IMG/VR virus record: IMGVR_UViG_3300037042_003896 | Span: 1 to 64,000 of that record | Source of the DNA: a virus | Length of the DNA: 64,000 nt | Reading direction: 5' to 3' (one strand) | In this document: one piece after another, positions 1 through 64,000 of the stretch | How positions within the stretch are numbered: position 1 is the first letter of the stretch | Layout: each line of letters begins with the position of its first letter | Made by a program: the position numbers and the translations under genes | Notes under the pieces: generated by a model | Seen by the model: only the letters and a program-made list of their open reading frames with translations | What the model was told of the DNA's origin: nothing | Databases searched by the model: none

Positions 1-615
1 GATGTTAATACAGAAGCAAAAGCTTATTTTTTAGGATTACTTTCGGCAGATGGTAATTTAAGTAAGTCTCAAAATTCAGTTAGGATATCATTACATGAAA
101 AAGATAGAGAGATATTAGAGTGTTTTCGAAAACATCTTCAATATACTAAACCTTTAAAGTTTATAATAAAAAGTAAAGTAGATTGGAATAGAAGTAATCA
201 ATATTTATTACAAATAAGTTCAAGAATTTTTAGAAAAAGTTTAGAAAAAAATGGACTTACACCAAATAAATCTTTCACGTTAGCTTATCCTATAACAATT
301 CCTTTACAATATTCACACGATTATATACGTGGATATTTTGATGGAGATGGATGTATATCAGTAAGAAAAAACAATATTGCTGAAGTTTCAATAGCAGGAA
401 GCGAAATGTTTTGTAATAGTTTAATTCCTATATTACAAGAATTTAAAATTTCTGTACGAGTATGTAAACATTCTACTGCGAATTGTTTTTATGCAAGAAT
501 AAAGGGAGGATTAAACGTTGAAAAATTCTATAAGTTTTTATATGAAAATTCTAACATTTATTTACTTCGTAAAAAAAATATATTTGATAAATGGATAACT
601 GAAAGAAAAACTTAA
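1..615 (+). CDS. Double-motif LAGLIDADG homing endonuclease (5' end outside window)
   Basis: Frame +1 is open from base 1: AYFLGLLSADG...DYIRGYFDGDGCI...LLRKK. The track ORF 406..615 is only its C-terminus. Confidence 0.88.
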   Translation, partial: DVNTEAKAYFLGLLSADGNLSKSQNSVRISLHEKDREILECFRKHLQYTKPLKFIIKSKVDWNRSNQYLLQISSRIFRKSLEKNGLTPNKSFTLAYPITIPLQYSHDYIRGYFDGDGCISVRKNNIAEVSIAGSEMFCNSLIPILQEFKISVRVCKHSTANCFYARIKGGLNVEKFYKFLYENSNIYLLRKKNIFDKWITERKT

Positions 616-621
616 AATAAA

Positions 622-1626
622 ATGATAACAGGAGAAAAAAGAGTTAAACTTACACCACAATCTGTTCTTCAAAGAATCAGTGAATATGATATATTCAGAT
701 TTTATATGAAAGATTGTGATTGGAAAATAAATAATGCAACATATTCTCCATTTCGTGATGAAAATAATCCATCCTTTATGATAGGAAATAGAAGCGGTAA
801 TTTATCTTTCATAGATTTTGCTGACACTTCTAAAAGAGGAGATTGTTTCACATTTGTTAAACTTTTGTTTGATCTATCATCAATGGACGAAGTATTAAAA
901 CTCATTGATAGAGATTTTGGATTAGGGATAACACCAGGCACTAATACTAATGAATATAAAAAGATTATTGCCGAATATAAACAACCTGAAGAAGCAGGTA
1001 AAAGATATTCTGTTATCCAAGTCATAACAAGAAAGTTTACAAATGAAGAACTTGCTTATTGGAATGAATATTACCAAGATATTCAAGATCTTCGAGACAA
1101 TAATGTCTATTCAATTTTTAAACTTTATTTCAATAAACAATTATTTCCTTTAAAGGATACAGATCTTAGATTTGGTTATCTATATGATGGTCATTGGAAG
1201 ATATATCGTCCTTTCCTTGAAAAGAAAAGTAAGTGGGTTCCTAATAATGTTCCTATTACAGCAATGGATGGTAAAGATAATATTGTTAATTGTGGTACAG
1301 CATTTATTAATAAAAGCAAAAAGGATTATATGGTAATGAAGAAAATATTTCCATGTTCCTGTGCTGTACAAAATGAAGGAGTGGCATGTTTCTCTCACGA
1401 GAATATTGAATATCTTAAAGCAAATTCTGATCGTCAGATATTATCATTTGATTCTGATATAACAGGAGTTGCTAACTCTCAACAAATCACAAAACTTTTT
1501 GAATTTGATTATTGTAATGTCCCAAGAAAATATCTTTCCGAGGATATCAAAGATTGGGCAGACCTTGCAAGAATTCATGGAATGAAAGTAATAGAAGATT
1601 ATTTAAAACAAAAACAAATATTATGA
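622..1626 (+). CDS. DNA primase, crAss-type (TOPRIM)
   Basis: SPFRDENNPSF degenerate Zn-ribbon region, DFA...GDCF, INKSKKD, QNEG, FDSD..G, KDWAD. Confidence 0.85.
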   Translation: MITGEKRVKLTPQSVLQRISEYDIFRFYMKDCDWKINNATYSPFRDENNPSFMIGNRSGNLSFIDFADTSKRGDCFTFVKLLFDLSSMDEVLKLIDRDFGLGITPGTNTNEYKKIIAEYKQPEEAGKRYSVIQVITRKFTNEELAYWNEYYQDIQDLRDNNVYSIFKLYFNKQLFPLKDTDLRFGYLYDGHWKIYRPFLEKKSKWVPNNVPITAMDGKDNIVNCGTAFINKSKKDYMVMKKIFPCSCAVQNEGVACFSHENIEYLKANSDRQILSFDSDITGVANSQQITKLFEFDYCNVPRKYLSEDIKDWADLARIHGMKVIEDYLKQKQIL

Positions 1627-1871
1627 AAATACATACATTAGTTATGACCATACGAGATGTGGAATTGAAGGTAGAATATGATTATCTTCCTGCTATTCCT
1701 GCTGTAGAATATTTTGATAATGGTGATCCTGGACATCCTGGAACATCAGAAGATGTAGGGATATATTCTGTAAAATTACAAGGAATTGAAATTGTACAAC
1801 TTATCAAATCAGAAATATTTGAAGAAATAGAAAAAGAATGTGTAATATTTAACAATGATAAAAATGGATGA
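1623..1871 (+). CDS. Hypothetical phage protein
   Basis: ATG overlaps the primase stop; acidic protein with VEYDY..GDPGHPG. Confidence 0.6.
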   Translation: MKIHTLVMTIRDVELKVEYDYLPAIPAVEYFDNGDPGHPGTSEDVGIYSVKLQGIEIVQLIKSEIFEEIEKECVIFNNDKNG

Positions 1872-2055
1872 TGTGATATTTAAAAAAGGAGATGATGTTT
1901 CTGTAGCTATGGGAGGAGATCGTAAAGATGCAGTTGTAATAACTGATACTGTGGGAGATAAGACTATAGTGGAAATAGAATACATTGATGTTCTTGAAAA
2001 GAAAAAAAGCACACTTATAATGAGACTTAAAAACAACTTAATTAATAAAAAATAA
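1864..2055 (+). CDS. Small hypothetical protein (KOW/SH3-like)
   Basis: FKKGDDVSV start; tightly packed between neighbours. Confidence 0.5.
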   Translation: MDDVIFKKGDDVSVAMGGDRKDAVVITDTVGDKTIVEIEYIDVLEKKKSTLIMRLKNNLINKK

Positions 2056-2056
2056 C

Positions 2057-2857
2057 ATGAACTTATCAACTTATGCAATTTCAAAGGACGCTTTAATTGC
2101 TGTCCCAACACCTGCTGATACAAGAACTTATAAAGCTGTATCACATGAAAAATTAATGGATCTAACTCTTGAAGGAATTCATCATTCTGGATTTATTTTA
2201 GACAAAGAAACTTATTCTGCAGCTAGATATGGAAATGTTGCTAATGGTAAATACACCATAAAAAATGTAGCAGATTCTGAAATGCAAATTCAAATTGGTT
2301 GGCAAAACTCTCTTGATAAATCTATCAGTCTTAAATGGGCTATGGGTGTGCATATCTTTATTTGTTCCAATGGAGCAATTAGTGGAGATATGGGAGCATT
2401 TAAAAAGAAACATGTAGGAGAAGTACAATCTTTTACTCCTCAAGCTATTTCTGAATACATTAAAACAGCAGGAGATATCTTTCTAAGTCTGCAAACAGAA
2501 AGAGAAGCTATGAAACAAATAGCACTTACAAAACGTGTTACAGCAGAAATTATCGGTAGAATGTATATTGAGGAACAATTTATTGAATCCACACAACTAA
2601 ACATTATCAAACGAGAATTAGATCATCCTACTCATGATTATGGTGCTTCTAATAGTCTTTGGGAACTTTATCAATTTGCAACATATTCAATGAAAGACGT
2701 ACACCCTACATTGTGGATGCAAAATCACATTGATGCTCATAAGTTCTTTGTTAATGAAGCAGGATTTCTTAAAGAACTTCCTAAAACATTAATTATACCT
2801 GAATTATTTGTTCCAATGAATCAATTAGATCTTTTTGAAAACGTAGCACAATTTTAA
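2057..2857 (+). CDS. DUF932/DUF945-family phage protein
   Basis: QNSLDKSISL..G..IFICSNG motif; SLWELYQ. Confidence 0.75.
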   Translation: MNLSTYAISKDALIAVPTPADTRTYKAVSHEKLMDLTLEGIHHSGFILDKETYSAARYGNVANGKYTIKNVADSEMQIQIGWQNSLDKSISLKWAMGVHIFICSNGAISGDMGAFKKKHVGEVQSFTPQAISEYIKTAGDIFLSLQTEREAMKQIALTKRVTAEIIGRMYIEEQFIESTQLNIIKRELDHPTHDYGASNSLWELYQFATYSMKDVHPTLWMQNHIDAHKFFVNEAGFLKELPKTLIIPELFVPMNQLDLFENVAQF

Positions 2858-2858
2858 T

Positions 2859-3569
2859 ATGAATTGGGAAAACTTTAAAGAATTCTTTCATGAAAGTTGG
2901 CATTCTAAAGTGAGACCCTTTATAGAAAGTTCTGAATGCGATGAAATTTATGCATTTTTAAAGAAGGAGTCAAAGAGGGGCAAATCTATAGCCCCTCTTT
3001 CTTCTAACGTCTATAGATGTTTCCTTGAGACACCATATGATGAATTGAAAGTTGTGTTAATGGGCACATCCCCATACCACACTTTTAAAGGAGGAATGCC
3101 TATAGCAGATGGACTTTTTATGGGGTGCAGTATTACAGAACAATTACAACCTTCATTAGAACAATTTTATGGTGGTATTGAAAGAGATGCTTACGATGGA
3201 CTTAGTTTAAGTATGATTAAAGATCCAGATGTAAGTTATTTAGCTCACCAGGGAGTGTTATTATTGAATGCTGCTCTCACTACAGAAATTAATAAAGCAG
3301 GATCTCATTTAACATTATGGGAACCATTTATTAAATATCTATTCGAACATGTTTTTGATATAACAGGAGTTCCTGTTGTATTTTTAGGAAAAGAAGTTGC
3401 TAAATATCAAAAATATGTTACACCCTTCACTTGGAGTTTTGCAATAAGTCATCCAAGTAGTGCTTCCTATAAGAATTCAGAATGGGACTCTGAAGGAACA
3501 TTTACAGCAATAAACAAAATACTAAACGATAATAATAATTTTGAAATTAACTGGTTAAAAACTGAATAA
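2859..3569 (+). CDS. ung: Family-1 uracil-DNA glycosylase-like protein with an atypical active site
   Basis: KVVLMGTSPYH (canonical GQDPYH), QGVLLLNAALT, GSH...WEPF, HPSSAS. Confidence 0.85.
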   Translation: MNWENFKEFFHESWHSKVRPFIESSECDEIYAFLKKESKRGKSIAPLSSNVYRCFLETPYDELKVVLMGTSPYHTFKGGMPIADGLFMGCSITEQLQPSLEQFYGGIERDAYDGLSLSMIKDPDVSYLAHQGVLLLNAALTTEINKAGSHLTLWEPFIKYLFEHVFDITGVPVVFLGKEVAKYQKYVTPFTWSFAISHPSSASYKNSEWDSEGTFTAINKILNDNNNFEINWLKTE

Positions 3570-3571
3570 TT

Positions 3572-3889
3572 ATGGAAATACACATAAAAGATTTACAAGT
3601 AGGAGATGAAGTATTAGTTCCTAGTAATGGAAACTTTATCTATGCACGAATTCTTAGAGAACCTCAAATAGCTAAAACAAATGATTGGCAAGGAAATCCT
3701 CGTTATAAAGCTATAAAAGGAAGTACACGAAGAGAAAAAAAAACATTTTCAAGAACGTGTGGCGCCAACAATGCAATTCACACATGGAAAAAAGATGTAT
3801 ATATTGTTACACCAGATGATCATAATATAGATAAATATTTTGATCTTAATTATAAATCAGTTTGGTTAGTGAAAGGAGAACCTAGATAA
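3572..3889 (+). CDS. Hypothetical protein
   Basis: ORF packed in operon; DLQVGDEV KOW-like start. Confidence 0.6.
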   Translation: MEIHIKDLQVGDEVLVPSNGNFIYARILREPQIAKTNDWQGNPRYKAIKGSTRREKKTFSRTCGANNAIHTWKKDVYIVTPDDHNIDKYFDLNYKSVWLVKGEPR

Positions 3890-4221
3890 TGGATAATGTT
3901 ATATCAGATGTTAGTGGAGAATTAAAAACAGGTGACCTAATAATACTTTCTACAGGATATTCTCTTGATATTGGGTTTTATTTAGGTAGAGGTAAAACAG
4001 GTACAATGCAATATTATAATCTTTGGGCATTACGGAATTGGTTAAACAAACATAAAAGTAACCCAGAATATAAACCAACGAAACCTTGGAAATCTTATAT
4101 TAATTCGCCTGATGCATATAGAATTGTAAAATTTCATCCTGATTGTATAGAGTCTCCAGAGTATCTCACCTTATACAATGAAGCAATCGAAGCACTTAAA
4201 CTCTTAAAATTAAAATCATGA
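3889..4221 (+). CDS. Hypothetical protein
   Basis: Start and stop overlap neighbouring genes. Confidence 0.6.
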   Translation: MDNVISDVSGELKTGDLIILSTGYSLDIGFYLGRGKTGTMQYYNLWALRNWLNKHKSNPEYKPTKPWKSYINSPDAYRIVKFHPDCIESPEYLTLYNEAIEALKLLKLKS

Positions 4222-4580
4222 TCTTAGAAAAACAGAAAGAAGCACAAATTCTTACAGAAGGAAATTCTACCGAATCAATTGGCATGTCATTAGACTTAGA
4301 TTCTGCACAAATTTTAATGCAGATGTTAAGTAAGAATCTTTATTCTGATGCTATAGGCTCTACCGTTCGAGAACTTGCAAGTAATGCACTTGATAGTCAC
4401 AGGAGAGCAAATATAGACAAACCAATAATTGTTTCCTTTAAAATTACTAAAGATAATAATTATGAATTTACAGTTGAAGATTTTGGAGCAGGATTAGACC
4501 ATAATGATGTTGTGGGGATTATTAGTAAATATGGAAAATCTACTAAACGAAATAGTACCACAGAATTAGGAATGATGGGT
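4218..4580 (+). CDS. rIIA: rIIA-like GHKL/Hsp90-type ATPase, exon 1
   Basis: LYSD..STVRELASNALDSH, EDFGAG, STKR...GMMG; joins exon 2 in frame. Confidence 0.85.
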
Positions 4581-4654
4581 CAATCCTAGGCCCCCTACAA
4601 AAGTAATTTTGTATGAAAATTGCATGAATTTTTGGAAATCTAAATTAAATTCTG

Positions 4655-4662
4655 TAACTTTG
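4655..4662 (+). promoter_or_regulatory. Bacteroidota -7 promoter box inside intron 1
   Basis: TAACTTTG upstream of the endonuclease ATG. Confidence 0.55.
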
Positions 4663-4683
4663 TGTCCTAAACATAATATTCTT

Positions 4684-5445
4684 ATGGGATACAAGTATAA
4701 AATTGATCACAATTATTTTAAAAAAATAGATAGTGAATATAAAGCCTATATTTTAGGATTTATATATGCAGATGGTTGTATATCACAACCAGTAGGAAAT
4801 AGACAATTAAATTTTAGAATAGGGGTTCAAGAAGAAGACTCTTATATATTAAACAAATTATCTATTGATGCTGCTGGTGGACAAATCAACACTGTAAAAA
4901 CACCTTCTAGTATAAGTAGAGGTTATAAACCTCAAGTTTGTGTAAATGTTAGTTCTAATATTTTAGGACAAGATTTAATAGATTTAGGATGTGGTATTAA
5001 AAAAAGTAGAAACGGAATGAATTTTCCAAATATTTCTACAGAAATGATATCTCATTTTATTAGAGGATTTATGGATGGAGATGATAGTATTATAATTAAA
5101 CCTTTAGGGTATAAATATAAACGAAAAACTACACGTTCTATATCAAATTCTCATATTCAACAATATAAATTAAAAGTGGCTTTCTGTTCTACAGATAAAC
5201 AATTTTTAGAAAAAATTATTGAATATTTACCTATTAAAAAGTCTTATATAGCTGAAAGAATAAGAACACAAATAGTATATATTTTATGGATAGAAAATAG
5301 TCAAGATGTTCAAGACTGTTTAAACTATCTATACAAAGATGCTACTTATTTCTTAAAAAGAAAACGTGAAAAATTTGAAGAATTTAACAAGACAATCAAA
5401 AGCCAAGCCAAAGATACATCTTTGGAAGGTTTAGAGACTACCTGA
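4684..5445 (+). CDS. Intron-encoded LAGLIDADG homing endonuclease
   Basis: YILGFIYADG and FIRGFMDGDD; start chosen downstream of the TAACTTTG box. Confidence 0.88.
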   Translation: MGYKYKIDHNYFKKIDSEYKAYILGFIYADGCISQPVGNRQLNFRIGVQEEDSYILNKLSIDAAGGQINTVKTPSSISRGYKPQVCVNVSSNILGQDLIDLGCGIKKSRNGMNFPNISTEMISHFIRGFMDGDDSIIIKPLGYKYKRKTTRSISNSHIQQYKLKVAFCSTDKQFLEKIIEYLPIKKSYIAERIRTQIVYILWIENSQDVQDCLNYLYKDATYFLKRKREKFEEFNKTIKSQAKDTSLEGLETT

Positions 5446-5570
5446 GCAATATAGTTTGCTTAATAACAGGAAGTAGTATGGGTTAGTAACCATATGAAAA
5501 AGCGTGTAACCTCCTTATGGGAGGATGATATAGTCCGACACTCTAAGAAATTAGAGATTAACAGAATCCG

Positions 5571-7526
5571 CTAGGATTTAAATCCCCTCTTTCATATTGT
5601 TCAGCATTCTATTTTGTTGCTCGAAAGGGTAATGTAGAACGTAAGTATATGATGTATGAAGGAGAAGAAGTTAATACTATTGATCTTCTTTACGAAATGC
5701 CAACTAATGAATCTGATGGCGTAAAGGTAATTGTTCCTGTAAAATGGAGTGATAGAAACATTTTCAAAAACAAAATTAATGAGCAATTGGCATATTTTGA
5801 AAGTGTATATTTTGATGTAAATGTTGCAGGAAATGTTATGGAAAATAATTTCTCTATCCTTCGTAGTGAAAATTTCCAAATTTCAAAAATATCTACAGAT
5901 CTGAATTTACACATTTGTCTTGATAATGTCTATTATCCTCTTGATTTTAATAAATTAGGAATTGAAAGAATTAATCTTCCTTTTGGAATGAGATTTTCAC
6001 TTACCGATGGTTTATTTCCAACTCCTAATCGTGAATCAATTCGTTATACACAAGAAGCAAAAGCAATAATTCTTGATAAAATCAAGATTGTAGCAAATTA
6101 TTTTGCAAATAAATATAACGAAACAATTCATGATACAAAGGATATACATGCCGTCTTTAAATATTATAGTCATAAAGATAAACAATTGATATTTAATAAT
6201 AATACATATTCAATTAGGGAACTTTTAAACTATACTTCTATACCAATAACTTTACCTAAACTTATTGGTGTAGACTTATTAGACCTTTATAAACTCTATA
6301 AGACTAAATCATGTTTAACGAATGAATATTCTGTTAAATATACTTTATCATATGGACGAATGAAAGAATTTAAACATTCTCGTGAGGTTAGTCTTATATA
6401 TGATAAAGGACAAGCATTTGTATTTAATGATAGAATAGGTAGTGTTAAAAAAGAATATTTAAAAACTATTCTTCAACATAGTATTTATTATTATTTTATT
6501 AAACATGTAACATCTTACACTTTATATTCTAAACTACCTTTAATTCAAAGTGATGATTGTTATTATTCAATATTAAATCTGGCAAATCATCCTAAAAGTG
6601 AATGGAGACAAAGAATTAAAGAATTCCAATATGTACAATCTTTGATTGTTGGAGATTATATAGATCTTGATGCAATGGATATTCCTAAAAATTGGTTAGA
6701 TGCTAGAAAAGTTAAAGCTGTAACTGTTGGTGGAAATGTTGGAAGAGCACCTAAACTTCAAGGAGAAATTATTGGTAAGGAAGCTTCTCGATTAGAAAGA
6801 TATGTTGATGGTAAAACTTGTAAATTTGTTCCAACCACTTATAAATTGGAAAAATTAATAACTCAACCACAACTTATGATCTATGCATCTCATGCAGAAA
6901 ATGATAAATTAGACAAACTTTATAATTTATCACATGTACAGAAATTAAAACTTGTTACATTTTCTGATAGAGAAATTACAGCATTATCTAAAGCAACTAT
7001 TCATAATTTAATGCCAATAACTACATTCATGAAAGGAGAAAATAAACCATTTAAAAGGTTAGTAACTGCATATCTTATTAGTATACTTGGTAAGACCTAT
7101 CGTAACACCTTTAATAAAACTAATAGGATTAAAGAAATATCTGAAGAACTTGGAGCAAAACTTGAAACATTAACAAACTATTATAATAAAAATTTTAGAA
7201 ATGTTAATGATAATGAGATATATGAAGCAATGTTAGAAATAGCAAAAGAAAACAATCTTTATGATATGACTATATATTCTACTTATGTCGAAGTGAAAAG
7301 GGTATTAGATAAATTAGAGTTTATTGAACCAATAGCACAGAATTTAAATAGTTATACGCGCAATGATCATACTGATAAATTAATTAATGCGTTGCGTGAT
7401 CTTTTTAAATATCATAAATATAGAATTGATTCTAAGCATTACAACCTTAAATTAAATGATGAAGTTTCTTTAGAAAATGAAGAATTAACTGAAGAAACTG
7501 TTGACGAATTAATAAATAATGACTAA
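5571..7526 (+). CDS. rIIA: rIIA-like protein, exon 2 (spliced product about 772 aa)
   Basis: LGFKSPLSY runs in frame into the track ORF at 5649; PTPNRESIRY motif. Confidence 0.85.
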   Translation, partial: LGFKSPLSYCSAFYFVARKGNVERKYMMYEGEEVNTIDLLYEMPTNESDGVKVIVPVKWSDRNIFKNKINEQLAYFESVYFDVNVAGNVMENNFSILRSENFQISKISTDLNLHICLDNVYYPLDFNKLGIERINLPFGMRFSLTDGLFPTPNRESIRYTQEAKAIILDKIKIVANYFANKYNETIHDTKDIHAVFKYYSHKDKQLIFNNNTYSIRELLNYTSIPITLPKLIGVDLLDLYKLYKTKSCLTNEYSVKYTLSYGRMKEFKHSREVSLIYDKGQAFVFNDRIGSVKKEYLKTILQHSIYYYFIKHVTSYTLYSKLPLIQSDDCYYSILNLANHPKSEWRQRIKEFQYVQSLIVGDYIDLDAMDIPKNWLDARKVKAVTVGGNVGRAPKLQGEIIGKEASRLERYVDGKTCKFVPTTYKLEKLITQPQLMIYASHAENDKLDKLYNLSHVQKLKLVTFSDREITALSKATIHNLMPITTFMKGENKPFKRLVTAYLISILGKTYRNTFNKTNRIKEISEELGAKLETLTNYYNKNFRNVNDNEIYEAMLEIAKENNLYDMTIYSTYVEVKRVLDKLEFIEPIAQNLNSYTRNDHTDKLINALRDLFKYHKYRIDSKHYNLKLNDEVSLENEELTEETVDELINND

Positions 7527-7532
7527 CTTTAC

Positions 7533-7566
7533 GGGAGGGGAGAAAATCTCCTCTCCCTTTATTTTA
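7533..7566 (+). terminator. Intrinsic terminator-like hairpin
   Basis: GGGAGGGGAGA-loop-TCTCCTCTCCC followed by a T-rich run. Confidence 0.6.
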
Positions 7567-7591
7567 ATAAACAATCAAAAACAAAAACAAC

Positions 7592-8627
7592 ATGGGTTTA
7601 TTTTCATTAAATTGGTTTAAGACCAAACAAGTAGATGAATTATCACTACTTAAAATTGAAGAACAACGGATTAAAAACGAGCTCCTTCGTAAAGAGCTAA
7701 CTCCTACATCAACAACTGCAGGAACAATTAACGTTAACTATGTAGATGATTCTGTAAAATACAAACCTTATAAGTTTGTAAAACTTGTAAATTCTGTATT
7801 GACTATTGTATTAGAAGATGGGTCCATTCTTAGCAAACCTAATGCTACAGAACTTGATTTTCTTACTGCACGAGGTGCTTCTTCAGAACATGAACTTATT
7901 AACATTATTTCTGATAAAACATCTTCAGATGTTAAAACAAAAGAAGAAAAATCAGCGAGTAAAACTCACGCAATTATTAAAGGATTTCAAATCCTATCTA
8001 AATTAGATGATTTTGAAGTTAAAGAAGGTAGCATTTATTTAAAAGGAATAAATAGAACTCTTCCTCCTTTGTTAGTTGAAAAGTTTGGACAGATTGCTTA
8101 TCAATATCTTAATGGAAATCCAGAACTTGCTAAATGGGGAAAAGATTTGCAACAAGATGAAGAATATATTGGTTTGAAAAGATTCTTTATGTGGTGTTGC
8201 TTGAATCCTCGTGCAGAAGTTGCAGATAAACTTTATGATTTCCTTGATAGGAATGAAATGAAGATTACCAAACAGGGATTTTTCATTGCGTTAAGGAATG
8301 TTGTAACAACAGATAGTTCTGATCCAGAACTTGTAGATGCTATTACTAATGCCTATAATAAAATTAAGGCTGTATGGAAGAAAAAACCTTCAGAATTTTG
8401 GTTAATTGAAAATGAAGGAGAATATTTCATTGAGAAAAATCAACAAGGACACCATTCTGGTAATATTATAGGTAATCTTCAAGATCTTTATTTAGATCTT
8501 CCTAATATGAAAGGAAATAAATATACTGATGATTGGACTCATACATTTGATATTCGAATTGGTCAGGTAGTTAGTATGCCTATGAAGGATTGTAATTGGA
8601 GCACACAAGATTGCGCTGCTGCTGGGT
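7592..8627 (+). CDS. rIIB: rIIB-like protein, exon 1
   Basis: LNP..EVADKLYDFL...ITKQGFFIALRNV, YTD.WT...IGQVVSMP..C....DCAAAG; follows rIIA. Confidence 0.8.
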
Positions 8628-8738
8628 TAGTAATGTAGCCCCCTCACACAGTAATGTGTGAATGAAAATTGAGCAAAAACGGTGAAACCCTTTTGTTAAA
8701 TAATTGTTAAATTATTTAAACATTGTTGTAAGTATGGT

Positions 8739-8756
8739 TATATTTGTTTATCTTTG
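8739..8756 (+). promoter_or_regulatory. Tandem -7 boxes inside intron 2
   Basis: TATATTTG and TATCTTTG. Confidence 0.55.
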
Positions 8757-8771
8757 TATAAAATTAAGATT

Positions 8772-9659
8772 ATGATATACAATATAGACAAAGAAACTAA
8801 ACAACAAGAATATTTAAAAGCTTGTGAATTAAGTAAGATGGGATTTACACAAAAAGAAATAATAGAAAATACATTATTTCCTACATGGAGAGTTTTAGAA
8901 TTTTATATGACAACAAACAATCTAAAACTTCCATTTCTTAATGTGCGTAGAACTCATCAAAGTGATAATACCTTTTTTGAAAAATTAGATTCCTTTAAAA
9001 GTTCTTATTTATTAGGTATAGTTTATGCAGATGGTTGTATTTATAATAATCATAGATTTGGATTTTGTTTAGCAAAACAAGACGAAGAATTAATTGATTA
9101 TATTAGAGATAATATCTGTCCAACTGCTATTAAAAAAGAAATACAGAATACAAAGGGAGCTAAAAATAGACAACCTCAAATTCAACTAAGAATAACTAAT
9201 CATAGATTAGTTAAAATACTTAAGGAAACTTGGGGAGTTAGAGAAAGAAAAACACTTAATGCTGGACTTATATTTCCAAATATAGAAAAAAGATATTTAT
9301 GGAATTTTATTTTAGGATTAACTGATGGAGACGGAAATATATATTTTAAAAAATATATAAAGAAGGATTACAAAAGTTTTAGAATTACCATTTGTCTTAC
9401 TGATTTACCATTCTTATTAAAACTTCAAGAATTTCTTATATCAGAAGGAGTTAATATTAGTTTATATACTAGACAAGGGAAAACTTGTAAGTATTATTTA
9501 TTACAAACTACTAGTAACAAATCTGCTGTAAAATTTTGTGAGAAAATATATGAGAATTGTGAATTTTTTCTAAAAAGAAAATATGAGAAATATTACAAGT
9601 TTATAAATATGGGCAATACCGTGCTAAACACAGAAATTAACAAATCTGTGTCAGTGTAA
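8772..9659 (+). CDS. Intron-encoded LAGLIDADG homing endonuclease
   Basis: YLLGIVYADG and FILGLTDGDG. Confidence 0.88.
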   Translation: MIYNIDKETKQQEYLKACELSKMGFTQKEIIENTLFPTWRVLEFYMTTNNLKLPFLNVRRTHQSDNTFFEKLDSFKSSYLLGIVYADGCIYNNHRFGFCLAKQDEELIDYIRDNICPTAIKKEIQNTKGAKNRQPQIQLRITNHRLVKILKETWGVRERKTLNAGLIFPNIEKRYLWNFILGLTDGDGNIYFKKYIKKDYKSFRITICLTDLPFLLKLQEFLISEGVNISLYTRQGKTCKYYLLQTTSNKSAVKFCEKIYENCEFFLKRKYEKYYKFINMGNTVLNTEINKSVSV

Positions 9660-9803
9660 CGCATAGATAGTGAACCTCTTAATTGAGAATATAATCTATC
9701 CACGAGTGCTCGACAACCTATTTAGGTTGAAAATATATGCTGAACTTACACAATAATAAAGTGTAAGAGGTAGAGGATAAAAAGCCTCTACGGTAACAAA
9801 TTG

Positions 9804-10183
9804 TACATTTTGCAGGACATACAGCTCCTTACGTTCTTTGTGGAGATACAACTGTATTTACTCTTCATAATCCTATGAAGGTAGTTGGTATTGGTAAAGA
9901 AAAAGGTAGGTGTTATGAATATCTTCCTTTTATGACTACTAATGTCAAAGAAGCTGATGAAATTATGAATGATCAGGCATTTGATTTTCTTCAATTAGAT
10001 GAGCAATATGCATTAAATGAATTAGCAACTCTTAAAATAAGAGTGGCAGAAGGATTTACTGCTGAAACTACAAAATATCAGTTTAATCTTCCTGCAATTT
10101 CTACTATGGAAATCAATAGTATCATAGATTCATTAGACGCTATGAAAAATGAAATCAGTAATAGGATTAGTATTCTTGACTAA
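9804..10183 (+). CDS. rIIB: rIIB-like protein, exon 2 (spliced product about 471 aa)
   Basis: (L)HFAGHTAPY...NPMKVVGI..KGRCYEY, in frame with the track ORF at 9875. Confidence 0.8.
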
Positions 10184-10190
10184 ATAATTA

Positions 10191-10239
10191 AGTGACGTCC
10201 TAAATTTTGTAATTTTGGGGCGTCACTAATTTTATTTTT
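10191..10239 (+). terminator. Intrinsic terminator-like hairpin
   Basis: AGTGACGTCC...GGGCGTCACT plus T-rich tail. Confidence 0.6.
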
Positions 10240-10641
10240 ATGGAAAAGAAAGTATTAAAAACAAAAACAACTATTATATCTAAAAAGAAAAAAATAGTAG
10301 AGAAACCTTTTGCAGACGGAACATTAAGTAACGCTGCTTTTTTTAGTTTAATAAGAAGTGCTTTACGACAAAAAAGTAGATGGTTTTTACCTATAAAAAA
10401 CTGTAAAGAACGTCAAAAAATTCCTTATGTAGGTACTAATAAACGTAGAAGGTGGATGTATAAATGTGAAGGTTGTAATAAGTTATTCGATTCAAAAGAA
10501 GTCAATGTACATCACTCAATAGAGTGTGGTGAATTAAATTCATTTGAAGATTTACCTGGATTTGTACAAAGATTATTCTGTAATAGTAAAGATTTAAAAC
10601 TAGTATGTTCAACCTGCCACGATAGAGAACATGGAAGATAA
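10240..10641 (+). CDS. HNH-family nuclease with Zn-binding cysteines
   Basis: IRSALR, YKCEGC, VNVHH, LVCSTCH. Confidence 0.75.
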   Translation: MEKKVLKTKTTIISKKKKIVEKPFADGTLSNAAFFSLIRSALRQKSRWFLPIKNCKERQKIPYVGTNKRRRWMYKCEGCNKLFDSKEVNVHHSIECGELNSFEDLPGFVQRLFCNSKDLKLVCSTCHDREHGR

Positions 10642-11356
10642 ATTATTAACTCTCTATTTAAAAGAAAGTCCTTTAGGTTTAAGATATTTAGGTATAACTT
10701 CTAGGAAAAATCCCTATAAGTATAAAGGAAGTGGTGTATATTGGAAAAAACATTTAACTCATCATAACTTTTCTTACATTGATATAAAAACAATTATTTT
10801 ATATCAAACTTATTCTAAAGAAAAACTTAAAGAAAAAGGACTTTTTTATTCAAAATTATATAACATAGTAGAATCTAAAAAATTTGCAAACTTATGTTAT
10901 GAATCGGGAGAGTGTAGTACGTTAGGGTATATTCCTACAGAAGAAACTAAAAGCAAATATTTACCTAAAATTTCACACAAGGTAAGAAGATTGGAAGATA
11001 ATAGAGTCTTTAATTCTGTAAATGAAGCTGCTAGAGAATCTAAAATGTATCCTAGTCATGTTAGACATAGATTAAATTTATATGATTTAACAATAGGATT
11101 TGTGTATGTTGATCAAAAATTAGTACAAAAAGCTATTACTAATAAAACTAAATTACACATTGAACAAAATCTTAGAAAAAGAAAAAATATATCTAAGAAT
11201 AGCAGTTATGTGGGTGTTTCATGGGATAAAGAAAAAAACAAATGGTTATCCCAGATAAGAATAAATAAAAAGAAAGTATTTTTAGGTAGATATAGTTTAG
11301 AAATAGATGCTTACAATGCTTATCAACAAAAGTTAAAAGAAGTAATAATAATTTAA
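10631..11356 (+). CDS. Seg-like GIY-YIG homing endonuclease with C-terminal AP2 domain
   Basis: LYLK..LGLRYLG..YKGSG; SSYVGVSWDKEKNKW..QI...FLGRY..E.DA..AY. Confidence 0.75.
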   Translation: MEDKLLTLYLKESPLGLRYLGITSRKNPYKYKGSGVYWKKHLTHHNFSYIDIKTIILYQTYSKEKLKEKGLFYSKLYNIVESKKFANLCYESGECSTLGYIPTEETKSKYLPKISHKVRRLEDNRVFNSVNEAARESKMYPSHVRHRLNLYDLTIGFVYVDQKLVQKAITNKTKLHIEQNLRKRKNISKNSSYVGVSWDKEKNKWLSQIRINKKKVFLGRYSLEIDAYNAYQQKLKEVIII

Positions 11357-11372
11357 AACTAAAGCTAGAGAG

Positions 11373-11555
11373 ATGAAAAATCAAAAAAACTATAGATACA
11401 TAATATCCTTCTCTGAAGGAGCATATTGTATATTTGATAGATGGAATAGTGTAGCGGTACGTATTGGTAAGCTTAACACAATGATAGGTTTATTTAAGTT
11501 CGCATCACTGGTGCTATATTACACAATGTTCTACGATGTTAAATTTATAAAATAA
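11373..11555 (+). CDS. Small hypothetical protein
   Basis: ORF fills the gap between genes. Confidence 0.35.
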   Translation: MKNQKNYRYIISFSEGAYCIFDRWNSVAVRIGKLNTMIGLFKFASLVLYYTMFYDVKFIK

Positions 11556-11565
11556 GGAGGAAATA

Positions 11566-11805
11566 ATGGAAAATATTTCATATTCAGAAAAAAAGACAGG
11601 TTGGTTAGCAGGAGAAGAAATATCTACTATTGAAGAACTATTAGAAGAAGATATTGAATATTCAAATAGTGATGATTTAGTAGAATCTTGTACATCTTTA
11701 ATTTATAATAGCTCGCATCTTTATGCAAAAATAAAAAATAAAGATTTGAATGACGCGATAATTCAATTAGAAGGTGCAAAACGATCATTAATATTAACAC
11801 AATGA
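11566..11805 (+). CDS. Hypothetical protein
   Basis: ORF preceded by AAGGAGG. Confidence 0.55.
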   Translation: MENISYSEKKTGWLAGEEISTIEELLEEDIEYSNSDDLVESCTSLIYNSSHLYAKIKNKDLNDAIIQLEGAKRSLILTQ

Positions 11806-12065
11806 AAAAAGTTAATAGAACTGATTTATTAGATGGTTGGTTGAAATATCATAATACCAATTGTAAAGAAGTGATTGCTAAATATCCTGAAGAGATAAAA
11901 GAACCTACGTGGTTTGATTTATTTCCTGTTACACAAGAACAGCACGATGAATGGGTTATTTGGGCAAAAACTTATACTAAAGATGTCACCAAACTTTCTA
12001 AAAAACTTATTGATAAATATTGGGGATTTATCTATTTAGACACATCACCAACAATTAAACTTTAA
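11802..12065 (+). CDS. Hypothetical phage protein
   Basis: Overlapping start; Trp-rich (TQEQHDEW..W). Confidence 0.6.
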   Translation: MKKVNRTDLLDGWLKYHNTNCKEVIAKYPEEIKEPTWFDLFPVTQEQHDEWVIWAKTYTKDVTKLSKKLIDKYWGFIYLDTSPTIKL

Positions 12066-12076
12066 AACCAAAAAAT

Positions 12077-13123
12077 ATGATAACAGGAACAATAAAAACA
12101 GAAGCAGATTATCGTGCTATTATTATGGATAGTAGCTCAAGTCTTAAAGACTTTTCTTTAGATAGAAAGAAATATTATCGTAAATACATTCTTTCAGAAT
12201 CAGTTGAAGATAAAGATACACAAGCTGCAGTTATGGGACGTGTGGTAGAAACATTATTGTTAGAACCAGAACTATTTGATAGTAGATTTTATATGTCAGC
12301 CTGTGCAAGTAGTCCTACAGGATTAATGCTTGAATTTGTAGAAGCATTATATAGAGCAACAAAAGATGCTACAGATGAATATGGAAATGTTACAAAATCA
12401 TTTGAAGATATGTCTAAAGAGGCATATGTAGAAAGTGGATTTAAAATTAAATATGAAGCTGTTATTGGCAAATTTATAGGTAGTGATTCTGAAATCTTTT
12501 ATAATGAACTTCGTCAGGTGAGAGCAAATAATCTCACTGTAGTAACTGTACAGGATATTACAAATGCTGAACGAATAGTAGAGGATTTAAAGACAAATAA
12601 TGTCACTAAGGATATTGTAAATCTTGTAACTAGCAGTCGTTGGGAAATTAGAAATCAATTTCAAATAGAAGGTTATGAAGTAGATGATCATTCGTTTAAG
12701 TCTATGATGGATAAAATAATTATAGACCATACAGAAAGGACTATCCAAGTATATGACCTTAAATGTGTGTGGGCGGTAGAAGGATTTTATGAAGAATATT
12801 ATCTATATCGTAGAGCATATATTCAAGCATTCTTATATTATCGTGCAGCTAATGATATGGCAAAAGAAGGTGAATTATTTGGTTATTTTGTATATCCTCC
12901 TAAATTCATTGTTTGTGATAGCACTAATTATTTTAATCCTTTGATTTATACTCTTAGTGTTGGTGACCTTACAGAAGCTTATAATGGATTTGAACATAAA
13001 GGAAGACAATATCCTGGTGTTAAAGAACTTATAAGTAATCTCGATTGGGCTCTTTCAACCAATACATGGAATATGTCAAGACAAAACTATATGTCTAACG
13101 GACTTGTCCCACTAAAAAGCTAA
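12077..13123 (+). CDS. PD-(D/E)XK exonuclease (RecE/DUF3799-like)
   Basis: SSSSLKDF, G.VVE.LLLEP, FKSMMDK..YDLK, YIQAFLY. Confidence 0.8.
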   Translation: MITGTIKTEADYRAIIMDSSSSLKDFSLDRKKYYRKYILSESVEDKDTQAAVMGRVVETLLLEPELFDSRFYMSACASSPTGLMLEFVEALYRATKDATDEYGNVTKSFEDMSKEAYVESGFKIKYEAVIGKFIGSDSEIFYNELRQVRANNLTVVTVQDITNAERIVEDLKTNNVTKDIVNLVTSSRWEIRNQFQIEGYEVDDHSFKSMMDKIIIDHTERTIQVYDLKCVWAVEGFYEEYYLYRRAYIQAFLYYRAANDMAKEGELFGYFVYPPKFIVCDSTNYFNPLIYTLSVGDLTEAYNGFEHKGRQYPGVKELISNLDWALSTNTWNMSRQNYMSNGLVPLKS

Positions 13124-13124
13124 T

Positions 13125-13679
13125 ATGGAAGTAAAAAAGACAATAACTAGTATATTTATGATTCCTACATTAAAGATTCCCAAAGACGCTTTAAAGGATA
13201 ATGGATTTCTCAATGGTTTTGTCAAAGATGAGATGAGAGATATACAGTATGAGAATTCTGTATATCTTTTATTTCGTCCTCAAGATCTTGATAAATTTAG
13301 GGAATTTTTAGATAATGAATATGAGCGAACTAAAGATATTATAGAAGATTACGATTATCCAAATGGATTTATTGTAGTTGTATATAAATTAAATATGAAA
13401 TTTGCTTTAGATTTTAGACTTATCAGACAAGGTAAATATTCAAAAACTTCTAATGAATTTCAAATTGAATTTCCAAAAGTGGTTAAACTTATAAAAAATG
13501 GTTTACACAGAGATGAAATTTCTTTACAATATCGTGTATTTAAGAAAACAGAAGATCTTGTGAAATTTTGGGAAGATAAATTTGATGTAACTTTTTCTGA
13601 TGAGCAAGAAGTATGGAATGGGTTTGAAGAAACTCATGAAACGTTAACCTTAACTAAACTAGAAGAATATGTACAATGA
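13125..13679 (+). CDS. Conserved crAss-like hypothetical protein
   Basis: FMIP..., YLLF, GKYSKTS; operon context. Confidence 0.6.
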   Translation: MEVKKTITSIFMIPTLKIPKDALKDNGFLNGFVKDEMRDIQYENSVYLLFRPQDLDKFREFLDNEYERTKDIIEDYDYPNGFIVVVYKLNMKFALDFRLIRQGKYSKTSNEFQIEFPKVVKLIKNGLHRDEISLQYRVFKKTEDLVKFWEDKFDVTFSDEQEVWNGFEETHETLTLTKLEEYVQ

Positions 13680-13875
13680 CGGATTATTAGAAAACATGGT
13701 TGAATCCTTTGGAATTCGTGATACTGTTGTATTCTGTGCAATGGTTAGTGCTATGTATGAAGATCTTCACAGAGATTTGTCATTTCATAATGTAGCTATA
13801 TTTTCAGAATATGATTACGAAAGAGAATGGTGGAACAAAAAATATGAACAATTAACTAAAATTATAAAAATATGA
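13669..13875 (+). CDS. Hypothetical protein
   Basis: Packed ORF. Confidence 0.5.
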   Translation: MYNDGLLENMVESFGIRDTVVFCAMVSAMYEDLHRDLSFHNVAIFSEYDYEREWWNKKYEQLTKIIKI

Positions 13876-14258
13876 ACAATTTACTTGAAACATATCCTGC
13901 AGCTACGGAAGTTATTAAAACTTGGTTTGTTGAGAAAATGATTGACTCTCTCAATACAGATAAAGTTCCTGAAGAGTTCAAAGAACATATGCGAAAAGAA
14001 GGTGTAAATAATGATAAATTAGCAATAATGCTTGGGTCCAATCCTCGTATGTTATTTGATGTATTTGATAATTATGGATTATACATTAATATAATTGCCA
14101 CTCCTTTAGAAAATGTTAGTGCTGAATTTTCTTATACAATATTACCAAGAGATTTCGAATTAACAGGACTTACACAATATTCTGATAGAAAGAATGCTGA
14201 AAAAGATGCGGTTATAGATGCATTTAACCTTTTAGACAATAAGCTATGCGACAAATAA
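13872..14258 (+). CDS. Hypothetical protein
   Basis: Packed ORF. Confidence 0.55.
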   Translation: MNNLLETYPAATEVIKTWFVEKMIDSLNTDKVPEEFKEHMRKEGVNNDKLAIMLGSNPRMLFDVFDNYGLYINIIATPLENVSAEFSYTILPRDFELTGLTQYSDRKNAEKDAVIDAFNLLDNKLCDK

Positions 14259-14545
14259 CAGCAGATGCGTATTACGCATTTCGTCATAAGAAACGTTTTA
14301 AAAAAAGTAATACAGAAGTTGCTATAATAAATGGGGAAGCTCATTTATATTTATTTGATAATGAGATAGCTAGAACGGATGATGGAAAAGTGCTTATATC
14401 CAGTGCTGGATATGTAACATCTACCACAAGAGAAAGACTAAATGCATTTCCTGTAAGATTAAGGATAGCTAAAGGAAAATTCATACTTAATGAATGTATG
14501 CAATGGGATGGTAAGTGGATAAATGTTGGTGATACATATGTTTAA
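14246..14545 (+). CDS. Hypothetical phage protein
   Basis: SNTEV..LYLFDNEIA..GY.TSTTRERLNA pattern. Confidence 0.55.
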   Translation: MRQITADAYYAFRHKKRFKKSNTEVAIINGEAHLYLFDNEIARTDDGKVLISSAGYVTSTTRERLNAFPVRLRIAKGKFILNECMQWDGKWINVGDTYV

Positions 14546-14861
14546 TATGGAAAAAGAAGGACAAAAATGGAGTGATGATAAACTTCCTATGTATACAGTG
14601 TTATTTGAACAATTTCCAAATGCAATAAAGGAAGTTGTGAAATGTTCACAGGCAGGACATAAAAAATATCCACACGATATAGATTGGATGAATTTTAAAA
14701 GAGTGAAAGATGCTGAATTTCAATATAAAAATGCTGCACTTAGACATCTTAGTCAAAAAGGAATAAGTGAAGATATGTTGCTTTATGGAGAAATTACACA
14801 TGAAGCACAAGCAATTTGGAATTTATTAGCTTCTTTAGAAATTCAATTATCATCAAAATAG
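14538..14861 (+). CDS. DUF5664 dATP/dGTP diphosphohydrolase-like protein
   Basis: G.KW.DDKL, A..EVV...GHKKY...NF, Y.NAALRHL, HEAQA.WN.L. Confidence 0.75.
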   Translation: MFNMEKEGQKWSDDKLPMYTVLFEQFPNAIKEVVKCSQAGHKKYPHDIDWMNFKRVKDAEFQYKNAALRHLSQKGISEDMLLYGEITHEAQAIWNLLASLEIQLSSK

Positions 14862-14893
14862 TTAACTTAAATTTTTGCAAAAACTTGGTTGAT

Positions 14894-14925
14894 AAAAGGG
14901 AGTGAATTATCTTTACTCCCTTTTT
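14894..14925 (+). terminator. Hairpin/terminator upstream of RNR
   Basis: AAAAGGGAGT...ACTCCCTTTTT. Confidence 0.55.
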
Positions 14926-14951
14926 ACTTCTAACAAAAAATAACAAAACTT

Positions 14952-16898
14952 ATGGACAAAGGCTTACAGAATTTATCTGAGATAACGGTTTTTAGCAAAT
15001 ACGCAAAGTATAATCCATCGCTTATGCGTAGAGAAACATGGGATGAAATAGTGGATAGATATCAGGATATGATGATTAAACAATATCCTAAATTAAAAGA
15101 TGGAATATTATCAAGCACTTCTTTTATTAGAAATAAAAAAGTGTTACCCTCAATGAGAGCTCTTCAGTTTGCTGGTCCAGCTGCTGAAGTCAATCATTCA
15201 AGAATATATAATTGTTGTTACTTACCAATTGATAGTGCTTATAGTTTTTCAGAAACTATGTTCTTATTATTGGGTGGAACAGGAGTTGGTTATTCTGTAC
15301 AAAAACATCACATTGAACAATTGCCTCCTATTAAAAAAAGTCTTACATATAAGCACAGACATTGGCTTATAGAAGATAGTATAATGGGATGGGCAGACGC
15401 TGTTAAAGTGTTAATGAAATTCTATTTTGAAGGTGGACTAAAACCAAGTTTTGATTTCAGAGCAATTCGTGTTAAGGGAGCAAAATTAGTAACAGCAGGA
15501 GGTAAAGCTCCTGGTCCTGAACCTTTAAAGATTTGTCTTACACATATTGATGCTATTCTTGAACGAAAACAAGATGGAGAAAAACTTTCCTCTTTAGATT
15601 GTCACGACATTCTTTGTCATATTGCAAATTCTGTATTAGCAGGAGGAATTCGTAGAAGTGCTATGATTTCTTTATTTAGTCATGATGATGAAGAAATGAT
15701 TACCTGTAAATATGGAAATTGGTGGGAATTAAATGAGCAACGAGGAAGAGCCAATAATTCAGTTGTTCTCGAAAGGGATAAAATTTCTGAAGAAGAATTT
15801 AAAAGTCTTTGGAATAGGGTTGAATTATCTGGATCTGGAGAACCTGGAATTTATTGGACTAATAATGTGGATTGGGGAACTAATCCTTGTGCAGAAATTG
15901 CATTACGTCCATATCAATTCTGTAATCTTTGCGAAATTAATGTAGATAATATTGAAAACCAACAAGATCTTAATGATCGTGTAAGTGTAGCTGCATTCTT
16001 TGGAACTTTACAGGCAGGATTTACAGATTTTCATTATCTACGACCTATATGGCAGAAAACAACTCAAAAAGATGCTTTATTAGGAATAGGTATGACAGGA
16101 ATTGGTAGTGGTGAGATTTTAAAATATAATCTTGAAGCTGCTGCCAATATAGCAAAACTAACTAATATACTCATTTCACAAATGATTGGTATAAATGAAG
16201 CAGCAAGAGTTACTACAATTAAACCTTCAGGAACAACTTCTTTAGTCTTGGGTACAGCAAGTGGAATTCATGCATGGCACAATGATTATTATCTACGTAC
16301 AATGCGGTTTAATAAAAATGAAGATATTGCTACCTATCTTATGTTAAATCATCCAGAGATATGTGAAGATGATGTTCTTCGTCCTACAGATACATTATGT
16401 GTACGAATTCCTGTTAAAGCTCCTGAAGGTTCTATATTAAGAACTGAAACAGCTCTTGATACATTAGAGCGTGTTAAAAAGTTCTCTCAAGAATGGATTA
16501 AACCAGGACATATAAGTGGTGATAATACTCATAATGTTTCTGCTACAATTTCTATTGATAAAAATAGAACATATAAATCTGAATTTACTTTTGGAACATT
16601 TGATGTATCTCCACTTGGAAAAGGTTTTGAACCTATAACAGAACAAGAATGTAACGAATGGGAACATGTAGGAAATTGGATGTGGGAGAATAGAAATGTA
16701 TATAATGGTCTTAGTGTGCTCCCTTATTTTGGAGGAAGTTATGTTCAAGCACCTTTTTCTAACATTACTGAAGAGGAATATAATGAAAGAATTAAAAATC
16801 TTAAGTTAATAGATTTACGTAATGTAATAGAAATTGATGATAACGTTGAGTTCAGTCAAACAACTGCCTGCAGTGGAGGAAGTTGTACGTTGGAATAA
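14952..16898 (+). CDS. nrdJ: Class II (B12-dependent) ribonucleotide reductase
   Basis: YNCCY, GGIRRSA, TNPCAEI..FCNL.E, TTIKPSGT, C-terminal CSGGSC; no beta-subunit gene nearby. Confidence 0.92.
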   Translation: MDKGLQNLSEITVFSKYAKYNPSLMRRETWDEIVDRYQDMMIKQYPKLKDGILSSTSFIRNKKVLPSMRALQFAGPAAEVNHSRIYNCCYLPIDSAYSFSETMFLLLGGTGVGYSVQKHHIEQLPPIKKSLTYKHRHWLIEDSIMGWADAVKVLMKFYFEGGLKPSFDFRAIRVKGAKLVTAGGKAPGPEPLKICLTHIDAILERKQDGEKLSSLDCHDILCHIANSVLAGGIRRSAMISLFSHDDEEMITCKYGNWWELNEQRGRANNSVVLERDKISEEEFKSLWNRVELSGSGEPGIYWTNNVDWGTNPCAEIALRPYQFCNLCEINVDNIENQQDLNDRVSVAAFFGTLQAGFTDFHYLRPIWQKTTQKDALLGIGMTGIGSGEILKYNLEAAANIAKLTNILISQMIGINEAARVTTIKPSGTTSLVLGTASGIHAWHNDYYLRTMRFNKNEDIATYLMLNHPEICEDDVLRPTDTLCVRIPVKAPEGSILRTETALDTLERVKKFSQEWIKPGHISGDNTHNVSATISIDKNRTYKSEFTFGTFDVSPLGKGFEPITEQECNEWEHVGNWMWENRNVYNGLSVLPYFGGSYVQAPFSNITEEEYNERIKNLKLIDLRNVIEIDDNVEFSQTTACSGGSCTLE

Positions 16899-16958
16899 TA
16901 TCTACAAAGGTTAACAATTTATTAACAAATCTTCCTTTGAAGATATTATTATTATATA

Positions 16959-16966
16959 TATATTTG
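16959..16966 (+). promoter_or_regulatory. -7 box before the HNH gene
   Basis: TATATTTG followed by C; 5 nt before the ATG. Confidence 0.55.
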
Positions 16967-16971
16967 CAAAC

Positions 16972-17481
16972 ATGAAAACATATAAACATATTTGCAAATT
17001 ATGTAACGCTGAAATTGAATATCAGAGTTATAAATCTTATTGGACAGCTAAAAATAGAAACGGAATGTGTAAATCTTGTAGATCTACATTAGCTAATAAA
17101 AGTTCTAAAAGAAATGCTAAACGAGAAAAAAATAGTCAATGGAAGGGGTATGAAGAAATCCCATATAGTTGGTTTAGTAAATATTTTGAAAAAGCTAATA
17201 AGAAAACTAACAATAAAAGAACTGGAGACATAACTATTCAAGATGCACATGCTCTTTGGATAAAGCAAAATAAAAAATGTGCACTCTCAGGAATATCTAT
17301 TGGATTTTATGATGATGGTACCACACATACTTGTTCTATAGATAGAATTGATAGTTTAAAAGAATATACTCTAGATAATATTCAACTTGTTCATAAAGAC
17401 ATCAATATTATGAAAAATAAATTTGATGTTAAATATTTTATAAATACATGTAAATTAATTGCTACATGTAGTATAGAATAA
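16972..17481 (+). CDS. Free-standing HNH-type homing endonuclease with Zn ribbon
   Basis: CKLC..CKSC; KCALSG, SIDRIDS..YTLDNIQLV...N.MK. Confidence 0.8.
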   Translation: MKTYKHICKLCNAEIEYQSYKSYWTAKNRNGMCKSCRSTLANKSSKRNAKREKNSQWKGYEEIPYSWFSKYFEKANKKTNNKRTGDITIQDAHALWIKQNKKCALSGISIGFYDDGTTHTCSIDRIDSLKEYTLDNIQLVHKDINIMKNKFDVKYFINTCKLIATCSIE

Positions 17482-17503
17482 ATATTTGTTTTGTTTTGTT
17501 GTG

Positions 17504-17541
17504 GAAATGAGCCTCAGAATTTTTTCTGGGGCTTCATTTTT
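17504..17541 (+). terminator. Intrinsic terminator-like hairpin
   Basis: GAAATGAGCCTCAGA...TCTGGGGCTTCATTTTT. Confidence 0.55.
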
Positions 17542-17565
17542 CTTTCAAAACTGACAAAAAAGTGT

Positions 17566-17573
17566 TAACTTTG
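17566..17573 (+). promoter_or_regulatory. -7 box before recA
   Basis: TAACTTTG after a terminator. Confidence 0.6.
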
Positions 17574-17588
17574 TATAAAACTAACAAT

Positions 17589-18644
17589 ATGGCAAAACAA
17601 AAAGAGAATTTAGAAAACAAAAACAGCAAGTTTCAAGCTGCATTAGATAAGTTAAATAAGACTTATGGGGTTGGAACTATTTTAGCATTAGATTCAAAGT
17701 CTAATAATAACTATGATGTTATTAGTACAGGAAGTATTGGGTTTGATTATGTAACTTTAGGTGTTGGAGGATTTGTAAAAGGAAAAATGTATGAATTGAT
17801 GGGATGGGAAGGTACAGGAAAATCAACAATATGTGGACATGTAGCTGCAGAATGTCAAAAGAAAGGTGGAACAGTGCTATATATAGATGGTGAACATGCT
17901 GTAGACAAACAGTATTTTCAACAACTTGGTGTAGATACCACTAAAATGTTAATTGCTCAACCTAGTTGTGGAGAAGAAGGATTTAATGTTGCTATGGAAA
18001 TGATTAATACTGGCGATATTGATCTTATAATTATTGATAGTGATAGTTCATTGATTCCTAAAAAGATGTTAGATGGGGAGGTGGGTGATAGTACCATTGG
18101 TAGAAAAGCATTATTAAATAGTAATGCCTATCCAAAACTGAAAAGTGCTCTTTCACAACACAATGTTTGTGTAATTGTAATTAGTCAATATCGTGAAAAG
18201 ATTGGTATTATGTTTGGTAATCCTACAACTACACAAGGAGGACATGCTTTAAAATTCTACACAGACTGTAGAATTGAAGTGAGCAGGTCTTTAGCTAAAG
18301 ATGGAGATGTAACTTATGGTAATATCACTAAGGTAAAAGCTACTAAGAATAAAATGTCTCCTCCATATAGAATATCACAATTTGATATTGTGTACGGACA
18401 AGGTATTGATAAACTTGGTGAACTTTTACAGCTCTTAAATGATTTTGAAATTGCTAAGAAATGGGGAAAAAGCATTACTGTTGATGAAGTTAAATATGAT
18501 GTTGATGAGTTTAAAACATTAATTTTGGATAATCCAGAATTTTACGAAGAACTCAAACAGAAAATAATCAATAAAATTAAAAATACCACAGATCTTCCAA
18601 TTGAAGAGGTGATTATTGAAATTAATACTATAGATGAATTATGA
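17589..18644 (+). CDS. recA: RecA recombinase
   Basis: ISTGS, GWEGTGKST (Walker A), YIDGEHA, QYREKIGIMFGNP.TT.GGHALKFY, KNK. Confidence 0.95.
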   Translation: MAKQKENLENKNSKFQAALDKLNKTYGVGTILALDSKSNNNYDVISTGSIGFDYVTLGVGGFVKGKMYELMGWEGTGKSTICGHVAAECQKKGGTVLYIDGEHAVDKQYFQQLGVDTTKMLIAQPSCGEEGFNVAMEMINTGDIDLIIIDSDSSLIPKKMLDGEVGDSTIGRKALLNSNAYPKLKSALSQHNVCVIVISQYREKIGIMFGNPTTTQGGHALKFYTDCRIEVSRSLAKDGDVTYGNITKVKATKNKMSPPYRISQFDIVYGQGIDKLGELLQLLNDFEIAKKWGKSITVDEVKYDVDEFKTLILDNPEFYEELKQKIINKIKNTTDLPIEEVIIEINTIDEL

Positions 18645-18856
18645 GTTTAATTACAGGAGTAAGCGATGATGAGTTAAATCTTTTCAAGAAGCAATATCTT
18701 AGTCTTCCAGAACTATTTAGGGAAATAGAAGAAATGCAATCAGAACCATTAGAAAAGGATAATCCTTTTTATAATGGGTGGAAGCATAAACTTAATTTCT
18801 TAATAAATATGTATAACGTCAAGTCAGAATTTAAGAAATTCGAAAAAATACCATGA
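18641..18856 (+). CDS. Hypothetical protein
   Basis: Overlapping start and stop. Confidence 0.55.
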   Translation: MSLITGVSDDELNLFKKQYLSLPELFREIEEMQSEPLEKDNPFYNGWKHKLNFLINMYNVKSEFKKFEKIP

Positions 18857-19254
18857 AAACTTGTAAGATACCAAATTGTACAAATTTTGTTTGGTCAAAA
18901 GGACTATGTAAAAGTCATACAATGGGGAAACCTTTATGTAACACACGAACTGCATTAATCAATAAAATCAAGGTTAATGTAGTTGATATGCTACAAATGT
19001 ATGAGTTCTTTTCATCTATATGGAAAAAACGCAATCACTATTCAGAAATAAGTGGTACATATTTAGGAAAAGATCCGTTAAGTATTTACTTCCATCATAT
19101 ACTTTCTAAAGAAAAATATCCAGAAGCTATATTTGATGAAGAAAATATCGTACTTTTGACACTTGATGAACATGCGGATATTGAAAATAATATGTATAAA
19201 TTTGACGAAATAAACAATCAACGTAATTATTTAAAAACCAAATATGAATTATGA
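18853..19254 (+). CDS. HNH-like (NinG-like) nuclease
   Basis: N-terminal C..C..C..H; SEISG, FHHIL.K.KYP...NIVLLT.DEH. Confidence 0.6.
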   Translation: MKTCKIPNCTNFVWSKGLCKSHTMGKPLCNTRTALINKIKVNVVDMLQMYEFFSSIWKKRNHYSEISGTYLGKDPLSIYFHHILSKEKYPEAIFDEENIVLLTLDEHADIENNMYKFDEINNQRNYLKTKYEL

Positions 19255-19547
19255 AAACTCAATTTTTCTACACTCGTAAAGAGTTAGTATCAGGAGATCC
19301 TGAAAATCCTGTATTTAAAGAGTTCAGGGACAGTTTTAATGTGAGGAAGGTGATTCGTACCCTTGGTATGGATGATGGGCGTCTACTCGTTCTATTGGAT
19401 GATATTCATCAAAGGGCACAAGAAGTTCCTGTTCATAACAAGCAAGGAAAGATTACTTCTTACAAACGTGAAACAAATGTATTTCAAAGTGAAATATATT
19501 TAGAAGTAGAAGACGTTGAACGATTTTACGAAACTGTTTTGACATAA
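19251..19547 (+). CDS. Hypothetical protein
   Basis: Packed ORF. Confidence 0.6.
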   Translation: MKTQFFYTRKELVSGDPENPVFKEFRDSFNVRKVIRTLGMDDGRLLVLLDDIHQRAQEVPVHNKQGKITSYKRETNVFQSEIYLEVEDVERFYETVLT

Positions 19548-19551
19548 AACG

Positions 19552-20184
19552 ATGTCTAAATTAGCAATACTCTATACAGATAATGCTTTTCCAGAGATAC
19601 TTAATTTATCTCTGGAGAAGTTAAGTCTGATTTCTACAGATGTACGAATTATTGTTTGTGCAAATAAACCTATAGAAAACAATAAATTTGAAGAAATTAT
19701 TGTAAATAATCCTATTAGAAATCATTATAATATAATTGAAAAAATATTAGCAGCAATAAATCACGGACAATCAACAGGAGATTACAAATATGTTAGTTTT
19801 TTAGAACATGATGTACTTTATCCACAAAATTATTTTGATTATCCTGATTTTAAAGATGCTATCATCAATGACAATTATATAGGAATGTGTAAAGATGGAT
19901 TTCAAAATAAACTTCCATGTCAATTACCATTACATCAAATGACAATGGAGATTACTTTTGCTCTTCAACATTTCAATAAACTACTTGAGCCATCTAAAAC
20001 AAGAGGTGTAGAGGTAGAACCTAAGATTAATAATAGATATTATTCAAATTATCCAGCAGTACATATTAATCATGGACGTAATTTTACAAGCCATTTTAAT
20101 TGTTATGGAAAGATATTTACATTACACAATAGTTATTGGAAAGATCACAAACCTCTTTGGGATAGAATAAAAAAAGCACCTTAA
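19552..20184 (+). CDS. Putative GT-A fold glycosyltransferase
   Basis: YVSFLEHDVLYP (DxD-like), VHINHGRNFT. Confidence 0.55.
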   Translation: MSKLAILYTDNAFPEILNLSLEKLSLISTDVRIIVCANKPIENNKFEEIIVNNPIRNHYNIIEKILAAINHGQSTGDYKYVSFLEHDVLYPQNYFDYPDFKDAIINDNYIGMCKDGFQNKLPCQLPLHQMTMEITFALQHFNKLLEPSKTRGVEVEPKINNRYYSNYPAVHINHGRNFTSHFNCYGKIFTLHNSYWKDHKPLWDRIKKAP

Positions 20185-20804
20185 TTGGTGCTTTCTTTTT
20201 TTAGTATTATTGCTGTAATAGAATGAGGACTTTTCTCTATAATTTCTATAGATTCTATTTTTTCTAATAGTTTATTAAATTCTATTTCTGAAATAAAATA
20301 TCGACTATTTAAAGAAGGTTTACCTGATTTAAGGTCTTTTAAGAGTTGTAATGTATTGTTATAAGAATTACTTCCATACCCAGGATATAATACAGGGTTT
20401 GATGTGTGAAGATCTTCGAGAATATATATTCCTTTAGGTTTAAGATGATTGAATAATGTATTAATCGTTACTTGTTGTTGTAACATTGTATGTCCACCGT
20501 CATCAATAATAAAATCGAGATTTTTAGGAAGAGTAGATAAATGATGTTTATTCTCCTGATTAATAGTAAAAGTTTTGATTCTTGTTGTATCAAACTTTTC
20601 CTTATTATGGATATCAACACCATAGATCATTCCTTGAGGAAAATATTCTTCCCACATTTTTAAAGAAAATCCATCTTGTATTCCTATTTCTAACATTTGA
20701 ATAGGAAGGTCTTTTAAAGCAGATAAAGCAACGTCATAATGGTCTAAATACCCATGCGTTGCTTTATCTGTTTTATGCTTTTTACCAATAGATGATAAAC
20801 TCAT
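20181..20804 (-). CDS. SAM-dependent sugar O-methyltransferase (MycE/TylE-like)
   Basis: TDK..HGY, LEIG...G.SL.MW..YFP...YGVDI, FIIDDGGH, L.P.G.YILEDLHTS. Confidence 0.8.
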   Translation of the reverse strand: MSLSSIGKKHKTDKATHGYLDHYDVALSALKDLPIQMLEIGIQDGFSLKMWEEYFPQGMIYGVDIHNKEKFDTTRIKTFTINQENKHHLSTLPKNLDFIIDDGGHTMLQQQVTINTLFNHLKPKGIYILEDLHTSNPVLYPGYGSNSYNNTLQLLKDLKSGKPSLNSRYFISEIEFNKLLEKIESIEIIEKSPHSITAIILKKESTN

Positions 20805-20941
20805 TTAGATAACTTTTTACCTGTCATTGGAGCCATAGGGCTCTTTCCTTTTTTAATTTTGTCCATCTCCTTCATAAAATTAGGCTTATCTTTTGGAGGA
20901 GGAGCCACCTTTGGTGCTTTTTTAGGAGTGCCTGATTTCAT
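20801..20941 (-). CDS. 46-aa Lys/Pro-rich basic peptide (not in track)
   Basis: MKSGTPKKAPKVAPPPKDKPNF...KKLSK; overlaps both neighbours. Confidence 0.6.
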   Translation of the reverse strand: MKSGTPKKAPKVAPPPKDKPNFMKEMDKIKKGKSPMAPMTGKKLSK

Positions 20942-21096
20942 TATTTCAAAATTATTGAATCAATTACAATCGTATCACATTTCAAAGAATCAACACAAGT
21001 TGAATCATTTGGTGTGGTAGAAACTTCAGGAGTCTTAGTTGTACATGATACAAACAATGTTGCAATCATAGCAACCATAAAAATTACTTTTTTCAT
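20941..21096 (-). CDS. 51-aa lipoprotein with four D-S/T-x sequons (not in track)
   Basis: MKKVIFMVAMIATLFVS-C lipobox; DST, DSL, DTI, DSI. Confidence 0.75.
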   Translation of the reverse strand: MKKVIFMVAMIATLFVSCTTKTPEVSTTPNDSTCVDSLKCDTIVIDSIILK

Positions 21097-21118
21097 TAGT
21101 CTTGTTTTAAATTAGTTA

Positions 21119-21319
21119 TTATTTATTTTTAGCCATTTTTTTAAATGTTCGGGCTAATGCTTTTCTTTTTGGTGTACAAGTTGCTTTTGTCATAGGAGTA
21201 CAAAATCCCTTATGAGCAGGATTAACTGCACCCTGAATCCAATTCTTTTTAACTTTCCCACCAGATTTTAGTGTGGAACCATTGGGTTTAATCAAAGGAC
21301 CATTGGGTACATTAGTCAT
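21119..21319 (-). CDS. Small basic protein, probably virion-internal
   Basis: LKSGGKVKKNWIQGA...LARTFKKMAK. Confidence 0.65.
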   Translation of the reverse strand: MTNVPNGPLIKPNGSTLKSGGKVKKNWIQGAVNPAHKGFCTPMTKATCTPKRKALARTFKKMAKNK

Positions 21320-21321
21320 GG

Positions 21322-21495
21322 CTATTTCTTTTTAGAGATTTTACCACCACATTTTAAACATGCTCCATTTTTTGCTTTTGCAGGAGGGAGATTCCTTTCT
21401 TGAACCTTTGTCCAAGCACCATTAGGGTCTACCATTCCAACCTTAAGAGATTTGGAAGTTACACCACCAGCTTGCATTTTTTTAACTGTTGCCAT
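21322..21495 (-). CDS. 57-aa basic peptide with xxGG motifs (not in track)
   Basis: MATVKKMQAGG...AKNG..LKCGGKISKKK. Confidence 0.65.
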   Translation of the reverse strand: MATVKKMQAGGVTSKSLKVGMVDPNGAWTKVQERNLPPAKAKNGACLKCGGKISKKK

Positions 21496-21514
21496 GATTT
21501 AATATTTTAAATTG

Positions 21515-21748
21515 TTATTCTTCTGCTTCTTCTTCTGGCATTTCATTTATCACACCTTCTTCTACAGCTTTTGCCATTATTCCTTCAATAATTACATTAG
21601 CTTTTTCTGCAAGCAGAATTTGTGCAGCAGTTTCTGTGCTAAGAATTGCTCTAATTGTGTTAAGTAAAAATCCAAAATCTCTTCCTGATAATGTAAATGT
21701 GTCCTCAGGAGTCCATGAATACTTTTTGTTTGAATCGTAGGTTGCCAT
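21515..21748 (-). CDS. Hypothetical protein
   Basis: ORF downstream of a TATCTTTG box. Confidence 0.6.
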   Translation of the reverse strand: MATYDSNKKYSWTPEDTFTLSGRDFGFLLNTIRAILSTETAAQILLAEKANVIIEGIMAKAVEEGVINEMPEEEAEE

Positions 21749-21785
21749 AATTTAAGGTTTTAGTTAGTTTGCAATTTGCGAATTG

Positions 21786-21793
21786 CAAAGATA
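21786..21793 (-). promoter_or_regulatory. -7 box
   Basis: Intergenic TATCTTTG followed by C. Confidence 0.6.
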
Positions 21794-21804
21794 CAATAAT
21801 TTTA

Positions 21805-22086
21805 TTATAATTCAATATTAAATGTAATTGTGGAAGAAGTTTTAATACTTTTTGAAAGATCTAACTTAATACCAAACTGATTATTAAACTTTAGTATCTC
21901 ACGTAATAACGCTTGTGTATACTTAGGAATACTAGGAGCAATCCGACAATATATTTTATTTCCTCCATTAGTAAATTGTATACTTGCAAATTCATCAATA
22001 GAATCTATAACTCCTTCCAAGTGAGCGAGATAAGTAAGATCGTTATCTCGCATCACATGAGGGAAGTTTTTTCTATAGATTTCCAT
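21805..22086 (-). CDS. Hypothetical protein
   Basis: Packed ORF. Confidence 0.6.
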   Translation of the reverse strand: MEIYRKNFPHVMRDNDLTYLAHLEGVIDSIDEFASIQFTNGGNKIYCRIAPSIPKYTQALLREILKFNNQFGIKLDLSKSIKTSSTITFNIEL

Positions 22087-22087
22087 A

Positions 22088-22576
22088 TTAATTTTGATTC
22101 ATTTTTAATCCTTTATTCCAAGCAGGTCTATTTTTTAATCTATCACTAGATGCTTTTCTTAATTCAGGATTTTTTATAAATTTTTCTTTACTTTTTAATC
22201 CAATCTTTTTTTTAGTTTCTTCTGAATGAAAAAATCTTCTTTCATTATTAACTTGAATATTATTGTAAATAGGACTATACATCCAAATATATTTATTTTC
22301 CCTATTTAAAATTTTTTCAGGAGAAGTACTCATTTCTACTATTTGAAAAATAAAAGTTTCTTCTCCATATTTATTCCAAGCATTTTGAAGATGGTGATTG
22401 CGATGTCTATTATGTTTTAAATCACATTTGTGTTGTGCAAAACGTTGTTTAATATTAGAACTACTACCAATATAAACATTATTGTTTATAAGATTTAATA
22501 TTTGATAGATACCACAATTTTTAAGAAGTTTTAATTTATCTTTTCTTTGAATATAAAATTCTTCTTCTGTTAACAT
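22088..22576 (-). CDS. GIY-YIG homing endonuclease with NUMOD3 motif
   Basis: GIYQI.N..N..VYIGSS..R..H, LQNAWNKYG, HSEETKKKI, AWNKG. Confidence 0.88.
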   Translation of the reverse strand: MLTEEEFYIQRKDKLKLLKNCGIYQILNLINNNVYIGSSSNIKQRFAQHKCDLKHNRHRNHHLQNAWNKYGEETFIFQIVEMSTSPEKILNRENKYIWMYSPIYNNIQVNNERRFFHSEETKKKIGLKSKEKFIKNPELRKASSDRLKNRPAWNKGLKMNQN

Positions 22577-22992
22577 TATGAAAGAGTTGTTAAATAAAGT
22601 GCTTTTGCTGCAACACCAGATAATTCCTGACTCATATTTTCTATATCTGTATAATTATTTATAGAAGCAAAATCTTCTAATTCTTTAGCAAAAGATTTTA
22701 TTTCTTGCAAAATAGTAGATAAATTTGAACCATCTACAGTAGGAATAAATTTAAAGGATTTTACTTTCTTTGCTGAATAACCCATAAATTTTTCCATTAA
22801 AGAATCTTTAAAATCATTTAAATATTCATATACATCTCCACTATTTTTATGTTCTGCATAAATAGTAGTTTGCCAATGGATTAACCACGTTTGCATAGTA
22901 AAATATGTAAGCTTACTTGCTACACCTTCAAGAGACATATCTGCTCCCATAGACTTTATCATGTCATCTGGGAATAATGATCTAATTGCCAT
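22576..22992 (-). CDS. Ferritin/Dps-like protein (DUF5856-like)
   Basis: HWQT..YAEHK....YE....D.LME..MG; C-terminal YLTTLS. Confidence 0.7.
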   Translation of the reverse strand: MAIRSLFPDDMIKSMGADMSLEGVASKLTYFTMQTWLIHWQTTIYAEHKNSGDVYEYLNDFKDSLMEKFMGYSAKKVKSFKFIPTVDGSNLSTILQEIKSFAKELEDFASINNYTDIENMSQELSGVAAKALYLTTLS

Positions 22993-23068
22993 AATATATT
23001 ATTTATTTAATTTTCATATAAAGGAGTCTCTACAAGATCATATAGTGTGAGGAGTAGGGAAATATCCA

Positions 23069-23278
23069 TTATCCTAAAAGTGTTGTAGTGGTGGTAGTTG
23101 TTGTAGAAGAAGAAGAAGTAGTGGTGGTTGTTGTAGGATTACAACATTCATATGCATTAATCTCTACCCATTTTCCTACTTTGGGCATTTTCCTAGCTAA
23201 TATTACAGAACTAGGAACTATATCTCCTGAACCATCGAATCTCACGAAGGCTTTAAGATCTCTTTTATTTGTTGCCAT
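23069..23278 (-). CDS. Small protein with poly-Thr/Ser tail (paralog B)
   Basis: LKAFVRFDGSG..KVGKW.EI..ECCNP followed by T6S4T8. Confidence 0.8.
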   Translation of the reverse strand: MATNKRDLKAFVRFDGSGDIVPSSVILARKMPKVGKWVEINAYECCNPTTTTTTSSSSTTTTTTTTLLG

Positions 23279-23296
23279 TTTCTTAAGTTTTAAAAA

Positions 23297-23485
23297 TTAA
23301 AAAGGTCCTCCTCTACCAGTTGTAGTGGTAGTAGTAGTAGTTGAAGGATTACAACATTCTGAGGCTGGTATTTCATACCACTTGCCAACTTTAGGTTTAT
23401 TCTTTCGAAGAACAAGACTGCCAGCAACCACTCGTCCACTTCCATCAAAGCGAACAAATGCTTTAAGATTTTTATCTTTTGCCAT
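23297..23485 (-). CDS. Small protein with poly-Thr tail (paralog A)
   Basis: Same domain as paralog B followed by ST8. Confidence 0.8.
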   Translation of the reverse strand: MAKDKNLKAFVRFDGSGRVVAGSLVLRKNKPKVGKWYEIPASECCNPSTTTTTTTTGRGGPF

Positions 23486-23496
23486 TTTAGTAAAAA

Positions 23497-24513
23497 TTAA
23501 TAGTTTAATTTATATTTATTTCGTAATTCATTTAATTTTGAGGTGTAATACCACGTACAATGTTTTTTTGATTCATCATGATTTAATATAAAATCTAGAT
23601 GAAAATCTTTCATAGGATCTTTACCTTGATGATATTTTCCTTTATAGAAACAAGGATAATTGTCCATTGTATCTCCAGATATTCCTGCATTATGAAAGAT
23701 TGCATAGGTATCTATTTTTATTATAGGATCAGGAGCCCAAGCAAAATCTAACTCTTTTACAACTTTACTTTTTCTATTAAAAAACCAAAGATTAAATTGT
23801 ATAGCCCAAAGATCTGCACACCATGATTGTATTCCACTATTTTCATCTTTAAAAAATTGTCGATTCACTTGTTGCAAATATGTTCTTATTGTAAGAACAT
23901 CTGCTTCAATTTTTTTCCAAAACGTAGAATCTATATTCTTTAATATATACTGAACTCCTCCAGTATTAGTATTATTATCTATTACAATTTGTTTATCTAT
24001 TCCTACTATTTTACAAACTTCTTTTAAAAAATCTCGTGATTTAGCCTCTTCTTGTTTATTAGGAAGTATATCTTTATACTTACTTTCAAAATATGAATTA
24101 TTTAAATAAGAATTAGCATCACTTACATAATTTACATCATCATCTAAAAGATGTTCTATATTTAATGATTTTAACCATATTATATCACAATCTGTATAGA
24201 TTATAGTTTTGGTTTGTAATTCTGGGTAAACTTCAAAATGTTGCCAAAGAATATGTGGTCTTAATATAGGAATATAAATATTTAAATATTCTCCTACTCC
24301 TTTGTCCTCATAAATAAATATATTTAATTTTGGATAATATTCTTTTAACTTTTCCCAATTTGTATTATATTTCCTATCTTTAGGTTTATATAATAAAATA
24401 TGGATTTGTTCTTCTTGAAAACCTCGTTCTAAACAAGATTCTATATATAGATGATTTTGCCATATAAAATATTGATCATCTGGTTGGCATGTAATTAATA
24501 TTGGTTTAGACAT
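23497..24513 (-). CDS. GT-A glycosyltransferase resembling HPAT/SERGT peptidyl O-glycosyltransferases
   Basis: YIPILRPHILWQHF...IIYTDCDII (DxD), GGVQY, SWCADLWA, FHNAG. Confidence 0.65.
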   Translation of the reverse strand: MSKPILITCQPDDQYFIWQNHLYIESCLERGFQEEQIHILLYKPKDRKYNTNWEKLKEYYPKLNIFIYEDKGVGEYLNIYIPILRPHILWQHFEVYPELQTKTIIYTDCDIIWLKSLNIEHLLDDDVNYVSDANSYLNNSYFESKYKDILPNKQEEAKSRDFLKEVCKIVGIDKQIVIDNNTNTGGVQYILKNIDSTFWKKIEADVLTIRTYLQQVNRQFFKDENSGIQSWCADLWAIQFNLWFFNRKSKVVKELDFAWAPDPIIKIDTYAIFHNAGISGDTMDNYPCFYKGKYHQGKDPMKDFHLDFILNHDESKKHCTWYYTSKLNELRNKYKLNY

Positions 24514-25048
24514 GATTCCACACTTTATTATTAATAATATAACCTATTAATGTTATTCCGACATTGTTTTTATAGGCAAGTTCTTTGTATGTAGTTTTAT
24601 TATTTTTGTATTCTTTTCTAATATTTATAACTTGTTCTTCAATTAATTTTGAATTTTTATTACCACTTCCTTTATAAGTATTAGGATCTCGATGAAGATA
24701 TGAATGTTTTATATTTTCACTTCTAGTAATCCATTCTAAATTACTTAAATTATTATTATGTTTATTATGATCAATATGATTAACTTCTATTAATTTAGTA
24801 GGATTATCTAAAAAAGTTAAAGCAACTATTCTATGAGTAGTTAAAGATTTAGATTTCCCAGCACCATTATATAATTTTACATGAAAATAACCACGACTAT
24901 CTACAAATTGTGTCAATATTTTTTGTTTTTTTAAATATTGATGAGTTGAGAGTATAATAATTCTTTCAATAGTCCTAATATTTCCTTTAGTACTTACTTC
25001 GTAATAATTTTCATATCCTTTTACTGATTTCCAAATTTCTATTTCCAT
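24506..25048 (-). CDS. NUMOD4-HNH homing endonuclease
   Basis: EIWKSVKGYENYYEVSTKG; HRIVA.TF, VNHID.NK.NN.LSNLEW.T..EN..H. Confidence 0.9.
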   Translation of the reverse strand: MEIEIWKSVKGYENYYEVSTKGNIRTIERIIILSTHQYLKKQKILTQFVDSRGYFHVKLYNGAGKSKSLTTHRIVALTFLDNPTKLIEVNHIDHNKHNNNLSNLEWITRSENIKHSYLHRDPNTYKGSGNKNSKLIEEQVINIRKEYKNNKTTYKELAYKNNVGITLIGYIINNKVWNHV

Positions 25049-25074
25049 AATATTATTATTATTAATTATAATAA

Positions 25075-25082
25075 CAAAGATA
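25075..25082 (-). promoter_or_regulatory. -7 box before NUMOD4-HNH
   Basis: TATCTTTG. Confidence 0.55.
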
Positions 25083-25162
25083 GAATTAAAATTTGACATA
25101 TCCTAATAAGTGATTGAATAATTTTTTTCATCTTTCATACGTAGTTTGGTTTTATTTTTACA

Positions 25163-25297
25163 TTAAGGGATTGCTGTGGTGGTAGTAGTTGTGGTGGAAG
25201 GACCAGCCACTCTAATAAGTTTTTCTAATTGCTTAGAAATTTGCCACAACAAATTGGTATTAGTTCCCCATCCTATTTGTCTACTTGGGATTGCCAT
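25163..25297 (-). CDS. 44-aa protein: fibre-type N-terminal anchor plus poly-Thr tail (not in track)
   Basis: MAIPSRQIGWGTNTNLLWQISKQLEKLIRVAGPSTTTTTTTAIP. Confidence 0.8.
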   Translation of the reverse strand: MAIPSRQIGWGTNTNLLWQISKQLEKLIRVAGPSTTTTTTTAIP

Positions 25298-25309
25298 TTT
25301 ATTTATAGT

Positions 25310-26134
25310 TTAATGTGTGTATTTAAATCGTTGGAAAAACCATTCGTGATTTTTATAAATCCAATCTGTAATGTCTTTTCCTAACAGTTCTTTTGCTCTT
25401 GACCTTACAGGTTCAAGTTTAGTTCTTATTTTATGATCTCCATAGATACCATAAACTTCATCATCTTCTTTTGTAACTTGTTCTATGTTATCAAAATCAT
25501 GAATATAATTAGGAAGTTCAAGATAGTCATATACTCGTTGCATTTCTTGATCTGGATAAAGACACAAATCTTCAAATTTTACAAAATGCATATGTTTGTC
25601 TAATCCCATTCTGAATATTTCTGCCAATCTTTCAATTGCCATTCCAAGAGGAGCTCCTTGTGACCAAAGATCAATTCTTTTAGCAACCGATGTTCCTTGC
25701 ATTTTACTCCAATCAAGTATATCATTATGCTTATCAGGAGCTGCTCTATAATTTTTTTCCATAGATGCAAAGACATCTCTAAGATCTCGAACAACCACTA
25801 TAACTTTAGGAGAAGGATGAACAAGATTTAGAAAATCATAATGTATTCCCCATCCTCTTGATTTATCAAGGACATATTTCTTATCTGTAATAGAACTATA
25901 AAATCCAAACATTCCTTGTCTACAGAATTCTAAAAATGCATCTCTCATTAAATCAGCATCTTGTGCTTTGAATTCAGGAGAAGTTGTATATTGTGCTCTT
26001 GCACTATATATTAATTCTAATACACCACTTGTTGGTGTAGCATAGAAATCAGGATTTTGAGCTATTATGTTTTGAAAAATTGTACTGCCTGATCGTGGTA
26101 ATGAACTTTGGTAAAAAACTTTTTCTATCATCAA
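25310..26134 (-). CDS. PAPS-dependent sulfotransferase
   Basis: 5'-PSB motif SLPRSGST; DKSR.W; 3'-PB motif VRDLRDVFAS; KFEDL. Confidence 0.85.
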   Translation of the reverse strand: MMIEKVFYQSSLPRSGSTIFQNIIAQNPDFYATPTSGVLELIYSARAQYTTSPEFKAQDADLMRDAFLEFCRQGMFGFYSSITDKKYVLDKSRGWGIHYDFLNLVHPSPKVIVVVRDLRDVFASMEKNYRAAPDKHNDILDWSKMQGTSVAKRIDLWSQGAPLGMAIERLAEIFRMGLDKHMHFVKFEDLCLYPDQEMQRVYDYLELPNYIHDFDNIEQVTKEDDEVYGIYGDHKIRTKLEPVRSRAKELLGKDITDWIYKNHEWFFQRFKYTH

Positions 26135-27006
26135 GGTTGGTTTTTGAGTGATTCGATTATTTCTTTAGTATTAAAAATTTCACTTTCTACATTGTAAGGA
26201 AACTCAATAAGATCTCCTGTAATGTTGAATTTTGAGAAATACGAATTTCTCAATTCAGGTTTAATAGTGAAGGGATTAGCTATTATGTTACTATGTAAGC
26301 TATAACCGAACACATTTGGGCTATTAACTATCCAACAAACTGTTGAAGGTTTATTCATAGCTGCTGCTGTATGTTGAGCAAAACTATCAATTAATAATCT
26401 CTTATCACTATTTTGAATTAAGACTGCCAATGACCTAAATGTGTCTGTAATAGGAACAGTTCCTTCATATCCAATTTGATCTTCACGCTTTATATGAACT
26501 ATGTTATATTCATCCTTAAAAGCGTTAATTATTTCTTGAACAACTACTATTGGAATATCTCTTGCCCAGGAATATTTAAGATCACTTAGCGCACCTCCAT
26601 TAGTTTGAAGAAGAAGAATAGGTTTGTCAGAAGTATATTTAGTACTAAAGAACTTTTTCTCCCTATCTGTTAAATAAATCTTTGGCTGTTCTTCATTATA
26701 AGGAACATTAAATAGTTTACACCACGTTTCAATAAGATGTTCATCTTGCCTAATGTGTGATGTTTCTAAATAAGGATCATGAGCGAATATTTTTATTTCT
26801 TTATCTTCTATATATTGCTCATAGAAATAACTCATACTTCCAAAGGTGTAGGTTCTGTCTACAAAAGGATTGTTAAGGAAGACATCAGAATATCCCGACA
26901 CCACTATTAAAGTGGAATCAGGATATTCTTTTTTAATTGCCTCACAAACTGCTGTAGCTAATACACATTTACCTATTCCCCCGTTGATTTGGAATATAAT
27001 GTTCAT
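26131..27006 (-). CDS. GT-B glycosyltransferase, GT9 (heptosyltransferase)-like
   Basis: GGIGK...T....IKK.YP, NNPFVD, IDSFAQH.AAA.NKPS.V.W. Confidence 0.75.
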   Translation of the reverse strand: MNIIFQINGGIGKCVLATAVCEAIKKEYPDSTLIVVSGYSDVFLNNPFVDRTYTFGSMSYFYEQYIEDKEIKIFAHDPYLETSHIRQDEHLIETWCKLFNVPYNEEQPKIYLTDREKKFFSTKYTSDKPILLLQTNGGALSDLKYSWARDIPIVVVQEIINAFKDEYNIVHIKREDQIGYEGTVPITDTFRSLAVLIQNSDKRLLIDSFAQHTAAAMNKPSTVCWIVNSPNVFGYSLHSNIIANPFTIKPELRNSYFSKFNITGDLIEFPYNVESEIFNTKEIIESLKNQP

Positions 27007-27015
27007 AGATACTTA

Positions 27016-27348
27016 TTAAAAATCAGTGTTAATAGTTACAAATTCTGTAGCAACTGTGCCCATTTCAACAGCGATAGTTGTTAAAAGAACACTATCATCA
27101 ACTCCCCATCCTGAAAGTTGAGTGGATAATAATGTAGTGTTTGATGTTGATAACCTATTAAATGATGCAGGAACACCAGCTTCATCTAATGTAATTGTTC
27201 CAAACACCACTTCAAAGTTTACCTTTGTAGCTCCAGCACCATAAGGGCGAGCAATAGCAGTCATATAATCTGCTGTGATAGTTTCTACTTCAAAAGGAGT
27301 GATTTGTTTTGTGATTGTAGCCACTGGGCTAATTTTTGCGTACAACAT
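27016..27348 (-). CDS. Hypothetical protein, possibly fibre-associated
   Basis: Beta-rich 110-aa ORF downstream of the fibre genes. Confidence 0.6.
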   Translation of the reverse strand: MLYAKISPVATITKQITPFEVETITADYMTAIARPYGAGATKVNFEVVFGTITLDEAGVPASFNRLSTSNTTLLSTQLSGWGVDDSVLLTTIAVEMGTVATEFVTINTDF

Positions 27349-27377
27349 GTTTTTAAGATTTAAAGATTAATTAATTA

Positions 27378-27385
27378 CAAAGTTA
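27378..27385 (-). promoter_or_regulatory. -7 box heading the glycosylation cluster
   Basis: Intergenic TAACTTTG. Confidence 0.6.
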
Positions 27386-27410
27386 TAAAATTATTTTTGA
27401 TTATTGTATT

Positions 27411-29639
27411 TTATTTTAAAATTTCTATTCCATCCCATGCTGTTACAGCATTAACGTCTTTTCTTGTTCCTATCAAAAGGACATTATATTCACCGTCACT
27501 GTTTGTGGTGACAGTTACACACGTTTGTTCTTTATTCACCACACCAAATCCATATCCTAAATGGCATGTAGCGGAAATAAACACCTGATCATTCTCATTT
27601 AAATATTTGTGATAATCAGGAAGTTCAATTATTCCACTACAATTACATGTTCTAACAATATGACGATAAATATTATCCCCTGCTGTTGGACTTTCTACAA
27701 ACGAATGTTGTAAATAATGTGTATTAGTCTTTGCAGGATTTGGATGATTTATTCTGAATGTTCCTGATGTTTTTGAAAGAGCATTAACATATGTTGTGCA
27801 AGCAGCACCTGCTGTAAGATTAGAACCAACAATGAATGAATTAGCAAAACCAGCTGTACTATTTGTTGTTCCACCTAATATTCCTGAACAAGCTCCAGAT
27901 GCTGTATTACAATATCCACCACTAACAGTTGAATAATTAGCACATGCTATATTAGTCCTTCCACCACTAACGGTTGAAAAATTACTAGATGCTGTATTAA
28001 CATACCCACCACTAACAGTTGACCAATTACCAGATGCTGTATTACTATTTCCACCACTAACAGTTGAACGATTACCAGATGCTATATTAATATATCCACC
28101 ACTAACAGTTGCATAATTACTAGATGCTGTATTAATCCTTCCACCACTGACAGTTGAAAAATTGAGAGATGCTGTATTACTATATCCACCACTAACAGTT
28201 GACCAATAACCAGATGCTGTATTACTATATCCACCACCAACAGTTGAAATATAACCAGATGCTGTATTAGTATTTCCACCACTAACAGTTGAATAATTAG
28301 CACATGCTGTATTACTATATCCACCACTAACAGTTGAATATTGACCACATGCTTTATTAGTCTTTCCACCACCAACAGTTGACCAATAACCAGATGCTGT
28401 ATTACTATATCCACCACCAACAGTTGAAATATAACCAGATGCTGTATTACTCCTTCCACCACTAACAGTTGAATAATAACCAGATGCTGTATTACTCCTT
28501 CCACCACTAACAGTTGAGGCATCACTAGATGCTATATTCTGAAATCCACCACTAACAGTTGCATAATTACTAGATGCTGTATTAATCCTTCCACCACTGA
28601 CAGTTGAATAAAGACTAGATGCTTTATTTTGAAATCCTCCACCAATAAAACTCATACAACCAGCGTCAGTTGGAGTTGGTGCTACAGACCAATAAGTTGA
28701 ATTCCACGTTCCTCCTGTGGTGTTATTTCCAATACCACCTGATATTGTTGCGCCTAATGAATAAAGACTGCAAGTTGCATTGGAGATTATGTTATTATTT
28801 CCACCACCAACAAATGAATATTGACCAGATGCTGTATTACTATATCCACCACCAACAGTTGAAAAAGAATTAGATGCTGTATTACTATATCCACCACTAA
28901 CAGTTGCATAATTACTAGATGCTGTATTAAGATTTCCACCACCAACAAATGAAAAATTACTAGATGCTGTATTAACATACCCACCACTAACAGTTGACCA
29001 ATTACCAGATGCTGTATTACTATTTCCACCACTAACAGTTGAACGATTACCAGATGCTATATTAATATATCCACCACTAACAGTTGAACAATCACCAGAT
29101 GCTGTATTTTGAAATCCTCCACCAACAAAAGACATAGCACCAGCATTACAAATAGTTGGTGCTGATGTAAATACACATGTTGCTAAATCCCAAGTTCCTC
29201 CTGTTGTATTATTTCCTACACCACCTGTAACAACTGCTCCTATTGCAAGACAACCTGAAGTTACATTGCAAACATTGTTACAATTACCACCACCAATGAA
29301 ACCTTGTACTGCTTGAGATAGATTTTTAAATCCACCACTAATTGTTGAATGATTACCAGATGCTGTATTAACATACCCACCACTAACAGTTGACCAATAA
29401 CCAGATGCTGTATTAGTAAATCCGCCACTAACAGTTGAATAATCTCCACTAGCACTATTACTATTCCCACAACGCATTGTGGAATTTGCTCCTGTTCCCA
29501 AGATCATAATAGATGAACTTGGAGGAATAGGTACAACTGTAGAAGCTACCACTTGTGTGAGCCGTGAAAGTTGTTTTAATATATTTTGTAATAGGTTTGA
29601 ATCATCACTCCAACCTATTTGTCTCGAAGGTATTGCCAT
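27411..29639 (-). CDS. Virion fibre/adhesin with 14-aa beta-solenoid repeats
   Basis: NTASGxxSTVSGGx repeats; C-terminal F.I.HP..L.H..VE.P chaperone-like domain. Confidence 0.75.
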   Translation of the reverse strand: MAIPSRQIGWSDDSNLLQNILKQLSRLTQVVASTVVPIPPSSSIMILGTGANSTMRCGNSNSASGDYSTVSGGFTNTASGYWSTVSGGYVNTASGNHSTISGGFKNLSQAVQGFIGGGNCNNVCNVTSGCLAIGAVVTGGVGNNTTGGTWDLATCVFTSAPTICNAGAMSFVGGGFQNTASGDCSTVSGGYINIASGNRSTVSGGNSNTASGNWSTVSGGYVNTASSNFSFVGGGNLNTASSNYATVSGGYSNTASNSFSTVGGGYSNTASGQYSFVGGGNNNIISNATCSLYSLGATISGGIGNNTTGGTWNSTYWSVAPTPTDAGCMSFIGGGFQNKASSLYSTVSGGRINTASSNYATVSGGFQNIASSDASTVSGGRSNTASGYYSTVSGGRSNTASGYISTVGGGYSNTASGYWSTVGGGKTNKACGQYSTVSGGYSNTACANYSTVSGGNTNTASGYISTVGGGYSNTASGYWSTVSGGYSNTASLNFSTVSGGRINTASSNYATVSGGYINIASGNRSTVSGGNSNTASGNWSTVSGGYVNTASSNFSTVSGGRTNIACANYSTVSGGYCNTASGACSGILGGTTNSTAGFANSFIVGSNLTAGAACTTYVNALSKTSGTFRINHPNPAKTNTHYLQHSFVESPTAGDNIYRHIVRTCNCSGIIELPDYHKYLNENDQVFISATCHLGYGFGVVNKEQTCVTVTTNSDGEYNVLLIGTRKDVNAVTAWDGIEILK

Positions 29640-31680
29640 AACTTATATGTTTTTTTCTATTATTAGTTTATCTATATCTTTCCTTTCGGCATATACACTA
29701 TAAAAACAATCTATCTGGACTCCATTAATTTCAATCTCATTAGCTGTGACCGATTTGACTGATAGGGCTTGATAATCCCCAATAGGCGTAAGATGTACTG
29801 TTATTGTATCTTCATGGACTAAATTAATCCAATATTCAGGAAGTGTAATTTTATTTATTCCTGTTAATCTTCCACGAACATAAACAGAATGTTCAGGTCC
29901 TTCTAAGACACCATATTGTAGGGTCATTTGTGGCTTGGTTGGATGAGGAATTACAAATGATTTTGTTGCTCCATATATTCCACCACTAGCACAAAGATTA
30001 TTAACATAAGTGGTACAAACTGCTCCTGCTGTAAGATTAGAACCAACAATAAATGAATCTGCAAAACCAGCTGTACTATTACTCTTTCCACCTAATATTC
30101 CTGAACAAGCTCCAGATGCTATATTACTAACTCCACCACCAACAGTTGAATAATTACCAGATGCTGTATTAACATTTCCACCACCAACAGTTGAAATATA
30201 ACCAGATGCTATATTACTTTTTCCACCACCAACAGTTGAATAATTACCAGATGCTGTATTAGTATTTCCACCACCAACAATTGAATAATAACCAGATGCT
30301 GTATTACTCCTTCCACCACCAACAGTTGAAATATAACCAGATGCTATATTACTTTTTCCACCACCAACAGTTGAAGTATTACCAGATGCTGTATTAGTAT
30401 TTCCACCACCAACAGTTGAAATATAACCAGATGCTGTATTACTATTTCCACCACTAACAGTTGAATATTGACCAGATGCTGTGTTACCAGTTCCACCACT
30501 AACAGTTGCACGATTACTAGATGCTGTATTAACCCTTCCACCACCAACAAATGAATATTGACCAGATGCTGTATTACAATATCCACCACCAACAGTTGAA
30601 CTAGTAGCATTTGCTACATTTCTAGTCCCACCACTAACAGTCGAACAAATACCAGATGCTGTGTTTAATAAACCACATCTTATTGTAGAATCTGCTCCTG
30701 CACCTACTATTATTATTGGTGCTGCGCCTCCTGGTGCTGGTGTATTGACTAATACACCATTAGTTGTTACACAAACAAAACATCCTGTTGTTAAATTAGC
30801 TGCAGATAAACAGTTTACGAATGTTGTACAAGTTTGTGTTGCTGTAAGATTTGAGCCAACAATAAATGAATCAGCAAATCCACATGTGTTATTTAATTTT
30901 CCACCTAGAATAGTTGAAAAATCACTAGATGCTATATTATTACATCCTCCTGATACAGAAGAATAATCATTAAGTGCGCAGTTTTGAAATCCTCCACTTA
31001 CCGTTGAGGCATATCCCGCTGCTATATTTCCTGGACGAGTTGTAGGTGGATAAAATAATGATGCAGTATTCCCTCCTCCACTGATTGTCGAAAGTGTTCC
31101 TGTAGCTAAATTACATCCACCACCACTTATTGTCGCAAGAGTACCACATATAGAATTAAAACTTCCACTACCAATAAACGAATTATAACCGCTATATATA
31201 CGATTAAAGTCTCCTCCTGTTATAGCGCTATTTCCACTTATCGCACAATTATAATATCCTCCACTAACAGTTGAATTTCTACCAGATACTCGATTACTAC
31301 GTCCACCACCTATAAAGGAATACATTCCTGAAGCAGTATTACAAGTTCCACCTACTACTACATCATCATATGATGTTGCTGAATTTTTAGTTCCTCCACC
31401 AACAAAAGTTCCAAGATATGTAGAATTATTACATATTCCTCCACCAATTGTTGCGTTATTACCAGATGCTGTATTAGTATTTCCACCACCAACAAATGAA
31501 TAACCACCAGATGCCATATTACCAATTCCACCACTAATAGTTGAATAACTATTATATGCTGTATTATTTATTCCACCACTAACAGTTGAACCAACACTTG
31601 AACAAACAGGATTAGATGCTGTATTACAAAATCCACCACTGACAGTTGAATAAAGACCAGATGCACTATTAAAACTTCCA
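27880..31680. repeat. 42-bp coding tandem repeat blocks in both fibre genes
   Basis: Recurrent CCACCAC(T/C)AACAGTTGA...(C/T)AGATGCTGTATTA units. Confidence 0.9.
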
Positions 31681-31841
31681 TCTCTCATTGTAGAACATGT
31701 TCCTGTTCCTGCAATCATAATAGAAGGGGCAGAAGGAGGACTAACTGCTGCAATTATTGCGTCAAGATTTAATTCTCCTTTTACAGGAGTTGTGGTTTTT
31801 CTCCAAATACCACTTTTGATATATACATTTGAGTTTGACAT
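29643..31841 (-). CDS. Second virion fibre/adhesin with 14-aa repeats
   Basis: Same repeat; KSFVIPHP..LQYGVLEGPE C-terminal domain. Confidence 0.75.
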   Translation of the reverse strand: MSNSNVYIKSGIWRKTTTPVKGELNLDAIIAAVSPPSAPSIMIAGTGTCSTMRDGSFNSASGLYSTVSGGFCNTASNPVCSSVGSTVSGGINNTAYNSYSTISGGIGNMASGGYSFVGGGNTNTASGNNATIGGGICNNSTYLGTFVGGGTKNSATSYDDVVVGGTCNTASGMYSFIGGGRSNRVSGRNSTVSGGYYNCAISGNSAITGGDFNRIYSGYNSFIGSGSFNSICGTLATISGGGCNLATGTLSTISGGGNTASLFYPPTTRPGNIAAGYASTVSGGFQNCALNDYSSVSGGCNNIASSDFSTILGGKLNNTCGFADSFIVGSNLTATQTCTTFVNCLSAANLTTGCFVCVTTNGVLVNTPAPGGAAPIIIVGAGADSTIRCGLLNTASGICSTVSGGTRNVANATSSTVGGGYCNTASGQYSFVGGGRVNTASSNRATVSGGTGNTASGQYSTVSGGNSNTASGYISTVGGGNTNTASGNTSTVGGGKSNIASGYISTVGGGRSNTASGYYSIVGGGNTNTASGNYSTVGGGKSNIASGYISTVGGGNVNTASGNYSTVGGGVSNIASGACSGILGGKSNSTAGFADSFIVGSNLTAGAVCTTYVNNLCASGGIYGATKSFVIPHPTKPQMTLQYGVLEGPEHSVYVRGRLTGINKITLPEYWINLVHEDTITVHLTPIGDYQALSVKSVTANEIEINGVQIDCFYSVYAERKDIDKLIIEKNI

Positions 31842-31905
31842 AGTTGTAATAGTTTATGTGTAGAATGGATAAATTCTATTTTTAGTTGTTAATTGTGTAC
31901 TTTAT

Positions 31906-32127
31906 TTAAACCATTTTATTTATATATCTGGATAATAGTATATAACAAGAGAAAAACGAGCCTGAGAGTCCATAAAAAGTAAGATCTGCTACCCAGAATG
32001 ATTGCGTCAAATCCATGATGAGTTTGAATATAAAATCGTATCCAAATGGCAAAAAGAACATCCCTAACATTAAGGATAGTTCTTTCATACTTCTTAAGTT
32101 TTTTAGCCTTTGGTTTACTATCTCCAT
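31906..32127 (-). CDS. Small two-TM membrane protein
   Basis: Two hydrophobic stretches; a second, overlapping 73-aa frame also exists. Confidence 0.5.
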   Translation of the reverse strand: MEIVNQRLKNLRSMKELSLMLGMFFLPFGYDFIFKLIMDLTQSFWVADLTFYGLSGSFFSCYILLSRYINKMV

Positions 32128-32157
32128 CAGGATTCATGTGTTGCTAATTTAATGTTT

Positions 32158-32283
32158 TTATCCTTGTCCTCGGTAATTTCTTTCCTTCTTATCTTTCTTG
32201 TTGAAGGTCTTGTGGGCTTTCCCACTTTTTTTCTTACCAAAGGTTATTTTTTTACTGTCTGTTGAAACTTTACCTTTTGCCAT
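32158..32283 (-). CDS. 41-aa basic peptide ending YRGQG (not in track)
   Basis: MAKGKVSTDSKKITFGKKKSG...NYRGQG. Confidence 0.65.
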   Translation of the reverse strand: MAKGKVSTDSKKITFGKKKSGKAHKTFNKKDKKERNYRGQG

Positions 32284-32286
32284 GAT

Positions 32287-32910
32287 TTAAAATTTTAATT
32301 TCCAATAACTAGAAAGTGAATACTGAATTTCGCCATTATATCCGACATGAACTCCAAATATTCTATCCTTTTTATCTTTATACAATGCTCCTATTTGCAT
32401 ACCGTTAAGCAGTTCTGTAGGATTTCCTATCAGTGCCATACCTACATACACTTGTCTTTTAGGTGGAGCTTGTTCTATTATTGTAATTATCTTTTCGGGA
32501 ATTTTTAAATCACTTATTAATTTACTTCCTATTAATTTGTTTATTTTAATTGTATCAAAGACTGTAACAAATCCAAATGTATCAATGGGAAACTTTGTTT
32601 CATAAATATTTTGAGCAAAGAGTTTATTACCAAGGTCTGTATATTGTTTTAATAATCCTGGATAGTTTGTATCTGGAACATATTCAGGAATAGTTTGCCA
32701 AATGGTATCAGGTTTGGTTTTAATATACTTTGGTTTTCCTACAACAGTATCGTGTATAGTAATGATATTTATTATAGTATCTATCTTAGGGACTATAACA
32801 GGAACATCAGTTCTATTACAACGTTGCAAGATTATAATTAAAAAAAGTACAATGATTAACACACTCGGTAACAGCGTATTAAGATTAGCCTTTGTAAGAC
32901 GTATAAACAT
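32287..32910 (-). CDS. Putative spanin-like lysis protein
   Basis: N-terminal TM ending LQRC, DT-rich linker, beta-rich C-terminus ending WKLKF; next to the endolysin. Confidence 0.5.
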   Translation of the reverse strand: MFIRLTKANLNTLLPSVLIIVLFLIIILQRCNRTDVPVIVPKIDTIINIITIHDTVVGKPKYIKTKPDTIWQTIPEYVPDTNYPGLLKQYTDLGNKLFAQNIYETKFPIDTFGFVTVFDTIKINKLIGSKLISDLKIPEKIITIIEQAPPKRQVYVGMALIGNPTELLNGMQIGALYKDKKDRIFGVHVGYNGEIQYSLSSYWKLKF

Positions 32911-33358
32911 TTTTGCTTCCTGATTTAGTTGATTTTAAAACTTGTTTTCTTTGCTTACCTGTAGATTCATAACTTACATGTACCCAATCAGGATTTATAT
33001 TAAATCCAAATTCCCAAATAAGTTGATCGAATTCTAAATGATCTTTAATAAAATTGAACACATCTGCATTTGTAATACTATTGGCAGACCCATCCATATC
33101 TATATCAAGGGCTTCTCCTTGACAGTGTTGAGAAGTAAGACTACTCCCAGCAATAGATGAATTTAACTCTTTACTCCTATATCCACTTGATATATAAATA
33201 GGAACACCAAAATGTTTACGTATAGGTTCAAATATTTTTTCAGCAAGAAGTTTAAGGTTTTTTAAATGTTCCTCTGTAGGCTGATTATTGATTCCTTTAC
33301 GTTTGGCACTATCACTTCGTATAACTTCTGCTAATGTTAAGTGTTCAGATAGATTCAT
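32885..33358 (-). CDS. Endolysin, peptidase M15 family
   Basis: LSEHLTL.E, ISSGYRS..LN, SQH..GEA.D, FDQLIWE, WVHVS. Confidence 0.88.
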   Translation of the reverse strand: MNLSEHLTLAEVIRSDSAKRKGINNQPTEEHLKNLKLLAEKIFEPIRKHFGVPIYISSGYRSKELNSSIAGSSLTSQHCQGEALDIDMDGSANSITNADVFNFIKDHLEFDQLIWEFGFNINPDWVHVSYESTGKQRKQVLKSTKSGSKNVYTSYKG

Positions 33359-33590
33359 CTTCGTGTGGTTTTGATTTCTTAAAAATTTTATTCGCTGCAC
33401 CTAGTCCTAAAGATCCAAATGCTAACATGCCTATTGCGCTCACCAGTGAATCCGCAGGTGTAAACACTCCCTTTGATAGAACATTAATAAATAATGTCAC
33501 ACAGAGGCTTAAAGTGCATAATATTCCTACAAATCTATTGGAAGAATAGTGTCCTCTTTCATCCTTAAAAATTTGTAAAAATAATATCAT
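33345..33590 (-). CDS. Putative holin (2 TM)
   Basis: SSNRF plus two hydrophobic helices; overlaps the endolysin start. Confidence 0.6.
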   Translation of the reverse strand: MILFLQIFKDERGHYSSNRFVGILCTLSLCVTLFINVLSKGVFTPADSLVSAIGMLAFGSLGLGAANKIFKKSKPHEDESI

Positions 33591-33934
33591 ATTTTAATGT
33601 TTGAGTATATGGTTGAAAGATATTCAATTACTATAACTATTGATATAATAATTCCTATTGTCCAACCAATTTTCTTTTTAAATTCTTCTTGCTTCTGTAT
33701 CTTTCCCTCAAGAACTTTTGTCTTGTCTTTTAAGACTTCTATATCATTAACAAACCCTCCTGTCTTAGTGAGTGGATTTCCTAGTATGGCATCTACAACC
33801 TGAGTAAGTTTAGTGTCGATAGAGGTGATACGTTCCTCTAGATCGTATAGTCTTTGATCCATGCTCTTAAGCTCGTTTGTTATTTGATCCTGGCAAGTTA
33901 AGCCTTCCGTTTGACAATTTACTAATGTTTTCAC
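33587..33934 (-). CDS. Coiled-coil protein with C-terminal TM (lysis accessory); start uncertain
   Basis: Heptad pattern then IGWTIGIIISIVIVI. Confidence 0.55.
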   Translation of the reverse strand: MKTLVNCQTEGLTCQDQITNELKSMDQRLYDLEERITSIDTKLTQVVDAILGNPLTKTGGFVNDIEVLKDKTKVLEGKIQKQEEFKKKIGWTIGIIISIVIVIEYLSTIYSNIKI

Positions 33935-34027
33935 TATGAGTCCATAAGTTAGTAAGAATTTATAAAAATTTATACATTTACATGATTCGTACGTGAATTA
34001 TATTGTAAAATTGTATATTTTTCTTTA

Positions 34028-34035
34028 CAAATATA
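34028..34035 (-). promoter_or_regulatory. -7 box before the lysis module
   Basis: Intergenic TATATTTG. Confidence 0.55.
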
Positions 34036-34107
34036 CAATTTTAACATAATATAATTTACAAACGTTAATTTATTTTAGACATAATATAGCATAAAGCGAT
34101 ATTATGT

Positions 34108-37100
34108 TTATTGTTGAATTCTTGGTTGAGCTGTCACCACTATTCCCATTTCTTTTGCAAATTCAGGATCTATTAATGGCAACCAATCTCTTTGAAATTG
34201 AGAAGCTACAGGTATAATATCCAAGAAATATTTTGCTGTATGTGTATCTTTCATAAGTTTTTCATTGTCAGTGACATAACCTATTGTTTCTGTTCCTAAT
34301 GCTGTAATTGCTTTTTGTGCTTTTCCAATTAAACCAAGAGCAGGAAGAAAACTACCCCTTGTCATACTTAAGAAAGAAACAGGACTGTAATAAAATCTCA
34401 CTTCATCTGTAATCTTATTCATGAGCTTCAGGAAATATTTATATTTATTTCTCGTTAATATATCTTCATCAGGAGGAGGAGCAGCTAGCTTAGCACCAAT
34501 CACCACTGTCATAAGTCCTAATAATGTTCCAAGTTCCTTCATTTCATTAGAAAGAGCTATTCTCATCATATCATAGAATTGTTCATTGGTAATTTCAAGC
34601 ACCTTTCCATTCTTTTTATAATATTCTTCTTTTTTTCTTGTGAGCATTTCATCCATGATAGCAAGTCCTTCATCTGTACCATTCATAATAGCTTGCATCT
34701 TCATAATATTCCAATTACAGGCTTGTATCCATGCTTTCATGAATGCTCTTGTTCTACCATATTCCCAATCATTGATTTCTGTATTGTATGTAATATCATG
34801 TCCTCTTATAGCAGATTGTCTAATAATCCAATTTCTGAACATAGCAAAAGACTTTAAAAGAATATCTCTCCTATATCCTGCTTTATTCTCCTGACTCATT
34901 TGCCCATTGAGGTTTCTTCCCCATTCAACTATTTGTGTCCTGAATTTTGCTAATTCTTTGTTTGATACCCCAGGGATTATCACTTCATCATTTTCTATTG
35001 TTGCTATTTTATCTAAGGAGGAACTGTCTTTAAGAGCCTTTACTCTTTCATTAAAAGTCTTTTCATATGCTTTACGTTCCTCTTGAGACATGATAAATTT
35101 ACCATTTTCATCTTTCTTATATCTACTTTCATCTTGTCTTGAGAGATGTTGTCTTATATTCACAATTTTACCATCTACTACCATTGCATTATCAATGAAT
35201 GAAAGAGCATTAGTAAATTGTAAGTTTCTTTCAGGAAGGTAGTTAGTTGACATCATTGCTTCTTGCATTGTCCATGTTCCTAACCATTTACCAAATCCTT
35301 GTTTCCATGCAATTTTCCTTCTTGCTTCCATGTATGGATCACCATTCAAAGGAACAATAAGGTCAATAAGTCCTTTTTGAATAGTAGTAAGATTTATTCC
35401 TGTAATCATCTTTCCATGATTAGCAAGAAATTCTTTATATGTGTACAATTTTCCATTGTTTATAAAGGATTGAAATTGATTTCCAAAATAGTTAGGAATC
35501 ATAACCATCCATCTAAGACCAACAGCTAAACTTTGTGTAAGAGCATTCATATTTTCAATACCCTTTCTTATATTCACTGCTCTTGTTTCAGCTACTTCTT
35601 CATTTGCTGATACAGCATTTGCTCCTTGGGATATAACAACATTTCCTAAGGAAGAGGTGTCTTCTTTAAGACCGTATACAACATCATCAATTTGTGTTGC
35701 TAAGATTTCTGCATTGGTATTTCCTCTTCCTATTCTTGGTTTACCACTTTCATCAGATACTATATTTCCTTTTTCTACAATGATATGGTCTTTGTTTCTT
35801 TCCACTTCTAACAATGTTAAAAGAGGAAGTTCCATATCTACAGATGCTTGATATTCATACAATGATTTTATCCATAGTGGCCCCACCATTGTAAGATCTT
35901 GTGAGAGTTGATTAACAGCTTTATCTGTTCTTGTAAATAATTTAGGTATCACCCTCTTTATTTGTCCTGTCTCCTTGTCTAATTTAGAATAAGAATGCTC
36001 CTCATTTATCCTTACAGAATACAAATCCTTAAACATATCAGAAGCCTCTTCCAACATATTATCAGAAGCTCTTAACTTTTGAATCATTGTAGCTTCTATT
36101 AAAGCAAAAAATGAAGACTTTCCATAGGACAAATATCCCATTTCAATAGCTTTCTGATTTAACTCTGTAAGAAATTCCCACATATCAAGAATAGCTTTAT
36201 CCTTTGCCATTTCCTTATAGCTCTCTGAAAGATGTTCATCAGCTTTCATTGTTAGGCGATATATCCTGTTGAAAGTACCATTGGTATATCCATTAAAAGC
36301 TTTACTTTCAATAGAAAGAGCATTCTTTATTTTCTCTTTTTCATATGTCTTTCTCTCTTCATTATCTCTGTCATCAGAAGAATAATGTGTGTCTTCAATT
36401 ATTTCATTCTGTTTTGTAATTACCTCTTGTGCTAATTTCTTATATGCTTCAAGGTTTAAATTTTCAAGGAGGAATGCTTTATTCTTCTCCTGTTGAGCTT
36501 TTGAGAGCTCATTTAAAAACTCTTTATCAACCTTTTCATGTAATAAAAATTCATTATCTTTAATTTTTGCTATTAAATTGAAAGCACTTTTTCCTTTTGC
36601 CCTGGCTACATTCTCTAAGGCTAACAGTAATGTTCCAAATCTTTTTGTTTCTTTCTCAACAAGAATATTAGTTTCCCCTCTTTTATTCAGAATATAATTT
36701 GTAGCTATGTTTATTATTTTTGAAGAAAGGAGAGAAGCTTCTGATAGCATTCTGTAAAATCCTCCTATTTCTTTCTCTGGTTCAAGAATATTTAATTTAT
36801 TTTCTTCATTTGTTATACCTTCAATAAGAGCAAATTGAACAGCATATTCCTTCTGTAAGTCTACAATATCCTCCAACATTACATCTGTTGCTCCTGCAAT
36901 ACTTCTTAATGTAGTAAGGATTTCTCTCCCTTTCTCATCAAGTGTATTTTTAGGGTAGTAAGAAAGAAATACCTTATCCAAAGAAGCAAACTTCTCAGCA
37001 CTCTTTTTAAATTCAAGAAGTTCAGCTAATTTTTTATTAATATCCTTTTGAGACATAGTAGAATAATCCACATTACTTAATGTATCTAACACTTTCTTGG

Positions 37101-39918
37101 CATTTTTCAGAAATGTTATACCAACATTAGCTAATGGTTCAAAACCCATTTTCATTCTTAACACCCTAATAGCTTTTGAGAGTTCTGTTAATTGCCCTTT
37201 CTTTATATCCTTTTCTAAAGGAGAAACAGGCATCTTTGCAAGCTTCTCATAATACATATCAAGAGATGTAACAAGAGCATCTATCTTCTCACTTCCTGTA
37301 GATTCTATATCTGTAGGGACAGGAAGTAGGTAAAGATGCGTTTCTTTCATGTTATCCAAATCACCTATTTCAATAGATGTAGCATACAACACCTTTTCTT
37401 TACTTTTGGTCTTCCTGTATTCATAATTCATTTGGAAAGGAATCATCCTGGCTTTCCTAATCTGTTTAGAGGTAACTCCATACTCTCTATCCATTTTAGA
37501 ATACTCACCCATTTGCGGTTTCCAATCCTTTTGTTTATACCAAGGAACATCTTCTTCATGCTCTTTATTAATATTCATGAATTTCCAATCAAGAGTATCA
37601 ATCCTAAAATCTTTTCCATCAGGTGTGGGTTCTATTGCTTTAAAATCCACTGTAGAAGCTAATAGTCCTTTTTCTTTTTCATTTATCACCTTTAATTCAA
37701 CAAGAAATCTTGTTCCCTTTGGATAACTTCTTATTAATTCTCTGTTAAATGCTTTGAGTTTATCCGTTATTTCTTCATCCAAAGGACTATTAATCTTTTC
37801 ATCCAAGAACACTTCCCTTGCATATCCATCCTTATCAATAAGATTAACAGCTATATCATTCTCAATAAAAGCATGTCCTGCTAATCCCCAATCTCTTTTT
37901 TGATTATCATCTAATAATTGAGCGGGAGTTCTCTCAGGCATTTTATTACTTGCCTTAGTTTTTTCTGTTACACTTCTTGCTACTTCTTTACCATCAAAAG
38001 TATAATGTCTTTTTTTAATCACCTTACCTGAACTATCTGTTTCTTCAAGAAAAGGACCACCTATTCTCGCTTCCTTCTCCCTATAGATATTATACATCCT
38101 ATCTACAGCTTCATTCTTTTCTATTTGGTAATATATTCCTTCTTCTTGTTGCTCCTTTGGAGCAGTTGGTTGAAATGATGTTCTATTTTTCCATATATAC
38201 CCACCACTTTCTGATTGATTATATCCTTTATCTTTTGAATTTATAATAGGCAGTTGTAATTTATCAGCAATAGCCTGATAAATATATTTAGTTAACCCTT
38301 TACCTTGATATTCTTTAGGGAGTCTTATGTTTCCTACTATAATTTCATCATTATTAATGACAATATTCATTTCTCCTAATCCAGGAGTACCATCTTGACT
38401 TGTTATTTCTTTTCCTTTATAAGAAATAATAATATTTTGTACTAACCCAAACTCTCTTTGAATATTTCTTCCAAGTGAAATTGTTATTCCATTATATTTA
38501 TTAATATTACCTTCCATTACTCTTTCAGCAGCAACATTAAATATGTCAATGTTTGTTTTCCTATATTGTCCTCTAAACCAATCAAGAATATTCTCCCACC
38601 ATTGTTTAACAAGGTTTCTGTTTTGTTCTTCCATTAACTCAGGAAATTCTGTTGTATTTTCATTGTTATTAATAATTAATTCAGCAATGAGTTTATCCAC
38701 TGCTTCTTTTTTTATCTTTCTTATATCAGGTTTACCATCTATTGTTTTATATTTTCCTTTATACGCCTCATACACTTGTTTGTAAATAGCAAATCTTTCA
38801 ATTTTACTAATCATTTCTGTCACAAATTTAGGAGATATTTGTTCCAAAATACTTGTAGCAATATGAACCATTTCCTCTGTTAAGGTTGTATTCTCTCTTC
38901 CTTCTGATAGAGCAATTATTCCTTTAACAATATCAGCCAAACCATTAATTCCCTTTGTATTAACATTAGGATTATTTTTTACATATTCAGAAAGTGCTTG
39001 AATACTAATACCCATTTTAGCACAGGCTTCTTTCACCTTTGCTATTGTATCAGGAGAGGCTATAGAAGCAGGAACATCCTCTGCTTGATTATAAATGTTA
39101 TTATCTTCTTGAGAGTATGTTCCTTGATTAAATACAGATTTTATTTGATTAGGGGAAAATACAACATAACTTGTACTACCAGGGTCTTCTGAAAAATTAA
39201 TATAAGAATACCCATAATTAGCAATTCCTTTTTTACTTAATAGTTCTTTTACATAACTATTAAAAATTTCTTGAGCATAATCTAAATAGTATTCTAATCT
39301 ATTTATTTGTGTTGCAGCATTATAAACAGCAAGACTACTCTTTACTTGTTGAATTACTGGAATTTTTAACCATTCACTACTAGGTAAAGTTTCATTTGCT
39401 TTTCTTATTTCTGCAGTAATTCTATTATACTCATCATCTATTGAATCTACTCCATATATTTCCTTTTCAGTTACTCTTTTATTTTTAACTAAATCATCTG
39501 CTATTTTACCAGCAAAATGCATGTTATCTGTATTAATATCTGTATTACGAGTATTTAAAAACACAGGATGAACATTTGATGAACCTCTTTGTGTTGCTGC
39601 AGCTTTTGTTCCAAAATGAAAAACAGGTTCTCTTCTAATTTCAAATGTAGTAATAGGACTATCACTACCATGATAAACTAATAAAGGTTCTCCATTTTCA
39701 TCTACCACTTTACTTGCATCTGAAGGAGAATTTTCCCAATCACCAAACCATTCTTTAAAAGAAGGAGTGTACACTTGTGCCCAAAATTTTAGTGCCTCCT
39801 CTTTATTTGGCTGAAGAGCAAGAATACTATTATAGAGAAAACTTTCTTTTCCATTAGGAGCATTTACTCTTTCTATTTCTTGTGTTTCTTTATTCCTGAT
39901 GATAGAACAATGTGCCAT
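34108..39918 (-). CDS. Large virion/ejected polyvalent protein (ART-like, GNAT, PD-(D/E)XK domains)
   Basis: FKEWFGDW..VDENGEPLLVYHGS..YVVFSPNQIKS; YQGKGL; TVDF..TLDWK..Q..EY. Confidence 0.75.
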   Translation of the reverse strand: MAHCSIIRNKETQEIERVNAPNGKESFLYNSILALQPNKEEALKFWAQVYTPSFKEWFGDWENSPSDASKVVDENGEPLLVYHGSDSPITTFEIRREPVFHFGTKAAATQRGSSNVHPVFLNTRNTDINTDNMHFAGKIADDLVKNKRVTEKEIYGVDSIDDEYNRITAEIRKANETLPSSEWLKIPVIQQVKSSLAVYNAATQINRLEYYLDYAQEIFNSYVKELLSKKGIANYGYSYINFSEDPGSTSYVVFSPNQIKSVFNQGTYSQEDNNIYNQAEDVPASIASPDTIAKVKEACAKMGISIQALSEYVKNNPNVNTKGINGLADIVKGIIALSEGRENTTLTEEMVHIATSILEQISPKFVTEMISKIERFAIYKQVYEAYKGKYKTIDGKPDIRKIKKEAVDKLIAELIINNNENTTEFPELMEEQNRNLVKQWWENILDWFRGQYRKTNIDIFNVAAERVMEGNINKYNGITISLGRNIQREFGLVQNIIISYKGKEITSQDGTPGLGEMNIVINNDEIIVGNIRLPKEYQGKGLTKYIYQAIADKLQLPIINSKDKGYNQSESGGYIWKNRTSFQPTAPKEQQEEGIYYQIEKNEAVDRMYNIYREKEARIGGPFLEETDSSGKVIKKRHYTFDGKEVARSVTEKTKASNKMPERTPAQLLDDNQKRDWGLAGHAFIENDIAVNLIDKDGYAREVFLDEKINSPLDEEITDKLKAFNRELIRSYPKGTRFLVELKVINEKEKGLLASTVDFKAIEPTPDGKDFRIDTLDWKFMNINKEHEEDVPWYKQKDWKPQMGEYSKMDREYGVTSKQIRKARMIPFQMNYEYRKTKSKEKVLYATSIEIGDLDNMKETHLYLLPVPTDIESTGSEKIDALVTSLDMYYEKLAKMPVSPLEKDIKKGQLTELSKAIRVLRMKMGFEPLANVGITFLKNAKKVLDTLSNVDYSTMSQKDINKKLAELLEFKKSAEKFASLDKVFLSYYPKNTLDEKGREILTTLRSIAGATDVMLEDIVDLQKEYAVQFALIEGITNEENKLNILEPEKEIGGFYRMLSEASLLSSKIINIATNYILNKRGETNILVEKETKRFGTLLLALENVARAKGKSAFNLIAKIKDNEFLLHEKVDKEFLNELSKAQQEKNKAFLLENLNLEAYKKLAQEVITKQNEIIEDTHYSSDDRDNEERKTYEKEKIKNALSIESKAFNGYTNGTFNRIYRLTMKADEHLSESYKEMAKDKAILDMWEFLTELNQKAIEMGYLSYGKSSFFALIEATMIQKLRASDNMLEEASDMFKDLYSVRINEEHSYSKLDKETGQIKRVIPKLFTRTDKAVNQLSQDLTMVGPLWIKSLYEYQASVDMELPLLTLLEVERNKDHIIVEKGNIVSDESGKPRIGRGNTNAEILATQIDDVVYGLKEDTSSLGNVVISQGANAVSANEEVAETRAVNIRKGIENMNALTQSLAVGLRWMVMIPNYFGNQFQSFINNGKLYTYKEFLANHGKMITGINLTTIQKGLIDLIVPLNGDPYMEARRKIAWKQGFGKWLGTWTMQEAMMSTNYLPERNLQFTNALSFIDNAMVVDGKIVNIRQHLSRQDESRYKKDENGKFIMSQEERKAYEKTFNERVKALKDSSSLDKIATIENDEVIIPGVSNKELAKFRTQIVEWGRNLNGQMSQENKAGYRRDILLKSFAMFRNWIIRQSAIRGHDITYNTEINDWEYGRTRAFMKAWIQACNWNIMKMQAIMNGTDEGLAIMDEMLTRKKEEYYKKNGKVLEITNEQFYDMMRIALSNEMKELGTLLGLMTVVIGAKLAAPPPDEDILTRNKYKYFLKLMNKITDEVRFYYSPVSFLSMTRGSFLPALGLIGKAQKAITALGTETIGYVTDNEKLMKDTHTAKYFLDIIPVASQFQRDWLPLIDPEFAKEMGIVVTAQPRIQQ

Positions 39919-42900
39919 TAGTTACATTTTTTAGATTCTACAGTTTTTTTAGCAATTACATTCTCTATTTCATTTGTATTCCAATCATATTTATTAATTA
40001 GATAGTCTATTGCTGTTGCATGAGAGGGTTGATTTTCCTTATTAGCTTGTGTATTACCATAATAAATAGGTTTTCCTTTAAATTCTCCTGACATTGCTTT
40101 TGCTCTCATCCAGACAGCTTGTGGCTCATTACTATTTAAGAAGAAATCAATAAAATCAATTACATTTTCTTTAGTAGTTTTACCACTTGTATGAAAAGGA
40201 TTTTCAAAAGATACTGGCATTTTAGTAGATTTATATGCTACTATAGCCTTTCCCCTCTTTTGTTCATCAGAATAAAGATAAGGTTTATCAACTATTTTAA
40301 CATTTTCTGAAACTGTTTTATTCCCTAATTTAGAATATACTTCTTCTGCTACTCCCATACCTATTTGTTTTGGTTTATTTACTGAATTAGAATTTGATAA
40401 CACCTTATCCAACTCTTGTCTCCAATTAGGATTAGCCATATTAATTGTAGGAATATTTTTTCTTCTTGCCATTTCTACAGCTTGTCCTGTACCTCCTTCT
40501 GGTCTTATACCTTTTGTTTCCTTAGCATAGAACAATACAAAATCTACAGGAGCATTTAAATTATCACCAAATACCTGATTAGTATTTCTTGCCATAAGTT
40601 TTAACCCTCCCCCTTTTAAATATTCAGGAGCAGGATGTATTTCTTTAGCTATAGCTTGTTCTTTTGCTCTTGATCCTTGTTTTTCAGGAGAAAATAAGTT
40701 TTTCTTTTTTGTTCCATCATCAAATGCTTTATCAGCTCCTTCTTTTTTACCATAAAAAGTTACACCTGTATTCAATGTATACCCTTTACTTTCTAACTCG
40801 GTAGCTATCTCAGTCATTTGTGATAATACATTTTCAGGAGTTTGTCTGCTTCCTACTCCTGCATATGTCATAGTAGGCGTGTTGGATTTAGATGGTAATG
40901 CATTAAATAAAGGCATTCCTTCATATTGTGGATTTTCCATATTAGTTTTATTTTCATATAAAGGTAAGGATTTATTTGGATTTTTCCTATCATTCTTAGC
41001 AGCATAATCAAGAAACAAATCTATTATATCATGATTATCATGAGGATTGCTTTCCACCTTTATAAATCCATTATCAATAACAGATTGTCTATCCTCTGTA
41101 TAGAATTCGTTTGCTTTGTTTCCATTACCCCAAGCATTTGTTGCTTTGTATACAAAATATTCTGTACCCTTGTAATCCCTATGTATTAAAGCTGTACCAA
41201 AATCATCATACACTTTTTGAAATAGTCCTTTTTGTATATAAGAAAAGTCTCCTATTTTACGCATATAGGCTTTTTTCTTTGCTATAGTGGAAAGTCCTTG
41301 CTTCTTATCTTTATTTGAAATAGAAATATCTTCCCAAGAATAAACAATAAAATCTGATTTAGCTTCTTTTGTTAATGTGGATTGTGTAAGCATTTGTGGA
41401 ATATTTCCTGCTGTTGTAGCTTTCTTTACATTATCAGGAAGGAAAGCCATAGAAGGATTATATTTACCACCCTCTGTTTTGTATTTAATATATTTTGCTT
41501 TAACGTGTGGAACAACATCATCATTGTTCCAATTGTTTCTTTGAAATACACCTAATTCATAAAACTGTTCCAGATTAGGAATCTTTTCTAAAGAAGAAAG
41601 TGTTTCATTATATATCTCTTCAAAATCTTCAAAAGGAATTACAGATGTAAATGATAACGTAGATTTAGAAAGTCCTGACTGTAATACAGCAAGTCTAATA
41701 AGTCTGTCATAAAGTTTACTATCCTGGCTTTTTAAATAATCCCTAATCTCTCTGAATGCAAAGATAAGATTATTTTGGTCATATACCTTATTCTGTAAAC
41801 TTTTCACCTTAACATTTGTCACAGAAGCATTTCCTGCTTTATCTGAAGGAACAATTTGCATAAGATTAATAACAACATTATTATGTAAAGAATGCCCTTT
41901 ATGATCTTTTACATGCTGTATAAATGTTCCCACCTCTTTTGCTGCTCCTCCATTCTTAATAAGGAGGTCTGTTATTTCTTCATTTAAAGCTGTATCTGTT
42001 TGAAGAGCATAATCAAATAAATCATTAACAGCTTTCTGAGCAAGTTTAACAAAATCATTATCATTCATTTGTATATAAGGGGTAATAACCTTTTCAATAA
42101 TTCCTCTTACCCTTGGTTGATCTGATTTTAATATTTCTGCTAATGCATCTCTTAATGATTCTATTCTTGTTTTTAATGCCCCAATAAATGAATTATCTAA
42201 CAAGCCATCTACACCACTTATTATATTTCCATCTTTATCAACACTGCTTATAATAGTGCTCTGTGCTTTTTCAAGTTGTTTGAATTTTTTGAACACTAAA
42301 TAAGGATCATTAAATGTAGCTGTATCAAAGTTACTGCCCTGTGTAACCAAGAACATATGTTCAGCCATCTTAGCATATTTCAAAAACTCATCTAATATAA
42401 GCCTTTGATTAACTAATTCACTACTGTTCATATTAGCAACCTTCTTACCTACTAAATTCTTCAATGCACTCTTAGAAGGAATAGTAAATCCTTCTTTAGG
42501 AATTGTAATAGAAGAAGCATATTCACCTTTTACAGCTTTCACATATTTATCAATGAACAACCATGAATATCCTTCACTTTCAATTGTTCTTAAATAATCC
42601 TGAATAATAGGTTGATTCATAAAGTATGCAACAGTATCTACAGGAACTCCAAGTTTAATAAGAAACAGATATGTGGAAGCAACATTAGGTGTAGCTCCAA
42701 GTTCCATAATCCAAGGTCCTTTTGATATATCAACATATCCATCAATAAACTGCCCTATAATATCAGATATATCCTGCCCATCGGCATTTTCTATCATAGA
42801 CAATGTAGGAACAACTCTACCATCAACTGTAATTTTATTGTATTTATCAAATTTAATTTCAGCATCCCCTAACCAATGTCCATCCTCTTTTACTAATGTA

Positions 42901-45900
42901 AGTTTGTTCTTATCAATAAAAATAGGTTGTCTTTGATTTAAGGAATGATTAGTTTGATTAACAGCAGCAATACCAATAGCATATTTACCTGTTACAAAAG
43001 CATGTCTAAGTCTTGTCATAAAACCCATATCAAGCATATTATTGATATTGGTGTAATCAAACTTATGCCCAATAACTTTAATGGTAATTTCTTCAGCAAG
43101 GTCTTTTAATTGTGTTGCTGAGTTAGGTTGAATAAGCCTCTTATAATTCTTAGGATGAAGAACAAGAGTTTCACTACTTTCTATGTATGCATTTTCAAGT
43201 GCTTTCTTTGTATTCTGTTTATTAAGAGAAAATCCACCAAATTCAGATAGAGAAGGAAGTCCTTGTATTTCTGCCATTTCCTCTGCTGCCTGTACATTTA
43301 TTGATTCTTTTTCAGAATAATAGTCAGCTTTAACATTTGCTGATATCTGTTTTGATTGTTCTCCTATATCCTGTATAGTTTCATTCTTACCTTCTCTAAA
43401 CACTCTTAATGCTTCTTCCTTATATTCTTTAACATACTCTGAGGTTGCTCCTAACACTCTTAATTCTTCTTCATACAAAGAAACCATAGATAATAAATCT
43501 TGGGTGTCATTAGGATGTTCATTTCTCTCTAATTTACGAAGTGTAAGAGCTAGATAATTTTCTATTTCTTGGGGGCCATTAATATCATTTATTAACATTG
43601 AATCTTTAAGTTTCCAATAATCTGTCTTTGTTTCTTTTGGAAGAACTCTAAAAATTTTACCACCTGCTTTAAACAGTTCTAATATATAATTATTCTGCAT
43701 CTGAACATTCAGAACATAATCTACATCATTAAATAGTTCTGTATATTGAGAATACAATTCTTCTTTCTTTTCAGAAACAGCAGTTTTATAATTATTATTT
43801 ATTTCATCTAATGTATTTTTAAAAGCATCTCTTAGTTCCTTTACTGCTCCTTTGGATAGGAAATTTTTATATTTCTTAACATCCTTCTCTACATTCTCTT
43901 TTACCCAATTATAATACCTTTTACCTACAGTAGAGTTTGTATCTGTTAGATAGTTAACTAATTCTAATCCATTCTTACCCTTGATAACATTCTTTAAATA
44001 CATAAAGAGTTTATCAATGTCAAAGTCAGCTCCTGTTTTCTCTACAAGAGCAGCAGGAACAACAACACTATCACCAAATTCCTTTGGAAGGAATTGTTTA
44101 ATAACAAATGCTTCAATGGAATTCTGCTTCTGTGTAGGAATTCTATATGCCAATCCTGAAAGAATTTTCTGCCCTTCAGGTGTATTATTTAAATAGTTTA
44201 AGAGCTCTTCATCTGAAAGGGGGCTATCAAACCATCTTCCTATCATTATCTCACATGTATTAGTTTTATTCTCTCCTTCTGAATAGAATCTTAATACATC
44301 TGATGTATATCCTTTTTTACCTTTTATCTTAGTTAAACCAAATCTCTTTTCTTCAAAGAATAAAGAAGGAATTTGCACCTTAGAACCTCCTGGCATTTTC
44401 TGTGAAATCACTTCCCTATCTGCAATAGAATAAAGAATATTCCTTATTTGCTGATAAGCAGGTGTAGCTTCCAATACTGATTTCCCTTCTAAGAAAGATG
44501 TCAGTGCTTTACTGATATTATCAGTTACCTCTCTTTTGAGAATTTCATCCCTAAGCATCTCTCCTGTTTTGGAAAGATCAACAATAGTGAATGTTCCATT
44601 CTCTTCTTTTATACCAAGAGTCTTTAGTAAGTTCTCATATCCCTTTTGTGTTAATTCTTCAAGAAGATTCTGATTGTTTATTATTTCTTTATACAAAGGA
44701 GAAGCTTCTTTCTTTGCATCTTCTGAAAGTGCATACCAAGTTTTATATCTTTTATTAAAATTCTTTTCACTCTCATTAAAATCAACAGGAACTCCTGCTT
44801 CCATATAATCCATTGTAATAAGTTTGGTAATCTGACTACCTCTTGTTACAGAATTATCATCATGAGAAGGAACCTCTGCCTGAATACTTAATATCTCAAA
44901 AGGTATCTTTACTATTCCTTTATATACTGTAGTAACAAAATTGCCATTAGCATCATATACAGGAGATAATTGTTCTGCTCCTACCTTTCTACCTGTTTCA
45001 AACACCATATAATCTATCTTCTCATTTTGCATTTTATTATAGAGAGTAATAGCATTTGAACTTTCTTTACTTCCAGCTTTATTTACACTCTTCATCATCC
45101 TATAAGAAAGAGGATAGAGAGCGTATTTATCCATTACTACATCATTGTAATTCCTCTTATTAGCTTTGTTACCCCTGGCAATAGGTTTTAATGGTGTATA
45201 AGCACTTTGTATCATTGGATTTCCTTTATCAAGAATATCATTCTCTTCTAAAGAAAATTCTAAACCTTTATCATTCTTCTCCCAAGCAACATCATACCTA
45301 TATTGAGCTTCCTCATTATCGTTCCATTCTCCTGCTCTTATCCTGAAATTCCTGTAAGCACCAAAAGTGATAATACCACTACCATTTGTTTCTTCATATT
45401 CCTTATAATCAGGAAGGTCTATTATACCAATAACATCAGCAAAGGTTCCTGTTGAGAAATAAGGTTTTGTAAAATCTGTATATCCAATATCCCCTTTGTT
45501 AAATCCTTTATTCCACACCTTATTATAAGCTGCATTCATTTTAGGATCATTTACCAAAGGTTGTGCAGGAGAATTAAATGGTTTTACACGCTTTAGTTCA
45601 TCCCAATATTGATAAGGATCTGAATAAATAATTTTATGCATTTCAATATTGGCAATTATGAAATTAATAGACAATGCTTTTAAATGTCCATTTAATTCAT
45701 TTTCTGTCATGTTTTCAGGAAGATTGATGTTTTCAGCAACCCATCCTGTTTCCTCTTGTTTAAGAATATTAAACCTTTCTAAAAGCCATTTTAAATTGTT
45801 AGTTTTCTTAGTGATGTATTTATCAAGAGCAGTGTTAATTCTGCTTTCATATTTAGTATACACATCTTCAATAGATTCTGTTTCAGCTATAATATCATTG

Positions 45901-48900
45901 TGTAATTTCTCCCCAAGGATTTCTTTGAAGAAACGTAATTCCTTTGCTAATTTTTTATCCCTATGTCTATCAAGAGGTCTTTTATCTCTTGCAAGTGCAA
46001 GTTCTGCTTTGAAATACTCACCAAATATTCTATTAACACCTACCATTCCTTTTGATAGATTTGATGTTGTAATAGGATTGCCCATATTAATCATCCATTC
46101 TGTTGTAGCATCGGCAGGAATAAGATTCAAAAACCAACCTTTAAGGTTTAAGTTTATTCCCTGTATAATTCTTTCAGGATAAGAGAGTTTAGAGGATTGT
46201 TTTTGTTTTCCTTTTACACTATTAATAATACCACTAACATAGCCCACTTTCAGGAGATTCTCACTACCTATATCTGTTCTTCTTTCTCCACTAGGCTTAA
46301 ACATTCTTTTTAACACATCAGAACCCTGTGCAAAAACATCTGTTAATAAATAAGCATATTGTGTTCCTTTAAGTTCATTAAGATTATCTATTTGTGAAAG
46401 CACATCATACAAATCACTAGGAGCATTAGTTCCTATGAAGGATTGTGTTCTATCTCCTGTTACATTGAAATATGTACTATCAAATTCAGGATGTGTAAGA
46501 GAAGCTTTCAATAAAGCTAATTCAAGAAGTCTGTTATTGATTTCTAACACCTTTCCTGAGAACATAGCAATTTCATCTGTATTAGCTATACTAGCTTTTA
46601 TGCCATCTACAGTTTCTTTAAACTGTTGGAATTTATTTAAATTCTTTGAAAAGCTGTTTATCTCTTTTAATGTAAATGATATTCCCAATTTAGAAAGAAA
46701 CATCACTCTCTTTTCATTTGTATTTAAATCAATATCCTTTACCTTAGCAGGAACACCTACATATTTCTTCTTAGCTTTATCATATTTATAAAATCCTTTT
46801 CCCTCTTTAGCGAAAAGAATAATAGAATGAATGTATTCACTTTTTAATTGTGCTGCTGCTGTTGAAAGATTTGCATCTCCTACAACCACTTCACCATTCT
46901 CAAGAATGAATACATTTTGTACAGAAGGATTCTGTTTCTTAAATGTTTTCCAAAAAGTGCTTATTAATTGTAATCCATGTGTTGTTTCTATTTTAGTGAA
47001 ATCAACCCCTTTATCCACCCAATCGGTCTTAGTAAGACGTTTGTATAGAGTGCGGTAATTGGGATTAACTACAGCCATATCACGCAGTCTGGAAAACATT
47101 TCTTCAAGTCCTCTTGATGTATGAACATTATTCATTATAGCAACATAGGTTTCACTCATAGGAATAAGTTTATACCCTCCTATAGATGATAATTCTGCTA
47201 CCTCTTCACTATTTTCATCAAGATATACCTTTGGCATTGTAGCCAATAATAGTTTTATAGCTGCATTAGTTTTCTTAAAATTATCAATTTTTGTTGCATC
47301 CTGATAATTATCCCTTCCTGTATTATTTTCATCAGTAAGCTGAAGGGTATCATTCTCATCAAATTCAATTGAATAGCCTCTTAAGAATTCTTCATGTTTT
47401 GCTACAATAGACTCCCACTGCTTATCTACAAGCTTCATTAGGTTGGTATACTTATCTATTGTAGGTTTTGCTTGTTTTAATGTTAATGTTTCATTTTCAA
47501 CAAGACCATAAGCAGCCACCACCTTATTTGCTATTGTCTCAAGGATTTCGTTTTTAAGTTTTGAATAAAGTTCTGTTTTATTTAATGTAGGAAGTGTAAA
47601 AAGTCCTTTATCTGTAGCCACTAAATCAACTAATGTTAGATAGGTCATTTCTTCCACTATCTCCATTTTTTCAATATCTGTTATGGCTACAACACTTAAT
47701 TCATCAGCTTCTGTAAAATAAGCATCTTCTATATCTATTATTCCTTTTGATGCATATGATAATGCTGTTTCTAAAGGAATATTGTTTTTATATCCTCCTG
47801 TGTTTATTTTATTAAATAACTCTTCTGTAAGGGAAGAGAAATTCTCTTTTCCAAACCAGCCTTTTACTAAATTAACAATATCAGAAAACAGCTTTAGAAT
47901 AAATGGTCTTCCATCAACAGGTTTCTGAGGAATCTTTTTGTTAACCCTGTAGTCTCTAAATTCTTCTGCAAGTTGTTCTTTAATTTGACTTGGTGTTGCT
48001 TCAGAGTATTTAATAGTCTTTCCTGTAGGTCTATCAGTGAATGTACCTTTTCTACTTTTAAATTCATTTTCAATACTTGCTCTTTCTTCAGGAGAAGATA
48101 TTAACTTCCAAACAGCTTCAAATACTTCATGATATACTGTTCCTACTTCTGCTTGCTCATAAATATATAATGCCCCATTCTTAAGCATTCCCCAGGCTTT
48201 TCTGTCTCCACCTATTTCACTGATAATATTTTTTACTCTATACAGAGGAAGATTAGGAAAATTAGTTTTAATCCATTCTTCAATTTCTGCCCAATTTTCA
48301 ATTTTAATATCTTTAATTTCCTTTTCTAACATTTCTCTTAGAATAGGTTTTTGCTTATTCTTATTCTTTAAAGCATTATTAATTGCTTCATTTACAGCAT
48401 CACTATTTTCTTCATCATCTGGTATTTCAAATGCCTCTTCATCTATTTTCTTCTCTACATTAACAATAGCAGTTTCTTCAGCTTCTTCATCTTCCTCACC
48501 TATAACAAACACTTCTTCACTTTCCATATTAGATGCTTTTCCTAATTGAGGAACAATAGCATCATATATAGTGCGTTTAATAAGTTTCTGTGCTTCTTCT
48601 GTTACTTGTTTTGGTGTAAATTTAGGATTTGCTTCCTTCACCCTATCAGAAACATTTGCAAAAATAGTTTCAAGATCTGCTCCCTGTAATACAGAAATAA
48701 CCTTCATGAAATTACTTTCATTTATATTAGCAGGAGCTCCAAACAATATAGACAATCCTGTTTTAGGAGATGTGTATGTATTGGTAGTTTTACCATCTAA
48801 TATAAACTTTCCACCTGTGAGTTTTACTGTAGCTTTAGTGTTGTATTTTGATGGAATTAAATCAGCAGCTTCTATAAATTCTTTTGCTGAAAATGATGTA

Positions 48901-51900
48901 ATCCCAAGTATACCTAATTGTTTTTTAATATAAGATTCTTCTACACCTGTCCATACATCTGAAGAAGTTAGTGATCTTGATAATATAACACTATTACTAT
49001 TTTTATTAAAAATATAAAAGGTTATCTTATTTTGTGATTTTCCTTTAAATCCTATAGTATAGAACCCATTACCTAAATCATGTGCTTGTAATCCCTCAGC
49101 ACCTTCATTTATCATTGCATCAATGGTAAGATTGTAGTCTGCTTCAGGGGTTCCATATATACCCTGTCTTCCTTTTAATTCATTTAATTTAATACCTAAT
49201 TTATTTTCAATAGCTTTTTTTTCTTCTGCTATAGAACTTACTACTGTTTTAGTTACAGGTTTAGTAGGAGTGGTAGATTTTACAACAGGTTTTGGTTTTT
49301 CAGAAATAGGAATTACAAAATCATCTGCTGTATCTGTTGTATAGAAATACACTCCTGTAATATTTGTATCTCCTTCAACATCTGTTTTTATTGGTCTTGT
49401 ATTTGTTGTGAGAGGAATATCAGTTCTCTTCTTTCCATCAGGTGTTTTATTAGAAAGCAGGTAGGTTTGGTAATTAGGCCATATAACACTCTTTATTTCT
49501 CCTGAAGATGATATGCTTATTATTTGCTCATACTCACTATTGAGGTCTTTTACTAATGTAGAATTGACATTGTTATACATATTACTTATCAAGGTGATAA
49601 TCTGTTCCTTGTTAAGTTGTAAAGAAGAAGGTGTAAATGGATAGTTTTTTCCATTACCAGAAATAGAGAGTAGAAATTGTCCTGTCTCACTATCTTTTTC
49701 CCAAAAGATACTATTGTATCCATTAGGTTTTCTTTCCTTGGTATTTGGGTCTCTTGGTATTCCCCAATATATAACAGATTTTAAATAGTTTACAAGTCTT
49801 ACAGAACTAGGGTCTTTTATCCCTATGGATTTATCCATCATCTGTTTAGCCACTTGCATAATAGTATCAAATATACTCTCTGCTTCTGCTCTTGAATGTT
49901 GTTTATTATTTAATTTCCTGTATCCATTAGGAAGCTCAAGAAATATTCTACCTAAAGGTGTGAGGAAAGATGTAGTTCCTTTCTCATGTGTATTATTCAG
50001 ATTAGGAATACTAATGAGTAAATCTCCTTCTATCTCTTCTTCAGAAACAAACTCACTATCTTCAACACTTACCCTTGCATTATAATCAATCACTTCTTTA
50101 CCATTCTGATCAGTGGTAGTAACAGGCATAGCATGTCCAAGAGAAGCATTGATTTCGTGCACTTCACTAAGGTCTTCTACCTTAAGGATTTTCTCTCTCC
50201 ATTTTTTATATTGGTCTATAATACTATTCTTAACTTCTTTTGATGTACTTTCTCTGAACATTTTGCCTGAAGTTAATAGCTTATCAGGCATGATAGTAAA
50301 TATTCCTTTAGATAAGTAATCTGTAGCATTCTCTATCTTTACACCATTCTCATCAATAAGAGATAAATTTCCCTCCTTATCTTCTTCTACCATTACCATA
50401 GCAATGATTGAAGATTCATCCACACCTTCTTCATCATTTTTTAATAAGGACATTAATCCTTTAAGACCAAGAGTTTCTTCATTCTTTAAAGTAATGAATA
50501 CTCCTTTTATCTTTTTCCTATTAGGAAGTTTATTAAGAAGAATACCAAATTTATTAGCTCTTATATGATGAGGAACCTCTGTATCATCTAAAGGAATAGT
50601 TGATATGGGAACATATTCATCAGCTTTCTTTGCCTCAGCTTCAAACTTATGTGAATAGGGTAATTGAATAATTGTATCATTATCCTCTGTTCCTAGTGCT
50701 TCTTTAATAAGCTGTTCATCTTTTGCCAATTTATCTTCTTCTTCTTTCTCCTGTAGATACTTATTAGCAATAGCTTCAAATTTAGCAAGGATAGCACTCT
50801 TAGCTTTTAATTCTTTTTTATATTCAGGAAGAGCTTGTTGTAATATAGCAATTCTATCTTGAAGTTCTTGTAAGGTACGTTCTCCTGGAACAATATCAAG
50901 ATCATCAACTTGAGCAACCATTTCCTCAAGTTGTTTAAGTTCCTCTTTATAAGTAGGTTGACGTTTTAAGAAATTAGGATTAGCTTTTAGAAAATCAATC
51001 CATTCTTGTCCCATTATAAATGTGGGAACTTTTGGAAACTTTTGTGCAAATTTATCTAATAAATCTGATAGAAATGCAATTGCTTGATCTAACGCATCTT
51101 GAATTTTTGGAAGTACACTATGAATAATTTTAATTTCCTTTTCTGTACTATCAATTAATTCTTCCATTATTTTTTGTTGATCTCTTAATTCTTGTAAGAA
51201 ATCATCTTTTCCTTCAGGAAGTTCAACTATATATTGAGCTGAATCACTAATATAAGAAAGATCAATATCAAGTTCATCTTTTCGTGCTTCAAGAAAAGCA
51301 AGTTCTTTTGTAAGATCGTCTTTCATTTTTTCAAGACGTTCTGCAGCTGCTAACATCTTTCTTGTAGCAGATTTAAATTGAATCCTACCTTTAATACGTT
51401 TATCTACATCATTTTCAGTAGTAAGTATTTTTTCCTCAAGGGCATTGAGGTCTTTTATTATATTTTCAAGTTCTAATTGTTTTTTAGCAATTAACTTTTC
51501 TGTAGATTCTTGTTCTTCTACTATTTCTTTTGCAAGATCAGAAAGAATAACAATTCGTTTATTCCTATTTTCATCAATTGTTTCCTGTTCTTCTTTAGTT
51601 TTCTTTTCTTCTATAAAAGCTTTATTTGCAGCAAGCTGTTCTTTTGTTAATGCTTTTTCCCCTGTAAGTGTAAGTCTTGCTTTATTAAAACCTTCTTGTG
51701 CTTTAAAATATGCATTGTCACTAACATCTTTACGAAGAAGTTTACCATTAGCTCCTATATATACAAAGAATAGTTTGCCATTTTCATATTGGAGTCTTCC
51801 TTTTTTCTCTCCGCCATAACCTTTTCCAAAATTATAACTATAAATCTCATTCCTATGTTCATAAAAAAACTTAGCAGTCTTATTCTTTTCTAATACATCT

Positions 51901-54347
51901 GCTTTAGTTAACTTATAATCTTTTAATCTATCTTTAGGAATATCAAAAATTTTATTTCCTGTTTGAATTTTAATTGTACCATCTTCATTTTCACCTAAGA
52001 TTTTAAGTTTATGTAAATCAATAGCTGAATTAATACCATTTGTTTCATAATCTACAGTTGTACCAAGAAAATATTCTACTCCTATTTCAAATTCAGTTGC
52101 AACATTTTTAGTAGTGAGAGTAATAGTTTTTTTGATTGGCTCACCTTTTTCATCTAATTCAACTTCAGGTAAATCTTCAATTGTTTGTTCTTTATATTCT
52201 TTAGGATTGTTTTTTATATCAGTATATTCCTGTAAAAATAAATTCCTACGAACAGTCATTTGACCAACACTATATAATGCTTCTCCAACATCTTCCTGAA
52301 TAGTAGAATCAAGAGTCTTGACTTTTTCCATAGCAGCATTATAACTTTCGAAATTTCCTGCTATAAGGTCTGCATTAACTGTACTAATATCAATGCCTGC
52401 ATTAACAAGAGTTGCTTCAACAGAAGGAAGCCTATCATCATAATCTGCCACCTTTGCTGCAGCATAGACCATCTTATCCATCACTGCAGAAGTGTAGAGA
52501 GGTTTTTTATTCTCATCTACTTTTCCTCCATAGCGAAGATTGAGTGATTGATATAATGATTTTGTGTTTTCTGCAGTGGCTTCAAATTTCGCAAGTCTGG
52601 TTAAATATGCTTCTCTTGTATCTGACGCAAGAGCTTTTCCTTCAGCTTGAAGTTGTGCAAATCCTTCTTCAGTACTAGCAAGAGTTCTATATTCAGCAAT
52701 GTCTGATCTTACAAGATCAAATCTACCATATTTAATACGAGGAGATAAATAATTAATAATATAATCAGCTTCTTTATCTTTACTATCAGTAATTTTTCCT
52801 GCTTTTAAAAGTTCTTCCCTATCTTCTTGTAAAACAGTTCCTCTATTAACAGAATCTATTGTGTCACTTGTAAAATCAGAAAGTTTAGATTTATTAAAAG
52901 ATTCAATCGCAGCTTTGGTATTTATATCTTTTGCAGAATTTTCTTTATATCTACCTCTGCCTAACATCAATGCTCCAGAAAGTCCACCAATAAGAATATT
53001 TTCCATACCCTCATCTGTACCAACTGTTTCTTTAATTCCTTCAAATATACTACCTATAGCACTTGTAGCACTATTATCATACTTCTTATCATAATAATCT
53101 TGTGTGCCAATTTGAATAGCATACTGCGCACCTTCTTCAAATCCTTCAGGTACAGAAAATGTATATGGTCTTATTTTATTTAAAGCAGATAAAAATTTAT
53201 TACCAGTTACAGCTTTTTCTATAAATTTACCAGTGGTATCTGTTGTTACTTCTCCAATTTTTCTACTAACACCATTAATTATATCCTTTTCTGCACGATA
53301 GGAAGATCCTAATATTTTTGGAAATTGAATATAGTTAGTAACACTTAATAGTGCTACGTTGGCTAAAAAGGAACTATTACCAACAGACTCAGAAGCCTTA
53401 TTAATTTTATCTAACTCTGCACCAATAGGATCAAGACCACCATGAGTATTTTTATATTCTTCTATTTTATCATCCCTAAATTGATTCAGATTGTTAAATG
53501 CTTCAAATCCAGCTTCACCAGTTGTAGCAAGTCCTGCAACAACTGCTCTACTACCAGCATTTAATGTTTTATATGAACCTAAAAATTGATTTGATATAGC
53601 TTTTAACTTACCGTATCCTTCAGCAACTTTTCCTGCAGTGGCAGCAGCTGCTACAGCTTCTTCTGTACTAGCTGCTAACACTTCTGCACCTTTTCCTATA
53701 GATACTAATTTTGCTAATCCTGGTAAAAGACTTAATGATTTTAATCCTGTAGCAAATACACCTCCTGATAAAGCAGCTCCAGCAGCAAATCCTAAGTTTT
53801 TAACAATACCGTCCCAAAGAAAGTTTGCACTAAATAATTTAGAAGGAGAATACCACCTAGAATTTTTCTCAGCATCTGAATAATAATTTGGTAAAATATC
53901 TTCTGCTGCTTTAGTAATTTCATCAATCTTACGATTAAAATCATTATCATAGAATGATGCAAATCTACCATCATCTATCATTTGATATACACCATTCAAT
54001 AATCCTGCTGTAGATTGTACAAAGGTAGTACCAGTTAATAGTAAACCTTTACCTACACCATTAACCATTTTAGAAGTCCATCCTTGTCTTTGTGCAGCTG
54101 CGTCCTCATTATTATATCCATATAATACATTATTGTATCTTCCTGTTCTAAATGGCGCAGCTTCTTCCATAGTTACAGAAGAAGCATCATAAGATCTTGT
54201 GGGGGCAGAAATATAATTTAACGATGTATCATTCAATGGATTATATTCAGCTTGAACATTATTAAAAACAGGTCTTGCTGAACCATTCGCATTAACTAAA
54301 TCAGGAACTTCTGGACTACCAGAAAGATTAACTATAGGGTCTTGCAT
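39918..54347 (-). CDS. Giant crAss-type virion DNA-dependent RNA polymerase polyprotein
   Basis: YRIPTQ and GADFDIDK (DFDID at 44013-44027); zincin-like YHEVFE; C-terminal SLOG-like and DUF4326-like domains. Confidence 0.9.
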   Translation of the reverse strand: MQDPIVNLSGSPEVPDLVNANGSARPVFNNVQAEYNPLNDTSLNYISAPTRSYDASSVTMEEAAPFRTGRYNNVLYGYNNEDAAAQRQGWTSKMVNGVGKGLLLTGTTFVQSTAGLLNGVYQMIDDGRFASFYDNDFNRKIDEITKAAEDILPNYYSDAEKNSRWYSPSKLFSANFLWDGIVKNLGFAAGAALSGGVFATGLKSLSLLPGLAKLVSIGKGAEVLAASTEEAVAAAATAGKVAEGYGKLKAISNQFLGSYKTLNAGSRAVVAGLATTGEAGFEAFNNLNQFRDDKIEEYKNTHGGLDPIGAELDKINKASESVGNSSFLANVALLSVTNYIQFPKILGSSYRAEKDIINGVSRKIGEVTTDTTGKFIEKAVTGNKFLSALNKIRPYTFSVPEGFEEGAQYAIQIGTQDYYDKKYDNSATSAIGSIFEGIKETVGTDEGMENILIGGLSGALMLGRGRYKENSAKDINTKAAIESFNKSKLSDFTSDTIDSVNRGTVLQEDREELLKAGKITDSKDKEADYIINYLSPRIKYGRFDLVRSDIAEYRTLASTEEGFAQLQAEGKALASDTREAYLTRLAKFEATAENTKSLYQSLNLRYGGKVDENKKPLYTSAVMDKMVYAAAKVADYDDRLPSVEATLVNAGIDISTVNADLIAGNFESYNAAMEKVKTLDSTIQEDVGEALYSVGQMTVRRNLFLQEYTDIKNNPKEYKEQTIEDLPEVELDEKGEPIKKTITLTTKNVATEFEIGVEYFLGTTVDYETNGINSAIDLHKLKILGENEDGTIKIQTGNKIFDIPKDRLKDYKLTKADVLEKNKTAKFFYEHRNEIYSYNFGKGYGGEKKGRLQYENGKLFFVYIGANGKLLRKDVSDNAYFKAQEGFNKARLTLTGEKALTKEQLAANKAFIEEKKTKEEQETIDENRNKRIVILSDLAKEIVEEQESTEKLIAKKQLELENIIKDLNALEEKILTTENDVDKRIKGRIQFKSATRKMLAAAERLEKMKDDLTKELAFLEARKDELDIDLSYISDSAQYIVELPEGKDDFLQELRDQQKIMEELIDSTEKEIKIIHSVLPKIQDALDQAIAFLSDLLDKFAQKFPKVPTFIMGQEWIDFLKANPNFLKRQPTYKEELKQLEEMVAQVDDLDIVPGERTLQELQDRIAILQQALPEYKKELKAKSAILAKFEAIANKYLQEKEEEDKLAKDEQLIKEALGTEDNDTIIQLPYSHKFEAEAKKADEYVPISTIPLDDTEVPHHIRANKFGILLNKLPNRKKIKGVFITLKNEETLGLKGLMSLLKNDEEGVDESSIIAMVMVEEDKEGNLSLIDENGVKIENATDYLSKGIFTIMPDKLLTSGKMFRESTSKEVKNSIIDQYKKWREKILKVEDLSEVHEINASLGHAMPVTTTDQNGKEVIDYNARVSVEDSEFVSEEEIEGDLLISIPNLNNTHEKGTTSFLTPLGRIFLELPNGYRKLNNKQHSRAEAESIFDTIMQVAKQMMDKSIGIKDPSSVRLVNYLKSVIYWGIPRDPNTKERKPNGYNSIFWEKDSETGQFLLSISGNGKNYPFTPSSLQLNKEQIITLISNMYNNVNSTLVKDLNSEYEQIISISSSGEIKSVIWPNYQTYLLSNKTPDGKKRTDIPLTTNTRPIKTDVEGDTNITGVYFYTTDTADDFVIPISEKPKPVVKSTTPTKPVTKTVVSSIAEEKKAIENKLGIKLNELKGRQGIYGTPEADYNLTIDAMINEGAEGLQAHDLGNGFYTIGFKGKSQNKITFYIFNKNSNSVILSRSLTSSDVWTGVEESYIKKQLGILGITSFSAKEFIEAADLIPSKYNTKATVKLTGGKFILDGKTTNTYTSPKTGLSILFGAPANINESNFMKVISVLQGADLETIFANVSDRVKEANPKFTPKQVTEEAQKLIKRTIYDAIVPQLGKASNMESEEVFVIGEEDEEAEETAIVNVEKKIDEEAFEIPDDEENSDAVNEAINNALKNKNKQKPILREMLEKEIKDIKIENWAEIEEWIKTNFPNLPLYRVKNIISEIGGDRKAWGMLKNGALYIYEQAEVGTVYHEVFEAVWKLISSPEERASIENEFKSRKGTFTDRPTGKTIKYSEATPSQIKEQLAEEFRDYRVNKKIPQKPVDGRPFILKLFSDIVNLVKGWFGKENFSSLTEELFNKINTGGYKNNIPLETALSYASKGIIDIEDAYFTEADELSVVAITDIEKMEIVEEMTYLTLVDLVATDKGLFTLPTLNKTELYSKLKNEILETIANKVVAAYGLVENETLTLKQAKPTIDKYTNLMKLVDKQWESIVAKHEEFLRGYSIEFDENDTLQLTDENNTGRDNYQDATKIDNFKKTNAAIKLLLATMPKVYLDENSEEVAELSSIGGYKLIPMSETYVAIMNNVHTSRGLEEMFSRLRDMAVVNPNYRTLYKRLTKTDWVDKGVDFTKIETTHGLQLISTFWKTFKKQNPSVQNVFILENGEVVVGDANLSTAAAQLKSEYIHSIILFAKEGKGFYKYDKAKKKYVGVPAKVKDIDLNTNEKRVMFLSKLGISFTLKEINSFSKNLNKFQQFKETVDGIKASIANTDEIAMFSGKVLEINNRLLELALLKASLTHPEFDSTYFNVTGDRTQSFIGTNAPSDLYDVLSQIDNLNELKGTQYAYLLTDVFAQGSDVLKRMFKPSGERRTDIGSENLLKVGYVSGIINSVKGKQKQSSKLSYPERIIQGINLNLKGWFLNLIPADATTEWMINMGNPITTSNLSKGMVGVNRIFGEYFKAELALARDKRPLDRHRDKKLAKELRFFKEILGEKLHNDIIAETESIEDVYTKYESRINTALDKYITKKTNNLKWLLERFNILKQEETGWVAENINLPENMTENELNGHLKALSINFIIANIEMHKIIYSDPYQYWDELKRVKPFNSPAQPLVNDPKMNAAYNKVWNKGFNKGDIGYTDFTKPYFSTGTFADVIGIIDLPDYKEYEETNGSGIITFGAYRNFRIRAGEWNDNEEAQYRYDVAWEKNDKGLEFSLEENDILDKGNPMIQSAYTPLKPIARGNKANKRNYNDVVMDKYALYPLSYRMMKSVNKAGSKESSNAITLYNKMQNEKIDYMVFETGRKVGAEQLSPVYDANGNFVTTVYKGIVKIPFEILSIQAEVPSHDDNSVTRGSQITKLITMDYMEAGVPVDFNESEKNFNKRYKTWYALSEDAKKEASPLYKEIINNQNLLEELTQKGYENLLKTLGIKEENGTFTIVDLSKTGEMLRDEILKREVTDNISKALTSFLEGKSVLEATPAYQQIRNILYSIADREVISQKMPGGSKVQIPSLFFEEKRFGLTKIKGKKGYTSDVLRFYSEGENKTNTCEIMIGRWFDSPLSDEELLNYLNNTPEGQKILSGLAYRIPTQKQNSIEAFVIKQFLPKEFGDSVVVPAALVEKTGADFDIDKLFMYLKNVIKGKNGLELVNYLTDTNSTVGKRYYNWVKENVEKDVKKYKNFLSKGAVKELRDAFKNTLDEINNNYKTAVSEKKEELYSQYTELFNDVDYVLNVQMQNNYILELFKAGGKIFRVLPKETKTDYWKLKDSMLINDINGPQEIENYLALTLRKLERNEHPNDTQDLLSMVSLYEEELRVLGATSEYVKEYKEEALRVFREGKNETIQDIGEQSKQISANVKADYYSEKESINVQAAEEMAEIQGLPSLSEFGGFSLNKQNTKKALENAYIESSETLVLHPKNYKRLIQPNSATQLKDLAEEITIKVIGHKFDYTNINNMLDMGFMTRLRHAFVTGKYAIGIAAVNQTNHSLNQRQPIFIDKNKLTLVKEDGHWLGDAEIKFDKYNKITVDGRVVPTLSMIENADGQDISDIIGQFIDGYVDISKGPWIMELGATPNVASTYLFLIKLGVPVDTVAYFMNQPIIQDYLRTIESEGYSWLFIDKYVKAVKGEYASSITIPKEGFTIPSKSALKNLVGKKVANMNSSELVNQRLILDEFLKYAKMAEHMFLVTQGSNFDTATFNDPYLVFKKFKQLEKAQSTIISSVDKDGNIISGVDGLLDNSFIGALKTRIESLRDALAEILKSDQPRVRGIIEKVITPYIQMNDNDFVKLAQKAVNDLFDYALQTDTALNEEITDLLIKNGGAAKEVGTFIQHVKDHKGHSLHNNVVINLMQIVPSDKAGNASVTNVKVKSLQNKVYDQNNLIFAFREIRDYLKSQDSKLYDRLIRLAVLQSGLSKSTLSFTSVIPFEDFEEIYNETLSSLEKIPNLEQFYELGVFQRNNWNNDDVVPHVKAKYIKYKTEGGKYNPSMAFLPDNVKKATTAGNIPQMLTQSTLTKEAKSDFIVYSWEDISISNKDKKQGLSTIAKKKAYMRKIGDFSYIQKGLFQKVYDDFGTALIHRDYKGTEYFVYKATNAWGNGNKANEFYTEDRQSVIDNGFIKVESNPHDNHDIIDLFLDYAAKNDRKNPNKSLPLYENKTNMENPQYEGMPLFNALPSKSNTPTMTYAGVGSRQTPENVLSQMTEIATELESKGYTLNTGVTFYGKKEGADKAFDDGTKKKNLFSPEKQGSRAKEQAIAKEIHPAPEYLKGGGLKLMARNTNQVFGDNLNAPVDFVLFYAKETKGIRPEGGTGQAVEMARRKNIPTINMANPNWRQELDKVLSNSNSVNKPKQIGMGVAEEVYSKLGNKTVSENVKIVDKPYLYSDEQKRGKAIVAYKSTKMPVSFENPFHTSGKTTKENVIDFIDFFLNSNEPQAVWMRAKAMSGEFKGKPIYYGNTQANKENQPSHATAIDYLINKYDWNTNEIENVIAKKTVESKKCN

Positions 54348-56737
54348 TATTTCTGTAAGTTTAAATTTTTATTGATTTGTGCTGTAATCATTGATTCACT
54401 CAATAAAGCTAAATCTGCTTTAGCAATATCTTCATTCAAATAAATTCTATCAAATTCAACATTTTCAACTTTTTTAGTAGTATTATTTTTAACATATACA
54501 CTAGCGACATATCCCCCCCCTCTTGGCATAACTACTAAATCTGCACCAAGTGGTATATATTTAGTTGATGTACGCAATTGATAAAGTTCTTCAGAAGGAA
54601 TAGCTGCAGTTTGCCAAGCATCAGGGTTTGTAGTGTATGCACCTAAATTTGTTGAACCATATTGACTAGTTGCAGCTCTTACTTGTAATGGATTAAATTT
54701 ATAAGCATTGAAAGATTGTCCTGTTAATTGTTCAAAATCATTTTGTGAATCTATATTAACTTCTCTAACTTTTCCAGTATCATCAGTTATTGTAGCAACA
54801 CCTTTCCAAGTTCCACCAACTTCGTAAGGAGCACTTGCTTTAAATGATACCTTTGAATTAGGATCGGTTAAAGCTTTTAATGCAGCAGTTTGATCATATC
54901 CTGCTCCAGCTAAGTTTGTTGCATTAGAAATAAATGCACTCACTCTATTTTTTACAATTTTCATTTCTTTCTCATCTGTAGGAGTGAAAGAAAATACATC
55001 ATCTGTTGTTGTAAATTTACCTAATCTTTCTTCTATCTGTTTACTTGCTACTTCAGGGGATACTCCTGTTTGTGCAACTTGTCTATAAATATCTTCTCTT
55101 GCTGCAAGTAATGTGGTATAATTATAATGACTTGTTTTATAGTCTGCCACTGCTTGTTTATCTGCATGAGTTAAGGTTACTCCCAGATCTTTAGCTTTAT
55201 TATCTAAATTTAATATCCATCGTGTAACAAATTGTTGTGGAGTTTCATTAGTTGATTTTGACCAACCTTTTATATTTTGTAATATATCATTCTTAGTTAA
55301 AGGTTTACCGCTTTGAGTTTTACCATTATTACCTTTACTTAATAATGTAAATATTACATCAACACCATTAGCATAATTAGTAGCTTCCCAGGATGCTAAT
55401 TGTTCCGTAGTTCTTTCCACTGCAGATTTTCCCATAGTTCCAGGAACATCAGCACTTAATCTCAATAGTTCTCCAGAAGCCCCTTCTCCTTCTTTTGGTT
55501 TTGCTTTCCATTGACCTGTTGCTCTATCAAATTCATTTTCCGCTGTAAATTTTAAATCTGCTAAATCAGCAGCTCTTAAAGCCATTTTTTGATCAAATGC
55601 TTCTTGTCCTTGTTTAAATCTAAAATCTCTTTCGTTATTAAGTTGTTGTGTTAAAGGATTTGTAAGATTTGTAATCTTCTTTGTAGTGTCTGTAAATTGT
55701 GTAACTAAACTATTTTGAAAATTTGTTCTATAATAACTTTCTTTAAATGCATCTGGAGATTTTGTAGCTAATTCTGCAAGATCTGTATATTGTTTTTCAT
55801 AAGTAATTCGTTCATCAGATAACTTTTTCTTTTGAGCTTCCAGAGCAAGTTTTTGTTCGGGAGTAGTTTTTCCTGTAAGTAGAGTATTTAATTGCCCTAA
55901 ACTTTGATCTATTTCTGAAAAGACTCCTTCATATTTGGTAGCAAATACAGACAATATACTTTCCGCAGGAACATTTTTTGTATTTGCCCAAGCGTCAATG
56001 TGTATTTGATTTTGAACATTCCCTTGTTTTAACACATTATTAATAATTGCCTGAACTGCTTTTGCATTGCTACTTTCTTCAACATGTGTCATAGTTCTTG
56101 CAGGAAGTGCTTCACCTGTTGCAGGATTAAACTTTATGTTGCCCTGTGTATCAGTTTGAAACATTTGTTCAAGAATTGATGATTCTATTCCTGCATCTTT
56201 AACTTGTTTCTGTATTTCTTCTGTTATGTTTACATAAGGAGAATATTCTCCTGAAAAAGCAACTGGTGCTCCACGATCATCTGTTAAACCACTATTTAAA
56301 TAAGGGTTTACAAATTTTTCATAAAAGAACTGTTCATTGTTTTTATCAGATTTACCTTCTTTTTTGTATCTATCCATCTCAGTTAATTGTTTTCTGAGTT
56401 TGGCAGTTGATGATACAGCATTTTGTATAAAGGAATCTTTTCCAATTTGACTAACCATTCCTCCTACAGAGGTAACAAGTTGCGAGTTAGAGAAATCTCC
56501 ACCTGCAACTCCTCTAAGATTATTACCTAATGCGTTGAGTTTAGACTGTAAATAAGTTTTATCTACATCTTTATAAACATCAAGTCCAGCAACATTGTTA
56601 ATTTGGGTCTGTATTTTTTGAACACCCTCATCATATTGCTTTTGTTTCTGCATACCCACTTCAACCATTGCCTGAACAGGTAATTGTTGTACATATGGGT
56701 TGAAAGTTGGGATCTGTTTATCGGTAAATGAAGCCAT
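54347..56737 (-). CDS. Virion/ejection protein
   Basis: FNPYVQQLP...KQ.QYD N-terminus; directly upstream of the RNAP gene. Confidence 0.65.
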   Translation of the reverse strand: MASFTDKQIPTFNPYVQQLPVQAMVEVGMQKQKQYDEGVQKIQTQINNVAGLDVYKDVDKTYLQSKLNALGNNLRGVAGGDFSNSQLVTSVGGMVSQIGKDSFIQNAVSSTAKLRKQLTEMDRYKKEGKSDKNNEQFFYEKFVNPYLNSGLTDDRGAPVAFSGEYSPYVNITEEIQKQVKDAGIESSILEQMFQTDTQGNIKFNPATGEALPARTMTHVEESSNAKAVQAIINNVLKQGNVQNQIHIDAWANTKNVPAESILSVFATKYEGVFSEIDQSLGQLNTLLTGKTTPEQKLALEAQKKKLSDERITYEKQYTDLAELATKSPDAFKESYYRTNFQNSLVTQFTDTTKKITNLTNPLTQQLNNERDFRFKQGQEAFDQKMALRAADLADLKFTAENEFDRATGQWKAKPKEGEGASGELLRLSADVPGTMGKSAVERTTEQLASWEATNYANGVDVIFTLLSKGNNGKTQSGKPLTKNDILQNIKGWSKSTNETPQQFVTRWILNLDNKAKDLGVTLTHADKQAVADYKTSHYNYTTLLAAREDIYRQVAQTGVSPEVASKQIEERLGKFTTTDDVFSFTPTDEKEMKIVKNRVSAFISNATNLAGAGYDQTAALKALTDPNSKVSFKASAPYEVGGTWKGVATITDDTGKVREVNIDSQNDFEQLTGQSFNAYKFNPLQVRAATSQYGSTNLGAYTTNPDAWQTAAIPSEELYQLRTSTKYIPLGADLVVMPRGGGYVASVYVKNNTTKKVENVEFDRIYLNEDIAKADLALLSESMITAQINKNLNLQK

Positions 56738-56754
56738 GTCTTTTATAAAGTTAA

Positions 56755-56762
56755 CAAATGTA
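56755..56762 (-). promoter_or_regulatory. -7 box before the ejection protein/RNAP operon
   Basis: Intergenic TACATTTG. Confidence 0.55.
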
Positions 56763-56826
56763 ATAGAAAATATTATACAATCAAAGAATTATAATATATT
56801 CTGGTAATTTTATTTAATCAAATTAG

Positions 56827-59800
56827 TTATAATGCTTTAATAGCTTTAACGATTGAACCATTTCTTGAAGTTTTATCTTTTGGTTTCTTTTTGTAACTTT
56901 CAACTTCATAAGTACCATCATCATTCTTTTTATATACAGCATCAAATCCTGTAGGTATTCCAGAATTTGACGCTGTTGCACCTGCTCCACTAGTATCAAA
57001 TTGTGCAAAAGGATTGTAATTCTGAGCTTTCATTTGATCGTTGTATCTATAGTTATATAGATTTTCATATACACCAAGTTGTCTATTTTCTAATTTATTC
57101 TTAGCATATTTATCACTAATAGAATTTAAAGCAGCAAGTGTTGTAGCTTTAGTATTTGACAATGCTTCTTGTTGTCTTACGTACTGTTGATCAAGTCCTT
57201 GCAGATTTTTCAATTGAGCATCATTGAGAATATTTCTATTTTCACTATACACTTTATCTTTCTCAGCTTGATTTAATCTAAACTGTTCAGCTAACACTTT
57301 CTGATTAGCTCCATATTTCTGTGCATTTAATGATGCAAGAGCAGCAGGATTATATCCTGACATTCTTTGTGCACTTCTATAATCAGCTTGGTTCTCATTC
57401 ATTATATCTTGCAATGATATATCATAAGGAACAGTTAACTCAGGTTGATAATTTTGATATTGAACAGGTTCCACTTTATTATTAGACATAGCATACATTT
57501 CTCCTGCTAACTGATTAGGATCTAATTGTTCTTGATCTGTTGGTCTAAGATAAGGAATCAATGTATTTAATGCAGGTATCCAAGGAAACTTGGGTTTATC
57601 TTCAATAGGAGGAGTGTATGGAATTCTTGTAGTTGTGTTATCTGTTGTAACAGACATTCCAGGAAGTTTAGTAGTTTCTTGTGGAGGAGGAATAAGATTT
57701 AATAGTTCTTTAGAAGCCCAACCATATCCAAGTTTTTTATCAATGAACGGTGTTTTTCCATAAAGTTCTTTATGCCTTGCTTCAATTAAAGGTTTAGATT
57801 GAGGATTATTTAAAAGAAACTTTTGAAATTCTTCATTTCCTTGTCCTGTAAATCCAAGATTTTCTGCAATTTTATCCCATTCTTCTCCAGTAAAACTTGA
57901 TTTAGTTTTCATCCCATAACGATCACCAGGACTAGTGTTTCCTTTCCAAGGAACTAATCCATATTTACTTATATATCCAGATGGTTGTGCTATAGGAGGT
58001 TGTCCTGAACTTCTTATTGCTGCTTCACGTTTTGTAGCATTATCACCAGCAAGTTTTGTAGTAGATTTACCAGTAGTTTGAACAGGAGATGGACTAATAG
58101 GTTTTCCTGTAGTCTTACTATACCATTGTTTAAATTCAGGAGTTTGAGCACTTTCTATTCCATAATGAAGAATATTTTTTACAAAATCATCATATGATAA
58201 ATTCATTTCACCGAGATATTTATCTTTCAAATATTTATTATAAATATCTCGGTGTACATTACGATTTTTTTCTAACTGAACATCTTTACGATGACTTGTT
58301 CCACTTTTCCATTTTTCTTCAAAAATTTTCTTATTTTGTGGAGTATCTATATTATTTTTATTACTTCCTGTTCTACTAGTAATTTCATTAAGCCAATTAC
58401 TATATGCAGTTTCTTTTTCAGAATCCCAACCATGTTGTGCTTTAGGAATACTTGTACCAAATTCAGCAGAATTTGAGAAAGCATTTTTATCTATCTTAAC
58501 TTCACCACGAGCAAGATTATCAGCTATAAATCCATTTTCATCTGCTGTTGCATTTAACGCTTCCTGATAGTTAGCTAAGTTTTGTGTATCTGCTGCATAT
58601 TTTTTCAACTTCATATTTCCACCATCAATAGTTGCCTTTAATGATGTAAGTTTAAGTTTATCAAAAGATGTAGTTGAATCAAGTTCATTTAATTCATTTG
58701 TAGCTTTTGCAATCTTTTTATTCTCACGATTAGTTTTATTAGCTATATGGTGTTCTATTCTTTTGAATTTCTTTCCACCATATTCATCAGCAAGTTCTAT
58801 GAGTTCTTTATCGTTAGTTGCCATTGCTAATTTTTTATCAAATTTAAGATTACCAAATACAACAAGACTATCTTCTTGTCCACCATTCTGTAATTTAACA
58901 GCAGGTTCACCTCTCTCTACTTCTACATTAGCCTCAGCATTACCACCTGTTTCAAATTTAGAATATGATGGTTGTGTATTTCCATATGATACACCTATTC
59001 CTGTATTACCCTGACCATCAGTTTCTTCATGTGAGTTTCCTTTAAACATAACAGTTTCTCCACCATCAGGTAGATATGGATTATAAGAAATAGGTTCAGC
59101 ATATCCACCCCAATGAGTTTGTAATTCTCCACCCATTGCCATAGATTGTTGTGTGAATAGATTTTGTCTTATGTTACCTCCTGTTCTAAGAGAATCCATT
59201 CCTTCGTGTGCAAAATCATAAACGTCTTGTGCTGTGTGGTCTCCAAAATAATTAATAAGTTGTGGATTAATATTTCCACCATCTCTTACATAAGAATTAT
59301 ATTGAGCGTGAACACCTTTGCCAAAGTTTGCTCCTGCTGTTCTTCCAATATTTCTTGTAGTAGCAGCTTGGGCATTTTTAATCTTTTCAGGATTTGTATC
59401 AATTAGATTTCCACCAACTGTACCTACAGTTTTACCAATAAGTTGTCCTACAGGTCCCCATATACTACCAATTGCTCCACCAACTTCACCTCCAATATCA
59501 GCACCTGCACTATCACCACCACTAAGTTGTGTAGCAGCATTTCCTACTGCTTCTGTACCTCCTGCATTAGCAAATTGTCCAACTCCTCCCCCTGCTCCTC
59601 CTGCAAATTGTGAAGTGCTTCCAAATTTTCCTTTTGATGCTGCTGATATAAGTTCTCCCCATTGTGCTTGGCGAAGATTTCCTCCCATTCTATATTGTTT
59701 AACTATATCAGAATCATTAAGAGGTTCAAATCCAAGATCATCATATAATGTATTAGGAGCATACGTATTCTGTATTTCTCCCCCACCTTGTAACATATAT

Positions 59801-60663
59801 CCATTCCTTGCAAGAGGATTTGTACCCACACCATATATAGGAAAAAATTCTTGACCTGTATTAACAGGCATCATTGCCTCTCTTTTTTTATTTATGTTTT
59901 CAGATAATTGTCTTTGAGAATCAACATCTACCTGTTCAGTAGCTTTAGCAGTTGCCTTACTAACACCTTCTGCTTGTCTAGCTTTTCTTACTGCTTCTTT
60001 TTCATCTTGTACTTTTTGAACTAGTCCTACCACTTTTTCAACAATAGGAAGTCCTTGTGCCCAATTAACTTTTGTTCCAGGTTTATTTTGACCACTACCA
60101 GCAGTTTGATTAAGCAAATTAGAAATATTATTATTATCCCCCTCCATAGTATATTGATCAACAGGGACAGCATTTGGACTAGTTGCATATGTAGGAGGAG
60201 ATGTACCATTAGGATTCCATTGAGTGTTCATAGCTGAACCAAAATTTACTTCAGTTCCTGGATATGCTTTGGGAATATTTATTCCTCTTTTCCCCGATGA
60301 CATACTACCAGCAACTTTAGCAATATCCCCTATAGAGGATGCGATTTTTCCAAGATCAAATCCTCCACTACTTCCAGAAGTAGCTCCTTGTTGTGTGGCT
60401 TGAAGCATAGCTTGTTGATATGTTTGCTGTTGTCTTTCTGCTTCAGTAGACCCTGTAACAGATTTATCAGCTTGATTATAATATTGACCATAGTCAAGTG
60501 GTGCAAAACCTGTAGTAGGAGAAGATTTATCCATAGATACTCCCACTTGAGCTTTTTTAAATTCTTTTCCATGAGCCTTCATAAAGGCTGCTTCTGTTGG
60601 GAATTTTTTGTAAAAGGATTTTATATCCTTAACTTTAGCAATTTTTAAAATCGTGTCTATCAT
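56827..60663 (-). CDS. Large virion-internal cargo protein with xxGG motifs
   Basis: ATGA overlap gives a start at 60663; GNSHEE..EVERGE..VFG domain; Gly-rich hydrophobic segment. Confidence 0.7.
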   Translation of the reverse strand: MIDTILKIAKVKDIKSFYKKFPTEAAFMKAHGKEFKKAQVGVSMDKSSPTTGFAPLDYGQYYNQADKSVTGSTEAERQQQTYQQAMLQATQQGATSGSSGGFDLGKIASSIGDIAKVAGSMSSGKRGINIPKAYPGTEVNFGSAMNTQWNPNGTSPPTYATSPNAVPVDQYTMEGDNNNISNLLNQTAGSGQNKPGTKVNWAQGLPIVEKVVGLVQKVQDEKEAVRKARQAEGVSKATAKATEQVDVDSQRQLSENINKKREAMMPVNTGQEFFPIYGVGTNPLARNGYMLQGGGEIQNTYAPNTLYDDLGFEPLNDSDIVKQYRMGGNLRQAQWGELISAASKGKFGSTSQFAGGAGGGVGQFANAGGTEAVGNAATQLSGGDSAGADIGGEVGGAIGSIWGPVGQLIGKTVGTVGGNLIDTNPEKIKNAQAATTRNIGRTAGANFGKGVHAQYNSYVRDGGNINPQLINYFGDHTAQDVYDFAHEGMDSLRTGGNIRQNLFTQQSMAMGGELQTHWGGYAEPISYNPYLPDGGETVMFKGNSHEETDGQGNTGIGVSYGNTQPSYSKFETGGNAEANVEVERGEPAVKLQNGGQEDSLVVFGNLKFDKKLAMATNDKELIELADEYGGKKFKRIEHHIANKTNRENKKIAKATNELNELDSTTSFDKLKLTSLKATIDGGNMKLKKYAADTQNLANYQEALNATADENGFIADNLARGEVKIDKNAFSNSAEFGTSIPKAQHGWDSEKETAYSNWLNEITSRTGSNKNNIDTPQNKKIFEEKWKSGTSHRKDVQLEKNRNVHRDIYNKYLKDKYLGEMNLSYDDFVKNILHYGIESAQTPEFKQWYSKTTGKPISPSPVQTTGKSTTKLAGDNATKREAAIRSSGQPPIAQPSGYISKYGLVPWKGNTSPGDRYGMKTKSSFTGEEWDKIAENLGFTGQGNEEFQKFLLNNPQSKPLIEARHKELYGKTPFIDKKLGYGWASKELLNLIPPPQETTKLPGMSVTTDNTTTRIPYTPPIEDKPKFPWIPALNTLIPYLRPTDQEQLDPNQLAGEMYAMSNNKVEPVQYQNYQPELTVPYDISLQDIMNENQADYRSAQRMSGYNPAALASLNAQKYGANQKVLAEQFRLNQAEKDKVYSENRNILNDAQLKNLQGLDQQYVRQQEALSNTKATTLAALNSISDKYAKNKLENRQLGVYENLYNYRYNDQMKAQNYNPFAQFDTSGAGATASNSGIPTGFDAVYKKNDDGTYEVESYKKKPKDKTSRNGSIVKAIKAL

Positions 60664-63575
60664 GATTGAGAGTATTTTGATAACCAACCACCAACGGTGG
60701 GTTTATTATAATTTGTAAAGTTAGTTAATTGATCAAGATGTTCAGTAGTTTTTTCATCTAAATTATTTATGCCATTGCGAGCCATAGGATACTCTGTAAC
60801 AGACTTTCCTTTGAATCTATAATCTTGTCCAGGTTCCATGTATTTAGTGTCTCCTGTGTCAGATATACCCCATAGAGGTTGATCTACACCTTCCATTGTA
60901 ATATTATTACTGTTTATTCTAACAGGATGCCCCCAATTTTTAGGATTCCAATATCCTCTATTATCAGTTTTTATTTGTCCGCCTGATTTAAGGGTATTGG
61001 TTCTTTCTCCATTTATTGTATATTCTCCTGGTTTAAGCCCCACATATTTACGTATTAAGTCAAGATTATTATTAAATGCTTTATCATAATTTGAATTAAA
61101 TGTTTTATCATTATTATAAAGAATTTTATTTACATAATCTTTTGTTTCAGTAGGAAGTTGTTCTATCCATTTAGAATCATTATAAATATCATATCCTGAA
61201 TCTTTTAATTCTGTAAGTTTTTTTGAGAGATTTCCTCTTCCCCAATTATATGCTGCAAGAGTTTTAGCTTGTCTTATTTTATCATCTTGATTTGGTTTAT
61301 TAATAAAATCAGCATTATAAAGATTATTCATGTACCATTTTTGTACAGCAATAGCATCATCAGAATTAAGAGGATTAATAGTTTTTTTACCACTTTTTCC
61401 TTTTTCTAAATAATCTTTTATAGCATCTTCTTTTAACTGCACTAATCCTTTTGCGTTAGATTTTTTATTTATAACATTTGAATTAAATCCAGATTCTTTA
61501 TAAGCTTGCCTTGCTAATATATCTAAAGGAATTTCTATTCCATCTTGACTAATGTTATTTGGTTTCCAATCTAAGCCGTGTTGATAGAATTGCATTTCTT
61601 TTCCATTCTGTGCAGAAGGCATTGTTTTCTTTGCATATTTTCCTTCTGAAGGAATATCTCCTGTTCTTACAAATGCACTTGGGAGAACTCCTCCCATTTG
61701 CATATCTTTTCCTTTTGTTCTTATTGGGAAAGGAATGGCTTGATTCTTTTCCACATAAGGATGTCTAACGTTTATATCCCAATCATCTGCTTCTTGCCAT
61801 GTTTTAAAAGGTCCACCTAAATAATCACCTGTTTCTCTGTATTCTTTTAAAGGATCTTCAAGAGGTTGTCCATATTTAAATGAAGGAATTAAATAAGCAG
61901 GTTCTCCATCTTCTCCTCCTATAGACATAGCTAATTCAGAACTTGGATCTCTATTTGGTATTTTATATCCTGTTGGAAGTTTTTCACTATTTGGTTGAAG
62001 AAATTTGTCTTCTGATATATATTTACTTGTCCATCCACCATTCTGAAACTGTCCTCCCCAAGCAGGACTATAATTCCTTCCTGATGTGTCATTACCTATT
62101 CCTACAAATCCTTCAGGTAGAGAAACATTGCTATTGTTATAATTTACTTCTCCTCCATTTTTATGTATTGTTTTATACGCATCATCAACAGATAATCCTA
62201 TATCACTGGCAAGTTTACCTGTTATAGGTGTTTGAACTCCTCTTATGTTTAATTTATTATTAACAAATGCATTTAACGCAGGATTTACATATTGAGTAGA
62301 AAGTCCTAATCCTCTATTAGCATAATCAATTAAATTTGGTGTAATAGTTGTAGGTGCTACTAAAGCACTTGGATTATTTTTCCACCATCTTGCAGTAGCA
62401 TAAGAATTTGTTGATGGAGTAAAAGACCTTGTGTTTAACCCTAATGTTTGTGGAAGTATATTTAATAAAGCTCCCGTAGCATTATTCATTGCTCCTGTAT
62501 AATTTCCTTCACTATAATCCATTCCTGCATCCCAAGCATCCATTGCCCCTGCACTATATGCTAATGGGGGTATCGTACCTGCTGTGAACATATTAGCTAA
62601 ATTAATTGCTGTTTTAGATCCATAATGTATTCTATCCCATTGTGTGTGTTTCTCTTCTTCTTTTTTAATTCTTTCTGCTAATTCATTATCCATTTTATTC
62701 TCTTGCTTATCAGGAGAAATAGAATATTCTTTTACAGGAACATGATAATTAGGACTTCCATAATAAGGATTCCTTACATCTTTAGATATTTGTTCTGCTT
62801 GTTGTTTAGATATATAAGGTTGTCTATTAGTAGCATCATTGGGGACTTGTTCTATTGGTTGTGGATTATAATTTTCAGAGGGATTTCCAAAAATATATTG
62901 TAGTGCCTCCTGTGTTAATGCTTGTTTAGGAGTTATATTTTTTTGATTATACTTCTCATAAGGGATTGATGTAGATATTTTTTCTTTTTTTCCACCAGTT
63001 TGCATTTTCTTATATGGAGTTTTTTCTACACTATCGTCATCATAAAAATTTAATAAATAATCTCCTTCAGATTCACCATTATATGTATTTTTATTTAACC
63101 ATTGCTTTTCTGTACGTACAAGAGATTTATCAATAGGTTTACTAAATTGAGGAGTTTCTCTTGGAATTAATTTTTTTTCTGTAGAAGTTATTCCTTTTGA
63201 TTTAAGTTTCAATATTTGTGCAATAGTAGGAGGATTTGTTGGTTTTTTATATAAAGGAACTCCTTGTCTATACGGATTATTTACATCTCCTATCATTTGA
63301 TAATCAACAGCATCTATATGAGGTCCTTTATTACTACCTATATTATTTGCAGGATTATTACTAACATATTTATTATTAATTCTATCATAATCTGCATTTG
63401 TAAAAAATGGATTGTCTCTACCTAATTTAAGTAATTCTGTACCTGCTTTATATAAATTTAAACTATCCTGATATGATTTATAGGCAAGATCTTGTCTACT
63501 TAATATAGTGGGACCAGATATAGTTGTTCCACCATCAGCAATTTCTGTGTATTTATCTAACCAACCTTTTTTCAT
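60660..63575 (-). CDS. Virion protein with an SLT lytic transglycosylase domain
   Basis: KESGFN..AKGLVQL..LAAYNWGRG..ETKDYVNKI. Confidence 0.8.
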   Translation of the reverse strand: MKKGWLDKYTEIADGGTTISGPTILSRQDLAYKSYQDSLNLYKAGTELLKLGRDNPFFTNADYDRINNKYVSNNPANNIGSNKGPHIDAVDYQMIGDVNNPYRQGVPLYKKPTNPPTIAQILKLKSKGITSTEKKLIPRETPQFSKPIDKSLVRTEKQWLNKNTYNGESEGDYLLNFYDDDSVEKTPYKKMQTGGKKEKISTSIPYEKYNQKNITPKQALTQEALQYIFGNPSENYNPQPIEQVPNDATNRQPYISKQQAEQISKDVRNPYYGSPNYHVPVKEYSISPDKQENKMDNELAERIKKEEEKHTQWDRIHYGSKTAINLANMFTAGTIPPLAYSAGAMDAWDAGMDYSEGNYTGAMNNATGALLNILPQTLGLNTRSFTPSTNSYATARWWKNNPSALVAPTTITPNLIDYANRGLGLSTQYVNPALNAFVNNKLNIRGVQTPITGKLASDIGLSVDDAYKTIHKNGGEVNYNNSNVSLPEGFVGIGNDTSGRNYSPAWGGQFQNGGWTSKYISEDKFLQPNSEKLPTGYKIPNRDPSSELAMSIGGEDGEPAYLIPSFKYGQPLEDPLKEYRETGDYLGGPFKTWQEADDWDINVRHPYVEKNQAIPFPIRTKGKDMQMGGVLPSAFVRTGDIPSEGKYAKKTMPSAQNGKEMQFYQHGLDWKPNNISQDGIEIPLDILARQAYKESGFNSNVINKKSNAKGLVQLKEDAIKDYLEKGKSGKKTINPLNSDDAIAVQKWYMNNLYNADFINKPNQDDKIRQAKTLAAYNWGRGNLSKKLTELKDSGYDIYNDSKWIEQLPTETKDYVNKILYNNDKTFNSNYDKAFNNNLDLIRKYVGLKPGEYTINGERTNTLKSGGQIKTDNRGYWNPKNWGHPVRINSNNITMEGVDQPLWGISDTGDTKYMEPGQDYRFKGKSVTEYPMARNGINNLDEKTTEHLDQLTNFTNYNKPTVGGWLSKYSQS

Positions 63576-64000
63576 TATTTATAAGAGATTTGAGATGGGG
63601 TTATAATAAATTGGGAAACTAAATTTACATCAGATCTATCATCTAATATATGTCTCACCTTTAATTCTTTTGCTCTAAGTGGTTCCTTTTTAAATGATCT
63701 TGTTGAATAATCCATATTAGCCTGTACAAGTACTTTGTCTATAGAAAGATTATCACAACTTCTTTCAAACATTGGTGTAGTCTTATTTTGTAATACTGAC
63801 CAGAATGTATTATATTGATAGAAGTTATCACTCTTGGTATATGTTATAGTCTTACTATCAACATTATATTTAGGATAGGATAAATACTGACTAAGATTGT
63901 GTAAAGGTTTTGGAACAAGTTCAAGAAGTCCTGTACATTGTTGTCCATTGTATAGAATAGCTTTATTGAACCAAGCATCGTTCACTTCTATTTTATTATA
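63575..64000 (-). CDS. C-terminus of a tail/stabilisation protein (5' end outside window)
   Basis: Frame is open to the window end; FNKAILYN.QQ.TG; position in the crAss-like gene order. Confidence 0.55.
   Translation of the reverse strand, partial: YNKIEVNDAWFNKAILYNGQQCTGLLELVPKPLHNLSQYLSYPKYNVDSKTITYTKSDNFYQYNTFWSVLQNKTTPMFERSCDNLSIDKVLVQANMDYSTRSFKKEPLRAKELKVRHILDDRSDVNLVSQFIITPSQISYK

Follow-up and report, generated by a model that had tools for sequence, protein, structure and literature searches.

A conserved phage glycosyltransferase encoded beside poly-threonine proteins, and a separate fibre-linked glycosyltransferase/sulfotransferase cassette: candidate O-glycosylation of virion proteins

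Mycobacteriophage Che8 and other phages of cluster F1 glycosylate their virion proteins with glycosyltransferases (GTs) of their own, which provides a glycan shield (Freeman et al. 2023, as summarized in PMC11256854 and PMC12582341). In the serine-rich-repeat adhesins of Gram-positive bacteria, long Ser/Thr tracts are O-glycosylated in the cytoplasm, and GT-A/GT8 genes lie beside the substrate gene; GlyE of Streptococcus pneumoniae is a GT8 enzyme, and further GT8 enzymes act in such pathways. In the TibC/AAH systems, the gene of a GT9-fold heptosyltransferase adjoins that of a repetitive, Ser/Thr-rich, beta-structured autotransporter adhesin. Plant hydroxyproline O-arabinosyltransferases (HPATs) glycosylate hydroxy-amino-acid tracts. 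Many bacterial proteins that are secreted also contain poly-Thr simply as a linker between domains.

The region described here is carried by a freshwater phage of about 100-115 kb and lies in a 64,000-nt stretch of its DNA (the window), in which an ORF check found all reading frames named below at their positions; all but one 210-aa ORF are on the minus strand. From a 110-aa ORF (27016..27348), for which no family was found in Pfam, PHROGs, or a further database search, through the last of three small poly-Thr genes, intergenic gaps of -8 to 63 nt indicate a packed block. The promoter box that the initial annotation placed ahead of this block was located by a motif scan as TAACTTTG (27378..27385, minus strand), of the Bacteroidota -7 type TAnnTTTG, with the 110-aa ORF starting 37 nt downstream; since motifs of this type number only 10 in 15 kb on the minus strand, the box alone is weak evidence. 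Results of our analysis indicate that the region comprises two separate cassettes, a GT-A/poly-Thr core and a GT9/sulfotransferase accessory.

The enzyme of the core cassette is a 338-aa protein (23497..24513) assigned to phrog_4417 (PHROGs, 2e-48), for which no Pfam or CAZy-type sequence match was found. Its AlphaFold (AF2) model (pLDDT 95.3) has the GT-A fold, and both aspartates of the D108-x-D110 motif are invariant across 57 homologs, in agreement with its first description as a DxD GT-A enzyme. The top fold match in VIA-align is glycogenin (Z 14.4, rmsd 3.9 Å, 233 aa); other matches are LgtC (Z 14.2), UGGT (14.1), GlyE (13.2), and, within the range of 13-14.4, a Skp1 galactosyltransferase. 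As modelled, the enzyme is thus GT8-like in fold. Family members elsewhere are fused to Methyltransf_24 domains.

Poly-Thr mini-proteins flank the GT-A gene on both sides. Downstream of it, after 11 bp, lies the gene of a 62-aa mini-protein (23297..23485) with a head marked by the motif ECCNP and an S-T8 tail, followed by that of its 69-aa paralog (23069..23278; 56% identity), in which a 48-aa head of the same kind precedes an 18-residue Thr/Ser tail; a profile search of the phage's own genome recovered the 62-aa protein at 1.4e-35. On the other side, a 44-aa mini-protein (25163..25297) consists of a fibre-type anchor of about 33 aa and a T7 tail, its N-terminus being 56% identical over 34 aa to that of a 742-aa fibre encoded in the window. 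It is separated from the GT-A gene by an inserted homing endonuclease gene (24506..25099), recognized as HNH at the outset and matching Pfam NUMOD4 (1.7e-13) and HNH_3 (3.8e-07); homologs of this insert occur in only 14 of 84 related loci, and in relatives lacking it the mini-protein and GT-A genes are adjacent.

The Thr tracts of the mini-proteins use mixed Thr codons. The 48-aa head with a poly-Thr/Ser tail is encoded by at least 395 protein clusters, with head identities of 55-95% and such a tail in every cluster sampled, and by at least 316 IMG/VR contigs; because so many share the head-plus-tail design, the mini-protein genes, as read from sequence, are not chance ORFs. At least 25 relatives encode 42-52-aa versions of the 44-aa protein with T7-9 ends just upstream of the GT-A gene, and in other relatives its anchor is also found on long fibres. 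Longer relatives of the ECCNP type continue from the head through poly-Thr into an S74 chaperone, Lcl_C, DUF3494, or LRR_5 payload. The head was not found in any cultured phage in a phage database search, and among bacterial genomes it occurs only in phage-like MAG contigs. Conserved neighbors of the mini-protein genes include a Dps-like DUF5856 protein and not classical structural gene products. Within GT-bearing genomes, 22 of 93 head paralogs are devoid of poly-Thr, and in a 99%-identical strain the Thr/Ser tail of the 69-aa protein is replaced by an acidic one; the tail is therefore dispensable on any single carrier.

The GT-A gene is present directly upstream of the mini-protein gene in 77 of the 84 related loci holding the latter, and homologs in unrelated phages have similar neighbors. 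Just upstream of the GT homolog are genes encoding an annotated major capsid protein with poly-Thr in Enterococcus phage 4995_1, poly-Thr proteins of 305 aa in Lacticaseibacillus phage R3.3, 109 aa in Staphylococcus phage PT94, and 428 aa in Chryseobacterium phage MA9V-3, and a product with (TTVAP)n repeats in Levilactobacillus phage ENFP1. Jumbo phages and contigs of 111-253 kb also pair a GT homolog with adjacent poly-Thr. Across these unrelated phages the tract often, as in the Enterococcus and Lacticaseibacillus phages, forms the C-terminal tail of a capsid protein. In three locus sets, the density of poly-Thr tracts within 1.5 kb of the GT gene exceeded that in the rest of the same loci (0.574 vs. 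0.014, 0.333 vs. 0.064, and 0.190 vs. 0.018 tracts per kb), while 11 of the 23 loci of the MA9V-3-like set had no strict tract near the GT. The phage under study has 13 tracts, all in the minus-strand late block; five of them belong to a 1980-aa protein that matches phrog_37948, "virion structural protein", at 1.5e-111. A profile search detected no GT-A gene in one related record (G005; 114,968 bp, 99% complete); at the syntenic site both of its anchor proteins are without poly-Thr, and its whole genome contains 0 tracts, as compared with 5-22 in each of six GT-bearing relatives, although this co-loss concerns a single GT-less near-complete genome. Adjacency, recurrence in unrelated phages, and joint loss support the initial proposal of a GT dedicated to poly-Thr acceptors on virion-associated proteins.

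These observations make it probable, in our judgment, that poly-Thr serves as a portable O-glycosylation tag of virion proteins and that the mini-proteins are payload-less anchors displaying it. The GT-A enzyme would act in the cytoplasm in a metal-dependent manner and transfer sugar from a nucleotide sugar donor onto the Thr/Ser hydroxyls of phage poly-Thr tracts ahead of assembly; where other structural proteins of the phage have poly-Thr linkers or tails, these would be substrates as well. The mini-proteins would be the smallest carriers of the tag, composed only of an N-terminal docking module (the 48-aa head, or the anchor of about 33 aa common to a tail fibre) and the tag itself. Since paralogs with the same docking modules bear lectin-like, LRR, or beta-solenoid payloads, the mini-proteins would occupy the same virion sites and expose there only a glycosylated Thr brush. 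The link of the tag to the virion is supported by the S74 chaperones and payload domains predicted on the 48-aa head, which are typical of fibres.

It is unlikely that poly-Thr is instead an unmodified extended linker or spacer, with the GT-A enzyme acting on some other substrate, for instance DNA, glycans of the host envelope, or precursors of teichoic acid or lipopolysaccharide, and with the adjacency reflecting a common variable region of structural modules. The tracts are clearly interdomain in the 1980-aa protein and in head-payload fusions, the enzyme belongs to no family of known acceptor, and the MA9V-3-like loci devoid of a nearby tract fit this explanation. However, many tracts, such as those of the mini-proteins and of the capsid C-termini, are terminal and have nothing to link, the enrichment was gauged against flanks of the same structural loci, G005 has lost linker tracts as well, and the protein-glycosylating enzymes glycogenin, GlyE, and UGGT are among the nearest folds.

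The accessory cassette starts, behind the 110-aa ORF, with the gene of a 291-aa protein (26131..27006), the GT9-like character of which was rightly suspected, although Pfam Glyco_transf_9 matches it below threshold. Its AF2 model (pLDDT 90.1) is of the GT-B fold, and its best PDB matches in Foldseek are the GT9 enzymes 3tov (7e-11), WaaF (1psw, 1e-10), WaaC, and TibC (4rap/4rb4, 5e-07). The following 274-aa product (25310..26134) is, as first read, a sulfotransferase of PAPS type, with Sulfotransfer_3 (1.4e-16; 61.8 bits, cut-off 27) and Sulfotransfer_1 (1.3e-13) both above cut-off and with PRSGST and RDLRD motifs. Upstream lie two fibres with UspA1-type beta-roll repeats rich in Ser/Thr/Gly, of 742 aa (27411..29639; UspA1_rep 2e-43, LbR_Ice_bind 3.6e-12) and 732 aa (29643..31841; LbR_Ice_bind 1.1e-09, UspA1_rep 2.6e-07). 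The GT9-like and sulfotransferase genes are paired in 138 of 144 loci, which hold homologs of the 742-aa fibre in 110 cases, of the 732-aa fibre in 108, and the 110-aa ORF beside the GT9-like gene in 56; the linkage survives inverted orientation (L209, L213, L215, and L216). The pair thus travels with UspA1-type beta-roll fibres and not with poly-Thr. By analogy with the TibC/AAH heptosyltransferases, the most likely targets of this cassette are the Ser/Thr-rich fibres, onto which the two enzymes would put a (sulfated) sugar, so that both cassettes would modify the virion surface.

The initial annotation had joined these genes into one pathway, in which one GT primes the poly-Thr mini-proteins, the GT9-like enzyme extends the chain, and sulfo- and methyltransferases cap it, giving a sulfated, methylated mucin-like brush. 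We find this improbable, more so than unmodified linkers, even though the genes form one tight and probably co-transcribed block in which the 44-aa mini-protein gene begins 12 nt past the sulfotransferase gene, the sulfotransferase is weakly similar to NoeE (5e-08), i.e., carbohydrate-directed, and all 10 near-complete pair-bearing records of the lineage also have the GT-A gene. The last figure follows from the status of the GT-A gene as a core gene of the lineage. Moreover, a GT-A gene lies within 6 kb in only 8 of the 144 pair loci, of 14 near-complete genomes with the GT-A gene and poly-Thr only 2 encode the sulfotransferase, and in four larger, incomplete phage records the pair is present with no GT-A gene detectable. 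The anticipated co-occurrence of GT and poly-Thr genes thus holds for the GT-A gene and not for the GT9/sulfotransferase pair.

The methyl cap as part of that pathway is likewise not supported. The last gene of the minus-strand block encodes a 207-aa catalytic domain (20181..20804; phrog_21658, 1.6e-27) whose resemblance to the O-methyltransferases MycE (3ssm, 8.2e-20) and TylE (8ia9, 1.6e-19) was corroborated by phmmer against PDB, and its homologs (26-37% identity) occur in 17 of the 84 loci. It may O-methylate one of the two glycans, which is only plausible, on the grounds that other GT-A family members are fused to Methyltransf_24. The neighboring 210-aa ORF (19552..20184, plus strand), initially called GT-like, had no match in Pfam, PHROGs, NCBIfam, PDB, or a phage database; its profile does not resemble that of the GT-A family (hhalign probability 0.3%), and its membership in the system is without support.

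Least probable is a role of the mini-proteins outside the virion, in which they would remain in the cell or be released, bind some host target through their basic head, act for example as decoys, regulators, or anti-defence factors, and be modified by the GT for stability. Conservation as high as that of the head is unusual among phage proteins, and the head has the Dps-like neighbor, but it also carries fibre-typical S74, lectin-like, LRR, and beta-solenoid payloads and is absent from bacterial genomes other than phage-like MAG contigs, and the anchor of the 44-aa protein is common to a bona fide fibre.

The pairing of this enzyme with poly-Thr, for which no describing paper was found in the literature, would be a variation on already known phage virion glycosylation, and its recurrence in many unrelated phages suggests that sugar-coated virions are far commoner than the few known cases. 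The accessory cassette resembles the TibC/AAH systems in its gene arrangement, and in the fold search with the 291-aa protein TibC ranks among the top matches (TMq 0.61-0.64). However, the phage protein falls short of TibC/AAH by about 100 aa, better matches to it are WaaF and a GT9 enzyme from Veillonella, and its constant sulfotransferase partner has no counterpart in those systems.

Glycogenin (GT8) shares with the modelled GT-A enzyme the fold, the DxD motif, and the proposed transfer of sugar onto a protein hydroxyl, a likeness at the fold level (7-9% identity), but it self-glucosylates a single Tyr and not Thr/Ser tracts. The language-model neighbors of the 338-aa enzyme include clusters with HPAT (PF23452) in 10% of members and others composed mostly of DUF7164 proteins, which, for a protein with no Pfam match, is a lead only. 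The serine-rich-repeat systems come close in the proposed cytoplasmic glycosylation of Ser/Thr tracts by a GT encoded beside its substrate and in the fold of GlyE (5gvw). In those systems a GtfA/B pair of GT-B type performs the first step and export takes a dedicated SecA2 route, whereas the phages conserve a single GT-A gene and would release their products by lysis.

As in the mycobacteriophages, phage-encoded GTs would act on virion proteins. In contrast to those phages, the GT family here is phrog_4417, sugar would be accepted by a simple tag of Thr alone with dedicated payload-less carriers, and the hosts are of Bacteroidota type and Firmicutes and not Actinobacteria. O-methyltransferase genes reportedly adjoin the mycobacteriophage GT genes, and the C-termini of capsid and tail-tube proteins are said to be modified; to the latter, the C-terminal poly-Thr tails of the Enterococcus and Lacticaseibacillus phage capsid proteins would be the closest parallel.

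Our analysis concerns a 99,683-bp IMG/VR virus of about 30% G+C, the first 64 kb of which form the window, and whose DNA is contained in lake-water and sediment metagenomes of several studies. Its plus-strand replication genes stop at position 20184, where they meet a long minus-strand block encoding giant virion proteins, an M15 endolysin, two fibres (29643-31841 and 27411-29639, minus strand) and the poly-Thr and glycosyltransferase (GT) genes. At the very point of convergence (20173-20194) there is a perfect 8-bp hairpin with a T run behind it, which is likely to act as a bidirectional terminator. The two fibre genes lie upstream of a 110-aa ORF, and are followed, in minus-strand order, by this ORF, the genes of a 291-aa GT9-like protein, a 274-aa sulfotransferase, a 44-aa mini-protein of fibre-anchor type ending in T7, an HNH/NUMOD4 endonuclease (24506-25099, minus strand), a 338-aa GT-A enzyme, and two mini-proteins of 62 and 69 aa with heads of the ECCNP type and Thr/Ser tails. 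Ten more small or conserved genes come next, and the gene of a 207-aa methyltransferase ends the block. Intergenic gaps from the 110-aa ORF through the last mini-protein gene range from -8 to 63 nt. A motif scan placed a TAACTTTG box 37 nt before the 110-aa ORF on the minus strand, and a scan for sigma-70 promoters performed no better than on shuffled sequences. The genes named in the initial annotation are thus present as described. The exception concerns function: a 210-aa plus-strand ORF taken there for a GT matches nothing in Pfam, PHROGs, NCBIfam, PDB or the phage database, and its hhalign comparison with the GT-A family was negative, so that we dropped it from the system.

Two further features of this region were observed. 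The gene directly downstream of the mini-protein genes (22576-22992, minus strand) encodes a DUF5856/Dps-like homologue of a starvation-inducible regulator (phrog_858); it is kept in 79 of 84 related loci and is followed by conserved ORFs of 93 and 77 aa. The endonuclease gene separates the anchor-type mini-protein gene from the GT-A gene, and the same junction in five related loci (L015, L061, L066, L072, and L079) is occupied by different HNH genes, 30-35% identical to that of the window, which points to a site of recurrent homing. When the phage database was searched at the DNA level, only HNH fragments were returned.

The 338-aa protein belongs to phrog_4417. Its AF2 model, built with 57 homologues, has a pLDDT of 95.3 and a GT-A Rossmann-like fold, which matches those of glycogenin, LgtC, UGGT, and GlyE with Z scores of 13-14.4 over 220-250 residues; the best match is glycogenin (Z 14.4), followed by LgtC, the catalytic domain of UGGT, a Skp1 galactosyltransferase, and GlyE, an enzyme that glycosylates a serine-rich-repeat adhesin. 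The DxD motif for metal and nucleotide-sugar binding (D108-x-D110) is invariant among the 57 homologues, which are 23-75% identical. No Pfam or NCBIfam family was found at E <= 0.1, and PDB sequences searched with the 338-aa and 291-aa proteins, singly or as profiles, gave nothing. We therefore filed the enzyme as having a GT8-like fold and not as a member of GT8. Relatedness to plant HPAT enzymes (GT95) was not indicated either: the 338-aa protein has no Pfam hit, PF23452 included, and that family occurs in only 10% of the members of one neighbouring Atlas cluster. The GT family comprises about 1000 clusters at 50% identity, and some of its members carry a fused Methyltransf_24, GT6, GT2 or radical SAM/SPASM domain. 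The fusions to radical SAM/SPASM or to a GT6 domain, as in the relatives P0433 and P0416, hint at more elaborate modifications in other viruses.

The proposal that this GT acts on poly-Thr tracts of virion proteins implies that its gene and poly-Thr ORFs occur together, and they do. Searched by tblastn with the proteins of the window, 77 of the 84 related loci contain the GT gene directly upstream of a head-type mini-protein gene, usually with an anchor-type mini-protein gene just upstream of the GT gene. Such adjacency within one lineage could be explained by shared ancestry alone, and therefore unrelated phages were examined. The neighbour directly upstream of the GT homologue encodes a 428-aa protein with an internal stretch of some 20 Thr/Ser in Chryseobacterium phage MA9V-3, the annotated major capsid protein with a T6-KP-T7 tail in Enterococcus phage 4995_1, a 305-aa protein with a similar tail in Lacticaseibacillus phage R3.3, a 109-aa protein with T14 in Staphylococcus phage PT94, and a protein with (TTVAP)n repeats in Levilactobacillus phage ENFP1. 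The GT homologue directly follows the annotated major capsid gene not only in 4995_1 but also in Enterococcus phage Planchet. In the latter (L091, OX422066, 4740-4900) a canonical -1 slippery heptamer, C CCA AAA, stands immediately before the end of the major capsid gene, and the -1 frame continues for about 40 more codons of poly-Thr, to a stop about 110 nt before the GT homologue; the site is a candidate for programmed frameshifting, which would provide a subset of capsid subunits with a poly-Thr tail.

The density of tracts within 1.5 kb of the GT gene on the same strand was compared with that further away in the same loci. It was 0.574 vs. 0.014 tracts per kb in the lineage studied here (a nearby tract in 64 of 75 loci), 0.190 vs. 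0.018 in the MA9V-3-like set of contigs of up to 385 kb (12 of 23), and 0.333 vs. 0.064 in Enterococcus prophages (78 of 80), which are mostly near-identical and represent few independent cases. The GT-less relative G005 (114,968 bp, 99% complete), in which the GT profile has no match, contains no poly-Thr tract in its whole genome, as compared to 5-22 tracts in 2-10 ORFs in each of six GT-bearing relatives. At the syntenic site its anchor mini-protein ends without Thr and the head passes straight into a beta domain, while its large structural protein is kept (62% identity over the first 1540 residues). This natural loss, although a single event, is the best single test of the coupling. The claim of a GT dedicated to virion poly-Thr acceptors is thereby strengthened and widened well beyond this phage; the 338-aa enzyme is predicted to transfer a sugar onto Thr/Ser of these tracts.

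The initial annotation went further and proposed one pathway, in which a GT primes the tracts, others extend them, and the sulfo- and methyltransferase cap the glycan. The enzymes themselves were identified correctly. The 291-aa protein is modelled with a GT-B fold (pLDDT 90), and its top Foldseek matches are all GT9 enzymes (3tov, 7.4e-11, TMq 0.62-0.69; WaaF, 1.2e-10; WaaC, 2.7e-08; TibC, 5.3e-07), although its Pfam Glyco_transf_9 score of 11 bits is below the cut-off of 22; three of 38 homologues reach E 0.026 at best with this model, which 15% of Atlas-neighbour members carry. The sulfotransferase passes both Sulfotransfer_3 (61.8 bits, cut-off 27) and Sulfotransfer_1 (51.4 bits, cut-off 22), has no PDB sequence match, and contains PRSGST (residues 13-18) and RDLRD (near residue 106), which we take, from what is known of the family, to be the PAPS-binding motifs for the 5'-phosphosulfate loop and the 3'-phosphate.

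The distribution of these two genes speaks against their place in a common pathway with the GT-A enzyme. With the 291-aa and 274-aa proteins as queries, 144 loci were retrieved from IMG/VR; the pair is present in 138 of them, homologues of the UspA1-type fibres in 108-110, and the 110-aa ORF in 56, while the GT-A gene is found within 6 kb in only eight. Conversely, the sulfotransferase is encoded by only two of 14 near-complete records with the GT-A gene and poly-Thr, and in four larger, incomplete records the pair is present and the GT-A gene is not detectable. The linkage of the pair to the fibres is kept where the orientation is inverted. On these counts the pair belongs with the fibres. 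TibC and AAH glycosylate Ser in adhesin repeats, and, judging from fold and context, the pair may glycosylate the fibres in a parallel manner.

The methyltransferase (METHYLTRANSFERASE) is likewise what it was said to be, matching MycE (3ssm, 8.2e-20, chain residues 185-336) and TylE (8ia9, 1.6e-19). The macrolide enzymes of this type have about 400 aa; the 207 aa of the phage protein align to their C-terminal catalytic half only, and the N-terminal auxiliary domain is absent. Its assignment to the pathway fared less well, as a homologue occurs in 17 of 84 loci and the methyltransferase domains in fusions of the GT family resemble it only distantly (E 6e-04 and 0.13). Because some GT-family members are fused to Methyltransf_24, methylation of the glycan is still plausible. 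A single pathway that includes both sulfation and methylation is not supported.

What remains of the proposal is the pairing of the GT-A enzyme with poly-Thr carriers, of which the mini-proteins are the simplest. These are genuine genes: homologues of the 69-aa protein form at least 395 clusters and were found on at least 316 IMG/VR contigs, its head is conserved, and the Thr codons of the mini-proteins are mixed. The head (the first 48 residues, 55-95% identical, with a core of approximately LKAFVRFDG ... PKVGKW.EI ... ECCNP) is followed by a Thr/Ser tract of about 15-45 residues in every sampled member. A search of 50,697 phage records found no match to it and no cultured member of the lineage, and 185,579 species genomes gave four matches to the 69-aa protein, all on MAG contigs, one of which is 112 kb long and looks like a whole phage. 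Longer relatives share the head and the poly-Thr linker and continue with Peptidase_S74, which is an intramolecular chaperone, with Lcl_C/DUF1566, the ice-binding-like DUF3494, LRR_5 or unknown beta domains; for this reason we regard the head as the module through which fibre-like proteins dock at their N-terminus, and the mini-proteins as payload-less versions of them. The 44-aa mini-protein follows the same plan with a second module: over its first ~33 residues it matches the fibre of 742 aa at the N-terminus, and in relatives this anchor heads collagen-like and other fibres or proteins of 42-52 aa ending in T7-9. The alternative that the mini-proteins, with their Cys and Ser/Thr core, are RiPP or lanthipeptide precursors was rejected, since none of the genes scanned in the conserved neighbourhood encodes a RiPP-type modification enzyme and the heads are also found on fibre-like fusion proteins.

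The tail of the 69-aa protein (23069-23140, minus strand) differs between near-identical strains. Locus L002 is 99-100% identical in most genes of the block, yet at 10001-10216 an acidic tail (..DILLLEDGG..) replaces poly-Thr, and contigs of lake and sediment origin break directly behind ECCN to go on with acidic or other poly-Thr tails. Contigs break at the poly-Thr tracts and yielded no series of tract lengths.

All 13 poly-Thr tracts of the phage's own genome are located in the minus-strand late block. Apart from the three mini-proteins, their carriers are a 1980-aa protein with five tracts, a 377-aa protein, a Fib_succ_major protein, a 237-aa protein, and a 45-aa open frame at ~85 kb with one 6-residue tract. 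The 1980-aa virion structural protein (phrog_37948, phrog_15100) is encoded outside the window, on the minus strand (64457-70399 of the genome; 1458-7400 of locus L339), and in its C-terminal third small domains follow one another, joined by five poly-Thr/Ser linkers, the longest of 36 residues. The 377-aa protein (78480-79613 of the genome, minus strand; 6481-7614 of locus L340) has a T7 end, ending ..CITTTTTTTGLVVM, and is encoded in the structural block. A role in the capsid, or as a decoration protein, would fit this position; as PHROG, Pfam and PDB give no match, the capsid assignment was withheld.

Taken jointly, these results bring us to a reading that we hold with slightly more doubt than confidence, in which poly-Thr is a general, portable tag of tailed phages read by one GT8-like family, and a second cassette sulfates the fibres of the phage studied here. 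The tag would be placed on capsid C-termini, fibres, linkers and anchor-only mini-proteins in Bacteroidota, Firmicutes and jumbo phages, and the second cassette of this lineage would add sulfated sugars to adhesin-like fibres. If so, poly-Thr tails could be annotated as glycosites in phage genomes, and there would be an explanation for a class of conserved mini-genes now labelled hypothetical. The reading would also have consequences for phage immunogenicity, for how phages adhere to mucus or to matrices of polysaccharide, and for therapeutic phage design. The fibre-linked pair would add virion modification of another, new kind, and fibre sulfation would make this the first sulfated phage particle. 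The presence of the GT family in cultured Enterococcus, Lacticaseibacillus, Staphylococcus, and Chryseobacterium phages makes the reading immediately testable.

Experimental proof of phage-encoded virion glycosylation comes mainly from a handful of mycobacteriophages, in which the modification alters recognition by antibodies. Full-text literature searches for the pairing of poly-Thr with a GT in phages, for DUF7164 and for phrog_4417 found no description. The closest known system is the virion glycosylation of mycobacteriophages, as cited in PMC11256854 and PMC12582341. Common to both is a GT gene next to genes of structural proteins, namely the capsid gene in 4995_1 and Planchet; in the window the GT gene is located downstream of the fibre genes, flanked by those of anchor-bearing mini-proteins. 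In contrast to the mycobacteriophage systems, the putative one described here involves another enzyme family, a homopolymeric tag and anchor-only carriers. Our evidence indicates that this family is far more widespread and that its acceptor tag would be very simple and easy to recognise, in which case glycan-coated virions would be common and not a curiosity of mycobacteriophages.

What the first reader, a model, noticed from the sequence alone, without database searches (positions are those of the whole stretch)
25163..29639. A 44-aa poly-Thr peptide shares its N-terminus with the 742-aa fibre
Both start MAIPSRQIGW..NLL.(Q/N)I.KQL..L..V. This points to a modular virion-docking or trimerising anchor of about 30 aa that carries either a long adhesin or only a Thr7 tail. 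It is the strongest sequence link between the glycosylation locus and the virion surface. The two proteins could compete for the same sites.
Basis: partly seen in the sequence, partly recalled or inferred. Interest (0 to 1): 0.75.

Follow-up and report, generated by a model that had tools for sequence, protein, structure and literature searches.

The report
Shared plug-in anchor of phage fibres
A freshwater crAss-like phage starts both a long fibre and a 44-residue threonine-tailed mini-protein with the same 30-residue segment, which hundreds of related uncultured phages also put in front of many different surface domains, so it is most likely a plug that fixes them to the virus particle.

Summary
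The 44-aa ORF (25163-25297, minus) and the 742-aa fibre (27411-29639, minus) share their first 34 residues (19/34 identical, first 10 identical, E 2e-9). The small ORF is not a remnant. It belongs to a large family of 43-85-aa proteins built as a 30-aa head, one to three runs of 7-8 Thr, then a stop. The same head, always at residue 1, precedes collagen, C1q, lectin, LRR and adhesin-repeat domains. The head is under protein-level selection (dN/dS 0.14, synonymous sites saturated). It is near-exclusive to uncultured crAss-like phages. The usual layout is [head+passenger][head+polyThr mini][glycosyltransferase phrog_4417][second anchor+polyThr]. Upstream and downstream heads differ consistently in charge at residues 11-15, which argues against simple competition for one site. 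Virion docking is inferred, not shown. The best analogy is ΦcrAss001, whose fibres are held by their first 26-58 residues, but I found no sequence homology to those segments. No curated family and no paper describes the module. This scan already noted the same mini-fibre on another genome (e1-5983019).

The parts
25163..25297 (-). 44-aa mini-fibre ORF: 30-aa head, short spacer, S-T7 tract, AIP, stop
   Evidence: ORF; stop 4 codons upstream; 421 small relatives; contigs of 4 runs from 4 studies span it without gaps
25208..25297 (-). Head module, copy 1 (residues 1-30 of the mini-protein)
25175..25198 (-). S-T7 tract with mixed Thr codons, the presumed O-glycosylation acceptor
   Evidence: T-run lengths peak at 7 and 8 in the family
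27411..29639 (-). 742-aa fibre: head module, then UspA1/YadA-type repeats (PF18792, PF21300), then a C-terminal domain
29550..29639 (-). Head module, copy 2 (residues 1-30 of the fibre), a divergent variant with Gln18
23497..24513 (-). Glycosyltransferase-like gene (phrog_4417), the conserved downstream neighbour of the mini-protein gene
   Evidence: directly after the last module gene in 34 loci and with only an HNH between in 7, out of 65 loci.
24506..25099 (-). NUMOD4 + HNH_3 homing endonuclease inserted between the mini-protein gene and the GT
   Evidence: (same position in 7 of 65 loci)
25310..26134 (-). Sulfotransferase (PF13469/PF00685). In this lineage it lies between the fibre and the mini-protein gene.
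26131..27006 (-). GT9-like protein (phrog_8954)
27016..27348 (-). 110-aa ORF of unknown function that travels with the GT9-like and sulfotransferase genes
   Evidence: L003, L071
23297..23485 (-). 62-aa protein of a second anchor family (about 47-aa head ending ECCNP) with a polyThr tail
23069..23278 (-). 69-aa paralogue of the second anchor family with a Thr/Ser tail
29643..31841 (-). 732-aa sister fibre without the head module

Best explanation
The first 30 residues form a self-contained N-terminal docking and oligomerisation module for virion-surface appendages of a clade of freshwater crAss-like phages. They consist of an invariant extended MAIPSRQIGW segment followed by an amphipathic helix, NLLWQISKQLExLxxV. 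The module is translated at the very N-terminus. It probably forms a short (likely trimeric) helical bundle and plugs into a conserved socket on the particle. I put a capsid hexon pocket at about 50% and the tail collar or hub at about 35%. Anything can be hung behind it. In this window that is a 742-aa adhesin-repeat fibre or, in the 44-aa protein, nothing but a 7-Thr tract. The neighbouring phrog_4417 glycosyltransferase most likely O-glycosylates that tract. The mini-protein would therefore be a minimal 'glyco-fibre' of anchor plus sugar-bearing linker, not a broken gene. Shown: the shared sequence, modularity, strict N-terminal position, protein-level selection, conserved gene order and restriction to phages. 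Inferred: helix and oligomer state, virion attachment, glycosylation.
For: - **Family size.** 421 proteins of 24-77 aa match the mini-protein. All 47 that I fetched have the head plus Thr runs. All 120 listed have at least one run of T>=4; 134 of 165 runs are 7 or 8 long; 115 of 120 end within 4 residues of the last run.
- **Modularity.** 280 clusters at 50% identity carry the head in 1.84 billion representatives, with lengths 44-660 aa among the best 150 listed. In 140 of those 150 it starts at residue 1-2. Pfam on 122 long members gives collagen in 9, and C1q, Laminin_G_3, LRR_5, Fib_succ_major, Lcl_C and a set of overlapping TPR-type models in 1 each; most have no Pfam family.
- **Selection.** Among 92 distinct DNA copies, invariant residues use all synonymous codons (six Leu codons at L16; both Ser codon families at S5). 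Median dN/dS is 0.14 with dS about 1.2. Head identity to the window is a median 80%, against 28-67% for neighbouring genes.
- **Gene order.** In 65 non-redundant IMG/VR loci, 50 have 2-4 head-bearing genes, and 46 of those 50 pairs are adjacent (gap <=60 nt). The downstream gene is a polyThr-only mini in 32 of 50. The GT follows directly in 34, with only an HNH between in 7, and within 1.5 kb in 10. A second set of loci shows the same order.
- **Exposed conserved residues.** W18 and K22 fall outside the a/d-like hydrophobic positions 17, 20, 24 and 27. The hydrophobic moment is 1.27 at 100 degrees against 0.19 at 160 degrees. This suggests contact with a partner, not only self-packing.
- **Precedent.** ΦcrAss001 holds its fibres by short N-termini: gp21 trimer residues 1-38 and gp29 dimer residues 1-58 in hexon pockets, gp22 residues 1-26 in the tail hub (passages of PMC10172136).
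- **Phage restriction.** 192 and 186 matching stretches in IMG/VR, against 1 in 185,579 prokaryote species genomes.
- **Parallel design.** A second, unrelated anchor with the same polyThr tail, with or without a passenger, lies just after the GT in 58 (+6) of 94 informative loci.
Against: - No structural, proteomic or glycan evidence exists. Virion location is analogy only.
- No sequence homology to ΦcrAss001 gp21, gp22 or gp29 (hhalign probability below 1%).
- The PDB profile search found only designed helical repeats, a chance match to an amphipathic helix.
- No RNA run holds the region, so expression is untested.
- Many polyThr proteins in this genome lack the head, and about half of the long members lack polyThr. 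Head and Thr tract are separable, and their link to the GT is by neighbourhood only.
- Head versus tail site cannot be decided from these data.
Confidence: 0.6

Rival explanations
1. The head is a recognition tag (leader-like) that recruits the adjacent glycosyltransferase or sulfotransferase to the Thr tract, as RiPP leaders recruit their tailoring enzymes. The mini-protein is then a leader plus core that is modified and perhaps released.
For: The architecture is a conserved 30-aa head plus a short variable Thr-rich core. The GT lies immediately downstream in 41 of 54 informative loci.
Against: The same head precedes collagen, C1q, lectin and adhesin domains of 100-996 aa, and about half of these lack any Thr tract. 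Other polyThr proteins in this genome, and the second anchor family, lack the head yet sit by the same GT. No RiPP-type enzyme, protease or exporter was found among the neighbours scanned.
Confidence: 0.12
2. The head is only an oligomerisation (trimerisation) tag. Attachment to the particle, if any, goes through other parts or other proteins.
For: The helix is amphipathic with heptad-like spacing. Trimeric passengers are present: collagen in 9 and C1q in 1 of 122, and UspA1-type repeats in the window fibre.
Against: The most invariant part is the non-helical MAIPSRQIGW segment, and the surface-facing W18 and K22 are also conserved. Collagen and C1q trimerise on their own. A mini-protein of tag plus seven Thr would have no means of localisation. 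The strict residue-1 position (140 of 150) suggests that a free N-terminus is needed.
Confidence: 0.1
3. The mini-protein is a fibre-less cap that competes with the long fibre for the same sockets and so sets the number of fibres per particle.
For: The head is shared, and the mini gene is kept next to the fibre genes in most loci.
Against: The window copies are only 19/34 identical, and the fibre copy lacks Trp18. Residues 11-15 are net negative in all 53 upstream copies, but net positive in 33, neutral in 6 and negative in 14 of the 53 downstream copies. This points to non-equivalent sites or partners. Fifteen of 65 loci have a single head gene.
Confidence: 0.1
4. The head is a packaging signal that targets diverse proteins into the capsid interior for ejection, like the capsid-targeting sequence of T4 internal proteins (recalled, not checked here).
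For: A short conserved N-terminus precedes hypervariable passengers, and the cassette lies just after the giant cargo-like genes.
Against: The passengers are typical extracellular binding or fibre domains (collagen, C1q, lectin, LRR, adhesin repeats) and mucin-like Thr linkers, not enzymes or DNA-binding proteins.
Confidence: 0.05
5. The 44-aa ORF is a truncated fibre gene left by insertion of the HNH endonuclease.
For: An HNH gene lies directly downstream.
Against: Identical polyThr-only minis are followed directly by the GT, with no HNH, in 34 of 65 loci. The family has 421 clusters with stereotyped ends. Contigs from four lake and sediment studies keep the ORF without gaps.
Confidence: 0.02

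Closest known systems
ΦcrAss001 head fibres gp21 (trimer, residues 1-38) and gp29 (dimer, residues 1-58) and tail fibre gp22 (residues 1-26); Bayfield et al. 2023, PMC10172136 (passages read)
   Same: It is a crAss-like phage in which short N-terminal segments alone hold small fibres in hexon pockets or in the tail hub. Two different fibres serve two different sockets. gp29 sits in the lysis gene block. Here the cassette follows an endolysin and a holin-like gene.
   Different: There is no sequence similarity. The ΦcrAss001 fibres do not share an N-terminus with each other. No polyThr-only member and no adjacent glycosyltransferase is described in the passages read.
Modular receptor-binding proteins with conserved N-terminal anchors, such as the P22-type tailspike head-binding domain, the T7 gp17 N-terminus, and the short N-terminal docking peptides of secondary depolymerases in Klebsiella phages (recalled, not checked here)
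   Same: A conserved N-terminus fixes the protein to the particle while the distal domains are swapped between phages.
   Different: Those anchors are mostly folded domains of 100 aa or more. Here the unit is 30 aa, occurs in 2-4 tandem genes per genome, and also exists with no passenger at all.
Mycobacteriophage virion O-glycosylation (Freeman et al. 2023, Cell Host Microbe; seen only as a reference entry in PMC12801897; content recalled; PMC10527164 not held)
   Same: Phage-encoded glycosyltransferases are thought to decorate virion proteins on Ser/Thr-rich tracts.
   Different: There the acceptors are extensions of major capsid or tail-tube proteins. Here the acceptors are separate mini-proteins with their own anchors, and no glycan has been measured.
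Capsid decoration and head-fibre proteins (T4 Hoc/Soc, φ29 gp8.5, T5 pb10; recalled)
   Same: They are small accessory proteins that bind capsid symmetry sites and display binding domains. Their sizes are similar to the median 160 aa of head-bearing proteins.
   Different: They share no common plug across passengers and have no Thr-only members.

Membership tests
crAss-type fibre N-terminal docking segment (functional class, as in ΦcrAss001 gp21/gp29/gp22) | Short segment at the extreme N-terminus of the fibre protein | tested here: met
   the match starts at residue 1-2 in 140 of the 150 best representatives. Of the rest, 7 are tandem double heads and 3 have longer called starts.
crAss-type fibre N-terminal docking segment (functional class, as in ΦcrAss001 gp21/gp29/gp22) | The segment is bound in a capsid hexon pocket or in the tail hub of the virion | not testable with these tools
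crAss-type fibre N-terminal docking segment (functional class, as in ΦcrAss001 gp21/gp29/gp22) | Sequence homology to gp21, gp22 or gp29 | tested here: not met
   hhalign probability is 0.1-0.7%. The module is therefore not a member of those protein families, only a functional analogue.
crAss-type fibre N-terminal docking segment (functional class, as in ΦcrAss001 gp21/gp29/gp22) | The host genome is a crAss-like phage | tested here: met
   The portal matches phrog_6547 (E 4.5e-99) and TerL matches phrog_6681. The best GenBank portal matches are crAss-like phages at about 25-29% identity. The contig is about 100 kb with giant ORFs.
Modular receptor-binding or decoration proteins with a shared anchor | The same anchor on unrelated distal domains | tested here: met
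Virion O-glycosylation substrate | Ser/Thr-rich acceptor tract next to a phage glycosyltransferase | tested here: met
Virion O-glycosylation substrate | Glycan covalently attached to the protein | not testable with these tools
   This needs mass spectrometry or glycan staining.
RiPP precursor peptide | Leader plus core next to leader-dependent tailoring enzymes, a protease and an exporter | tested here: not met
   No such families were found among the neighbours. The same head sits on proteins of up to 996 aa.
Any curated protein family (Pfam, PHROGs, NCBIfam) | Match of the 44-aa protein or of the fibre N-terminus to a curated model | tested here: not met
   The 44-aa protein matches no family in Pfam, PHROGs or NCBIfam. 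The fibre N-terminus taken alone matches none in NCBIfam, and no Pfam or PHROG match of the whole fibre covers its first 60 residues.

The most novel reading that the evidence does not exclude
Freshwater crAss-like phages use a plug-and-display system. Two unrelated short anchors (this 30-aa head and a roughly 47-aa ECC-ending head) each fit a different socket on the particle. Each is followed by a ruler-like T7-8 unit that the sandwiched glycosyltransferase loads with sugars. The Thr-only mini-proteins are the default occupants, giving the capsid a mucin-like glycan brush. Passenger-bearing paralogues add adhesins. The consistently acidic upstream heads and mostly basic downstream heads, together with rare natural head-head fusions, could mean that the mini-protein and the fibre co-assemble side by side in one socket.
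Probability: 0.3. Interest if true: 0.75.

Novelty: new variant of a known kind. Interest (0 to 1): 0.58.

Why it matters
Short N-terminal plugs that hold fibres on crAss-like virions have been seen in one structure (ΦcrAss001), where each fibre has its own plug. Here a single 30-residue plug is reused across hundreds of uncultured lake and sediment phages for very different surface domains. It also occurs alone with a sugar-acceptor tract. If confirmed, three things follow.

- It would provide a simple sequence tag for finding the surface-exposed, host- or environment-binding proteins of an abundant uncultured phage group.
- It would provide a natural minimal substrate (44 aa) for testing phage-encoded protein O-glycosylation.
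- It could serve as a display handle for phage engineering in laboratory hosts.

It would also extend virion glycosylation from mycobacteriophages to phages whose crAss-like kinship suggests Bacteroidota hosts; the host was not determined here.

Tried and rejected
**Searches that found nothing**
- Megablast of 23000-32000 against GenBank phages gave no match.
- tblastn of the fibre against GenBank phages gave no match, possibly because of the low-complexity filter.
- tblastn of the 44-aa protein at E<=1 gave no match.
- The PDB profile search gave only designed helical repeats and weak chance hits, which I reject as homology.
- The ESM Atlas returned only unnamed viral clusters of 45-52 aa and held no structure.
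- Literature: 'poly-threonine' + phage + fiber gave 0 papers. Searches on virion glycosylation, crAss-like/freshwater/Bacteroidota/glycosyltransferase/head fiber and Crassvirales/freshwater/lake/tail fiber/collagen listed nothing that describes this module, judging by titles and abstracts only.

**Expression**
- No RNA holder was listed for the region. This is not evidence either way.

**Ideas tested and dropped or downweighted**
- HNH-truncation idea: rejected.
- DNA-level repeat or recombination handle: rejected because synonymous sites are saturated.
- Overall identity does not separate upstream from downstream heads (71.9% against 68.8%). Only the charge of residues 11-15 does.
- The tandem double-head form is rare: 1 of 149 head ORFs in 73 IMG/VR loci and 7 of 150 representatives. 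It is only a hint of head-head contact.
- One contig in run X4 joins the two head copies (25246 to 29610). It has only 24 letters on one side, so it may be an assembly join through the repeat and I did not use it.

**Rows left out**
- In some searches, loci with identical head-gene sets were collapsed (14 of 79).
- L001, L002 and L082 were excluded because they are the genome's own remainder and ΦcrAss001.

**Not seen**
- Supplementary files of papers were not opened. Extended data of PMC10172136 could hold more on fibre N-termini.

Full report
**What is there.**
- The window is the first 64 kb of a single 99,683-bp contig of about 30% G+C.
- Its portal (phrog_6547, E 4.5e-99) and large terminase (phrog_6681) match crAss-like phages. 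The portal is only about 25-29% identical to GenBank crAss-like portals.
- With its giant ORFs of 4809, 1936, 1286, 971 and 796 aa, it is a distant crAss-like phage.
- Near-identical DNA occurs in lake-water and sediment metagenomes. Eleven runs hold at least half of the sampled words, and the 20 runs that hold any part come from 12 studies.
- On the minus strand the late operon runs: lysis genes (endolysin phrog_894 at 32885-33400), a 732-aa fibre, the 742-aa fibre, a 110-aa ORF, a GT9-like gene, a sulfotransferase, the 44-aa ORF, an HNH endonuclease, a phrog_4417 glycosyltransferase-like gene, and two more polyThr mini-proteins.

**The observation.**
- Both ORFs begin MAIPSRQIGW and align without gaps over 34 residues (19 identical, E 2e-9).
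- Only these two copies exist in the contig.
- Their DNA differs at synonymous positions in 4 of the first 10 codons, including a switch between the two Ser codon families. The similarity is therefore kept as protein.

**The small ORF is a real, widespread gene.**
- A search limited to proteins of 24-77 aa found 421 relatives. The 120 listed have E-values from 7e-20 to 3e-10.
- All 47 that I fetched have the same plan.
- Among the 120 listed, every one has at least one run of four or more Thr. Of 165 runs, 134 are exactly 7 or 8 long. In 115 of 120 the protein ends within 4 residues of the last run, typically with AAP, ATP, VAP or P.
- Contigs from four runs of four different studies cover the ORF without gaps.
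- HNH-truncation is also excluded. In 34 of 65 non-redundant loci the mini gene is followed directly by the glycosyltransferase with no HNH.

**The head is modular and strictly N-terminal.**
- A filter-free phmmer search with the 33-residue head against 1.84 billion representatives gave 280 clusters at E<=0.001.
- The best 150 are 44-660 aa long, median 160.
- In 140 of the 150 the match starts at residue 1 or 2. Seven carry two heads in tandem and three have longer called starts.
- By a simple pattern count, 61 of the 150 have a Thr run after the head followed by a further domain, 55 have no Thr run, 14 have collagen-like repeats and 7 are Thr-only.
- Pfam on the 122 members of 100 aa or more found collagen in 9. 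It found C1q, Laminin_G_3, BspA-type LRR, Fib_succ_major, Lcl_C and a set of overlapping TPR-type models in one member each. Most members had no family.
- The window's own passenger carries UspA1-type adhesin repeats.
- Collagen, C1q and UspA1/YadA-type heads are trimeric folds by established knowledge, so a trimeric state for the head is plausible.

**Selection.**
- I collected 126 head copies (92 distinct DNA sequences) from 79 IMG/VR loci plus the window.
- Invariant residues use all available synonymous codons: six Leu codons at position 16, four Gly codons at position 9, and both Ser families at position 5.
- For 323 random pairs the median dN was 0.17, dS 1.24 and dN/dS 0.14.
- Head identity to the window copy is a median 80%. 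The neighbouring genes are 28-67% identical, and the glycosyltransferase 49%.
- The most conserved parts are the non-helical MAIPSRQIGW segment and residues N15, L16, L17, W18, I20, K22, L24 and L27.
- The hydrophobic residues 17, 20, 24 and 27 have a 3-4-3 spacing, and the hydrophobic moment peaks at the alpha-helical angle (1.27 at 100 degrees against 0.19 at 160 degrees). On that register W18 and K22 face outward.
- I take conservation of outward-facing residues and of the extended N-terminal arm as a sign of binding to a conserved partner. This is inference.

**Gene neighbourhood.**
- The head is near-exclusive to phage contigs. There were 192 confirmed stretches in IMG/VR and 186 with a looser profile. 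There were none in 50,697 GenBank phage records. There was 1 in 185,579 prokaryote species genomes, a 2.1-kb contig binned with a Collierbacteria MAG.
- In 65 non-redundant loci, 47 have two head-bearing genes, 2 have three, 1 has four and 15 have one. In 46 of the 50 multi-copy loci the first two are adjacent, with a gap of 60 nt or less.
- The upstream protein has a median length of 190 aa and the downstream one 55 aa. The downstream one is a Thr-only mini in 32 of 50 loci and has a Thr run within 25 residues of the head in 42 of 50. For the upstream one the figure is 9 of 50.
- The phrog_4417 gene follows the last head gene directly in 34 loci, after an HNH in 7, after another ORF within 1.5 kb in 10, and further away in 1. 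In 11 loci the contig ends first, and in 2 the gene is absent despite room.
- The second set of loci shows the same order, with up to three head genes before the mini.
- Just after the glycosyltransferase, 58 (+6 one gene further) of 94 informative loci carry a Thr-run ORF. Of the 58, 50 begin with a different, roughly 47-aa head ending in a Cys-Cys motif, again with or without a passenger.
- The window's 62-aa and 69-aa ORFs belong to this second family.
- The window lineage is a variant in which the 110-aa, GT9-like and sulfotransferase block has moved between the fibre and the mini gene (compare L003 with L018, L064 and L076).

**Same site or different sites?**
- Residues 11-15 are net negative in all 53 distinct upstream copies (-2 in 35, -1 in 18). 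In the 53 downstream copies they are net positive in 33, neutral in 6 and negative in 14.
- In the window the fibre copy is acidic (SDDSN) and unusually has Gln at position 18. The mini copy is neutral (GTNTN).
- These steady differences argue for non-equivalent sockets or side-by-side assembly, not simple competition.
- Rare natural fusions of two heads in one chain give a weak hint that heads sit next to each other.

**Comparison with what is known.**
- I read passages of the ΦcrAss001 atlas (PMC10172136).
- They state that a gp21 trimer (residues 1-38) binds the pocket of planar hexons, and a gp29 dimer (residues 1-58) binds the pocket of winged hexons.
- They state that the tail-fibre protein gp22 is held in the collar hub by residues 1-26, and that other crassviruses may use uncharacterised proteins for analogous roles.
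- This is the closest precedent for how the head would work.
- It is not homology. Profile comparison of the head with gp21, the first 100 residues of gp22, and gp29 gave probabilities below 1%.
- No Pfam, PHROG or NCBIfam model matches the 44-aa protein. The fibre N-terminus taken alone was scanned only against NCBIfam and matched nothing; no Pfam or PHROG match of the whole fibre covers its first 60 residues.
- The small size of most head-bearing proteins, the existence of passenger-less members, and the position after the lysis genes lean towards a capsid site. ΦcrAss001 gp29 also lies among lysis genes.
- The 742-aa adhesin-type fibre would fit a tail site equally well. I cannot decide between them.

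**Glycosylation** is inferred from neighbourhood only. An earlier follow-up on this genome (e1-6060617) reached the same reading for the enzyme. I confirmed only the adjacency.

**Verdict.**
- The reading as a modular anchor is well supported for modularity and conservation, but remains an inference for virion attachment.
- The competition idea is doubtful.
- The module is an undescribed family that works like known crAss fibre plugs, with a new twist: Thr-only mini-fibres.
- This scan had already noted the same 44-residue mini-fibre on another genome (e1-5983019).
- This report adds the paired-paralogue pattern, the passenger catalogue, the selection analysis and the ΦcrAss001 comparison.

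Noticed in passing
window 24506-25099 (minus): A NUMOD4/HNH_3 homing endonuclease sits exactly between the mini-protein gene and the glycosyltransferase. The same slot is occupied by an HNH homologue in 7 of 65 related loci, so it looks like a recurrent homing site.
   Followed up: partly
window 22088-22576 (minus): The 162-aa ORF matches homing endonuclease families, one of them with a GIY-YIG motif (phrog_314, E 8.6e-22). It is a second mobile endonuclease in the same locus, present in only a few related loci.
   Followed up: no
window 23069-23485 (minus); loci: There is a second modular anchor family: a roughly 47-aa head (..KAFVRFDGSGR..KVGKW..ECC) followed by Thr runs, with or without a passenger of 150-230 aa. 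It lies right after the glycosyltransferase in most loci.
   Followed up: partly
protein family: Thr-run length is stereotyped. Of 165 runs, 82 are T7 and 52 are T8, separated or ended by x-A/T-P. It looks like a unit of fixed length, not a free low-complexity linker.
   Followed up: partly
window 27776-29400: In lake and sediment metagenome contigs the repeat region of the 742-aa fibre shows many skips and back-joins. The flanks, including the head-coding end (29400-29700), stay nearly identical in three of the four runs. The repeat blocks seem to be reshuffled in nature, or mis-assembled.
   Followed up: no
window 25246 and 29610: One contig of run X4 joins the two head copies and skips the 4.4 kb between them. 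Only 24 letters lie on one side, so it may be an assembly join through the repeat or a relative with adjacent head genes.
   Followed up: no
P0147, P0149, P0151, P0153, P0157, P0169, P0176, P0200, P0223; L083 6004: Some proteins carry two heads in tandem. Several are only 62-89 aa with nothing else, and others have a 350-400-aa passenger. They are a possible clue to head-head contact.
   Followed up: partly
L156 (CAIQPO010000041.1, 2144 bp): The only hit to the head in 185,579 prokaryote genomes is a 2.1-kb contig binned with a Candidatus Collierbacteria MAG. It is probably a mis-binned phage fragment.
   Followed up: no
window 25176-25313, 23088-23300, 23325-23591 (plus): The poly-Val ORFs on the opposite strand (MVVVVV...) are mirror images of the Thr tracts and should not be taken for genes.
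   Followed up: no
G000:C1 64457-70399, 74856-76333, 78480-79613 (minus): Large structural proteins beyond the window (a 1980-aa ORF and ORFs of 237, 269 and 377 aa) carry several T7-11 and mixed Thr/Ser linkers but no head module.
   Followed up: no
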